Positions 1 to 64,000 of a stretch of DNA of 64,000 nt are shown here, piece by piece. The stretch lies in contig NW_025767224.1 of assembly GCF_003918875.1 (NCBI RefSeq), forward strand, positions 868,001 through 932,000. Reading direction: 5' to 3'. The notes below the pieces were generated by a model, which worked only from the letters and a program-made list of their open reading frames with translations, ran no database searches and was not told the DNA's origin. This DNA comes from Haliotis rubra (taxonomy: Eukaryota). The first letter of the stretch is position 1; every line of letters starts with the position of its first letter. Position numbers and translations under genes: made by a program.

Positions 1-94
1 CTCTTGAATGAAACCAAGCACTTGATAGCTGGTCAAGGTTGTTTATACTAGAAATCCAATTAAACATATTCCTAAAATTCGCAATAATTTCTGG

Positions 95-310
95 TTATAC
101 AAAACAGTGCTAGCCCACTAATACACCACGCCACATTTTAGCATGAATACCCAACTCAAACCCAGCATACTGACTTCGAGCCGACCAGTCCTTGATGTAG
201 TTCCCTTATGCCGAGTGCCAGCCAGGGTAACAACAAGTACTATCTTTTACCGCCGCGGCTCGGGATCGAACCTCGACCCCAACCTTCTGAGTCACACAAG
301 ACCACGGAGG
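95..310 (-). mobile_element. Degenerate tRNA-derived SINE, family B
   Basis: Contains gtgctagcccact, atgaatacccaactca, gagccgaccagtccttg and gggatcgaacc, matching the reverse complement of the full copy at 57377-57733. Confidence 0.65.
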
Positions 311-1204
311 CAGCCCAATGTCAGTCGTCATATGGCTAATCTACCCTGTGTGTAGCTCTTGTGTAGCCCATAATATACCGTACATTGTATGTAATTTGTA
401 CATTATTTTCAACCAACTTGGGTAGTAAAACAAATGAAGAATAAACATATATCAACTGCATGAATTATCACGATAACCTTATGTATTTTATGTCTTCGAG
501 CAGTGTAACACCCTACAAACATATAAAATGTATCATTTACGATTTAATGGATATGGTGAGGGTGGGGTGGGGTAGATACTGAGGGAGCTGGACATTCCCA
601 CGGACAATTGTATTCCTTTAAAGCTTTGACTTTCTCACTATTCTCGATGTTGAGAAATTATTACCCAGTTAGAGCCCTGGGATTAGCGCTGAAATAGAGA
701 CCTAAACTGTCAAATCACTCAGTGCCAACTCATGATCGATGGATATTCAATAATTTGAAGTCAAAGATGGAGTCGAATAAATTTCAGCATCAATAAGCAA
801 TATGTTCCAGAAACTTACCATGAAGAAAGTTCTCGAACGATGAAGCTTTACATTTTCAAACAACCAGTGGTGGATGACAATATTTTCCAAAACAAACCTG
901 ACTACTCTTCATGCTGAAGAGTCTTTCATCCACGAAACCTGACGAATTAACGACCCAGAGTAAGGTCCACAACCCCTAGTCAATATCGATATGTCACCAG
1001 CCATACTTCACGAAGCTAACAATAACAGTTGAAGAGTCCAATGGTTAGTTTTAGAACGATAATAATTTCATGGATGTGTGTTTGATGCGATTGAGGAAGA
1101 TACGTGCCTATATAGTAGTGAAGTCTCTACAAGGCAAGTTTGACATTAATGAGCACGTTACATCGTGTTTTTTGTATACTGTTATACTTGACTCCAGATA
1201 CAGC

Positions 1205-1320
1205 AGTGAGTGAGTCCTCATCTACGTTGCTTATCGCCATATTCCAGCCACAGCACGTCGGGGTACACTGGAAACGGGCTTCACAGGGGCCTTTGTTATG
1301 GCGAGTAAACGCTTTTACCA
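1205..1320 (-). mobile_element. Degenerate SINE family A
   Basis: gtgagtgagt tail, atattccagc and gaaacgggcttcaca, as in the intact copies. Confidence 0.5.
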
Positions 1321-1729
1321 AAACGTTTCCCTACTGACTCCAGATGTATTGACAGTGTCTCTGATTAGATAATGCAAGTTTAGTATGGAAAGAAGATTCT
1401 AACAGCTAAAGCTTTTCGGTGAAGGTTAAATCCCAGTAACGGAGGTGACAAGAGCTGCGTGACGCCACAACCACCAATCTGTGTATAGTGGTTTATGTAC
1501 GCTTCTTTTGTTAAGTGGAGTTTTAATGGCGGGGAAAATATGGGTAATATGTTCGTAGTAGCTGTCATTGGCGGCAATTGATTGAAACTTTTAGTAACAA
1601 ACACCAATTAGATCCCGTCGCGGGCAGATCGGGACAGCAGTACAGCAGCGAATAGAGCTTTGAACATTTTAAGGTTGGTTTTGTGCTGGAATGAGATTGA
1701 TCTGCCCTTTTTGTTCAAATGAACATGGA

Positions 1730-1855
1730 TACCCATGAAGGCCCGGATTAGAATAGGTCTCACTCGTGAAAGAACGTGTTAGAATTGGTCTTCGGCAACC
1801 CGTGCTTGTCGTAAAAGGCGACTAACGGGATCGGAAGGCCAGGTTCGCTGACACA
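1730..1855 (+). mobile_element. 5' fragment of dispersed repeat family C (SINE-like)
   Basis: acccatgaagg...caacccgtgcttgtcgtaaaaggcgactaacgggatcgg, shared with 47545-47785 and 56428-56690. Confidence 0.65.
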
Positions 1856-2272
1856 ACAGATCCATCAAGGCTCCCAGTAACATACGTTACTATATCCCAT
1901 CAGTTGTAACTAGTGGTTGCAACGCGTATTAGAAGAAGAACACAGAAACTTTCGTCTTTCGTATCGTTTCATTTCATATCAACTGTCTTTAAGTTGGGGA
2001 CAATGAAATAGACTTCAAATAGTATATTATTTTTTCACGATATTGTCTTCCCATAATAACAAAGCAACGGACAAACATCGTTTTCCGCTATTGTTTATTC
2101 TTTCATTCCTCCAAGGTATTATTTGAGAGTCAGGTATGGGTATCACTAATACTCCCCTCCTCTGATCTTCCCATGTTCATGATCGCAAATCAAACAGAAG
2201 AGGAAACATTTTAAGCATTTTTTTATTCGGTCGTGCCATTCAGGCAATATTTGAGTGTCATTTGTGGTAGCA

Positions 2273-4298
<2,026 letters not shown>

Positions 4299-4384
4299 GG
4301 TTGGTTGGACTGCGGGTTGGAGAGGAACTCAGTCGGTCTACAAGTTGATTGAGGTATGGTGCACCTTGCCGTTGCCCGCTCCCG

Positions 4385-4390
4385 TTTATA
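4385..4390 (-). promoter_or_regulatory. TATA box of alpha-tubulin
   Basis: TATAAA on the minus strand about 90 nt upstream of the ATG exon, in a locally GC/CpG-richer context. Confidence 0.6.
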
Positions 4391-4661
4391 CTATTGCGTG
4401 TTGTCAGGGACGCAGCTATGGGAACCGGTTGCTGGGTTGACATCACGGCAGGTTCAGTAAAACTGTTAATTGTCAAGGTCTTACAAAGAGGGTGATACGG
4501 CTTAATTACTTCATGACACAGATCCTCGTAATGTTAACACATGGTGTTAATTCGTTTGCTTCAGCAAGTGTTCTCATAGTTGCGTGGCCTTTTTTCCAAA
4601 AGTATGCGATTTTGTAATGTTTCCCTTTAAAAACACATCACTAAAATGTTATGTGTATAAC

Positions 4662-4830
4662 CACACGTGCCTGTGTGTGTTTGTCTCTGTGCGTGCGTGT
4701 GCGTGTATGTGCGCTTCGTGCGTGTGTGTGCGTTTTTATGTGAGAGAGCGTGCACGTGTGTTTGTGTGCATGCGAGTGTGTCGGTTTGCATGCGTACGTG
4801 CGTGTGCGTGCGTGCGTGAGTCCGTGCGTG
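4662..4830. repeat. Compound (GT/GC)n alternating purine-pyrimidine microsatellite
   Basis: gtgcgtgcgtgtgcgtgtatgtgcg... for about 170 nt. Confidence 0.85.
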
Positions 4831-5399
4831 CTCATTAACCCGCCCTACAGTAGATGTAAATCCAGATTTCCACAGGTTGAAACTCTAATCTCACTTGGGC
4901 TTGTCTTTATCAAAATCATTTGCAGTAGTATCTTCCATTAATACTTTGGGTGATTTGGGAATGATAGTGTATATGTTCTGTGGAGCATTCTTAAATATTA
5001 TTATGATTATTTAGACTAGTCAAGTAGTTTTATAAACTATCAATCATCACACTATGACGTACGTTTGCTATTTAACTCAGCAATATTCCACATTTATGTA
5101 TAGACGGTGGTATTTAAACAGTATATGATATGCTACATAACGAAAAGTGAGTAATGTGTGCATCAATTTGCTATATAAACAATTTTATATATTATTGTTG
5201 TAAAACAGTCATTGTGGTATAACTGCCTCAACATAATAAAAACTTATGACGAAAGAAAGCTCGCGCCGTATGCAACCAAGGGAGGTAACTCTAGTTACAG
5301 TCGTTTGACTTTCACATTGGAATGGATCGCAGGGTGCACTGAGAATGATGATAAAATCGGTTACTACTTTGCAACGTGGAATACAAAACTAACTCCGTG

Positions 5400-8300
5400 A
5401 TGCTTTTAAGGAATATTTCTCGTTGTTTACTTCAAAGACTGCGCCCACAGCATAGGTAAATTTATAGTAGAGAGTGTCACCTGTTTTCGTGATACTAGGT
5501 AACGACACCAGATACCTTCATCAATGTGCCTAACATTGCTATATGTATCTATGTACGGCACTGTCTGTGTGTCAGTATATTTTAGGCCCTCTGTGATCAA
5601 AAGGACACAGACTCTATGGTATCTCCGGGAATGAATATAAATTCTTCATCTGATAAGGATTAATTTTTTAAAACATGTTTCTTTATTTGTATCTGAAGAT
5701 ACTGAAAGACATATCCAACTTCTGAAAATGCCACTCAAAGGATTTTTTCCTCATCGTTAAAAGTTAGGGGGATACGGGCGGAAGTCTTACGTCCTGAGCC
5801 TGAGTGGGATAGACATGTTGAACTGCAGCATGGTATCTCATGTGCACAAGATATTCACATAATCATCATTACTTGATGACATAGATTTAACTGCTGTATA
5901 TATGTCCGACAGTGTCATTTGAGACGCAGACAAATCTGAATCATCTTCCCTGTGACAGAGCACAATCCTGGTACAAATGTCAGTTTCCCTAATGAAGATA
6001 TTGACTGAAATCTTACATGTTTCAGTGTGACGCCTGTTCGACATCACAACATCGATGGAAACGTCACAGCTACAGCGACCACGGTCACCATCCTCGGCAA
6101 GGAAGATGACACTGTGACCTTTATAGATGCCTACAGTTCGGTTGGATTCAAGCTCAACAATGGTTTCCGGATATTTGGCCCGTGTGCTGTGTTTCCACGA
6201 TCAGTTCTTCACTGGAATGTACGTTTCACAGTGCACAAATACAATAAGTATTGAAGGAGTAGTGAACATCTAAGATGTCAGTTTGACATGAAATAGATAC
6301 TTGTAACTTCAACACCTTGGTGTCAAGTACAAGTCCCTCATTAAGATCTGGCCATATGAGTTGACTAACAGAATCAGCTGATCTGACTCACTGGCTTGAT
6401 TAATGCATGTCATCATATCCATGCTGGGTAGATAAGTGCTCATGATGTCAATCACTGGATTGTCTTGTCACGACTGGTCATATAGCTGGAATATTGCTGA
6501 GTTGGGCGTTTACCACAACTAAGCTATTCTCAACAAGTGGCAAGATTACTTAACTCAACATTACTCAGTACCAATGATGTATTCACCCTCTAATTTAAGT
6601 CTCCAGTCCATTACGATATGGACCCATGTGTGTCATAGCTTTGTTTGGGAAGTGTTACCCGTAACACTGCATAATATACTACTGATACACAGTGATACAA
6701 ACCTTGTTAATGGAGAAAATATGTAGACATGGTAAATATGTGTATTCCGTGGGTTTTATGAAAATGAAATATTTATTTCAATTTTCCTGTGAGAATTTGA
6801 CTGTAAACATTCTACAGAAAGATAGTAAGTAAATGGGGCTGGGATGTTTAGTCTAACAACATGGTGATATGTTACTGAAAATAATCAAGGACTTAATTCA
6901 TTAACCTGGTGATTAGCTCATCTTGAAACCCAGACTCCAGCACTGACAGGGTTTCTATCTATACAGACAAGAGTTATGTCCCTTAGATCATGAATCTGTG
7001 TTTGTTGCATAGCATGACACAGCTGAATACAGGCATTACCTGAAATAGTCCCAACCCTTATTGTTGAGAGTGACTGAATGTATCAGTATGTAGATGTGAT
7101 ATGTGAAAGTTCTGTTTATTGTTCTGTTACTTGTTTTGAGACTTGTCCCAGTGGAGCTTGTTATACTTTAGTCACACGTTTGTTGTTATCCAGGTGAGCG
7201 GGCCGGAGGACATCAGCCAGGACTCACTTTCACTTTTCACCATCTTGGAACCGAAGATAGGTATGCAGTTTCATTGTGTAGGCAGTGTCAGTATCGAGTG
7301 AGTGTCATTAAGTATGCTGTGTCAGTGTGTGGACGGTAACAGTGTGAATACAGTGTCATTAAGTATGCTGTGTCAGTGTGTGGACGGTATCAGTGTGAAT
7401 ACAGTGTCATTAAGTATGCTGTGTAAGTGTGTGGACGGTATCAGTGTGAATACAGTGTCATTAAGTATGCTGTGTCAGTGTGTGGACGGTATCAGTGTGA
7501 ATGCAGTGTCATTAAGCATGCTATGTGTGGACAGTGTGAATACAGTGCAGTGTCATTGTGGAAGTATGCTGTGTCATTAAGTATGCAGTGTGTGGACAGT
7601 ATCAGTGTGAATACAGTGTCATTAAGTATGCTGTGTCAGTGTGTGGATGGTATCAGTGTGAATACAGTGTCATTAAGTATGTGTGTAAGTAAGTATGCTG
7701 TGTGTCATTAAGTATGCTGTGTCAGTGTGTGGATGGTATCAGTGTGAATAGTGTCATTAAGTATGCTGTGTCAGTGTGTGGATGGTATCAGTGTGAATAC
7801 AGTGTCATTAAGTATGCTGTGTAAGTGTGTGGATCAGTGTGAATACAGTGTCATTAAGTATGCTGTGTCAGTGTGTGGATCAGTGTGAATACAGTGTCAT
7901 TAAGTATGCTGTGTAAGTGTGTGGATCAGTGTGAATACAGTGTCATTAAGTATGCTGTGTCAGTGTGTGGATGGTATCAGTGTGAATACAGTGTCATTAA
8001 GTATGCTGTGTAAGTGTGTGGACGGTATCAGTGTGAATACAGTGTCATTAAGTATGCTGTGTCAGTGTGTGAATGGTATCAGTGTGAATACAGTGTCATT
8101 AAGTAACCAGTGTCAGTATCGAGTGTCATTAAGTATGCTGTGTCAGTGTGTGGATGGTATCAGTGTGAAAACATTGTCATTAAGTATGCTGTGTCAGTGT
8201 GTGGATGGTATCAGTGTGAATACAGTGTCATTAAGTAACCAGTGTCAGTATGGTGCGTGTCACTGTGTAGACACTGTCTCAACTTTTTGTTTCAGTGTAT

Positions 8301-9337
8301 ACACAGTGTCAGTGTGTAGGTAGTTTGTTTCAGTATATAAACAGTGTCAGTGTACAATAAACATCCGTCAGTGTTTCATTCACACCAAGTGGACTGTGAC
8401 CGATCCACTCACCCTTGACCTTTCAGACATCCTGGTTCTTGGTATCGGGGACAAAGGAGCAAAGTATGACACCAGTATCATCAAGTATCTCCGCAGCAAC
8501 AAGATCAACGTGGAAGTCCTACCCACGGTCAGTCAATCAGAGTGGTGGCGTGTTGTAGCTGATGTGGAGTAGAAACTGAAAAACTGGTTAAACTTATTCC
8601 CCTCTAGACCTCTGTGTTTTGGGGATACAGTGTCTGTCAGGAGAGAGGATTGTAAGAGGTTTGATCAATGTGTCATACAGATGGTTCTTGCAGTGACCCT
8701 AGCCTACACTGGCATCTTCCCATTATGACTACTCCCATTTGTCAACTCATGAACATAAACATATAATGGAGCACCCCTACATGTAATGATGTACTGTACC
8801 TGTATAGAGCCTGATGCTCAGCATTGGGAGGAGAAAACAGACACTGGTCAACTTGGAGTCAGTATACTGTGTCTGATCGATATATCCTTTAAACTCATTC
8901 AGGCACAAATGCACTCACATGCAGACACTCTGAGAGAGAAGGGTCATTTGCCGGTTTCCTGTGTATAAGTGAGTGAGTGAGTTAAGATTTAAAGTCACAT
9001 CGGCAATATTTCAGCCATATCGTGACTCCTGTGTATAAGTAAATACAATAGTTTTGTGTATCATATATCATTTCAGGACCAGGCGTGTTCGACCTTCAAT
9101 TTCCTCAACTCTGAGCGGCGGTATGTGGCTGGTGCTTTGATTCCCCCGACATACGTTCACATCCAGCACGACGAGGATGCACAGGTCCGCACACAGCTGG
9201 AAAGGCGGGGTCTGTACGATATGGAGTTCAACCGGACCCCTGACACACCAGGGGAGTTTGAGGAGGAGGTCAAGGACATCAAACAGAGAATGTCCAAATA
9301 CATCTCCAGAGAGGATGACCCTTCCAAGAGAAAGTAA
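5400..9337 (+). CDS. NDUFAF3: NADH:ubiquinone oxidoreductase complex assembly factor 3 (Mth938/DUF498 domain), 225 aa; exons 5400-5455, 6026-6218, 7194-7260, 8427-8527, 9077-9337
   Basis: All introns are GT-AG and phase-compatible (678 nt). N-terminus MLLRNISRCLLQRLRPQH looks like a mitochondrial presequence. Motifs IDAYSSVGFKLNNGFRIFGPCAVFPRSVLHWNV, SLSLFTILEPKIDILVLGIGD, INVEVLPT and ACSTFNFLNSERRYVAGALIPP match the family. AATAAA at 9616-9621. Confidence 0.93.
6370..6520 (+). mobile_element. 3' fragment of repeat family C
   Basis: gctcatgatgtcaatcactggattgtct...atagctggaatattgctgagttgggcgtt. Confidence 0.6.
7302..8260. repeat. 51-bp minisatellite (about 18 copies) in NDUFAF3 intron 3
   Basis: Unit cagtgtcattaagtatgctgtgtcagtgtgtggacggtatcagtgtgaata; starts at 7351 and 7402 are 51 nt apart. 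Confidence 0.95.
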
Positions 9338-9804
9338 CTCTTGTGGTGAACGGATTTTACTCAGGAACATTTACAAGCTGTGAAAAAGGACAGTTATTGT
9401 TGTTCTTCATCCTTGGCATCAGGTTTGTCCCTGGTTGAAGAACAGACTCCAAGGCAAATATAGATATAGATGCTGATGTTCTATGCAGCATTACTGTGTT
9501 TGCCAATTAATTTCTGATGTTGATGGAAGGCAATGTTTTGTTTCTTGGCAAGACAAATGGTAAATCCCATGGACTCACTGAAGTTATTTGTACTAGAAGT
9601 GTTAGATAGTAGAGAAATAAAGCAAGGATAAGTCTTTATATTGAACACTATTGGTTTACTGGTCTTTTGTTTTGAACATTTCAAAGGGTTACACTTGTTA
9701 TTCATGTATGTCAAGTGTGTGAATATTTGTGGCATGTCAACTGGTCAAGTAAATTTACAGTCACACAGCCTTGTGACCTGGAGTTAGATCTAGTCCACAT
9801 TATA

Positions 9805-9970
9805 CTGACTGACTGAGTTTGGTTTTACGCCGCTTTTAGCAATATTCCAGCAACATCACGGCGGGGGACACCAGAAATGGGCTTCACACATTGTACCCAT
9901 GTGGGGATTCGAACCCGGATCTTCGGCGGGACGAGCCAACGCTTTAACCATTAGGCTACCCCACCGCCCC
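9805..9970 (-). mobile_element. tRNA-derived SINE family A, full length, 11-bp TSD
   Basis: A-box tagcctaatggttaaagcg and B-box gggttcgaatcccc on the minus strand, (cagt)n tail, TSD tccacattata at 9794-9804 and 9971-9981. Confidence 0.9.
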
Positions 9971-12574
9971 TCCACATTATAAACAGTGAAAATACTGTAA
10001 ACTGTCCCACATCCATTGTCCAAGAAAAAAACAACCGTGACAAAATTCACATAATTCATTTATTATTGCCTCACGTTTCTATGTATATCAAACAATACAC
10101 AAAACAAGCCTACTGTGTGTATATAATTTACAAGAGACACTTTTAATTGAGAACTAATCACTTACATTAATAAATGTAATAACAAGATGTATAAAGCATA
10201 GATTGTATGAACACTGACTGCACAGGACAATTGTTCCAACTCACAGTGTACCAGCCATGCAGACACCTGGACACATGAGACTGCGCTACACGCAGAAACA
10301 TAAACACAGCTTCTCACATTACCACCAAAAACCTTTGAAAATTCTAATACCAATTTCAACAAAATCAGCACTACCCTACTAATACATTGGAAGAGTCCAT
10401 CATGGACTGAGGGTAATCAGGTATATGATCCATATTTAGCACCACCAATGAAATATAATTTCAGCCATCAAAATCAGTTCCATAATTTTCATACCTGTTA
10501 TCCACAGAACCTTCAGAAAAGTAGCAAGTTTTCAATTCTACACAATAGTGAAGCACCATGGTCAGATGGAAACTTAAAATAAATGGATTTCTATTTCTGA
10601 ATCATGTTTCAGCACCATCAAACTGCTGGATTACATAATGCTCTGAAGTCTATCAGACAAAATGTCAGCAATGTGATGGCATTTCCCTAATAACTAAATC
10701 AAATCAGTTTAAAACATTTTTTCCGTTTTTCATAAAAATGTTGCAAATATTTTCCTTCACCATTACTATGTCACATTGACTTATCTCACTAATTTGGTCA
10801 TATGGTTGCAAAAGCTAATGGTAACCAGATTTTGATTCATTAACAGAATATTATTCTTCCTCTATGTCCAACATGTTAGCCATTCATGAACAAAAGTACA
10901 CTTACATCACTAACCTGAACATCGCTTTGATTTGTTCAAGAAACAAATTTTGCAAATATCCTACTGCAGTCCAATGTCAGAAACCAGGGGAGGTAATCCA
11001 TCTACTGCATCGCAGGTGCCCAATGCGTGCAAGATGATGAAGGTGAATATTAATCAATACAAAGGTAATTGGTGTATGATGAAGTATGAATTCATATAAA
11101 AATATATGTGCAAGAGTTTAAATGTTCATTTAGAATATCAGAACTAGGCAAATTACTCCTTCGCAAAGTAACTATGTGAAAATACATCCTTTTGTTAAGG
11201 CGGCCATTTCTCTCTAGGTTTACAACATGGTACAGAAGTTTTACAAAGGATGGATGGTAAAGCTAAGCAGTAATACACTTATGACATCTTATTAAAATTT
11301 CACAACAACAAAACTGCCACAAAGTTGTTCCTAAGAAAGATCCAGTATTTCCTGCAAGCCATTTAACTAAATTTTACCCCTTTGTCCAAGATTAGTTTCA
11401 CCTTTTCCCAATATTAAGGCCAAGTGTTGTTTATGTGTATCGAAAATTATCAGGGATGTCCTCTATTGTGGTTACCATGGCTACATGAAGGATAACGTGG
11501 TATCTTTCATCTTTGGTATGTTCCTCCTTGGAAAGATGAATGACATCCCATTAAAGAATGTGGTGTTGGTGTAGCTGTGATAGCACTCATTCAAACGCAG
11601 CCTTCCATCCATCAGCACAAATATCAGAGCATGCTACCATGCCTATTTGACAAACAAACTCAACTCATGATGTTGATGTGTACAAGTGATGGCGCTCTAA
11701 TTGAGACCAGTTATCTATTATGCTTTGAATGTTGCAGTTGGTAAGGGTAGATAACTCTAGTTACATGGAGACCAAATATCAACATAGATCTTGTAAAAAC
11801 AAACTGGTGAAGTTGATGGAGTTATCTCCCCTTGAGTAAGTTCAGCATGTGAAATTGCCAAGGGGGGTAATCATGAGATGACTGTATACAACGATGAATC
11901 AGACATTGAAGGATGACTTTTTCTACAATAAAAATCTTATTTACATTTGACATACATATCAGTTTGTGGATTAACATAGCGTCAATTCAAGCAAACAGGT
12001 TTAAATATATACCTGATAAAACATGTATAACTGATAAAAACACTTATTGTTGATGAAAAGAAAAGATAAAAATCTAAAACTATTCTGCTCAAAAACATAT
12101 ACAGGACATATATGTATATATTCATTCCCACCAGTACAAATGTTTAAAATCAACATATTTGCATTTGGTTTGTATGTATTTTACACAATTTGTTTCTACA
12201 ACACAACTATAGTATTATTAAAATACAAACCAACAACATGTGTTAATATATATATATAATAATAATAATATATAAACTCATTTGAATAAGCTACATAAAA
12301 TGTGACTTCTGTATGGTAGTTCTCAAGGACATGTACACAAGTAGAGATTGAAAATGAACACAATAACTTCAAAACATCATAGATGAATACTTGGTGTTTG
12401 TGAGCTTTGTTTTATATATTATAATTGTATTATGAATTTGACTTTTTTTCATATTTTATATCATCTTTTTCATAATAAAGTCATAAGTTAACAACACAAA
12501 CAATATTGAACACTTACTCATCACATTATAACATTGTATGTTTTCCCCCTTGGCACCATCAAGTGGGCTGCTGG

Positions 12575-13270
12575 AGAAAGTTTGACACACCTGGGATCCT
12601 GTGCAAGACTTTAGACACACCCAGGATCTGGTCTGAGAAGCTTGACACGTCCAGCATCTGGACTGAGAAGCTTGACATGCGCAGGATCATGTGCAAGAAG
12701 CTTGACATGCCTATTATCCTGTGCAAGAAGCTTGACATGCCCAGGACCCTGTGCAAGAAGCTTGACATGCCTACTATCCTGTGCAAGAAGCTTGACATGC
12801 CCAGGATCCTCTGCAAGAAGCTTGACATGCCTAGGATCCTCTGCAAGAAGCTTGACATGCCTACTATCCTGTGCAAGAAGCTTGACATGTCCAGGATCCT
12901 CTGCAAGAAGCTTGACATGCCTAGGATCCTGTGCAAGAAGCTTGACATGTCCAGGATCCTGTGCAAAAAGCTTGACATGCCTAGGATCCTGTGCAAGAAG
13001 CTTGAAACAGGATCTTGTGCAAGAAGCTTGACACCCTGCAATAATCTTTAAGAAGCTTGACCCAACAGGATCCCATGTAAGAAGCTTGACCCAACAGGAT
13101 CCTGTGTGAGAAGCTCGACACACCAGGATCCCATGTAAGAAGCTTGACCCAACAGGATCCTGTGTAAGAAGCTTCACCCAACAGGATCCTGTGTGAGAAG
13201 CTTTACACACCAGGATCCCATGTAAGAAGCTTGACACACCAGGATCCCAATTAAGAAGCTTGACACACCA
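12575..13270. repeat. 30-bp minisatellite (about 23 copies)
   Basis: Unit gtgcaagaagcttgacatgcccaggatcct with exact 30-nt period at 12691-12990; a 28-30-nt variant follows. Confidence 0.95.
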
Positions 13271-14277
13271 GTTCTTAAGCACAATTTTCCACTGACTTAC
13301 TGCGGTCACAAAGTTTAATTACATGAACTATTCAACCTCAATCTCAAAATGTCTACCTTCAGACTAATGCCCTCTTCCTAACAAAGATTTTAATACAGAT
13401 AAGCAGTTTGATTTTCAACTAAGATCTCAATACTGTAAATGGGGTTTGAATCAACCTTTAATTCTCCAAGTTGTCAACATCATATGTTTACTGAATAAAT
13501 GGTGGCCTCAAAACCAAGTGTGTACTCTGGATACATCATCGTTTAAAAATAGTCAGCAGCCAATGATAAATATCAAATTATTTTGCACTAAAAATGTATG
13601 TGACAATTAACAAACTTATTCAGTTTCAATGTTCCACAAAATGATTGCTAGTTCACTTGTGTGTCAAGCTCCTGCCGTGGTCCTCCATCCTCCTCCTCCT
13701 CCCGACTAATCCCTTCTACCACCCTTCCTCTCACTCACAAGGTTACATAATACATAGGATTTCTATATTTTCTATTATACATTCATTTACTTACACATAT
13801 ACCAAACCAGTAAACCTTTTCTTCATACAAAAATATCCCTGAATAAGCAGCTGATGGCAAATGTTTTGGCTAAGTACTTCTTGATTTCTTACCAAAAGTT
13901 CAGATAAGAGAAAGTTTAAGTCTTTACATCCGAGAATATGTTGTCTGCTAACACATGAAACTGTTACCATATTCGACATTTTAAGTGAACTGTTCTATTC
14001 AAAGCAAACATACTTTCCAATTTCTTAGCACAAGGGAAGTTGCAGTGATACAAAGCTTTATGATTCCTTTACAACAATGGATCCAGGAATTTCACAAGGT
14101 GATCTCGATAAAACATGCACATTCATGTATATATTATTTGGGGGCAATACATTGACATGTGACCACAAATTTTCATCCCAGACCCTCCCCCATCACAACT
14201 GTCCCAACTACAACTTATCCACAACAATCCCATCCTCAACTTATTCACCTCTCATCCCCAAACCAGTCAGTTCATCC

Positions 14278-14640
14278 TTTAAAAACCCACAACTTCCCCT
14301 ACTATCACATCCCCGAACCATCCCATCCCTTAAAACACCCACAACTTCCCCTACTATCACATCTCCGAACCATCCCATCCCTTAAAAAGCCCACAACTTC
14401 CCCTACTATCACATCTCCGAACCATCCCATCCCTTAAAAAGCCCACAACTTCCCCTACTATCACATCTCCGAACCATCCCATCCCTTAAAAAGCCCACAA
14501 CTTCACCTACTATCACATCCCCAAACCATCCCATCCCTTAAAAAGCCCACAACTTCCCCGCCCACAACTTCCCCTACTATCACATCCCCAAACCATCCCA
14601 TCCCTTAAAAAGCCCACAACTTCCTCGGCTATCCCATCCT
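14278..14640. repeat. 52-bp C/A-rich minisatellite (about 6.5 copies)
   Basis: Unit aaaaagcccacaacttcccctactatcacatctccgaaccatcccatccctt. Confidence 0.92.
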
Positions 14641-15624
14641 CAACTTATCTACCCCCCATCCCAAACAGCACATCCCCGAAAAACCTGCAACAACTTGTTC
14701 AAACTATTCCATCCCCAACCAAACCTCCCTGAACTCCCACCCTGACAATCTGGAATTGGCCTCTGCATTGTGCTTGAAATGTACAGAAGCACTTCAGTGC
14801 AATGGCAGCAGTAGCTGGAAGCACTCATAAAATTGCAAACATGTAAGTGCATCAAATGGTACACACCTTCACAAACTTACTGCACTGTCAGTCCTAAAGG
14901 GTAAAAGAAGCAGTAGTTTTCAGTGTGGAGAGACTCCTCACTCAGACAATGAAGCAGATTATCAGTTCTCAACCAGCATGTCATTAATCATTGTTAACAA
15001 TCTACTTACCATTAACAAACAAATTATCATAGTCACACGTCTATTTCATCACTGCCCACGGTAAATGTCACTAAATATGTCGAATATGGTAAAATGTTTG
15101 AATCACATACCAAACTAGGTCAAACGATTTGTTCTTGTACAAAATGAGACGGACGAAGGTAAATCAATATTTTGTTCTTGACATAAACATGCAAATAATG
15201 CTACTGATGAACACTGAATCTGTATCAACGACTCATTTGATTGTGTCTGCATGTGCTAGGACTAAGATTAGTGAGTGAACCTAAGTACCAGTTCAGGCTA
15301 GGAGTCTACTCCGACAACACCTGGGATACCATCACAGTAAACACCTGTAGCAAACTGGACATATTTGATGTAGACAGAGACAAAGTCTACTGTGTTACAC
15401 CCAATTTGTCAAAATCTGTTTCAGTAGATTTTTCTATACTGTATATACTGTGGATTATTATCAGTTGACTGTTAAAAACCAAATACAATTTAAAGAGACT
15501 CTTTAGACTTGGTACTGTCTTAATGGCAAACAATGCATATAAAAATGTTTAATAGATCTCTTAATAATGTAACAGGACGTGTCAGTGTCATCATTTTACT
15601 ACTGACTTTGATCTAAAATGAATT

Positions 15625-15762
15625 ATAACAATGTAACATATGTTATATTTGGGATTACACTTTCTTAGTAAAGTACAGATTCTAGTACTTTTGTTGGGTT
15701 GAGTACGGGATTCGAACCCACATCCTCAGAGTCAGGCACCTAAATGCCAGCACACAAAGTCA
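15625..15762 (-). mobile_element. SINE family D fragment
   Basis: Minus strand has B-box gggttcgaatcccg followed by aacaaaagtactagaatctgtactttact...aaagtgtaatcc, also seen at 39103-39260 (+). Confidence 0.6.
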
Positions 15763-17236
15763 CATATCATATTTTAAAACAATATCTTAAAATCTAACAT
15801 TTCAGAAAAATGGGGATAAATGCAAAAAGTGGCATACCCTTGAAAAGAGGCTTTACACTACTGATTCATTATCAGCTTCACATCACTGCTGCCAACAGGA
15901 TCAGCAGCTATGGACGTGGAGGGAGGCAAGCCAACATCTGTATTCCATCAAACTCATCCTATCTGTTATAATTTGTGTTAACACAATACAGGTGTTTACT
16001 ATGACAGCACTCAGATCTTGCTCTCAGGACATCACGGTTCACAAAGGAAACAGTTTAAGTATTTTCACAAGATGATCTTGCCTACACTGCACCTATGCTG
16101 AGACTTTGAAATATTTTCTCCATTCTCAAAGCAAACAAATCACTTCACAAATAATTAACTTATTTCAAAAACCTTTAGACCAGATCTGAAATTACAGCTT
16201 TACTGCAACTATTAAGTACATTTCCATAACATTTGTGAAATAAGTTATGTATAAAGTACAGGTCAATTTGAAGTAAGAGAGCATACATGTTCATTTAACA
16301 TTAATGTATGAATAATGACACTTCCACTCCTTGGATTGCTGGAACAAACCGACACGGGTCAGGGTGGTCTCCCCTTAACACGGTCACACGTTTAATATTG
16401 AAATGTTTCTCTGAATCAAGTGTCAGTGAACCATACTGTGTACCAGAGGGGCACCTGCTGTAGGCTTCACTGAACTGTTGTGACCAGTAAACAAACATAT
16501 ACCACAGATAATATCAGGATCTGGACCATAAACCTGTTGTCATGAATATCTGGATGTTGATCGTACGTGCCGACAAGTATCAATTCATTTAAGTACATAG
16601 GTAGATTTCAAAAAAAAAGAAATGCCGACCCACCTAATTTAAATAATTTTGTATGGTAGCAGACACCCATGCATGCTCAGTTACTTCTGAAATGACCGTA
16701 CATAGAAACAAATCCGAAGAATCTATGCATGTAATGTACATAGTATTAAGCATTAACCACCTTTCACTTTTCTTCTGTAATTTGCAACACTTTAAGTAAT
16801 AAAAATTTAAACAATTAAACTTTCAAGTGTGATCCTTGAATACAAACAAGTATCCTGATACAACCTTCACTGAAGATCATAGCCTTTGGCAACAAAATAT
16901 GTGCTTCTTAACACACTCTATCAGTGCTAAAATGCAGAAAATCTCCCAAATGTACAAAAAGGAGGAATTTTTCAAAATTAATTTGCATAAATCTTTCTGA
17001 GCTCATTTAAAACCTGCAATACCAGAGAAAAATATTTCTTGAATGTAACCAAACAATTGTAACATCAGATAATTCATTTATGATGAAATACTCTAAAAGG
17101 TATTCTGAACAAGCCAACAAACTATCACTCAGTTAGTCAGACATCATCTTCAGTGAAGGGTGCACAGTAAAACAGTTTGAACTTGATATATATGAGAGGC
17201 AATGAGACACATAAACAAAACTTAACAAACACTCGT

Positions 17237-20200
17237 CTATTCAAATGAATATCTATTCATGACATTATAGAGCACCCCACATCGGTATGGGTCTGGGGGC
17301 ATCTGACTCTCCGCAGTGTTGGGTCGGGCCATAAAGTCCCGGTCTTGGTTGACCGTTGGGCCCGCTGAATGAGTCAGTTTGGCTGCCGTCGAGTACTGCC
17401 TCTCTTCTAGAAATGGATACGGGGCGTTTTGATGAGGGTAAAGGCTACGATGGGGATATTCCCTATCAAACACAGAATGTTGAGTGGGTGTACTATGCGT
17501 CAGGAAAGCACTATTAGTATTGTCACCAACATGTTGCGGATGATACACAGGGTCTCTGGGATACATATATTTGTCTAAATTGAAACTGCTATTTACACCA
17601 ATGCCACTGAACACATCAGTGGAAGAAGTTTGGGGCAAACCTCGGAAGTCACTCATGGCTGTACCAGCAGTCTGACGATAACGCTCGTCGAAAGTTTTAG
17701 TGGCAGTTCCACATGGTGGCCTACTATAGTCTAATGTAGCAGTTCCTGAGTACGGATGACTTCCGAAATAACTCAATTCAAGTGGAAACGTCTCTGGGGC
17801 CAGTTCTCTCTGGGGCTGCGGAGATGAGAGGCTGGCAAACATATTACGCTCTGTCATTGTCCTAGAGGGGTCAAACATAAAGTCGCGACTGGCGAGGTAG
17901 TTGTCTTTGGCAAAGAGCGTTGCAGGTGTGGTGTTCGGCTGTCTATCTATTGTGCGCTGCAAGTATGGAGCCTGTGGCCAGTGAGGAGGCCGTACCTCCT
18001 GCCCCGACCATGTGTTTGTGAAGGGGTTCCTCTGCATGGTCTGAGGCATGGCAGTGGTGGGAAACATGTCCGTACTTGGCATGGTTGTTGGTCGGCGAAG
18101 AAGAGCTGGGTTAGTTGGTCTCAGTGCTGTGTCTGGGAGACGTGAAATAGCAGTTCTATCATTTTGAGGCAAGAAAGGTGTGGTCATTCTCTGCCTCATT
18201 GCCTCACTCTCCCCAAGCCTCATGAAACTGCTACCTGTGGTTTGTGCAGAAAAGATATTTTCATTCTGACGCAAGAAATTATTCTCTCTAGATACACTAT
18301 GAATTGAATTGAGTGGATTAAATGTTTCAAATGGGGCAGGGTCTGGCAGTCGTGGAAGCGCAGATGCTGTGTCCCTCTGGAAGTGTTGTTCCTGAGAACG
18401 ATCACAGGCCAAGATTTCCATGCGTTTATGGGACATATCATGAAATGGTTGCATACTTGTGTGAGTGATTACATTACTGGCCACAGATGCTGCTCTTGGG
18501 ATATCTCGACTGTCCTCATGAGGCTTCTCTGCCAGTTCTTCTAGCCTCTGGAGACGGTTAGGCTCTTCTGGAACAGCTTCTCTTGGAGTGTTGCCAGGTA
18601 CATTGAGGTCCTGGAGATACTGCCCCAGGTAATCCTTGTCACACTCAGGTGCATGGGCCTGATGAGGGAATTGAGCACTTGGTTGAGGAGGAGGTGGTGG
18701 TGGTGGTGGTGGCTGAGCATCATCTTTAGGAGGTTCCACACTAGGCAACGGTTGCTGCTGATCTTGGGACACTTGGGACAAAGGTTGATTGGACATGGGT
18801 TGGTTGGACATAGGTTCTGGATGAGAGAGTGGTTCTTGGATAGGAACAGGAACAGAGACAGGAGCAGGGAGAGGAGATTGCACAGGCTGCATCACTTCCT
18901 CCACCTCCTCTTCCTCCTCTGATGGGCTCTGAGGTGGAGGAGGAGCAGGTGCTCGAGGTGGAGTTAGGAGAATATCATTGGGGACTTCATCATCAGAGGA
19001 GACTCTCTGTTCTTCATCATCTCCTTGCTGTTCTTCAGTCTTTTCCTCAGGTTCCTCAACCAATGCTGGTGAGTACTGCCTCATATCCTGCTGAGAGTTC
19101 AGATCTTTCATAGTGGAATCATCAATAATAGGATTTTCCTCAAGAGATCTATCAATTGCCTCTTGCTGTGCTTGTCCAGGAGACATGGCCTCTTCTTTGG
19201 GCACTTCAAGGACAGTAGGAACTTCAAGTTCCTGGTAGGCTTCCTCTAAGTTCTCCTGCTTCTCCTCAATCTGTTCCTGTTCTCGTTCCTCTTGTTCAAC
19301 CGGCAGAGGCTGAGGCTGACCCTCACTCTCATTGTCACTGAGGAGTGGACTACACACACTGCGGTCACTGTGGGGGCTATGTGGACTTGGGGAACTGTCA
19401 TCACTCTCTGGACTTTGTGGTTTATGAAGAGTCTGTGGAGATGGAGGCTGAGGTTCTGGAACAACCTGGGGTTCAACTGGGATTTCTACTTCAGCTTCAG
19501 GTTCAGCTTCCGGCTGTGGTTCAGCTTCAGGTTCCTTCTCTTTCTCAACACTTGCTTCCTTCTCTTCCACCTGTTCCTTGGATTTATCTTCATCAACAGC
19601 AGCTGCCTTCTTAGTCTTTGTTTTCTTCACAGATGTTTTACCCTTAGGCTTTGTTTCCTTCTTCTTAGAAGGAGACTTCTTCTTTGCTGCCTTCTTGGTT
19701 TGTGGAGATACTTTCTTTTTTGACACTGGTGTCTTCTTCTTGGCTACTTCTGGACACACTTTCTTCTTCATTCCCTGAGACTTGGGTGATTTGGGTGACT
19801 TTGGAGTCTTTGGAGCTGCTGTTGCTTTAGGAGATTTGGGAGGAGTGGATGACTTGGTTGATTTCAATGCCTTTGTTGCTTTAGGTGACTTCACCTTTTT
19901 AACAGATTTCGGAGAAACCTTTTTGCTAGCCACAACTTTCTTCTTCTTCTTTTTAGGAAGTGTCTTTACAGGCTCCTTATCTTTCTCTTTCTCTTTTTCT
20001 TCCTCATCTTTTTCTGTTTCCTCCTTTGGTGCATCTCCATTAGATTTCACCCACTCCGGCAGAGGATTGTGTTTAGGCTCAAGTTTGGCAGCTTCATGAA
20101 GCTGATCAAGAGCTTCTCGTGTGAGGGTATGAACTCTTGGCTTGTCCCTACGGAATACAACTGGGAGGTCATCACCAGAATCATCATCATTGAAGTCATA

Positions 20201-20616
20201 CAGATCAATACCCTTATCAGGCTTTGCACTGGTAGACTGTTCACTTGTTGTAGCTGTTACAGCTGTTGTATCTGCAGCAGCAGCAGCATCAGTAACAGCA
20301 GCAGCAGCAGCAGAACCAGTAGCAGCAGCATCAGGGGCTGTAGGAGGAGACACACCATTCACTTTGGGCTCACTGCTGTTTTCACTACTCCCAGAAACAG
20401 GGGTCTCACGTGGCTGTTCCGAATCTTCTCCTGGCTTTTGTGTGTGGTGCCTCTTGATATGCCACTGTAAAGAGTTCCTCTGTCGACAGGAGAAGCTGCA
20501 CATAGTACATTTGATGGGTTTCTCATTGGTATGCTGCCTTTGATGCACCTTCAAGTTGTCGGAGTGCCGGAAGGACTTGCCACAGTCTGGCCACGTACAG
20601 TGATAGTTCCTCTCTC
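17237..20616 (-). CDS. Last coding exon of a large C2H2 zinc-finger protein (fingers 11-12, then K/SPK-rich, acidic/Pro-rich and aromatic-rich low-complexity tail); ZFP91/ZNF653/ZNF692-like finger array
   Basis: Open frame of about 1,126 codons; acceptor ttcag at 20617-20618 joins phase-1 to the donor at 31014/31015 to give the linker HTGERNY. Fingers CTWPDC...HQRQH and CTMC...HIKRH. Confidence 0.92.
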
Positions 20617-21884
20617 CTGAAACACACAACAGTCAGAGTCGGTTTTAGAAATACAAATACTTTTTAAATCAAGTAGGGACATTTAGGAAGAAAGGTTTTG
20701 GTAGCTTCTTAATCAATAGTAGCAGTGGCAAATGGCAGTTGTCTGGAGGTGAAATATTGAAATTTTACGGTCAAATAGTTTCATAGTAAAGAGTAATTCA
20801 GCTGAACCGACTACATCAAAGTGCTACTGCATGACCCTGATTACGGTGATAGTTATTTCCAACACTACTGACCCAAAGCACTTAGCCCTTCACTTACCAT
20901 TGGTACACAGTAAGGCTCGCCATTTAAAACCAACAATTTATATAAGTATTTTGTTGTTTATATAACATTGTATTACACATTTTCATACCTGTGCCTACTC
21001 AGCTCCTTTATTTTCACTTAGGTATCACTTGTTGTCACAAAGAAAGTATGTATCATGGGCCCAAGGCCTCTTTATTGAATAAATGTGTTTATCTGTCTAT
21101 TTCAAACTCTTAGATTTAAATGTCTTGTTTTGACTCATTTCATGGAGGCCCCAAAAGGATCTTAACACGCATGCAGATGCTATTTTGCCAGGTGAAATAG
21201 CAGAAATATGTGTCGTCAAATTTCAGCAAGTCATGTTATTAAGATAAAACAACTGGCAGTGTTCTAAATTAGGAGGGAAAGTCCTTGTCTAACCCTACTG
21301 TCAAACCGAAAGATTTCGAGTCCCATGATTCATCTACCATTTCTGTAAATCATGACATTATTGCGAGCATTTTATTAATGCGCAAAATGTGTCTGTACTC
21401 TTCTCGCACTATAATGATGGTGCATTTCAGTCCGACCATGACTACTTTTAATAACTTAATAAAAGACAGAAAACGTAAATCTGTTGACACTACACATTAC
21501 ACCAATACAGGTCACTTCCTCATTACAGGTATCTCAAACCACATGTAATTATCACTGGTTACAACCACTGGTCATTGTCTAAAGTCACTCAAGCACATCA
21601 GCCAGACCGGACATTCTCGAACCTAGAAGTCTTTGAAGTCAGATTACGTTATACATGTTGTCATAAGACAAGTAGTAGCAAGCAATCGCGTGATCAAACA
21701 AGGCAGCGTACTCAAAACATCATCTGCTCATTTCTATTCATTGCATCACAAGCTCAGGTTATTTGGTAAATAACAAGTGTGAAACGAAAAAGAACAACAA
21801 ATATTCAGGTTGTCACATTTTATCATCAACAGATTCCTGAGCTTGCATTAATTTTGTGACGCATTGATTTCATGATTTACAGTA

Positions 21885-22404
21885 TAGTCTGTTTGCAGTG
21901 AAAACATACCGATGAATTTCACTTTAAACAAAAAAGTAAATCGAATAAAGTGAAATTAAGATTGTGAATCCTCATAAATTTGACCTTGCCAATTGAACAT
22001 TTAAGAGAATTTTATTCATCTTAGGATAAAAGTTGTTTAACAAACGATCATAGTTTCAAACCGCTATTATTGGTATGTATTACATGGGGGTATGCACACT
22101 AGATGAAACACCGAGAACAAGTAGGGTTAGTCTAAGTTAAAGCTCATCACGAACCTCACGTGCATTTGTGTCACTGTCCAACTACTATGCTTACCCCCTT
22201 GTAATACAAACCAATAATAGCGATTTGAATCAATGATCGTTTGTTAAACAACTTTTATCCTAATATGAATAAAAATTCTGAGATTTAAATGTTGAGTTGG
22301 CAAGGTAAAATTAAGAGGATTTGCAATCTTAATTTCACTTTATTTGATTTACTTTTTTTGTTTAAAGTGAAATTCATCGGTACGTTTTCACTGCAAACAG
22401 ACTG
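21885..22404. mobile_element. Foldback MITE with about 215-bp inverted arms, TA TSD (Tc1/mariner-type termini)
   Basis: (t/c)agtctgtttgcagtgaaaac...catgggggtatgca on the left is the reverse complement of tgcttaccccttg...gttttcactgcaaacagactg on the right; TA flanks at 21883-21884 and 22405-22406. Confidence 0.88.
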
Positions 22405-23767
22405 TAGCAGGAGGTGAAAAAAATGATCCTACCTGCCTACCTACCTGTCCTAAAGTTTAAAGAGGTGTAATTTGAACCACAACATTTTTTTTTATTTGGC
22501 CTAATATATCCATCCCGCCTGAACTGCATGGACAAACAAATATACAAATTCAGCAATAAATTCTGATAAATTCTGCAACCATTCTTCAGGAATCCTTCAC
22601 AAAGTTCTGCAATATGATATTTTTTCCAGAAATCAAAGCCTTTTTTGACAACTGAATCCATGATTTGTGAACTGACAGTCAGAGCATGAAACAGAAAGAC
22701 ATGTGTTTCCCTTAATCACAATACAAAAGTCGGATTCATTTGGAAACGAAAACAGAATATTGATTTTAACACTTCTATCATGTAAAAGTCTTGTACAATC
22801 AATTGTAGAATGTGGACTGTTCTAAAACAAATACCATAAATAATTATTTATAGGTATCACATAAAAATGTTTTTAAATTGACACAAAAAACAAACAATTT
22901 ATTGATATGTTGACGGTTTGTTTCTGAACGCCATTACAACTTTCACATACTGAGAACTGTTTTTTAATGTGAACTGAAAACTTCCAATGTATTTTGACCA
23001 TGTTCTGCATACAAGGTGACTTTCCTCAAGATACATCTCTCGTGGGTACAGTTGAGTGGTTCAAGGTGCAGAGTCCAGTTGCTTTGCAGTAGCAAAACTA
23101 ATGACAAGTAATAACCAGACTGCAAGACGCAAGCTAATTCTACTGTTTACACTGACGCTAACTGAATACAACCAGCATCCCCATGACCCACTACTCCGGT
23201 GCAGCAACAGGCACAGAAACAGATGGACCATTCCCATCTCACCATAATCATATTTAATTTGTACAAGGATGAAAATCAATCTTAGAACAATAATTCTAAG
23301 GTTTTGATGCATTTTGGAGGTCGGAGAGCAAGAAAGAAGGAAAATACACTCAAATTAATTTCACATTATGGTACAGATTTTAAGCCTTTGTGCTTAAAAC
23401 ACTATTAGGCAGACCAAATTATTAATCCTCCAGCCAAAAATGACTTATTTTGCAATTTTGATATTGATTTTTCTTCCGCTACATGTTCAGTTGACCTGTC
23501 TTTCCAGTGTTGTATACAGAGCAAGCTGAGCAGACGGCTTACTTTAGTTTGGACAGTTAACAAGACAATGTCGATATTTCACATACAACAGACGTGAGCT
23601 GAAAAACATGCCAAGGACTAGATAGAATTATATAATGTATGGGTTATTCATCAAAATGTGTTTTTCATCTTTCTTGATTCCTGTTTTTGACTTTCAATAT
23701 CAAAATTGTAGGCTGCTGAAACTGGTCAAGGCACCACCATCGTGCATCCCTTACATAGTACCCAACA

Positions 23768-24062
23768 ACCCCAAACCCTGTGAAGCCTTCCATTTCTAGG
23801 GTTACCCAGCCCCAAACCCTGTGAAGCCTTCCATTTCTAAGGATACCCAGCCCCAAACCCTGTGAAGCCTTCCATTTCTAGGGTTACCCAGCCCCACACC
23901 CTGTGAAGCCTTCCATTTCTAAGGTTATCAAGCCCCAAACTTGTGTGAAGCCTTCCATTTCTAGGGTTATCAAGCCCCAACCTTGTGTGAAGCCTTCCAT
24001 TTCTAGGGTTACCCAGCCCCAAACCCTGTGAAGCTTTCCATTTCTAGGGTTACCCAGACCCT
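23768..24062. repeat. 41-42-bp minisatellite (about 7 copies)
   Basis: Unit cccaaaccctgtgaagccttccatttctagggttacccagc. Confidence 0.92.
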
Positions 24063-24949
24063 GTTCCTACCTGAAGTCTACCAATTCTTGGATCATCCAG
24101 CAGTATGCCCTGTGAAGCCTACAATTTCTGTAAGATGATCCAGACCCAAACCCTGACTTTAACCTAGGATTTCTATGATCGTGCTAACAAGCCTGTCTGA
24201 CCCCACCCCATCCCACTGTACCACCACCCAATATACACCAGTAACCACCAACCAAAGCCCACAATCCATCCCTTCAACCCTGATTCACTTATAACAAACA
24301 GTCTGAGATATGGAGGAAGATAGTGGAGAAAAAGCGTTGTTCCATTTGTGAGTGCATCAATTGCCTCTCTCCACCTCTGCCAATAATTAGGACCAAGTAG
24401 AACCAGGGAACATGGGCTGCCTTTGACTGTGGCTAGTTGAGCTTCCCCGACTCAATACTCAGCAGGCGGATGCAAATTCTCAACTGTAAGAGAGATGCCA
24501 ACCAACAATCATTTATTGATTCCAGCAGTATATTGGTGTGTCTGCAGCTTGGCCACTCCTGATTCGTCAGCTCACCCCAGGATTAAGCGGTTTATTCCAA
24601 GCGTTACAGAAGCAGTCTCTATCACTCCAATTTAATTACTGTGGCTGTGTTTGCCTCATTAAGCTGTCCCACTCCTAACAGTAATCAAACATAATGGGAT
24701 ATGCCATTTCATATTTAGGGGCACCAGCACTCATGCAAATATATCAAGGTCCTCCATCACGTGGCATGGATTGGTAGAAAGTGGAATGTCTAAATACAGC
24801 TGATGAAAAAAGAAGCTCTGTGTCTGTCCTGAAAGACAGTGGCTTTAGCCGAAGAAGCCAGGGAGCGATGTGTTCCCATATGTGGAACGGAACCCAGACT
24901 TAAACTTAAACTTATTAGTGGCTGGCCTCAGTAGATACAATCCTCACAT

Positions 24950-25960
24950 GATGACAATCTTCCATAATATATTTCCCATGGTTACAATTCTACCATTACA
25001 TATTCCCTACATAGCAATCTCCCCATTACAAATTCATTACTTAACAATTTTTCATTATATATTCTTAATGAAGAAGGGGCGGTGAGGTAGCCTAGTGGTT
25101 AAAGCGTTCGCTCCTCACGCTGACCCGGGTTCGATTCCCCACCCGGGTTCGATTCCCCACATGGGTAGTGTGTAAAGGCCATTTCTGGTGTCCCCTGTCG
25201 TGATGTTGATGAAATATTGGGGTAAACTAAACTCACTCACTCTTAATGATGACAATCGCCAATTTAATGTTTACCACATAACAATTTCCTATCATACTTT
25301 CCCTACAGATAGCATTCTTCAAACATGTATATTCACGAAATGATAACAACCTCCTATTACAGTAAATACTAATCTCATACTATATTTTCCCAGAAGATAA
25401 CAATCTTCAAATATATACATTTCCAACACAACATTAACAATCTCCCATTACATATTCTCTACAGATAACAATTTTAAATTACATATTCCCTAAATGATAA
25501 CAAATGATAATAATCTCCCATAATATATTCTCTACAAGACAAGCATCTTCTGATATTTATGCCCCACAAGATAGGTACCTTCCACTATATATTCCCTGCA
25601 TGACAATCTTCCTTTATATAACTATATAATCCCCTACATCGTACCATATTGACACAACCCTTCAGTGAATTACACATTCGCTACATAACCTTATTTCATG
25701 ATAAATTCTTCCTATAATCCACAAATGATAATCTTCATCACATAATCCCTACATTAAACAACGTTCCATCATATAATCTCACATACAAATCTTTAATCAT
25801 GTAATCACTATAAGATAACAATCATCCCGGATATAATCCTTACATGATAACAATCTTCCATTATATAATCCTACATAACATTTTTCAAATTAATAATCCC
25901 TACATAACAAAACCAGCTGCTACTTCATAACCCCTACTTAACAATCCTTCTCTATAAATC
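24950..25960. repeat. Highly decayed tandem repeat of about 33-36 bp, interrupted by a SINE
   Basis: Recurrent cattatatattccctacatgataacaatcttc-like units. Confidence 0.7.
25076..25240 (+). mobile_element. SINE family A with duplicated B-box segment
   Basis: ggggcggtgaggtagcctagtggttaaagcg...acccgggttcgattcccc twice; (actc)n tail; TSD tcttaatga at 25063 and 25241. Confidence 0.88.
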
Positions 25961-26813
25961 AATACACAATAACCATCCTCCATAATTAATCACATCATAC
26001 TTGTCTCTATCCTTTTGATTCCAATTCAAACAAGACAACATTGATATACCAAAAAAATGCAATTCTACTTGAGCTGCACTTGAGAATTCCCGATCTCCAT
26101 GGCCAAATGTGTATGTTAATGAAGTCAGCCAGCCCCCCTCACCTGCCGGCAACCACAAGCTGTGACTGATATCTTCCACAACAAACACATCATTACTTGC
26201 AACATGAATCATGCCCGTATTGATCCACAGGTTTGGTGGCTGCAGGTGAGGTCTGCCTGTAATTGCTCCCATGCTTCAGATATACTGTTAATCAAACAAT
26301 TGCAACTGGTTCCATTCCGTCTTACTAAATGTGTTTTTCTCATTTCACCAGTGACATGCAATTGTTGCATTAGCTGCACAAATACTGATTTAACTTATTA
26401 CCTGGCCAGGTTTGTTGAAATGACTGTGAATGGAGCTAATTCTAAACTCAATTGATTCCTGTTTAAAAAACAAATCCTTCTCATCATCCTATGGAGCAAA
26501 ATCAATACAACTTTGGTGGAGACAATGTCATTCAGGTAAAAAAATGCATCAATGTGATTGGCTAATTCCCATCAGCAAATCCCAAGCCCAACACCAGGTG
26601 CAGTGGAGGGCAGTCAACTGAAACCTGTCACAAGCCAGGTGTGAAGATCCTGAGGTAATCAATATTGGTGAAGATGGCCTGTGAGATCTGCAACACCCTA
26701 GGCGTGGAGGAATCGTGCTGCCAAACCACTTCCTCTACTGCTAGAGAAGCTAGTTGCTAAAACAACAAAACAAGTCTCTTCCAAAAAGTCTACTGGCCCC
26801 AACTTTTTATCAG

Positions 26814-26988
26814 TGAGTGAGTGAGTGAGTGAGTATGGTTTTACACCGCTTTTAGCAATATTCCAGCAACATAACGACAGGTGGACACCAGAAATGGGTT
26901 TCACACATTGTACCCATGTGGGGAATCGAACCTGGGTCTTCGGCGTGACGAGCGGATGCTTTAACCACTAGGCTACCCCACCACCGCC
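26814..26988 (-). mobile_element. SINE family A, full length, 12-bp TSD
   Basis: TSD actttttatcag at 26802-26813 and 26989-27000; (gagt)n tail. Confidence 0.9.
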
Positions 26989-29689
26989 ACTTTTTATCAG
27001 ATGTTAATCTAAGTACTATATGGACTTGTACAAGTTGACTTTACTGACCATAACAACTTTGATGCTTGTGGAAATGACTGCAAGATGCAAACATCAACTT
27101 CTTCATGAAATGTAAAATTTCAAAACTTAGCTCAGAACAATGGCTGTCACAGAGCAGTGTGCCCGAAAAACATAATGAGGGAGTATCCTTGCAGAAATGA
27201 AACCTATTATGAATACTGGGCCACCCTGATAACAATTCTTGCTAGTTTTACATTTATGAATAAAATATTCAAATACAATGAATACGCCAAATACAATTGG
27301 ATAAGGCTAAACTATGTTTGCGATCACAGACAATCAGAAACATTGAACCGCTTTCATGCTAAGTTGTGCCCTGCATTTTGCTAAACGCGAGTTAGGGAAC
27401 CCGCCTGGGAAAGTCTCCTACTGGAAAATAATTTAAGTTTACTATGAAGCTGGGGTGCACAAAGTTTACCATAAAAAACAGTATGTGTGATATACAATGC
27501 CAATATTTCATATACGGGCAATGCAACCAACTTGAACCTGCATTGGACCGTCATCACTCTCCTCAAGTTAAGGCAAAACAATGACTTGACCCCAGAAGCA
27601 ATAAAAGCCTGTAAGAGGTCTGTATCGGGACAGAGTACTTTGGGTGCATATGCCAAGTTTAATTCTGAACTTCATAACAAGGGGATATTGTAAACCTGAG
27701 GACAAACTTTGATGATCATAGTCCATCTTCATTGAGTCTTTCAAAGTCTTTATTGTATGTTACGTATGTTAGTTATTGGCTATGTAAGGCAACATGTAAA
27801 ACTTTGGCAAGCTATTTCAACTTGTTGTTTTGATAAGTCGTAAAGTTAGTTGAGAGTTGTTACAATTATTTGTACCGTGTTACTTTCTAAAGAAAATGTA
27901 AGATCAAGTTATGCTTTTACTTTATTGGTTAAATGTTATCTTATGCATTCCAGTTCTAAATGCCCTTCAAAGATTTGGTTAAATGTTTGTCAAAGAGTTC
28001 ATTCACATGGCACCCTGCAAGGTAAAGTGACTTATTAACTGTTTGTTTCGTGACATTTCATTGAATATTTACTAGAGTGGAAACAGAAGAAAGTTTATAT
28101 CTTGTTTTGTCAAATACAAACCGGACAAATCATAAAACAGTGAGCTCATCACATCTGGCTCTTGAAATGTTCATACACAGAACCACAAAAATGATTTAAT
28201 TCCATGAATGTGGTTGATGTGTACTTGGTTGATGGTCAGTTGTCCTAGTAATCTCCAACTATAAACAACCTGATTTTGATAACTGCAAGCAGGTATTTGG
28301 GGACTGATGACACAGGTAATGGCAGCTTGTAACACAAAATGGCAGAAATGCAGTATCGCGATACATCTCAAGCCTCAGTATCGAGATACGTATCGTATCA
28401 TTAGGCACCTGTAATGTGACATCCCTATCGTCTACATCATCAAATGATCGAGTCATCTATTGTAAAGTAACCTAATCCAATTTTGTTTACAATGTCATTT
28501 GATATGCATTATTCAAGTTGGATGTTCAGTCAATCATAAAATCTATGAATGATTAAATATTACCACACTCAGCATTAACTGGTTTCGCATCAGGCACTGC
28601 ATTTACATGACTATAGTACTGTCGGAAATAGAAAAAAACTGTTTTTAGGCTCTTACTCTGTATCCCTAAAATTTACACAATTGCAAATAGCATATGTCGA
28701 AATAACCCACTTCGGCCTAACTGGGCGTTCAGTGGGATGCGTAATACGATATCCAGAAAAGCATGTTTACTCGTAAAATCGGGGAAAACTTAGAAAAAAT
28801 ACGAATAGCTGCTGAAAACAATAGATCAGACTATAGATGGCAATTAGGTCGCTCAGCCAGGTATGCCGACAGACCGTCGACTCACCTGGCATGAAATGCA
28901 CGTGCTGCCCACAGGCACAAAGGGTCATCTCAAAGATATTTTGTGCTTTTTCATGTGTGTTGACTATGTCTCATCTACTGATTAACATCTTACGTGTCTT
29001 TCTTTCATAAAGTTTATGTTGAGATATGTAAGAGTATGATACCCGAAAACATACCCTAGTATATAGGTGGCATGACCACCCAAAGATCGAAAGGACTGGA
29101 TATTATTTGTAAATTGTTTTGGCGTGCCGTGTACCTCCCCAGCATAATTGCCCTAAAGGATTATCTCATCTTAGCTGATATCTCTATCCCCAAGCCCGAC
29201 CCCAGGTTTTGCTTTTGAGGCGACCCCTCCTATCTGTTTCTTTTTATAGTGACAGTGAGACTGCATGGTAGCTACATCCTTAATAGTTTCGGCATAAATG
29301 TTATTATTTTTTACATCAGCTATCGTTTATAATGAATCTACGTCTAATTTCAAATTGGGAATTTAAAAAGTGTCCTTTGTAATACAATATCGTCGCACAC
29401 TAATTTGCATAAAGTCATGGTCTGTTCCAAATAAGTCTTTTTGGACTTCGAAAAAAAACGCATTGCTCATTTCTGCACTAATTTCCCCTCAGTAAAGTCC
29501 TTTTTCTCCGTTTCCAATCTCTCTACCACTGAGACTGTAGTTAGGCCGAACTTAGTTTAACAGATATTGCACACTTTCACATATGAACTACATAAATTGT
29601 AGAGATAAATGAGAAAATACAGTTTTTTTATACATTTCCTGAACCATTTAGGATTCTAGTGTGTCGATGATTTGTGTCAGGATACTAGT

Positions 29690-30422
29690 ATGCCTGTACC
29701 ACGTCATGATATCAGTATGCCTATTATACATTTCCTGTACCACGTCATGATACCAGTATGCCGATTATGCACTTTCTGTACCACGTCAGAATATCAGTAT
29801 GTCGATTATGCATTTCCTGTCATGATACCAGTATGCCGATTATGCATTTCCTGCACCACACCATGATACCAGTATGTCGATTATGCATTTCCTGTACGTC
29901 ATGATATCAGTATGTCGATTATGCATTTCCTGTACCACGTCATGATACCAGTATGTCGATTATGCAATTCCTGTACGTCATGATACCAGTATGTCGATTA
30001 TGCATTTCCTGTACGTCATATCAGTATGTCGATTATGCATTTCCTGTACGTCATGATATCAGTATGTCGATTATGTATGTCGATTATGCATTTCCTGTAT
30101 CGCCATGATATCATTATGTCATTTCCTGCATTTCGTCATGATATCAGTATGTCGATTATGCATTTCCTGTACCACGTCATGATACCAGTATGTCGATTAT
30201 GCATTTCCTGTACCACGTCATGATATCAGTATGTCGATTATGCATTTCCTGTACCACATTATACCAGTATGTCGATTATGCATTTCCTGTATGCGTTTTC
30301 ATAATGCGTCCATGATATCAGTATGTCGATTATGCATTTCCTGTACGTCATGATATCAGTATGTCGATTATGCATTTCCTGTACGTCATGATATCAGTAT
30401 GTCGATTATGCATTTCCTGTAC
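29690..30422. repeat. 38/41-bp minisatellite (about 18 copies)
   Basis: Unit gta(cca)cgtcatgatatcagtatgtcgattatgcatttcct. Confidence 0.93.
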
Positions 30423-31014
30423 ATACAAGACCAGTAATATTCAAAATCAACCACCTAATTTACCCGATTACAAAACAGATGTCAGCAGTATTTGTTTTTC
30501 ACCCTGTCAAAAGTAGTCATCACCAATACCAGTTTCATCCAAAGCCACAATACAGAATTAGTTTCTACAAACCCACCCCTTCAAAATACCTGTGTTATAC
30601 TCTCAACAAGTGTGTTCACAATCATGTACCAATCGTCGGGGGTTTTGGTCTTGTCTTGTTCTGTATATCTAGGAGTCCCGTGAAAAAGATACTCAGTTAA
30701 GATGCACAGAAAATGCTGTGGCAAAAAAAAGCCGATTTTGCATTTATCCTGTTAACATGTCAGTTCTGTTTTGATTCAATCTAATATCAATCCCTACTTT
30801 CAATCCAAAAAGGCTCTCAGATATTACTTGTGACCTTCCTCACCATGTTAATGCCTGCAAGAGTGAACAATAGATTGCATATTACCGCGTAAAACCTAGA
30901 CTTAACCAGCCTGCCATTTGACCACAGTAAACACCGAGAGCAAACAGTTGGCAGTTTACCCCACGGAGAAACAAAGTGTCAACAGTTTAACACACTTCTC
31001 CTTGTCTGACTAAC

Positions 31015-33954
31015 CTGTATGTGTGATTTCATGGCGCTTCAGATGACTTTTCTTGAAGAATGAGAAACTGCACCCCTCGGCCGAGCAGTGATACTTCTTC
31101 TCCCCAAGCTGGTGCAACTCCTCAGCATGGTTTTTGAGGAATTTGGCTGTACGGAAAGTCTTACTGCAGCCATCAATGTCACACTTAAATGGCCTTCCAG
31201 TGTTGTGGCTTTCCATGTGACACCTCATCGCATTCACTGTCTTGAATGCTTTCTCACATTTCTCGCACTGGAACGGCCTACTTTCAGCGTGAAGACGTAA
31301 GTGGCGCTTCATGTGCTCCTCTTTATAAAACATCTTATCACATTCCCGACATTTGATTGTCTTCTGCCGCTCCTGGTGAATGTTCTGGATATGTTTGTGT
31401 AAGTTCGCCTTGTAATTGGACTGGTAGCTACACAGTTCACACGTATAAAGTTTGGGTTGATCAGGGAAATGTGTACTTATGTGAACCTTGAGTCCTGATT
31501 CATACTTAAACTCTTTGCTGCACTCCTTACAAACAAGCGGCACTTTACCCTTGCACTCCTCCATGTGTTTCTCCAGAGTGTCCTCCCCCCTTCGGGACAT
31601 CGTATATATCGCGAACACAGCCGACACAACTTAAGGTCACCCTTGTTTTTATGCTCCTCCGTGACGTGTTCCTCTAGTGCCTCCTGTGTCGTACAAACAA
31701 ATGGACATTTAAAACACATTATGACATCATGAAGCAACATGTGTTTAGCAAACACAACCCGTTTGGCAGCATCAAAATCACATCTATCACACTTAAATTT
31801 GGGTGGTTTTCTTATGATTTGATGAGCACGTTTCATATGTCTGGTTAATGCTGCCAACCCCCGTGTTTTGTGACCACACATAGAACACTCTCGAGTCTCT
31901 AAAATCTTCTTTTCTTTGTAAAGCTTTGAATTCACTAATTTGTTTTCACTTGTACTGGCCCCGGACTGTCGCCCTCAGCTGCAACACTGTTATCTTTGAC
32001 TTCACCGTCTTTATTGTTCTCTGCTCCTTCCACATTCTCCGCACCAGCATCTCCTATATCACTTTTAACACCAACACCTACCGTACCATTCTCAGATACG
32101 CTGGCCAAAAGTTCAGACGAAGCACCAACGCCATTGTTCTCTACATTCTCTTTACCCTCACCATCTGCCAATGGCTTCTTCGCAACTTTTTTCTTCTTTT
32201 TCACAACTTTCTTTACTTCACCATCACCATTTCCAATACTTTTCTTCTTTTCTTTTCAGGTGAAGGTTTAACCACCTGCTTCTCAGAAGCAGATGGCTCA
32301 CCATCTGAAACTTTCTCCGCCGACTTCTCTGCACTCTCACTTTCCTCTGATTTCCTCTTCTTTGCTTTTGCCTTCTTCAGTGGTTTTGTTTTGTCTGACA
32401 TTTCCTTTTCATCTATAGTGTCAGTCTTTGTCAAACCATTTACCTTCTCTTTGCCCTTCTCTTTTGGCTTTTTGGCTTTGGAACTTTTGGGTTTCTTTTT
32501 AGCCTCTGGTTTTGCTGCACTTTTACTCTCAGCATTTGCTGATTCTGATTTCAATGTCAATTCAGATATATCCATTTTCTCCTGCTCCTCAGAAGTGACG
32601 TTCTCAACAGTAGTTTGATGTGCATCACCGGCAGCATCAGATGCTGCTGGTTTGACTGCACTCTCAACCTTCATCTCAGAGTCAGTTCCACCAATACCGC
32701 TGTCACTAGAACACTGTGCATTCTCATGGTTGTCTGGACTTCCCATCTGCTCACAGGCTGCCTTTGACACAGACTGTTCCGTTGTCTTGCTGGTTACATC
32801 TTTCTTGGTTTTCTTTGCTGCCTTTTTCTCTTTCGCCTTCTTCACTGGCTCCTTAATGTCGGGTTTGCTTGATGCATCTGGCTCCTTAGATTCCTTGACT
32901 TTACCCTTCGCACTTTTGCTTTTTGGAGACTTCTTGGGCTTCGGACTGACAGTCTTTTCTCCTGGAGAATCAGATGTCTTTTCTGCAGAGCTGTTTCCCT
33001 TAGACTTTGAACTCTGTGGCTTCTTTGTAACTTTGGGTTTTGAAACTGGCAGTGTTTTCTCATCTTCTTGTTCATCATGAAACTTCCTTTTCTTTGGCGT
33101 CCTCTTTGATCGAGACTTGGCCCCTGCCTCACAGGGTTTCGGTTCAGCCTGATCCACAGCTGAGGGACTGCCATCCTTCAGCGGCGCACCAGGCAACTCA
33201 GACACACTTTCACTTTTCACATTTCCATTTACTGAAGTTTTCTTTTCCACATTCTTTTTCACTTTCTCACTATCATTAAAATGAAGTTTTTCCTTTGTTT
33301 TCACGTCATCATTACGTCTTTTCTTAGGCGGTTTCCTTGGAGGTGTCTTAACGATGATATCGCCCCGAGCGACTTCATCAATGATGCTTTCATATGAACA
33401 CACACTTGCTACTGGTTCCTTTGTTGGGGGTTCAGGAGTCAAAGGTTTGTTTTCTTTGCACTCCTGTTCCTCCGCCTTCGGTTCAGGCTGATCAGGAACT
33501 GGATTTGAAGTTGCAACAACAGGTTCAGGGTTACAGTTGTCACATTCCACATGGTTTTCTATAGCAGGTACATCTTCACACACCTCGGGCACAGCATTAT
33601 TGAAATCCAAACATTCTGTTATAGAATTCACAGCTGCCGCTATCTCATCGGGACCTTCGTTGTCGACTTCTACTGCACCTCCATCAACTGCCTGCGCTGG
33701 CACATCAGGAGAAGCAGTAGAAGGGTGACAGTTCTGACCATCCCCTGAAGTCTCAACCTTCTTCGACTTCTTTACTTTCTTGACTGTTTTAGGGAGGACA
33801 GCCTTCTCTACATCCTCCCTGTCCCGCTCAACGATGTCCTTTTTCTTCACGTCCTTATCAATTTTAGTCCTCATTATCCTGGACTTCTCTCTCTCTCATG
33901 ACCAGCAGATGACCTTCACATTCAGCACTATCACCCTTCACCAATAGAGTCCAT
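31015..33954 (-). CDS. Large exon of the zinc-finger gene: K/E/S-rich N-terminal region plus fingers 1-10; reading frame broken by apparent 1-nt homopolymer deletions
   Basis: ORFs 32213-33874, 31935-32204, 31477-31935 and 31010-31627 join into one protein if one base is added at each of three homopolymers. Donor ACAG|gttagt at 31015, acceptor tttcag at 33955-33956. The first 80 nt next to the gap have no clean frame, so the start is uncertain. Confidence 0.85.
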
Positions 33955-34075
33955 CTGAAACAATCGAACACATATTAATCATGATGCTCACTTTGGCCAT
34001 TATTCACAACATGTTATAAAAAGTGCCCCAAGGAAAATGACATATGTTGCCTGAATCTACACTCAGTAAGATTTC

Positions 34076-34233
34076 NNNNNNNNNNNNNNNNNNNNNNNNN
34101 NNNNNNNNNNNNNNNNNNNNNNNNNNNNNNNNNNNNNNNNNNNNNNNNNNNNNNNNNNNNNNNNNNNNNNNNNNNNNNNNNNNNNNNNNNNNNNNNNNNN
34201 NNNNNNNNNNNNNNNNNNNNNNNNNNNNNNNNN
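34076..34233. other. Assembly gap (158 N)
   Basis: Run of n; it abuts the tail end of a SINE B copy. Confidence 0.99.
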
Positions 34234-34561
34234 TGCTTGAGAATATTTCGCTCACATGACGACGTGCATGCATGTGTATGTGTATGTGCAGCTGCTTGTA
34301 CTAGCCCAGACTTAAGCTGGTTTCATAGTGCTAGCCCACTGAGATACCATGCCGCAGTGAAGCATGAATACCCCACTCAGACACATTATACTGACTCCAA
34401 GCCGACCAGTCCTTGTTGTACTCATTAATGCTGAACGCCAGGCAGGGACCAACAAGTACCATATTTAAACGTCTTTTTGGTATGACGAGGTCGGGGATCG
34501 AACCCGCGACCTTCCGGTCTCTCCGGGCGAACGCTCTAACCACTACACCACAGAGGCGGTC
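34234..34561 (-). mobile_element. SINE family B, near full length (tail cut by gap)
   Basis: Reverse complement of 57377-57733; head gaccgcctctgtggtgtagtggttagagcg and B-box gggttcgatcccc. Confidence 0.9.
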
Positions 34562-34726
34562 GAGTGAGTGAGTGTGTAGTATTACGCCAATTGTAGCACT
34601 ATTCCAGCAATATCACGACAGGAAACACCAGAAATGGGCCTAACAGATTGTACCCAGGTGGGGAATCAAACCCGGGTTCTGAGTACGATGAGAGAATGCT
34701 TTAACCACTAGGCCACCCCACCGACC
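34562..34726 (-). mobile_element. SINE family A abutting SINE B
   Basis: gagtgagtgagt tail, tattccagcaatatcacg, ctttaaccactaggccacccc. Confidence 0.85.
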
Positions 34727-35672
34727 CATGTCATAGCCTAAATGTACATCAGAGCCTGACAAACGTCTTCAACGGCTGATACAGGTTTGCTTCACCGTCT
34801 CTCTCGTCTACTTCATAATCTATATAGAGATGCCTAGCAGCTTTTCAGAAACATCACATAGTGGTTACTTACTACTTGTAAATCTAAAACTCAAATCTAT
34901 ATGTGGACTATCTCTGCCAATAACACAAAAGCAACGTTAGATACATTGCTTCGTGTAAAATGACATTCGATCTTACCATTGTTAATAATTTAAGTCTGTA
35001 ACTAGTTTTTTATGCTTAACATCCTGTTGGTACAATAAAACACCTGCTCCAATTATTCCTATCCCACATAAGGAATGCCTGTCAGGGATTAATCACCTGA
35101 GTAGACAACAGAAGGCATCTTTTTCATTGTTACAAATTCTTGGCATGAGATGTGGATGTGGTCATCAATGGGATGAGCAGACAAAAAAGGCACCCCTCTG
35201 ATAGGATTTGATGACACCATGTGAGGCTGTACAACTGATACTTACAGAGGATAAATACCCACAATGGAAACTGTTTCTCACAATTTAGGATATTTGCTTA
35301 TCAAAAATGTCACACAACTTCTCAACGTGCTGCCAGTAACTGTGGGGTAGGAGAGTGACCCAGGTCATGTCATCAAAGGGCAATAACTCAGTCTTGACCA
35401 AGCAAAACATCCCTTGAAAACAGCAAGCTGAATATTAAGACAGAGGATACCAGATACACATCTATTCTTCTTGAACATGTCTCAAGTCATTCCTTGATCA
35501 ATACAGACCCTCATACTTATCAACCCGACACAAGTACAGAGGTGTTGCGAACCAGTCTCATGTCATATTGATGAGCCCATATTCCACAAAACTTTCTCAG
35601 ATCTTATCAAGGATTTCGGAAAAGATTTCCAGAACATGGATGGAAACAATCAATGAATGACATTTACTGTCC

Positions 35673-35739
35673 CAGGGCTCCAGATAATTTTTCATGATCA
35701 GAAGTACATACACCGATACGGCCCTTATCTGGAACCCTG
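35673..35739. mobile_element. 67-bp minimal TIR element, 6-bp TSD
   Basis: cagggctccagataa...ttatctggaaccctg flanked by ctgtcc (35667-35672, 35740-35745); same ends as 52466-54121. Confidence 0.88.
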
Positions 35740-36011
35740 CTGTCCTGAAACAATTTTAGTCCAGTGACTCAATACAGAAGGATTTGATTGGCCAGGAAAC
35801 CCAAGTTTTGATGAGTCAAACCAGCGCAGTGTTAAACAAATCTGTTAGTCTGACACAAGTAGATTTCATAGAGACTGGTGACATTTCTTTGTGGACTTTT
35901 ACTATAGTAGTAGACAACTCTGTTGTACTTTTTGTACATTAGCGAAATAGAATTAACACTTCTAGCCCATGACCAGCGAACTTTTTAGATCGTGTGATGT
36001 AGATACTAACT

Positions 36012-36343
36012 CAGTGTTTACGAATAGTGTCTGACCCTCTGACAAATCCGGCAGATTCGCCAACGGTCCGATAGAAGTCTTCAACCCGCCGGCCCAAGTG
36101 TCTGACTGTATATTTCACAATGACTTTGACTGAAGTTGTTATATGTGACATGTGACATTTGTTTGATGTTTAAAAATCTTATGTTTGTTAATAATTTCAA
36201 TGCCAGTTATAAGAAATGTTAAAACTGAAATGTTTGTCTAATTTTATTCTATGGGTCCTGTGAATTTTCAATGGGTCAGACAGACATCTGAAACTTACAG
36301 GACCCAATGTCCTGTTACTTTGAAACACCATTCGTGAACACTG
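36012..36343. mobile_element. 332-bp non-autonomous DNA transposon, CAGTG termini, 6-bp TSD
   Basis: TIR cagtgtttacgaat/attcgtgaacactg; TSD ctaact at 36006-36011 and 36344-36349. Confidence 0.85.
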
Positions 36344-37159
36344 CTAACTACCCATCGGATGTCCCCACTAGCATTGTTCCCAAGCATGCCATGTTGTAGA
36401 GGCAACTAAGGATCATCTGGTGGCCACTCCAGAACGTTACCATGCTGACTGACTGTGTATAGTTGCAATCTAAAGTATACCAAATCTAAGTTCTTGCTAT
36501 CGCTTCACAAGGACCTGAAGACATTCTGGTACAGGTCTTGTCAGAACAACCTTTCACAGTTTCTGACTGACCAATGATATGAATAAGAAGTATACACTAG
36601 CCAATCAGAAGGCAGCTTTCACAAACTAAACATCTAGTTTCAAACCAGCAACTTCAATTACAGTGTATGCTTCAAAAAACAGTTTGACTATTTGATTAAT
36701 TTGCTGCATCAGTATTTGAAAACTGAAGAAATGTCTAACAAAGGGCCAAGTTTCATATGTTTATCCCATTGCAGAAGAACATGTGATAACTTTGCTGGAA
36801 AAGATTTGTGGAATTCCCATGTTAACCATTCAATGAATGTTGTCACTTTTCATATGTGGTAAGTAATGCTCGGACTGGTTAGAAGACAGACCATTCTCAT
36901 GGGCCCTGAACTAGGATGTCCCCGAACCTTTTAGAGATAGCAAAAACTAACATCAAATTTGACGGAGATTGAGTATGCTGTATCCAATGGCAAGGATAAT
37001 TGCTCATACTTTTAGTCACTGGTTTCCCAATCTGCCTTGAGACTGGACCCCTTACTTGTATACCCTTGTTCGCATACCTCTGGAATGTTGACATCGCAGT
37101 CTTTAATAACAAGGTATTCCCAACATCAACAAAAGTGCAACTGATTACTTCAGTATTAT

Positions 37160-37325
37160 GGGCGTGGGGTAGCCTAGTGGTTAAAGCATTCACTCGTCAC
37201 ACCAAAGGCCCGGGTTCGATTCCCCACATGGGTACAATATGTGAAGCCCATTTCTGGTGTCCCCTGCCCTGATATTGCTGGAATATTACTAAAAGTGGCG
37301 TAAAACCCAACTCACTGACACACTC
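37160..37325 (+). mobile_element. SINE family A
   Basis: gggcgtggggtagcctagtggttaaagc...gggttcgattccccacatgggtacaa...ggcgtaaaacccaactcac. Confidence 0.88.
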
Positions 37326-39102
37326 AAGTATTTACATTTGGAAGCGGTCATTGAACTTCATTTGGGGTTGCAGAAATTTATTATGATGTTACGAACGTTT
37401 TGCTCACTATTACCAAGAACACAGCTTGAGATACTCAAGTCACCGGCATTGGATTCTGACACCTTGGTAGTGAATGTACAATGTGCATTGAGGAAAACTT
37501 ACCATAATTTAATTGAAAAATACTGCTAATCATCAGTCACATAGTTGCAGCTGGTGATGTGGGTTGTACCATGAACACGCTACCGCCACTCAACGGTGAG
37601 CTGGATCTGAAGCAGACAGACAAACAGTCAAACACCAATTACTGGCACGTAAAACAGAACCAAGGAAGATATGAATACATAAATGTCAAAGCAGCAGTTC
37701 AATCTTCAACAGTCCATAAACAAAGTATTGGACCCCTGCTTCTAGAAAGTGACAAAGAATTTTGTGTGGTCTGGGTGTCATTCCACTAAGCGATTTTAGC
37801 ATATAACCTCTTATCGTTTAGGTTAAGGAGAAAGTGAGTGTTATGCAACTTTAAACAGTAATTCATTATAGATCATGTCATGTCAGTTTGAAACGGAAAG
37901 CCCGTCTATGACAATTATCACTTTGGTAAGGTGCTGACAAGTGCCCGAACACAGGTTTCCAATGTGCCCAAGGGACATAACCCTGCACAAATGATGTGAA
38001 TGCTTTGACCATGATGACATTGTTAATTATCATGACAATGACACAGACCATATTACTGTCAAAGTGTTGATTACGATCCCGCGTGACTACGATATATTCC
38101 ACTTCGCATATCATACTAAGATAAACAACACCCAAATTCAAGAAAATACACCCTTTCATGAATATTCAATTCTAGTGATTGCAGATAACAAACTGAATTC
38201 ATGAAGGGATATGGTTTGATTCAGTGAATACGTCAGTGAATTGTAACAGCCCTAGTAAATGCAGTGTTCAACTTAATAGGGGGGTGTTCCTGAACTGGAA
38301 TCTCTTGACAGTGATGGTTTCATTTTGGCGATGGGCCTATGACTGGACTCCTCGAATTGTGGACCTGATATACAATACTGCATAGTGATGAAGTAATTAG
38401 TTCAAGCATTACCTGAAAACATGAACAGGGAAAAATTTAAATCCAATTTGAGAATATTAAAGACACTGAAAGCTTTAGTCGTCAGTCCAGGTGTTGACTA
38501 TAAATCTCACTGACTTTTAGACTTCAGATGATATATTTGATGTCAAAAGACACTGGTGAGATTCTCAACATAATGGTGATTCATAAAGTGCATTAAACCA
38601 ACATGTATCAATAAAATATGACCTCCTCATCAACAGCCTTAACCAAGGTAGTCTGACCACATGTAAAGACATCACATTATTTGAGTTGATATTCACATAT
38701 TCGTGATCAATAGATCTACATTAAAAATTTACTGAAACATCGATATCACAACATGCGACGACATCCCTAATTTAACATATAAATTATAATTCACTGCAGA
38801 GTGCATGTTGAAAGAAAACTTCAAGTATCTGAGCTGAAAGCAAAACGCTGCGATGAAGGAGGGTCCATCTGAGAAGAGGAATAAGGAATCACTGAGAAAT
38901 GTTTGGTGACCAAAGGAAGATATGCTAATGGCATTATCTGGCATGTGAAAGAAGACAATTGAGTGGTTCTTCAACTCCTTATAAACATGGTTATGATCAG
39001 CTGACATTCACGTAGGTACCCAACAAAAATATCACGTAATGATTATTCATTCATGAAGATCAAAATCGTACCTAAGAATTAACCATATTCCAACATATTC
39101 CA

Positions 39103-39260
39103 TCTGCAGTGGCTGAGCGGGTTAAATGGCTGACTTCATGTGCAGACGATTAGAGAGTTAGGGTTCAAATCTTGGATGGGACTAAACCTAACAAAGTACC
39201 AGAATCGGTACTTTACTCTGAAAGTGTAATCCGAACTATACATGTTGAATTCTCAATGGA
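39103..39260 (+). mobile_element. SINE family D
   Basis: gtggctgagcgggttaa A-box-like, gggttcaaatc B-box-like; body shared with 15625-15762. Confidence 0.6.
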
Positions 39261-39541
39261 TAAGGAAACTAACTTCATATGAGACTGAGAGAAAACATGT
39301 CTTTCCAGACTGTCACTAGTCTCAAGACACAGCCTAGTCATTACTAATCACTTAATTGCCATTCACAAAACTCACATATAGAAACTTTATAACTTCACTA
39401 GTCACTAAATGTAAGCACAAAATTCCTCCTCGTCCTATTGATTCCTCAACTCATTGGTACATGGCTTAAAGTCCAGTAAGATGATGTATCGTAACTAGTT
39501 CCATCTCCAACAAGACGATATATTATCTTCAGATACAGATA

Positions 39542-39707
39542 CTGACTGACTGAGTATGGTTTTACGCCGCTTTTAGCAATATTCCAGCAACATCACGGCG
39601 GGGAACACCAGAAATGGGCTTCACACAATGTACCCATGTGGGGATTCGAACCCGGGTCTTCGGCGTGACGAGCCAACGCTTTAACCACTAGGCTACCCCA
39701 CCGCCCC
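39542..39707 (-). mobile_element. SINE family A, near-consensus copy
   Basis: Near-identical to 9805-9970; flanked by tcagatacagata and tcagattcagata. Confidence 0.9.
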
Positions 39708-39721
39708 TCAGATTCAGATAG

Positions 39722-39880
39722 GAGTGGTGGGGGGGATCCTTGTGGTTCAAGTGTCCACTTGTTACTCTGAAGACCTGGGTTCAAATCCCCATATGAGTAC
39801 AACGTGTGAAACCCATTTCGGGTTTCCCCCTCCACGATATTGCTAGAATATTGCTTAAAGCGACATAAAACCATACTCAC
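39722..39880 (+). mobile_element. SINE family A, more diverged copy
   Basis: gggttcaaatcccc...gtgtgaaacccatttc...ccatactcactc; TSD tcagattcagatag at 39708-39721 and 39881-39894. Confidence 0.82.
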
Positions 39881-40590
39881 TCAGATTCAGATAGAGCTTA
39901 GGGATAACTGATATTTCCGTAACAATATTTTTGTATGAAGCACACACACTATTTATTGATTTTTTTATTACTGCTATCGTCACTGGTTACAAAAGGTAAT
40001 ATACAATATTTTTAAAAGCAACAAATTACTGCACCACACATATACTCCATGTCAAATGTCACTGACCCATGGAGAAGTGGTCCGACTAAACCAAATCACA
40101 TGTACACATTAATGTAAAACTCTAGCCAAGAGAGGAGGTGGCTGCAGACTGTTAGTTCTGGGGATTATTAAAGCCAGTGATCCCAGTGAATGATCATAAT
40201 TGACGATTGACCAGCTATTCAGTTACAGCGCAATGTTTGATAATAGGTGTTCATTATAGATTGTGGGGAAAATGTCATGGGTGTTTATCATTCACACTAA
40301 ATGTTTGTTTTACCAACAGATAATAACAAACTGAACAGGACTTTTTCTTACAAAGATTGAGTGTCCTCAACAAAAAGTAGCTGCGGAACAACGGGAATAT
40401 ACACAGAGTTTTAGTAATCTGTTGTAACTGATATTGACAATACTATGGAAGGATAAAGCAGAAAATCATTTACAGAATCCTAACCTACTTTCACTACATG
40501 AAACTTATGCTCCATAGAATTTTCATTGCTCAAGAGACGAAATTTATTCTTCTTGCATCAGTCTGAATACTTAAAATCCCCTGGTGATTA

Positions 40591-41667
40591 GGTGAGGTGA
40601 GGTGAAATTGGGTTTAACGTCATGCTTGAGAATATTTCACTCATATGACGACGTGCATGCATGTGTGTGTATGTTCGGCTGCTTGTACTAGCCCTGACTT
40701 AAGCTGGTTTTATAGTGCTAGCTCACTGAGATACCATGCCACAGTGAAGCAGGAATACCCCCAGTGTTCATTCTAGGCTGCGCCCTTGCGCCATTCTCGC
40801 ACTGAAAGTTCATATGGCGCACTTTAAAAATACTGGCGGGCCGTGTTGGCGCACTCGAGATATTAAACATAAATCTGAAATGCATTACGAGTGTGTTTTC
40901 AAGCGTCAACTCAAGCAAAACTTAAAACGCAGGCTTAGTTTAACTGCAACAAAATGTGCTACCTTCTCTCACTGAAGCAAGCTGTTTTGAATGCCAAGAA
41001 CTATGCACATCACTTTCAAGCTGTTTCAAACGGACAGTGCAAAGCCTACAAATCAGTGTTATGAGAAAATCTAATGCGCTTTGTAAAACAGATTCCGATT
41101 GGTCGGTTTCTTTGAGTGATCCAATCACGTTGCATGTAGCAGTTTTATACTTTTGATGAGAAAAAGCAAAAACCTTGTCATGATGACGATACAGAGAGCG
41201 TAACCAACCGCGATGGGTCTGAGGAGAAATGCCAGGACGATGTATCACGTGTTTTTCAAAATATGTGGCTGCAGCTTTACCCATGGGTATCGTTCGACAA
41301 AGAGGCAAATCGCATGCGATGTACGTTGTGTATTACCCATCACACAAATAATGTGTTTACAGGGAATGGCACAGACAATTATCGGACCAGGAAGTGAATT
41401 CAAATTAGTAAGTAATTAGTACTGTATGTCTAACAAGTCACAGCAATTTGACATGACCCACACTATTTTTTAAATGGCACACATAACTGAGGGCTGGTGG
41501 GCCATGGGCTGACTTTGTACCAAGTATAGAATGAACACTGTACCCCACTCAGACACATTATACTGACTCCGAGCCGACCAGTCCTTGTTGTACCCATTAA
41601 TGCCGAGCGCCAGGCAGGGACCAACAAGTACCATATTTTTACGTCTTTTGACCTTCCCGCGACCTTC
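40591..41667 (-). mobile_element. 5'-truncated SINE family B split by a DNA transposon
   Basis: SINE halves 40591-40761 and 41547-41667 are colinear with 57377-57733; outer TSD cccctggtgatta(gg) at 40578 and 41668. Confidence 0.88.
40762..41540 (+). mobile_element. 779-bp hAT-like deletion derivative, 6-bp TSD, with transposase N-terminal zinc-finger relic
   Basis: Perfect 14-bp TIR cagtgttcattcta/tagaatgaacactg; TSD tacccc; open frame 41140-41397 encodes RVFQNMWLQLYPWVSFDKEANRMRCTLC...NNVFTGNGTDNYR. Confidence 0.88.
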
Positions 41668-41678
41668 CCCCTGGTGAT

Positions 41679-41920
41679 TAGGGGTGAAATGGTATACCTA
41701 GGTATTAGTAGAACCACGGTATGTTGCCTTCGGTGCGATTTACCTTTTTAAACCTTTCCTAAAATGTCTAGAAATCGAATCATTTTGTCAAGAATCTATG
41801 CAATTATTTTCTAGACGTCCGCTTTTTTCCTGGAAGTAAGTTCTCATATACCGAACCGAACCGAAACAGACCGAACCGAAGGCCTTGTACTGCAATACAT
41901 ACCGTACCGTTTCACCCCTA
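41679..41920. mobile_element. 242-bp hAT-type MITE (TAGGG termini, 8-bp TSD)
   Basis: taggggtgaaatggta...taccgtttcaccccta; TSD ctggtgat/ctggggat; subterminal accga repeats. Confidence 0.8.
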
Positions 41921-42244
41921 CTGGGGATGCCATGTAAGACTGGCTGGACTAGCCCATGCTTTAGAAAGCTGACCTACTTGGATCAGGTTGTTACAATGTG
42001 TGATCTGGATGAGTGCATATCGTTGCACCTAAATAATATGGACAGGTGCTCATGCAGTCAGCCTGTGGACCAGCCATGTTACAGCAGTATTGTGGGCAGA
42101 ACAGCATCAGTACAATCTAGAGCATACAGCAGCTATGTTTGTTATTCCTGGAAGTATTGCTCCAATCTTGCACGTCAAGCAATAGGAACCAAACAACATT
42201 CACTCTCACCAAGANGTCAGGTACCCAACATAATTCACAAGTGC

Positions 42245-45200
42245 GAAGAAGACATCAGACAGGATTCACTGATACCAAATATATATCAGGATTCACTGCC
42301 ACCAAGAAAACATCAGACAGGATTCACTGATACCAAATATATATCAGGATTCACTGCCACCAAGAAAACATCAGACAGGATTCACTGATACCAAATATAT
42401 ATCAGGATTCACTGCCACCAAGAAAACATCAGACAGGATTCACTGATACCAAATATATATCAGGATTCACTGCCACCAAGAATATCAGACATCAGACAGG
42501 ATTCACTGATACCAAATATATATCAGGATTCACTGCCACCAAGAAGACATCAGACAGGATTCACTGATACCAAATATATATCAGGATTCACTGCCACCAA
42601 GAAGACATCAGACAGGATTCACTGATACCAAATATATATCAGGATTCACTGCCACCAAGAAGACATCAGACAGGATTCACTGATACCAAATATATATCAG
42701 GATTCACTGCCACCAAGAAGACATCACACAGAATTCACAGATACCAAATATATATCAGGATTCACTGCCACCAAGAAGACATTAGACAGGATTCACTGAT
42801 ACCAAATATATATCAGGATTCACTGCCACCAAGAAGATACATCACACAGGATTCACAGATACCAAATATATATCAGGATTCACTGCCACCAAGAAGACAT
42901 TAGACAGGATTCACTGCCACCAAGAAGACATCAGATAGGATTCACAGATACCAAATATATATCAGGATTCACTGCCACCAAGAAGACATCAGACAGGATT
43001 CACTGATACCAAATATATATCAGGATTCACTGCCACCAAGAAGACATCACACAGAATTCACAGATACCAAATATATATCAGGATTCACTGCCACCAAGAA
43101 GACATCACACAGGATAAATATATATCAGGATTCACTGCCACCAAGAAGACATCAGACAGGATTCACTGATACCAAATATCAGATTCAGGATTCACTGCCA
43201 CCAAGAAGACATCAGATAGGATTCACTGCCACCAAGATACCAAGGATATATACCAAATATTATCAGGATTCACTGCCACCAAGAAGACATCAGACAGAGA
43301 TTCATCACCAAATATATATCAGGATTCACTGCCACCAAGATACACACAGGAAACTGATACCAAATATATATCAGGATTCACTGCCACCAAGAAGACATCA
43401 GACAGGATTCACTTATACCAAATATATATCAGGATTCACTGCCACCAAGAAGACATCACACAGAATTCACAGGTACCAAATATATATCAGGATTCACTGC
43501 CACCAAGAAGACATTAGATAGGATTCACTGATACCAAATATATATCAGGATTCACTGCCACCAAGAAGACATCACACAGAATTCACAGATACCAAATATA
43601 TATCAGGATTCACTGCCACCAAGAAGACAGGATTCACTGATACCAAATATATAGGATTCACTGCCACCAAGAAGACATCAGACAGGATTCACAGATACCA
43701 AATATATATCAGGATTCACTGCCACCAAGAAGACATCAGACAGGATTCACAGATACCAAATATATATCAGGATTCACTGCCACCAAGAAGACATCAGACA
43801 GGATTCACTGATACCAAATATATATCAGGGATTCACTGCCACCAAGAAGACATCAGACAGATTCACTGATACCAAATATATATCAGATTCACTGCCACCA
43901 AGAAGACATCAGACAGGATTCACTGCCACCAAATATATATCAGGATTCACTTCACCACCAAGAAGACATCAGACAGATTCACTGCCAAAATATCAGATTC
44001 ACTGCCACCAAGAAGACATCAGGATTCACTGATACCAAATATATATCAGGATTCACTGCCACCAAGAAGACATCACACAGAATTCACAGATACCAAATAT
44101 ATATCAGGATTCACTGCCACCAAGAAGACATTAGACAGGATTCACTGCCACCAAGAAGATATATCAGACCAAGAAGATTCACAGACTGATACCAAATATA
44201 TATCAGGATTCACTGCCACCAAGAAGACATCAGACAGGATTCACTGATACCAAATATATATCAGGATTCACTGCCACCAAGAAGACATCACACAGGATTC
44301 ACTGATACCAAATATATATCAGGATTCACTGCCACCAAGAAGACATCAGACAGATTCACTGATACCAAATATATATCAGATTCACTGCCACCAAGAAGAC
44401 ATCACATTCAGATACCAAATATATATCAGGATTCACTGCCACCAAGAAGACATCAGACAGGATTCACAGATACCAAATATATATCAGGATTCACTGCCAC
44501 CAAGAAGACATCAGATTCAGGATTCACTGATACCAAATATATATCAGGATTCACTGCCACCAAGAAGACATCACACAGATTCACAGATACCACTGATACC
44601 AACCAAGAAGACATTAGACAGGATTCACTGCCACCAAGAAGACATCACACAGGATTCACAGATACCAAATATATATCAGGATTCACTGCCACCAAGAAGA
44701 CATCAGACAGGATTCACTGATACCAAATATATATCAGGATTCACTGCCACCAAGAAGACATCACACAGGATTCACAGATACCAAATATATATCAGGATTC
44801 ACTGCCACCAAGAAGACATTAGACAGGATTCACTGCCACCAAGAAGACATCAGATAGGATTCACTGATACCAAGATATATTATCAGGATTCACTGCCACC
44901 AAGAAGACATCAGACAGGATTCACTGCCACCAAGAATATATCAGATAGGATTCACTGCCACCAAGAAGACATTAGACAGGATTCACTGCCACCAAGAAGA
45001 CATCAGATAGGATTCACTGATACCAAATATATATCAGGATTCACTGCCACCAAGAAGACATCACACAGAATTCACAGATACCAAATATATATCAGGATTC
45101 ACTGCCACCAAGAAGACATCACACAGAATTCACAGATACCAAATATACATCAGGATTCACTGCCACCAAGAAGACATTAGACAGGATTCACTGCCACCAA

Positions 45201-46710
45201 GAAGACATCAGACAGGATTCACTGATACCAAATATATATCAGGATTCACTGCCACCAAGAAAACATCACACAGGATTCACTGATACCAAATATACATCAG
45301 GATTCACTGCCACCAAGAAGACATCAGACAGGATTCACTGCCACCAAGAAGATATCAGATCAGGATTCACTGCCACCAAATATATATCAGACATCACTGC
45401 CACCAAGAAAACATCACACAGGATTCACTGATACCAAATATACATCAGATTCACTGCCACCAAGAAGACATCAGACAGGATTCACTGATACCAAATATAT
45501 ATCAGGATTCACTGCCACCAAGAAGACATCATTCATTACCAAATATATATCAGGATTCACTGATACCAAATATATATTCACTGCCACCAAGAAGACATAT
45601 GCCAGGATTCTCCAACCAAAGACATCAGACAGGATTCACTGATACCAAATATATATCAGGATTCACTGCCACCAAAGACATCAGACAGGATTCACTGATA
45701 CCAAATATATATCAGGATCACTGCCACCAAGAACTGATACCACATCACTGCCACCAAGAAAGACAGGATTCACAGATACCAAATATATATCAGGATTCAC
45801 TGCCACCAAGAAGACATCAGACAGGATTCACATGATACCAAATATCAGATCAGGATTCACTGCCACCAAGAAGACATCAGACAGGATTCACTGCCACCAA
45901 GAAGACATCAGACAGGATTCACTGCCACCAAGAAGACATCAGACAGGATTCACTGCCACCAAATATATATCAGACAGGATTCACTGCCACCAAGAAGACA
46001 TCAGACAGGATTCACTGCCACCAGATTAGGAAGGTATAGACAGGATTCCCACCAAAGAAGACATCAGACAGGATTCACTGCCACCAAAGACATCAGACAG
46101 CATTAACTGATATCAGACAGATTCACTGCCACCAAGAAGGTATCAGACAGGATTCACTGCCACCAAGAAGGTATCAGACAGGATTCTCAGCCTCCAGGAA
46201 GGTATCTGACAGCATTCACTGCCATCAAGAAGGTATCAGACAGGATTATCTGCCACCAGGAAGGTATCTGACAGGATTCACTGCCACCAAAGAAGACATC
46301 AGACAGGATTATCTGCCACCAGGAAGGTATCTGACAGGATTCACTGCCATCAAGAAGGTATCAGACAGGATTATCTGCCACCAGGAAGGCATCTGACAGG
46401 ATTCACTGCAACAAAGAAGACATCAGAGAGGATTCTCTGCCACCAGGAAGGTCACTGCCACAAAGAAGGTACTGATGAGATGATGCCAGATACACATGTT
46501 TCAGAAAGGGAGTTGACATCACACACTTACTGCCACCAGTTAGGTATCTGACAGGATTCACTGCCACCAAGAAGACATCAGACAGGATTATCTGCCACAA
46601 GGAAGGAATCTGACAGGATTCACTGCCACCAAGAAGACATCAGACAGGATTCACTGCCACCAGAAAGGTATCAGACAGGATTCACTGCCACCAGAAAGGT
46701 ATCAGACAGG
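42245..46710. repeat. About 4.5-kb satellite: 58-bp dimer (31+27 subunits) grading into 31-bp monomers
   Basis: Subunits ggattcactgccaccaagaagacatcagaca and ggattcactgataccaaatatatatca; period 58 (42303, 42361). Confidence 0.96.
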
Positions 46711-47149
46711 GTTCTTGGATAACAGGAAGGAAGGATTTGCTATTATCAGGAATATACACAGTATAAGAACACAGTATACAGGATTCACTGCTTCAGGAAA
46801 TGATGTATTTCCATATAACATAAGTAGAAGATATGGTCCAACTGGGTAAACAGAAGATGAAGGATGTTTTGAAGAATAGATCAGACAGGGTCCACTGCTG
46901 CCAGAAATGTTCCAGACAGAACTCACCATCACCAGGGACTGATGAGATGATTCCAGATACACATGTGTCATGAGTTGACATCACACATTAATGTCTCAGA
47001 TTGTTCCCTCAACATGCCATTACAAGATAGTACTAGTCTTGGTAAGGTGGTCAACACATCTAAACCTTGTAAACTACAGACGTTAGTACTTGCATACTGA
47101 TTCCTTATCTCAATAGTAACCATGAAACCAGGACTAAACCTTTCCATAA

Positions 47150-48190
47150 CCATCAGTTACAACTATAAAGTCTACATATGATATACGATATTCAGTAAGG
47201 TACACATGAGTTGATATACCAGACAGAAAAGTCACCGTGTGGAATAAAATGGTCGATGTGCAAAAAGTAATAGTCGATATGCTAGAGATTAAAGTTGATA
47301 TGCTTGAAGTTAAAGTAAATAAGATAATTATAAGCTGACAAGCTAGATGAAATAGTAGATACGATAATAGATATGCTAGATACGATATTTCATATGCTAG
47401 AAAAAACAACCAATACGACGGTCAAAATACACATAAACATGTTGGTCAATAAGCTACAAAATTTAGTAGATATACTAGATACACTAGTTGATACAATAGA
47501 TGATAGCTCCATGTAACTGATATGTTAGATACAGTATTAGTCACTGAGTGAGTTTAGTTTTACGCCGCACTCAGCAATATTCCAGATGTATGACGGCGGT
47601 CTGTAAATAATAGAGTCTGGACCAGACAATCCAGTGATTGACAGCGTGAGCATCGACCTGCTCAATTGGGAATCCATGACATGGTCAACCAAGTCAGCGA
47701 GCCTGACCACCCAATCCCGTTAGTCGCCTCTTACGACAAGCATGGGTTACTGAAGATCTATATTCTACCCCGGACCTTCTCGGGTAAGATACAGTATACA
47801 ATGTATATGACCGTCCATATGCTACACAAAACAGTACATATACTAAATACAATTGTACTTATGTTCATACAATAGTTGATAAACTAGATATGAGTCAAAA
47901 TGCTAGACATGACAGTCAACATGCTATATACAATCGTCAATATGCTAAACACTACAGCCGATATTCTAGATATGACAAATACGATGATCAATATGCCAGA
48001 TACAAAGTTGATCTGCTAGATATGGCAGTCAACATGCTGGATATGATAGTTGATTTGCTACACATGGTAGTCAATACGAGTCAATTTGCTTTGTATGGTA
48101 GTCAATATGCCAGACACACTAGTTTATATGTGAAATACAATAGTCTATATGATAGATATCATAATTATATGTGAGGCATAATAGTCAATA
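47150..48190. repeat. Decayed tandem repeat of about 21 bp
   Basis: Recurrent atatgctagatacgatagtc-like units on both sides of the family C insertion. Confidence 0.65.
47545..47785 (-). mobile_element. Repeat family C, full-length copy
   Basis: Minus strand acccgagaaggtccgg...acccatgcttgtcgtaagaggcgactaacggg...ggaatattgctgagtgcggcgtaaaactaaactcactc. Confidence 0.85.
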
Positions 48191-50149
48191 GCACCTGCCT
48201 GGTTTTTTACTCATTGTTATGCTATTAACAAAGCTTAAAACAGTTAACTGAATTTTAGCATACTTGGTCCTCAGACATGGCATAAAGTCACAGACTGTAA
48301 TATGCCAGTTGATAGTCGAAAAAATAGTTGACTTACACATTTATAATAGTTCATAAGCTGAAGACCGTAAAGGTGATAACACAAACATAATGCATTTTAA
48401 TACATTGTCTTGTGTAACTGATCCCCATGGTTTTTTTGGCATACATATTAAATCAGCACAGGTATTTTTAACTTTAACTGTTTTGTTTTTTCAGTGTTTA
48501 ACAGAATTAAACCTGGCAAGCACTACAGGTTTGTACAGGTCCAAAGAGAGCTATGCCTGTTGGAGGTGACGAAATGGTTCAGGTGGTCATGCTTGGTGGC
48601 TTGGTGTCGAATGTGGCTCATAATACAGTATGGCGTCAAAAACGCATTTAACTCTACCCCTAAGCAAGTATTGCACCAAAAGTTATGAGAGTCAGTTACA
48701 TATTTGTCTGTATATATTTTGGTAACATTAAATTTAAAGGAATATTTCAATAAAGGACAGAATCTATCAATTAAATCACTCAAAACACATCCTGTAAAAT
48801 TGTAAAAGTACATCAATATACAGTTCCTAATGTACTCTATTTTCACTATACTATATTTTCATGAGTATTCAGTCATCAGACCAGCAAACATCTGAGCTTA
48901 ATTTCTGCCTGATGTTTTAGTTGTTTTATTGCTGATGTTTTAGTTGTGATTTTGTCAGGATTATCAGACATGGCATGTATAGCGTACAGGTACGTCAACC
49001 GGAATGTCATTTTCAAGGATGAGTTGTCAGAAGTTAACCCTTCCCTCACAGACAGTTGACCTACAAATAAATTTTACTTCAAGGTAAATACCTAAATAAC
49101 ATTAACATTAATTTTGTACTCACCTAGTTGTGATTCAACAGAGCTTATTTTTAGGATCTGTTAAGAACTTCATATTGCCTTCTACTGCCTTATCAGATTG
49201 AACAAGACACATTCCAACTGTCACTTTTTACCCAATTATAAAATACTCTCAACTTTCTTTTATGTTTGACTTTCTGTTGTGTGAGGGGATCAGCCAATTT
49301 CATGCTTGAATGCAGTTCAGCTTCAGTGACTTTACGGGAGTATGGCCCTATGTGAAAATGTTTACCATTGAAACAATGCAATCATCATGATGTAACATCT
49401 AATTAGAGCATGTATCGTGTATATATTTACCTAATTACAAGTCTGAAGAACAAGTGAAGCTTTTAAATGATTCTAAATTATCATGAAGATTACTGACATT
49501 CATGGGATCAAAGCACAATTGGAAAAATCCTCTACTATATATCATTTCAAATTGTACACCTATTAAAAACATATATTGATAAACTATGACATAAATTTGA
49601 ATTAGAAATCTATGCTTTATATTATTTCATATGTGTACAAAGATTTTAGGACATTTGTATCATGACCTGAAAAATACATATGTGAACAGGTTACTGGGTT
49701 TGCTTTGGATATGGAGGTCAGACATTTCTCAGACAAAAGGGCCATGTAGATAAGCTGAGCGAGAAAACAAACAACTGAAAATCTTCAGTCAGCAGACAAG
49801 TTTATGAAGCATTGATCGAGGGGTCTAATGTTAAATTGGTCTTTTTAAAATGGTGTAAAGAATAATATATCTGTCAGTTGTGTGAAATGAAGGGGAAATC
49901 TGCTGGTTCACCCCACAAACAGGTGTGAATCAATGAATGACAGCACCTTGCCGAGACCCAGTTATCGTGGTCTAGTTTATGTTTACAAATGTGTCAATAG
50001 CCAGAACGCGCTCTCGGAGGATTATCCGTACATTGAAAATACACAAAATACATACTGAATTCATTTTGAAATACACCGTCTGTTAAATAAAATTATATAT
50101 TTCATCATTTGCTTAATATTGATTATTTACTTCGAATCGATCGGGACAG

Positions 50150-50760
50150 GAAACCAAATGTCAATTTCATAGCTCAGCCACGCCGTTGCCGTTCTATTTA
50201 CACTCACAACCTGTCAAATTGGAAACGGATCGCTCGATTCGGAGCGCATCCTTATTTAAATCTACACTATGATAAATACACACACAGCTAAAATGGTGGC
50301 CGATCTATTTAGTCGATGAAAATACGACCTTTTTAGCGGCGGCATGGTATCAAATTTGCTCGTCTTCGACCATGACGGGAAAATAGGCCTTCAAGAGAGA
50401 CTAGGCCTACATTTTGCACACACATAACGTGGCACCAGGGATGCTTTGGGGGAAGCCGTTGTGCAGGGCAGTTAGCAGTCTTGTTAAAGTTTAGCATGCA
50501 TTAAAGTTTGAGCAATAGCAAAGACAATAAAGGCCTATTTGTCAGGAAATAAGTACACAAATAGAACACATACCTTCTCCCTGTATCTAATTTTAGTAGC
50601 ATACAAGACAGCAGTTAATGTGACTTCGTTATTTCATTGGCTACAGTGCAGAAAAATCGCGCCAATCACTTTTACTTCCGGTTCGGCCATGGCGCCAAGT
50701 TGTGAATGGTGATCGATCGGCGATATATTTCGACCACTTAAATTGTGCAACCTTTTAACA
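50150..50760. promoter_or_regulatory. Candidate housekeeping-type promoter / first exon region
   Basis: Local CpG enrichment; CCAAT on both strands (50636-50640, 50662-50666), ETS site ACTTCCGG 50674-50681, gccatggcgcc, aaaatggtgg; minus-strand donor gtgagtg at 50201-50207. Confidence 0.5.
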
Positions 50761-52465
50761 TATATGTGCACATCTAACGTCGTGGCATATAGACAAGCGT
50801 AAGTATTATATACAACATACACTGTTGCCAACAGTGGCAGAAGCCTACCATGTTTTTAGCGTGATTCCGATGAATAGGCTGCTAAGTCTAAGAAACAAGT
50901 TTGTCAGTTGCAAGTTTAGGTCTCAAGATTTTAGACAGGAAGAAAAATGTTATCCCATATTCTTCGTTTATGTGTACCGATATCGATACATGTGACTGTA
51001 TAGTTGCAATTGATTAAAGACACGAGTTCAGTTACTGTACAAGATCTAATTTGCAGTTGTTCTATCTAGGCCAAGATTTGTCTGTTGTATTTTTGTTTAA
51101 CAGCCACATGTCCAGGGTGAATGTATCATTACCGTACTCATTATGCTGCATTCGGTGTAATTTATTTACTTCTGCTCAGATTCATCATAGGAGAGACAAA
51201 TATTTCTAAATGTGGTATATCATGACAGTGGGTCAATAATTAAGAAATAACACAATAATAAGGAAATAACAATGTGAAGTCACATGACGTGTACATTACA
51301 AGTATGTGCACAATATGTTCAGACACTACAGGGACTAAACATTCCCCTTATTGCATCTTATGCTATACATGTTTGAATACTTTACAGCGAGGTTCCTTAA
51401 GACTTTGTGTATGCTAATGGCATGGCTATTCTCACTTATGATTACGTCAGGCAACTCTTGGTCCACATCTTTATTTTGAAATTTAATCTGCATGGTTCTG
51501 AATGTTGTAGGGAGAGCCTTGAACATTATAAGAAAATTCCTTAGACTTAGTGACTGCCATTCTGTACAAACTCTGGGTACGTTTCCTGGGGCACACATGC
51601 CATATTATATTTCCAGTATGAAGACAGATTTAGAAGTGCAGTTATTAATTATGAACATGAAAAACTATAAAGCCATCTAATTCTTTCCATGGAATTAAGC
51701 TCCATCGAAGAAACTTGGGATCAGGTTTATGCAAGATCTTCATAAAAAAGATCATGTTCTAGTCACAATATGTCTCTGGAATGGTTCTGTGTCAGTGGCC
51801 CCCAATACTGTTGAATGTAGCCTCATAAGTCAACCACTACAGTTATCCTTGCCCAGACTGAATGATGTTGATTAAAACTGACATAATGCTAACTACTACG
51901 TAAAAAAAACATGCACTCACCCCATGACAAAGGATGTTGTTCATTATGTCAATCACTTGTTAACCATATATTGCCACATGGTGTCTGTTGCCAAGTTAAA
52001 CAAGACACTAAACATTCAAACAAACGTTCAAAGACTGTGTTGGACATCTTTATTTGGTGCCAGTCAGCCTCATTGTAAGTATTGGGGTTTTTTTGTATCC
52101 CAAGAATCTTGTTGACTTACAATCCATTTGATGGCAAGGCAAGTTAAGCTAGTGAATAATGACAATTACAGGTGCTTTATTTGATGTTCATCATTAGCAT
52201 TCATTGAAGGAATGCATGGGATTGATTTTTCTTAATTTTGAAGAATCAAAATGTTTTTTGACATTCCTTTTGTGGGGCATTACAGTTTGATGTACTTCTG
52301 GAAAGAGTTTGAGGTTACCTGCAGGTCAGGGGGTTCCTTTCATCATCTCATGGTCTTTACTGCATTCCTAGTTTTAACACAAATATGGACTTTAGTTTGG
52401 GTCTAAACTTCTGACAGTTTTAAAACACACTGGGTTCTGGCTTTATAGGTTTATTGACAGAAGTG

Positions 52466-54121
52466 CAGGGCTCCAGATAAGGGCCGTATCGGCGTATGTA
52501 CGGATAAAAAATATGCACGATACGGTAGGAAATAATTTAGAAAACGTAGCAGATACGCACCACAGCAATTGTGTACGGTCTTAGAATCATTTACAGACAT
52601 ATTTATCTGAAAAAGTATTGTTTAGTTTATTGACCATTTACACCAGAGTAGCAATGCTGTCATGCATATATGAAACTAAGCACAAGTTTAATGATACACC
52701 ATTAAATTCCACTCAGTACTCTAAATGTACTCTTATTGTTTTCCAGTACTCATATACAGTCAGACCTCGTTAATACGAACACTTTGGTTTTTTTTAAAAA
52801 ACGTTCGGATAGTGAAACGTTCGTACTGCTGAAACCACAGTATATGCACCGAGTTACTTCCCCTTGATATCTTTCCTTACTATCGAGACTCTGAGGTCAT
52901 AGATGAAGCCTATGTTTATGAAGGAAATTATAAGCTTGTAAAACGTTATTGCTACTACATCCCATACACCATTTAAAAGATCTAATCCTAAAATTATTTT
53001 TGAATGAAAATGCAAGCTTACATTTATAACGTCCAGATAAACCACGAAAGAAGCAAAAACTATGGCGATTTTTTTCCATTTGTGACATGTCATAACATGC
53101 CCGTGCCTTTTTCTTTTATATTTTCATTTTTACGCCATCAGAGGCGAATCGTTTGATGTCGGGTATCGTTCAAGCTCTGAACATCAACAACATCACTGAA
53201 CCCTTGCCGAGAGTATTTTCACAGTTGTAAGAAGCGATTTTATTGGATAAAAATTGGTTTCTAATGACGCTTTTTCGCTACAGTCTGCTATAAGGGTCGT
53301 GATTGGTCAAAATCAGACATGTGACCTAAGGCAGCCAATCATATTACGGCAATGGATACCGTCCTCGTAAACGAAAACTTTTAGATTTAGACGAAAGTTT
53401 TGGGTAAAATAATGCTATTTTGAACATATTAAGCAAGAAATCGCTACCTACACGTAAATTATGGAACTTATTGGACGTATCGTGCTAGGTTATGACCTGT
53501 GACAAAAATGCTTCATGTATATATTTTGTTGATTTTATTCATTAGTTTATTCAATTTATTTAATGAATTCCTCGAAACATCGTTACTTTGCTCTATGACA
53601 ATGTTATTGTGGACCCGCTGCCGAAGCATGTGTCCGAGAATCGTTGTTTTCAATAACATTGCGAAAAATAGTTTATAATTTTAATTCGTGTTGAAACGGT
53701 ACCGAGCATATATTTCTGGATTGAAGTCTTTCCCAAAACAGCGTGGTCGTCGAAATTTCCCTATCACTTATGATAAAGGGATCAAAGGGATGAGTCGCTA
53801 AGTCGCTAAACAAACAACGTGTCACTTTGATTGGACAAGTCAGCAGCGCGGTTAACTTCAATCGTTCGGATTAACGCGGCTGTTTACAACTTAATTAGTC
53901 CAATCCGTTCCGACTGACCAGCGTTCGGAGGCGGAAACTGAATCATCGGACTAACGAGGTGTCAATTATATACAATATATAGGGAGATGATTTGGTGCCC
54001 AGTGAGTAGCGTTCGGAAGTCGGTGGATTCGGATTAACGAGGACCGGATTACCGCGGCCTGACTGTATTGAAATAATAAGGAGTACATACTCCTGATGTT
54101 GAAAAATTATCTGGAGCCCTG
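52466..54121. mobile_element. CAGGG-ended non-autonomous DNA transposon hosting a nested MITE
   Basis: Perfect 15-bp TIR cagggctccagataa/ttatctggagccctg; flanks gaagtg/gaagta (6-bp TSD, 1 mismatch). Confidence 0.87.
52757..54065. mobile_element. 1.3-kb pogo/Tigger-type non-autonomous element, TA TSD
   Basis: TA|cagtcagacctcgttaatacgaac ... ggattaccgcggcctgactg|TA with subterminal ttcggattaacg repeats; no transposase ORF seen. Confidence 0.8.
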
Positions 54122-54237
54122 GAAGTATATGAATTGTTTCTTCTGTTGAAGTTGTGACATAGAAGTAAAATGAACCAATTAATTGCTAGTACTGGTGGAG
54201 ATGGAAGAAATTTGGGCCGGTTACTCATACTCATTAA

Positions 54238-55340
54238 CATTGTGTATTGATATAACATTACAAGCTCCGGCCCATTGCATGACACCTACGTTCACACCTC
54301 CATGGTTTTACACCTCCTCTTGATGCTCCTGATGTTGATCACTGGATAGTGTGGTCCTAATTGTATATTGATATAACATTACAAGCTCCGGCCCATTGCA
54401 TGACACCCTAATTGTATATTGATATAACATTACGCTCACACCTCCACACCTCCATGGTTTTACACCTCCTCTTGATGCTCCTGATGTTGATCACTAGATA
54501 GTGTGGTCCTAATTGTATATTGATATAACATTACAAGCTCCAGCCCATTGCATGACACCTATGTTCACACCTCCATGGTTTTACACCTCCTCTTGATGCT
54601 CCTGATGTTGATCACTAGATAGTGTGGTCCTAATTGTATATTGATATAACATTACAAGCTCCAGCCCATTGCGTGACACCTACGTTCACACCTCCATGGT
54701 TTTACACCTCCTCTTGATGCTCCTGATGTTGATCACTAGATAGTGTGGTCCTAATTGTATATTGATATAACATTACAAGCTCCAGCCCATTGCATGACAC
54801 CTACGTTCACACCTCCATGGTTTTACACCTCCTCTTGATGCTCCTGATGTTGATCACTAGATAGTGTGGTCCTAATTGTATATTGATATAACATTACAAG
54901 CTCCGGCCCATTGCATGACACCTACGTTCACACCTCCATGGTTTTACACCTCCTCTTGATGCTCCTGATGTTGATCACTAGATAGTGTGGTCCTAATTGT
55001 ATATTGATATAACATTACAAGCTCCAGCCCATTGCATGACACCTACGTTCACACCTCCATGGTTTTACACCTCCTCTTGATGCTCCTGATGTTGATCACT
55101 GGATAGTGTGGTCCTAATTGTATATTGATATAACATTACAAGCTCCGGCCCATTGCATGACACCTACGTTCACACCTCCTCTTGATGCTCCTGATGTTGA
55201 TCACTGGATAGTGTGGTCCTAATTGTATATTGATATAACATTACAAGCTCCGGCCCATTGCATGACACCTACGTTCACACCTCCATGGTTTTACACCTCC
55301 TCTTGATGCTCCTGATGTTGATCACTGGATAGTGTGGTCC
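54238..55340. repeat. 121-bp tandem repeat (about 9 copies) partly derived from repeat family C
   Basis: ggtcctaattg recurs every 121 nt (54505, 54626, 54747, 54868, 54989, 55110); the array runs into the family C 3' end at 55340-55410. Confidence 0.93.
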
Positions 55341-56427
55341 TGATTGTGTATTTACAGTCTGCCGTCATATAGCTGGAATATTGTAGAGTGGTGTTAAACA
55401 ACAAACAACTTCCTTTCTGTGGTGATCAAAGCCTGACCCAATGTGGCACCATAGCATTGTTCTGCAACTGTTGTCATCAGCCTGATCTCAAATCACTACC
55501 TTAGAAATTAGCACATATTTTCTCTCACTCATAAACATCAAGTCAGCAAACGAGCAGTTCCACCCAAAAATTGTCTTGTGTGCTGGTAGTATGGTTGCTT
55601 GTTTAAATCATTGAAGAATAGCGAATTTGATTATCCATCGATGTTGAAGGTCATATCATTCAGATATTTCTCTGTGGGAAACTTAGGTCACAAAAAGGTC
55701 CAGAAAGTGAGAGTGTTGAGCATGTCACGACACCTATTCATAAACTTATTCATTCCTCAAAACAGTTTATCTGAATGAATAGCATTGAGATGAACAAAAC
55801 CAATGTAAGCCAATGACTTGTTGCTAGGCACCGTTTGCCCAGCCCCCAGCTGCACTTCTTCCATCTGTGCAACTAGTGTGGGCACTCATCCACCCAGGTG
55901 CCATCTCACACACTGGTACATCTGCAGTGGCAGCCGCCATCATGTGACTTCAAGGATAACTGAAGCAAATATTGATGTATCAATATTTGAATCAATATCC
56001 TGTACAAATGACTATTGTACAGGAACAATGGCCAAACGAAGGCTAGTTGACATAATATGGCATTTGTGTCTCCAGTACTTCTATGGAAACCTATGGGCTG
56101 TTGAAGGTCTTTATCAGTCATGGCAGGGGTGTCATGCTAATGTCCTCAATTGGTGTCCAAATTTCTTTATTTGGAAGCCTTTTTTGAAAGCCAAATTTAT
56201 TGGCCATTTATGCACACTGATTTCTATGTGAAATTTGGTGTTTTTATACTTGTGGAACAAATATCATATATATAATATTCATTTTATACCAATATCTGCT
56301 GAAAGGGGATTCCTTGGACAAATAGATCTTCGACGTTTGCATTAACCATCTCGTGAAGATTGGAAGACCTGGCTGTATTTGCTGATTGCATATCCTCCGT
56401 TGTGGTGATTGTTCGTCCTGTCAGTAA

Positions 56428-56690
56428 CACATGAAGGTCCGCCTTAGAATATTGAAATATATAATATTCAGTAACCCATGCTTGTCGTACGAGGCGACTA
56501 ACGGTATCGGGGTGGTCAGGCTCACTGACTTGGTTGACACATGTCATAGGTTTCCAATTGCGCAGATCGATGCTCACGCTGTTGATCACTGGATTGTCTG
56601 ATCCAGACTTGACTATTTACAGACCTCCGCCATATAGTTGGAATATTGCTGAGAGCGGCGTAAAACTAAACTCACTCATTCACTCACTCA
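56428..56690 (+). mobile_element. Repeat family C
   Basis: catgaaggtccg...aacccatgcttgtcgtacgaggcgactaacgg...ggaatattgctgagagcggcgtaaaactaaactcactc. Confidence 0.85.
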
Positions 56691-57189
56691 CCATTCCTGT
56701 CAGTGTCTGGTTCAGACACAGGCTGATGACCTTAGGTGGGGGTTATACATCGCACTCAGCAATATAACTGGAGCCTGGACCAGACAAGCCAGTGATCGAT
56801 CCTCCCACCGTGGTACAGTAACATACTAAACCAAGTCACTATGCCAGCCCCATGGGTTTATTTTGGATCATTGACTGAATCTTCCTCACAGACAAGACTG
56901 GAAAAAGTGGAATACAGGTTACATGTGCAAAGCCAAAATCTTTATTTATTTCATGTTAAACATTAATTGGTAAAGTTTCAGTCGGAAATTCAGAATATGG
57001 AGACAAATCCCTGCTTAGAACTCACACATTAGGCTGCTATGGAAAATCTGTGCTACATTTGACATTTTACTGTCTTTCATTTAATCAAGTAATGACAGGC
57101 ATTGTATTTTGAAATCTGAAACCCACATGTGCACCAATAGAGTGGGGGTTAAGAGTCGTAAAGGATGTATTTTCAGTGAGAGATCAGAG

Positions 57190-57312
57190 GCTGTATCTTA
57201 GCCTAGTGGTTTAAGTGTTCTCTCGTCTTGACCCGGGTTCTATTCCCCACAATACAATGTGTGAAACCCATTTCTGGTGTCCCTTATATTGCTGAAAGTG
57301 GCATAAAAACTT
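57190..57312 (+). mobile_element. Degenerate SINE family A (second copy about 59380-59500)
   Basis: tagcctagtggtttaag...acccgggttctattcccc...gtgtgaaacccatttctggtgtccc. Confidence 0.75.
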
Positions 57313-57376
57313 AGTGAGAGATGTAGTGATACACATACAGTAGTTGTGCCACGTTCTACTTACCCTATAATACTTT

Positions 57377-57733
57377 AGACCGCCTCCGTGGTGTAGTGGT
57401 TAGAGCGTCCGCCCGGAGAGCGGAAAGGCGCGGTTTCGATCCCCAACCACGTCATACCAAAAGACGTTAAAATATGGTACTTGTTGGTCCCTGCCTGGTG
57501 CTTGGCATTAATGCGTACAACAAGGACTGGTCGGCTCGGAGTCAGTATAATGTGTCTGAGTGGGGTATTCATGCTTCACTGCAGCATTGTATCTCAGTGG
57601 GCTAGCACTATAAAACCAGCTTCCGTCTGGGATAGTACAAGCAGCCGCACATACACATACACACGCATGCACGTCGTCATATGAGCGAAATATTTTCAAG
57701 TACGACGTTAAACCCAATTTCACCTCACCTCAC
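57377..57733 (+). mobile_element. Full-length tRNA-derived SINE family B with 14-bp TSD (degraded duplicate about 59567-59904)
   Basis: A-box tggtgtagtggttagagcg, B-box ggtttcgatccc, (cacct)n tail, TSD ccctataatacttt at 57363-57376 and 57734-57747. The central part resembles the Meta/MESC-type domain of mollusc SINEs (from recall, unverified). Confidence 0.92.
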
Positions 57734-57899
57734 CCCTATAATACTTTGATCACATCACAATACATATAAGAAGCTGTCTTCTATGTTTTCTGCATACTAC
57801 CTTAGAGGCTTTTAAAAAAACTGACAGGGATTGCTCTAGACACGAAACTAGCATGGAAGTGTTGCTTCCTTTCCCATCATGTTTCCTCCACGTGTATCC

Positions 57900-58208
57900 T
57901 TCTTGGCAGGAGTTGCCTGCGTGGCAGGAGTTGCCTCTGTCTGCTTCAGGTGCTGGCATGGGCATCTTCTTCCACAACCTCTGTCTTTCCTCTGTCTGCT
58001 CCTCAGGAATCCTTCTGGCAGGAGTTGCCTGCGTCAGGTGCATGGGCATCTTCCACAACCTCTATCTTTCCTCTCTCTGCTCCTCAGGAATCCTTCTGGC
58101 AAGGAGTTGCCTGCGTCAGGTGCATGGGCATCTTCCACTACCTCTATCATTCCTCTGTCTGCTCCTCAGGAATCCTTCTGGCAGGAGTTGCCTGCGTCAG
58201 GTGCATGG
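57900..58208. repeat. 81-82-bp tandem repeat preceding the DIRS fragment (also 60070-60308)
   Basis: tggcaggagttgcctgcgtcaggtgcatgggcatcttccac...ctcctcaggaatccttc at 58016, 58097, 58179. Confidence 0.85.
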
Positions 58209-58741
58209 GCCTTACAACTATGGTCGAGCTCGCTGATCAACAGAATGCTGATGGTCCACACGGACAACTCTACAGTGGCATTCTCCATAAATCGGCAAGG
58301 ATCAACAAGATCACCAAGCCTACTACAGCTCACATTCCAGTTGTTTGATATCACGGAGGAGGCAAACATCTGGATAAAGGCGTGTCACATACCCGGAGCC
58401 AATAACGTGCTTGCAGACGCTCTCTCCCGACCACTGCACCCGTCACCTACGGAATGGATACTCCATCCAGAAGCATTTCGGATCATCATCAGGGAAATAG
58501 GATCCCCATGCATAGACCTGTTTGCCACGAGGTTCAGCAAACGACTACAGACGTTTGTCTCACCAGTTCCAGATCCTGAAGCCTGGGCAACGGATGCACT
58601 GAACATATCATGGGAAGGACTAAACGCTTATCGCGTTTCCACCACTGATATTACAACCCGAAAAGTACTGTTGAAGATCACACAAACACAGGCACTACAA
58701 CTGACCTTGGTCGCGCCATTCTGGCCAGCGAGTATGGTTCC
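58209..58741 (+). pseudogene. DIRS1-like RNase H / methyltransferase-like fragment (duplicated copy)
   Basis: VHTDNSTVAFSINRQGSTRS...HIPGANNVLADALSR...DLFATRFS...DALNISW; frameshifted before AFPP. Confidence 0.85.
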
Positions 58742-60939
58742 AATTGCACAGATCGATGCTCACGCTGTTGATCACTGGATTGTCTGATCCAGACTTGACT
58801 ATTTACAGACCTCCGCCATATAGTTGGAATATTGCTGAGGCGGTAAAACTAAACTCACTCACTCACTCATTCTCACTCACTCATTCCTGTCAGTGTCTGG
58901 TTCAGACACAGGCTGATGACCTTAGGTGGGGGTTATACATCGCACTCAGCAATATAACTGGAGCCTGGACCAGACAAGCCAGTGATCGATCCTCCCACCG
59001 TGGTACAGTAACATACTAAACCAAGTCACTATGCCAGCCCCATGGGTTTATTTTGGATCATTGACTGAATCTTCCTCACAGACAAGACTGGAAAAAGTGG
59101 AATACAGGTTACATGTGCAAAGCCAAAATCTTTATTTATTTCATGTTAAACATTAATTGGTAAAGTTTCAGTCGGAAATTCAGAATATGGAGACAAATCC
59201 CTGCTTAGAACTCACACATTAGGCTGCTATGGAAAATCTGTGCTACATTTGACATTTTACTGTCTTTCATTTAATCAAGTAATGACAGGCATTGTATTTT
59301 GAAATCTGAAACCCACATGTGCACCAATAGAGTGGGGGTTAAGAGTCGTAAAGGATGTATTTTCAGTGAGAGATCAGAGGCTGTATCTTAGCCTAGTGGT
59401 TTAAGTGTTCTCTCGTCTTGACCCGGGTTCTATTCCCCACAATACAATGTGTGAAACCCATTTCTGGTGTCCCTTATATTGCTGAAAGTGGCATAAAAAC
59501 TTAGTGAGAGATGTAGTGATACACATACAGTAGTTGTGCCACGTTCTACTTACCCTATAATACTTTAGACCGCCTCCGTGGTGTAGTGGTTAAGAGGCGC
59601 CGGGCCTCGAGAGAAAAGGCTTGCCTCGATCCCCAACCACGTCATACCAAAAGGCGTGTAGGTACTTGTTGGTCCCTGCCTGGTGCTTGGCATTAATGAG
59701 TACAACAAGGACTGGTCAGCTCGAGTCAGTTTTAATGTGTCTGAGTGGGGTATTCATGCTTCACTGCATTGTATCTCAGTGGGCTAGCACTATAAAACCA
59801 GCTTCCGTCTGGGATAGTACAAGCAGCCATACATATACACATACAGCATGCGTATAGGCGAAATATTTTCACTTGACGTTAAACCCAATTTCACCTCACC
59901 TCACCCCTATAATACTTTGATCACATCACAATACATATAAGAAGCTGTCTTCTATGTTTTCTGCATACTACCTTAGAGGCTTTTAAAAAAACTGACAGGG
60001 ATTGCTCTAGACACGAAACTAGCATGGAAGTGTTGCTTCCTTTCCCATCATGTTTCCTCCACGTGTATCCTTCTTGGCAGGAGTTGCCTGCGTCAGGTGC
60101 ATGGGCATCTTCCACAACCTCTGTCTTTCCTCTGTCTGCTCCTCAGGAATCCTTCTGGCAGGAGTTGCCTGCGTCAGGTGCATGGGCATCTTCCACAACC
60201 TCTATCTTTCCTCTCTCTGCTCCTCAGGAATCCTTCTGGCAAGGAGTTGCCTGCGTCAGGTGCATGGGCATCTTCCACTACCTCTATCATTCCTCTGTCT
60301 GCTCCTCAGCCTTACAACTATGGTCGAGCTTTCGCTGATCAACAGAATGCTGATGGTCCACATGGACAACTCTACAGTGGCATTCTCCATAAATCGGCAA
60401 GGATCAACAAGATCACCAAGCCTACTACAGCTCACATTCCAGTTGTTTGATATCACGGAGGAGGCAAACATCTGGATAAAGGCGTGTCACATACCCGGAG
60501 CCAATAACGTGCTTGCAGACGCTCTCTCCCGACCACTGCACCCGTCACCTACGGAATGGATACTCCATCCAGAAGCATTTCGGATCATCATCAGGGAAAT
60601 AGGATCCCCATGCATAGACCTGTTTGCCACGAGGTTCAGCAAACGACTACAGACGTTTGTCTCACCAGTTCCAGATCCTGAAGCCTGGGCAACGGATGCA
60701 CTGAACATATCATGGGAAGGACTAAACGCTTATGCGTTTCCACCACTGATATTACAACCGAAAGTACTGTTGAAGATCACACAAACACAGGCACTACAAC
60801 TGACCTTGGTCGCGCCATTCTGGCCAGCGAGAGTATGGTTCCTAGACCTAATAGAAGATCTCGGAAGTCCAACAATCAAGTCCGCACACCAAGCAAGTCC
60901 ACAGGAACCCAACACTGTTCCAGCTGCACGTGAGGACCG

Positions 60940-61962
60940 TATCAAAACATGTTTGAACAAAAGAGGATACTGTGCCAGGGCAGCCAGGCAGTAACGCTAA
61001 CGTTCGCAGATCTACTCGTAACATGTATGATGACAAGTGGCTGAAGTTTGAGACTTATGCAAGGCGGAAAGACTTCATTGCGATGAAAACTACTCATCCT
61101 CAAATGGCGAATACCTGTGTCATCTTAGACAGACCAGACATCTGAAAGGTTCGACATTATCTACATACCTCGCCGTCATCAGTACAGTGATTACCATGAA
61201 AACAGGCATCAAGTTGACGAAAGTACCAGAATTACTTGCTCTGCTGAGATCTTTTAAACTGGAGGACCAGCAAAAGAATGTCAGAGCTCCGGCCTGGGAT
61301 CTGAATGTAATTCTACGTCATCTTACCAATGATGCCTACGAACCTCTAGACCAGACTACACTCGAGCTGCTGACACAGAAGACTCTGTTCCTGCTTGCGC
61401 TAGCCGAGGCAGCTCGAATATTAGAGATACATGTGCTGGACTTTGGTCGAACCAGATTCGACACGGGGCAACATGCTGCAGTTCATCTAGGACTTAGATG
61501 GGACTTCATTGCCCAGAACCAACTACCTGGTCAGCCAGATAGACAGTTCCACGTACCAGCGCTATCTACAATCCTCGGACCAGAGGATATAGAGGACCTA
61601 TCCTTGTGTCCGGTCAGAGCCCTGAAGATATATCTTCAAAGACTAAGACCAGGAGACAAAAATTCAAGCGCCTGTTCATCCCATTATCCACAGAGACATC
61701 AGCAGAAGTCTCAAGAACGACGATATCGTTCTGGATGAGAGCCGTCATATTGAGAGCCTATAAAGCAGCAGGACTAGAACCTCCAAGAGCTTCCAACCCA
61801 CACGAAGTCAGAGCATTGCCGTCAACACTAGCTCTGCATGGAAATTGCTCTATATCAGCAATTATGGAGGGCTGCTTTTGGAAGTCGGACACGGTGTTTG
61901 CAAACCACTACCTATTTGGGCCTCTCGTAGCACAGCTACTAACGGCTCCACAAAGGCGCTGA
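60940..61962 (+). pseudogene. DIRS tyrosine recombinase, frameshifted
   Basis: RRSTRNMYDDKWLKF, APAWDLNVIL, KTLFLLALAEAAR, LCPVRAL, RLFI, PHEVR, CFWKSDTVFANHY spread over at least three frames; R-H-R-(W)-Y catalytic residues recognisable. Confidence 0.9.
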
Positions 61963-62331
61963 GTTGGGAAATCTCACCCTTTATCACGTTGACTTGTTGA
62001 TAACTTTTGCTAAGGAAAAGTATTAGTTTGAAAGTCCATGCGCACAGTATAGGACAGGCTAGCATGAGTGATTAAAGATCCTGTACGGGTAAAGATCTTA
62101 CCTGTGCGTGAAGGGGTCGCAACTCATTTATGATAAAGATCTTATCATAATCTATGGGTTGTTATAAGATATCTAGTAATAAGAAGATACTAGTTTATCT
62201 GAAGCCACATGAATCAAGATGATTCAACTTGTCTGAGATGGAAGTAAGACAAGATGTGTTCCTCCCGAGTTATAACGGAACTTGCAAGATTAGGATCTCA
62301 GAAATGCCACTACGCAGTTCCCTCTTTTGTT

Positions 62332-62332
<1 letters not shown>

Positions 62333-62364
<32 letters not shown>
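62333..62364. repeat. (GT)n microsatellite inside the DIRS 3' region
   Basis: About 16 GT units. Confidence 0.9.
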
Positions 62365-62366
<2 letters not shown>

Positions 62367-64000
62367 TACAGGACGTATCTTAGGACAGCTGATGAATCCA
62401 GGAAGTGGCCTAACCCACCACCAATCCGTCAGATTCTATAAGCAAAATATCATGGGTCAGGATACGAGAGAAAAATGTAATTTTTCAAGTAAAACTGATA
62501 TTTTTATACTTATCCTGACTCATGAGGTCAAGCCCTCCCAACCTCCCCGCTGGAAACACTTTGGATTGCACAGCAGATCCAAGTACTTGGGCAGAAAAAT
62601 CAGGAGAGAGTGGCAAGTAAGGCTGGTCACATGACTGTTTACGCAGGAAAAGGGAGGTAACTCGTGGGTGAGTGTATTTTTACGTCCGCTTCGGGAACTT
62701 AAAGGAATTCAAGTGTTCCACTACCATTCGCAATGAAAAGGGAGATAAGCAAAAGATCATGAGTCAGGATAAGTATAAAAATATCAATTTTACTTGAAAA
62801 ATTACATTGTTGTTGGGTATCACGTGTCAGATGGTTCTGTATGTTTCGCCTCAGTGAGTCAGGACATGCCAACAGATGGGCTGGCTTGAGGTGTGATGTG
62901 CAGTCAGACAATAGATCGTAATGTCACACATGGAACTAGGGGTAACCTGTCCGCTCACGATGACAAATTAGTTCAATTTTACAAGCTTCACGTTTATGTA
63001 CACCTGACCCATGTCTTGAGTACATGTGCATTCTGCTTGTAAAATGTCTTACACCTTATTACTTATACAAGGACCACAGTGTATTGTATCTGTATTCTAT
63101 CATCGAAGGAAATGACTAGAGACTCATTCAAAACATATTGTTTCAGAAGTCTTCCATGTACTACAGTATTTAATACTACAATTCATTCATAGAATGAGCT
63201 GCCACAGGATATATGCTCCTTTCATATATATTCATCATTGTTTTTTAAAGCTGGCTGAAATGATTGATAATCAGAAATGTCAGCGACTAGAAAAATCCTT
63301 TAAAGATTATTCATATGAAAATTGTGTCATTGATAATAGCATACATGAAGTTTTGTGATAGAATAAAGTTGAATTTACTGGCACTCAAACAATACTCAAA
63401 GTTGGGTTTTTATCATCGGCTGCATCTAAATTATGTTAGTAACCATGGTAACCCGTGCATTAACATGTCACCACTCACCAGTGGTGTCAAATATATTAAT
63501 TTCTTTGAGACATTTTTGGGCAGTTTTTCTCTAAGTTACTGCTTTGATATTTATCGATAAACGATTGATATTTAGTTATCAATCTCAATAATCTGTATCA
63601 ATAGCCAGCCTTGTTTTTACTACACATAATACAGTAGCATTACAGCATCTGTTCAGTGAACTGCCACCATCGTAAACAGGGGTAAATAATGGGGTTTTTT
63701 GTAAAGTATTTTTATTCACTTTACTTGGTTACGTTTGAACAAGATATGTGGGTAGAGTAGAATGGTACAGGTTGCATAATAAAAAGCAGACAGTTTATAA
63801 CATATGGTACTGGGAATATAGATTAACAATTGAGATGCTAGCTAATATTACAGAGAATTAAAAGACTAAAAAATAAATTACAGGACTGCATCTAGGACAT
63901 TCCATTTTCTGTAAAAATGTTTCATATTATCGTTTTTCTTCTCGATAAATTTCTCTATCTCGTAGATATCTTTTAATAATGTTCTGTAGATGGTGAAGCT

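What the first reader, a model, noticed from the sequence alone, without database searches (positions are those of the whole stretch)
20177..20209. CTCF-like YDF cohesin-binding motif in a non-CTCF 12-finger protein
About 80 aa after the last finger the protein reads GIDLYDFNDDD (YDF at 20192-20200), an isolated aromatic island within low-complexity sequence. It fits the hydrophobic-Y/F-x-F-acidic motif by which CTCF (VYDFEE) and other partners bind the STAG-RAD21 surface of cohesin. A multi-finger protein with this motif and H1-like tails is a candidate undescribed architectural or insulator factor. Unlike in CTCF, the motif is C-terminal to the fingers. The motif is seen directly; the function is inference, and such short motifs occur by chance.
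Basis: partly seen in the sequence, partly recalled or inferred. Interest (0 to 1): 0.72.

Follow-up and report, generated by a model that had tools for sequence, protein, structure and literature searches.

The report
Conserved cohesin-type YxF motif, spiralian zinc-finger protein
An abalone gene for an uncharacterised 12-zinc-finger DNA-binding protein has a ten-residue island (D-L-Y-D-F plus acidic residues) in its disordered tail. The island is kept almost unchanged in molluscs, annelids and ribbon worms and closely resembles the peptides by which CTCF, MCM3, SGO1 and CENP-U dock onto cohesin, so it is a testable candidate for a non-CTCF cohesin partner.

Summary
Window 20177-20209 (minus strand) encodes IDLYDFNDDDS, with YDF at 20192-20200, 82 residues after the last finger.

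**The gene.** The window is Haliotis rubra. The gene has two coding exons, 33874-31015 and 20616-17240. An RNA-type contig confirms the splice. Three frame breaks in exon 1 are assembly indels: read-derived contigs of four runs remove them, giving a 2078-aa ORF.

**The family.** The protein has 12 fingers, lysine-rich SPK tracts and a conserved but disordered C-terminal region. It is not CTCF, REST or H1. An exhaustive profile search found 51 clusters. All named ones are from Mollusca, Annelida or Nemertea and are uncharacterised.

**The motif.** It is present in 34 of 37 members that carry the post-finger region.
- Y and F are invariant (34/34) and D at -2 is kept in 30/34.
- Position -1 is hydrophobic, +1 is E/D, +4 is S/D/E and +5 to +7 are acidic.
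- The flanks are unconserved.
- The core fits the published cohesin CES-ligand pattern in 33/34 members.
- SIM, LIR, CtBP, FFAT and AP2 patterns fail.

It is therefore a real short linear motif. Cohesin STAG-RAD21 docking is the best-fitting partner (about 0.45) but was not tested. I rate it a new member of a known kind, interest about 0.6.

The parts
17237..33874 (-). Whole coding span of the gene: two coding exons plus one 10.4-kb intron. The corrected product is 2078 aa.
   Evidence: ORFs. 100% match to the NCBI H. rubra model P0001. Full-length H. rufescens ortholog P0030, 2080 aa. Corrected ORF has a single terminal stop and is 92% identical to P0030.
31015..33874 (-). Coding exon 1: start codon, lysine-rich disordered N-terminal tail (about 660 aa) and fingers 1-10. 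The assembly has three indels here: 2 extra letters at 31585, 2 extra at 31959, and 1 letter missing after 32247.
   Evidence: Three overlapping frames. Contigs of four runs, including the same-species run X1, all show the same three indels. Removing them gives one ORF. Pfam finds nothing in the tail. No conserved island in N-terminal tails of 14 orthologs except K-rich runs.
31019..31887 (-). Zinc fingers 1-10. Finger 4 is atypical, of C2HC/CCCHC type.
   Evidence: Pfam zf-C2H2 hits, regex finger list, alignment with orthologs. DNA-contact positions are conserved across three phyla in fingers 5, 6 and 10.
20617..31014 (-). Intron (GT..AG, phase 1) holding two 41-bp-period tandem arrays.
   Evidence: Donor and acceptor read. 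An RNA-type contig of run X6 joins 31015 directly to 20616. Tandem repeats.
17237..20616 (-). Coding exon 2 (last exon, stop at 17237-17239): fingers 11-12, linker, YxF island, basic SPK tract, acidic and proline-rich tracts, conserved C-terminal region.
20444..20599 (-). Zinc fingers 11 and 12.
   Evidence: Pfam zf-C2H2 and zf-C2H2_16. AF2 pLDDT about 90. Recognition residues R-D-N-V and R-x-S-W are conserved in 11-14 of 14 orthologs.
20177..20206 (-). The conserved ten-residue island D-L-Y-D-F-N-D-D-D-S (positions -2 to +7 around Y1092). This is the candidate cohesin CES-docking motif.
   Evidence: Sequence. Position table over 34 family members. D, Y and F are the only invariant linker columns in alignment A3. 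Matches the regex quoted in PMC10238091.
20141..20167 (-). Semi-conserved hydrophobic-basic element (LPVVFRRDK) 9-17 residues after the motif's Phe (F1094).
   Evidence: Anchored windows and alignment A3: gastropods have F-[RK]-R-[DN]-K, bivalves have L-[RF]-Q-[DE]-K or LLRK.
20057..20065 (-). P-L-P element, equivalent to PLPP / PPLPP in most orthologs, 25-45 residues after the motif.
   Evidence: Alignment A3 consensus 'PLP'.
19625..19963 (-). Basic K/S/P-rich tract with repeated SPK / TPK (the 'H1-like' tail).
   Evidence: 36 K+R per 100 residues at 1201-1300, and eight S/TP(x)K motifs between residues 1187 and 1267. No linker-histone domain in Pfam.
17240..18655 (-). Family-defining conserved C-terminal region (residues 1607-2078), rich in Y/P/Q/R, ending ...LYNVMNRYSFE. 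Predicted disordered except for a short helix DKDYLGQYLQDL (18605-18640).
   Evidence: Alignment A2. Profile search found 51 clusters only. AF2 mean pLDDT 44, with the helix at 77.

Best explanation
The gene encodes a spiralian-restricted, sequence-specific DNA-binding protein with 12 C2H2-type fingers flanked by long disordered tails. The island D-[LVMI]-Y-[ED]-F-x-[S/D/E]-[DE]-[DE]-[ED], 45-294 residues C-terminal to the last finger, is a short linear motif kept by purifying selection.

Its most likely job is to dock the two aromatic side chains into the composite pocket (the 'conserved essential surface', CES) formed by the cohesin subunits STAG/SA and RAD21. The acidic run, or a CK2-phosphorylated serine at +4, would contact the basic rim. 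This would tether or stall cohesin at the protein's DNA sites, in competition with other CES ligands such as WAPL, SGO1, MCM3 and CTCF.

Shown: the sequence, the gene structure, the transcript junction, the family range, the conservation, the disorder and the pattern match. Inferred: nuclear DNA binding, from the fingers and their conserved contact residues. Not shown: the cohesin partner and any effect on loops or cohesion.
For: **Conservation**
- The motif is present in 34 of 37 family members that carry the post-finger region. These span Gastropoda, Bivalvia, Annelida (Paralvinella) and Nemertea (Lineus, Tubulanus).
- Y is 34/34, F 34/34 and D(-2) 30/34. Position -1 is L/V/M/I, +1 is E22 D10 N1 A1, +4 is S24 D7 E3, and +5 to +7 are D/E. 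Flanking columns have entropy above 3 bits.
- D, Y and F are the only invariant non-finger columns in A3.

**Pattern match**
- The core [PFCAVIYLM][FY][GDEN]F fits 33/34 members. The full published regex [PFCAVIYL][FY][GDEN]F.{0,1}[DANE].{0,1}[DE] (PMC10238091) fits Haliotis and 13/34 overall.
- In 26/34 members the failing position is a serine in a CK2 context (S-x-x-D/E). Serine exchanges with D/E across lineages, which is typical of a charge that matters.

**Likeness to validated ligands, from papers**
- CENP-U PIDVFDFPDNS has a crystal structure and a Kd of about 4 uM; SGO1 is SNDAYNFNLEE (PMC11182772; PMC10279526).
- MCM3 is DPYDFSDTEEE (translated from the repair template in PMC9159944).
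- CTCF has Y226-D-F228.
- Haliotis GIDLYDFNDDD shares I-D-hydrophobic-aromatic-D-F-x-D with CENP-U.

**The receptor side is old**
- STAG pocket residues are preserved in all orthologs surveyed (bioRxiv 10.64898/2026.10.19.760054).
- Fly CTCF Y248/F250 binds SA-Vtd directly (PMC7880997).

**Context**
- The motif lies in a disordered linker: pLDDT is 40-50 around it and 55-59 on it.
- It is the only strict match in 2078 residues.
- DNA-contact residues of fingers 5, 6 and 10-12 are nearly fixed across three phyla, as expected of a site-specific binder.
- Rival motif classes fail: SIM 4/34; LIR, CtBP, FFAT and AP2 0/34; B56 1/34.
Against:
- Only 13/34 members satisfy the strict published regex.
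- The motif class is degenerate and of micromolar affinity. The SGO1 peptide failed in peptide arrays although the protein binds (PMC11182772), so sequence fit is neither sufficient nor necessary.
- Three divergent members lack a canonical motif: P0045 has DDWAFWE, and P0076 and P0081 have none.
- The distance from the fingers varies from 45 to 294 residues.
- In flies and other invertebrates the CTCF YxF motif binds cohesin without making CTCF a strong loop anchor (PMC7880997; bioRxiv 10.64898/2026.10.19.759930). So even true binding would not prove an architectural role.
- Acidic-aromatic islands can also serve as activation or histone-binding motifs.
Confidence: 0.45

Rival explanations
1. 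The island is a functional short linear motif for a partner other than cohesin. Candidates are an acidic-aromatic transactivation motif that binds a coactivator (Mediator, CBP/p300 or TFIIH-type pockets), or an acidic 'cap-anchor' that binds histones, possibly regulated by CK2 phosphorylation of the adjacent serine.
For: The island is an acidic run with two aromatic residues in a transcription-factor-like protein. A CK2-type serine follows F in 26/34 members. It is flanked downstream by a basic element and a PLP(P) element that could belong to a larger composite site. Only 13/34 members meet the strict CES regex.
Against: Activation and histone-binding acidic motifs usually tolerate shuffling of their hydrophobic positions. 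Here the spacing Y-x-F and D at -2 are fixed across three phyla, which points to a defined two-pocket receptor. The only well-described receptor known to me for D-hydrophobic-[YF]-x-F-acidic is the cohesin CES. The specific alternative classes I could write as patterns (SIM, LIR, CtBP, FFAT, AP2, B56) fail.
Confidence: 0.4
2. The island acts within the protein itself. The acidic-aromatic patch would fold back on the neighbouring lysine-rich SPK tract or on the fingers to auto-regulate DNA binding, with no external partner.
For: A strongly basic tract (36 K+R per 100 residues) follows within about 80-200 residues in Haliotis. K-rich tracts occur in all orthologs.
Against: Charge-driven fold-back needs no fixed Y-x-F spacing or invariant aromatics. 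AF2 shows no contact between the motif and the fingers, and the linker stays unstructured. The order and distance of the motif and the basic tract differ between phyla: in nemerteans the motif follows a basic tract.
Confidence: 0.1
3. The match is a chance occurrence without function.
For: Short motifs do arise by chance. 2.5% of shuffles of this one protein give a strict regex match, and 15% give a core match.
Against: The island is retained in 34 of 37 members across Mollusca, Annelida and Nemertea, inside otherwise unalignable disordered sequence.
Confidence: 0.02

Closest known systems
CTCF N-terminal YxF (Y226-D-F228) cohesin-docking motif
   Same: A multi-finger, site-specific DNA binder carries a hydrophobic-Y-D-F-acidic island in a disordered region near the finger array. 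A basic stretch lies nearby. The YxF core is conserved across bilaterians in CTCF, as it is across Spiralia here.
   Different: This is a different protein family: 12 fingers, only generic similarity to CTCF fingers, and its own C-terminal region. The motif is C-terminal to the fingers and 45-294 residues away, against about 40 residues N-terminal in CTCF. No KTYQR-type second motif was seen. Binding was not tested.
MCM3 YDF region (DPYDFSDTEEE) and CENP-U FDF motif (PIDVFDFPDNS)
   Same: They share the extended pattern D-hydrophobic-[YF]-D-F followed by S/D/E-rich residues. MCM3 also has a serine/threonine-acidic (CK2-like) tail after F, as do most family members here.
   Different: These are replication and kinetochore proteins, not finger proteins. 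Their motifs are restricted to vertebrates or mammals, whereas this one is spiralian-wide.
SGO1 Y335-N-F337 and PHF2 YEY motifs
   Same: They are aromatic-x-aromatic CES ligands in disordered regions. In SGO1 a nearby phosphosite (T346) raises affinity, which parallels the putative CK2 serine here. PHF2 shows that a chromatin reader can use such a motif C-terminally.
   Different: The flanks, protein classes and biology differ (centromere protection; H3K4me3 reading).
Lineage-restricted insulator zinc-finger proteins of arthropods (for example Su(Hw), 12 fingers)
   Same: The concept is the same: a clade-specific multi-finger DNA binder that may supplement CTCF in chromatin organisation. This comparison rests on my own knowledge.
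   Different: No sequence relationship was tested or seen. The arthropod factors work mainly through CP190/Mod(mdg4), not through a described CES motif.
REST (the NCBI automatic name of the H. rubra model) and linker histone H1
   Same: REST is a multi-finger repressor. H1 has K/S/P-rich SPKK tails.
   Different: No REST protein appears among the homologs, and there is no C-terminal finger. There is no H1 globular domain. Both likenesses are nominal or compositional.

Membership tests
Cohesin CES (STAG-RAD21) F/YxF ligand motif | Core hydrophobic-[FY]-[GDEN]-F | tested here: met
   Haliotis has L-Y-D-F. The core fits 33/34 family members when Met is also allowed at -1 (M is not in the published class). 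The one miss has VYAF.
Cohesin CES (STAG-RAD21) F/YxF ligand motif | Acidic residues within 1-4 positions after F (regex .{0,1}[DANE].{0,1}[DE], as quoted in PMC10238091) | tested here: met
   Met in Haliotis (N-D-D-D). Strictly met in 13/34 members. Most others have x-S-D-[DE]-[ED], where S sits in a CK2 context and alternates with D/E.
Cohesin CES (STAG-RAD21) F/YxF ligand motif | Lies in an accessible, disordered region | tested here: met
   AF2 on alignment A3: fingers have pLDDT about 90, the linker 40-50, the motif block 55-59, with no secondary structure. The composition is poor in aromatic residues.
Cohesin CES (STAG-RAD21) F/YxF ligand motif | Evolutionary conservation of the two aromatic residues | tested here: met
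   Y 34/34 and F 34/34 across three phyla. Three further members lack the motif.
Cohesin CES (STAG-RAD21) F/YxF ligand motif | Direct binding to SA-RAD21, dependent on Y/F and on the CES pocket | not testable with these tools
   The structure tool takes a single chain only, and no biochemical data exist for this family.
CTCF | Eleven-finger array orthologous to CTCF (high identity, especially ZF3-7) | tested here: not met
   PDB search: the best CTCF chain scores 108.7 bits over 178 residues, below ZNF568 (152 bits) and similar to other generic poly-finger hits. The family has 12 fingers and its own C-terminal region.
CTCF | YxF motif N-terminal to finger 1 | tested here: not met
   The only match lies C-terminal to finger 12. 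N-terminal tails have no conserved island.
REST / NRSF | Orthology to REST, with a finger cluster plus a separate C-terminal finger | tested here: not met
   No REST protein appears among the hits of three word searches. There is no finger after residue 1010 by regex or Pfam.
Linker histone H1 | Globular winged-helix H1/H5 domain | tested here: not met
   A Pfam scan of all four coding pieces finds zinc-finger families plus a few weak sub-threshold matches (one non-finger, Cas_Csy3, below cut-off), and no H1/H5 domain. The tails are H1-like in composition only.

The most novel reading that the evidence does not exclude
Spiralians (molluscs, annelids, nemerteans) have their own site-specific 12-finger protein that captures or stalls cohesin through a C-terminal CES-docking YxF motif. 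It would be a non-CTCF boundary or anchor factor for loop extrusion or cohesion, with polarity opposite to CTCF relative to its finger array.
Probability: 0.2. Interest if true: 0.85.

Novelty: new member of a known kind. Interest (0 to 1): 0.6.

Why it matters
How chromatin domains and cohesin positioning are set outside vertebrates is an open question. The review PMC10658181 states that evidence in spiralians is almost absent and rests on CTCF-site enrichment in one squid. Two 2026 preprints argue that invertebrate CTCF, although it keeps YxF, is a weak loop anchor.

A deeply conserved, clade-specific finger protein with a CES-type motif gives a concrete and cheap hypothesis to test. The tests are a peptide pull-down, a complex prediction, and CUT&RUN compared with Hi-C in oyster, abalone or Platynereis-type models.

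If the partner is not cohesin, the result still defines an unannotated spiralian transcription-factor family with one sharply conserved docking motif. It also corrects a truncated, misnamed gene model.

Tried and rejected
**Alternative motif classes.** I tested these on the 34 motif windows: SUMO-interaction motifs (4/34 parallel, 0/34 antiparallel), LIR (0), CtBP PxDLS (0), FFAT (0), AP2 FxDxF (0) and B56 LxxIxE (1). All were rejected. Position -3 is K/T/M/V/R/G and so on, which excludes a hydrophobic-x-hydrophobic-hydrophobic SIM core.

**Family identity.**
- CTCF, REST and H1 identities were rejected.
- I looked for orthologs outside Spiralia. A word search with the finger array returned the family, then generic 30-finger ZNF236-type proteins at about 30% identity. 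That is uninformative rather than negative.
- The ESM Atlas feature search gave no usable hit.
- The fold of the conserved C-terminal region is predicted disordered (pLDDT 44), so no fold search was run.

**Taxa of unnamed members.** Two cluster look-ups and two contig look-ups gave no organism names for the ENA, Logan and JGI members.

**Literature and earlier notes.**
- Li et al. 2020 was not held under the PMC id I guessed from memory (PMC7035113). The regex and peptide data were taken from papers that quote it.
- The scan's earlier notes held nothing on this gene.

**Introns and assembly gap.** Small introns as an explanation of the three frame breaks were rejected in favour of assembly indels. 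The run of N at 34076-34233 was left as it is.
Full report
**1. The observation**

Window 20177-20209, read on the minus strand, encodes I-D-L-Y-D-F-N-D-D-D-S. G is the codon before it, and Y-D-F lies at 20200-20192.

The stretch lies in the 3.4-kb last exon of a minus-strand gene. In residues 1011-1600 of the protein there are only 3 Tyr, 2 Phe and 1 Trp, so 'isolated aromatic island in low-complexity sequence' is accurate.

The published cohesin-ligand regex, quoted in PMC10238091, matches once in the whole protein. It matches in 2.5% of composition-preserving shuffles of the protein and in none of 5000 shuffles of the local disordered stretch.

**2. The gene**

The window is Haliotis rubra. 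The last-exon product is 100% identical to an NCBI model named 'RE1-silencing transcription factor-like', 1321 aa.

Exon 1 ends ...ACAG|gt at 31015. Exon 2 starts after ...tttcag| at 20616, which gives the classic finger linker H-T-G-E-R-N-Y-H-C. A contig of run X6 continues from 31015 directly into the letters of 20586-20616. This is a spliced transcript from a closely related abalone.

Upstream, the window splits the coding sequence into three overlapping frames. The H. rufescens ortholog, in contrast, is one continuous 2080-aa protein.

Read-derived contigs of four runs were laid on 31000-33900. One of them is from the same organism label and nearly identical. All four lack two letters at 31585 (a G/C run), lack two letters at 31959, and carry one extra letter after 32247 (an A/T run).

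Applying these three changes gives a single ORF of 2078 aa with one terminal stop, 92% identical to H. rufescens. The frame breaks are therefore assembly errors, and the public H. rubra model is truncated because of them.

The protein has the following parts, in order:
- A lysine-rich disordered N-terminal tail of about 660 aa, with no Pfam family.
- Twelve fingers: 11 canonical C2H2 fingers plus an atypical fourth finger that is kept in orthologs.
- An Ala/Ser/Thr-rich linker of about 80 aa.
- The YxF island.
- A hydrophobic-basic element and a PLP element.
- A very basic tract with eight S/TP(x)K repeats.
- Acidic and proline-rich tracts.
- A conserved 470-aa C-terminal region ending LYNVMNRYSFE.

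**3. The family**

A word search with the C-terminal region found orthologs in gastropods and many bivalves.

A profile of that region (alignment A2) was then scored against 1.84 billion representative proteins. Only 51 clusters matched.

Every member that carries a source name comes from one of three phyla:
- Mollusca: Haliotis, Batillaria, Aplysia, Elysia, Candidula, Solemya, oysters, Pinctada, scallops, Mytilus, Potamilus, Mercenaria and Mya.
- Annelida: Paralvinella.
- Nemertea: Lineus and Tubulanus.

The names are 'uncharacterized', 'hypothetical', or automatic misnomers driven by low-complexity sequence ('titin homolog', 'ATRX isoform', 'axoneme-associated protein mst101(2)-like'). No paper in the library mentions the locus ids.

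The finger array gives only generic hits in the PDB. ZNF568 is the best, and CTCF reaches 108 bits. A word search gives only generic ZNF236-type hits outside the family. The family is therefore neither CTCF nor REST.

DNA-contact positions of fingers 5, 6, 10, 11 and 12 are nearly fixed across the three phyla. Examples are N-A-N-K, x-x-H-R (-1 and +2 vary) and R-D-N-V in 12-14 of 14 sequences. This argues for a conserved, specific DNA target.

The C-terminal region is predicted disordered (mean pLDDT 44) apart from a short helix, DKDYLGQYLQDL.

**4. The motif across the family**

Of 37 members that include the region after the last finger, 34 have exactly one island of the form D-[LVMI]-Y-[ED]-F-x-[S/D/E]-[DE]-[DE]-[ED].

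| Position | Residues observed |
|---|---|
| -2 | D30 N3 T1 |
| -1 | L19 V9 M3 I3 |
| 0 | Y34 |
| +1 | E22 D10 N1 A1 |
| +2 | F34 |
| +3 | variable |
| +4 | S24 D7 E3 |
| +5 to +7 | D/E (a few S/N/G) |

Columns on either side have entropies above 3 bits.

In a 17-sequence alignment from finger 11 to 70 residues past the motif, D, Y and F are the only invariant columns outside the fingers themselves. N-terminal tails have no comparable island.

The distance from the last finger is 45-190 residues in molluscs and the annelid-type members. It is 208-294 residues in the nemertean sequences and some unnamed ones.

There are three exceptions. P0045 has DDWAFWE 18 residues after the fingers, and P0076 and P0081 have no such island.

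AF2 on the alignment models the two fingers confidently (pLDDT about 90). It leaves the linker unstructured (40-50), with a slight rise on the motif (55-59) and a weak helix 25 residues later. This is the signature of a functional short linear motif.

**5. What it most likely binds**

The core fits the cohesin CES-ligand pattern in 33/34 members. The strict regex fits in 13/34, including Haliotis. In most others the only mismatch is a serine at +4, which sits in a CK2 context and alternates with Asp/Glu between lineages.

The likeness to experimentally validated ligands goes beyond YxF:

| Ligand | Peptide | Source |
|---|---|---|
| CENP-U | PIDVFDFPDNS (crystal structure, Kd about 4 uM) | PMC11182772, |
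| SGO1 | SNDAYNFNLEE (crystal structure in PMC10279526; affinity raised by a nearby phosphosite) | PMC11182772, |
| MCM3 | DPYDFSDTEEE | PMC9159944, |
| CTCF | Y226-D-F228 | as cited in these papers |
| Haliotis (this gene) | GIDLYDFNDDD | |
| Annelid members | DVYDFHDSDDE | |
| Bivalve members | DLYEFKSDDE | |

The receptor surface is ancient. [quoted passage not shown] It also works in a protostome, because fly CTCF Y248/F250 binds SA-Vtd directly (PMC7880997). PHF2 shows that a chromatin-bound factor can use a C-terminal aromatic-x-aromatic motif to meet cohesin (PMC11790891).

Other motif classes that I could express as patterns fail on the family.

My proposed mechanism is as follows. The fingers place the protein on specific DNA sites. 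The flexible tail presents the island, and Y and F insert into the STAG-RAD21 pocket. The acidic or phospho-serine run adds affinity. Cohesin is thereby retained, stalled or protected from WAPL at those sites.

The finger, disorder and conservation steps are shown or follow from the sequence. The partner and the consequence are inference. I put the cohesin reading at about 0.45, another external partner at about 0.4, intramolecular regulation at about 0.1, and chance at about 0.02.

**6. Cautions**

- The motif class is degenerate and weak. A perfect-looking SGO1 peptide failed in arrays (PMC11182772).
- Invertebrate CTCFs keep YxF without acting as strong loop anchors (PMC7880997).
- I could not retrieve the mollusc STAG, RAD21 or CTCF sequences, and I could not run a complex prediction. 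The decisive computation is therefore still open.

**7. Novelty and verdict**

The motif type is known. Its occurrence in a deeply conserved, unannotated, spiralian-restricted 12-finger family has not been described, as far as the tools and the paper library show. I file it as a new member of a known kind.

It is a well-founded, directly testable lead on an open question: how cohesin is positioned outside vertebrates (PMC10658181). It is not yet a demonstrated mechanism. Interest is 0.6.

Noticed in passing
window 31585, 31959, 32247: Three assembly indels (two 2-letter insertions and one 1-letter deletion, two of them in homopolymer runs) break the 5' coding exon into three frames. The public H. 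rubra gene model starts at MSRRGEDT and lacks about 757 N-terminal residues, including fingers 1-3. Contigs from four sequencing runs agree on the corrections.
   Followed up: yes
window 20141-20167 and 20057-20065: Two weaker conserved elements lie downstream of the YxF island. One is a hydrophobic-basic patch: F-R-R-D-K in gastropods, L-R-Q-D-K or LLRK in bivalves. The other is a PLP / PPLPP element 25-45 residues after the motif. Together they may form a composite docking region.
   Followed up: partly
window 17240-18655: The family-defining C-terminal 470 residues are well conserved across three phyla (Y/P/Q/R-rich blocks, ending LYNMMNRYFE-like). Yet they are predicted almost fully disordered (pLDDT 44), with one short helix, DKDYLGQYLQDL. 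This is a conserved disordered region of unknown role.
   Followed up: partly
P0045, P0076, P0081, P0086, P0211 (family members from unnamed ENA/Logan assemblies): A divergent subgroup lacks the YxF island. P0045 has DDWAFWE instead. P0076, P0081, P0086 and P0211 share a different conserved acidic element, L-[DE]-S-P-[IV]-S-[DE]-[DE]-E ... L-S-L-P-P-R-P. Their taxa could not be identified.
   Followed up: partly
window 23769-24061 and 29693-30422: Two tandem arrays with a 41-bp period (7 and 18 copies) lie inside the 10.4-kb intron of the gene.
   Followed up: no
window 2273-3412 (minus strand): A 379-aa ORF that reads as the C-terminal part of an alpha-tubulin (ending in an acidic EGEEY tail). 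It is the downstream neighbour gene. This was recognised by eye and not searched.
   Followed up: no
window 57879-58787 and 60050-61962 (plus strand): Two near-identical ORFs (302 and 314 aa) and following ORFs look like parts of a repeated mobile element of retroelement or tyrosine-recombinase type. They were not searched.
   Followed up: no
window 34076-34233: A run of 158 N (assembly gap or mask) lies about 200 bases upstream of the start codon. It was left as it is.
   Followed up: no
window 12506-13309: Long ORFs on both strands are produced by a tandem repeat with a unit of about 10 residues (KKLDMPRILC-type). This is probably a satellite rather than a gene.
   Followed up: no
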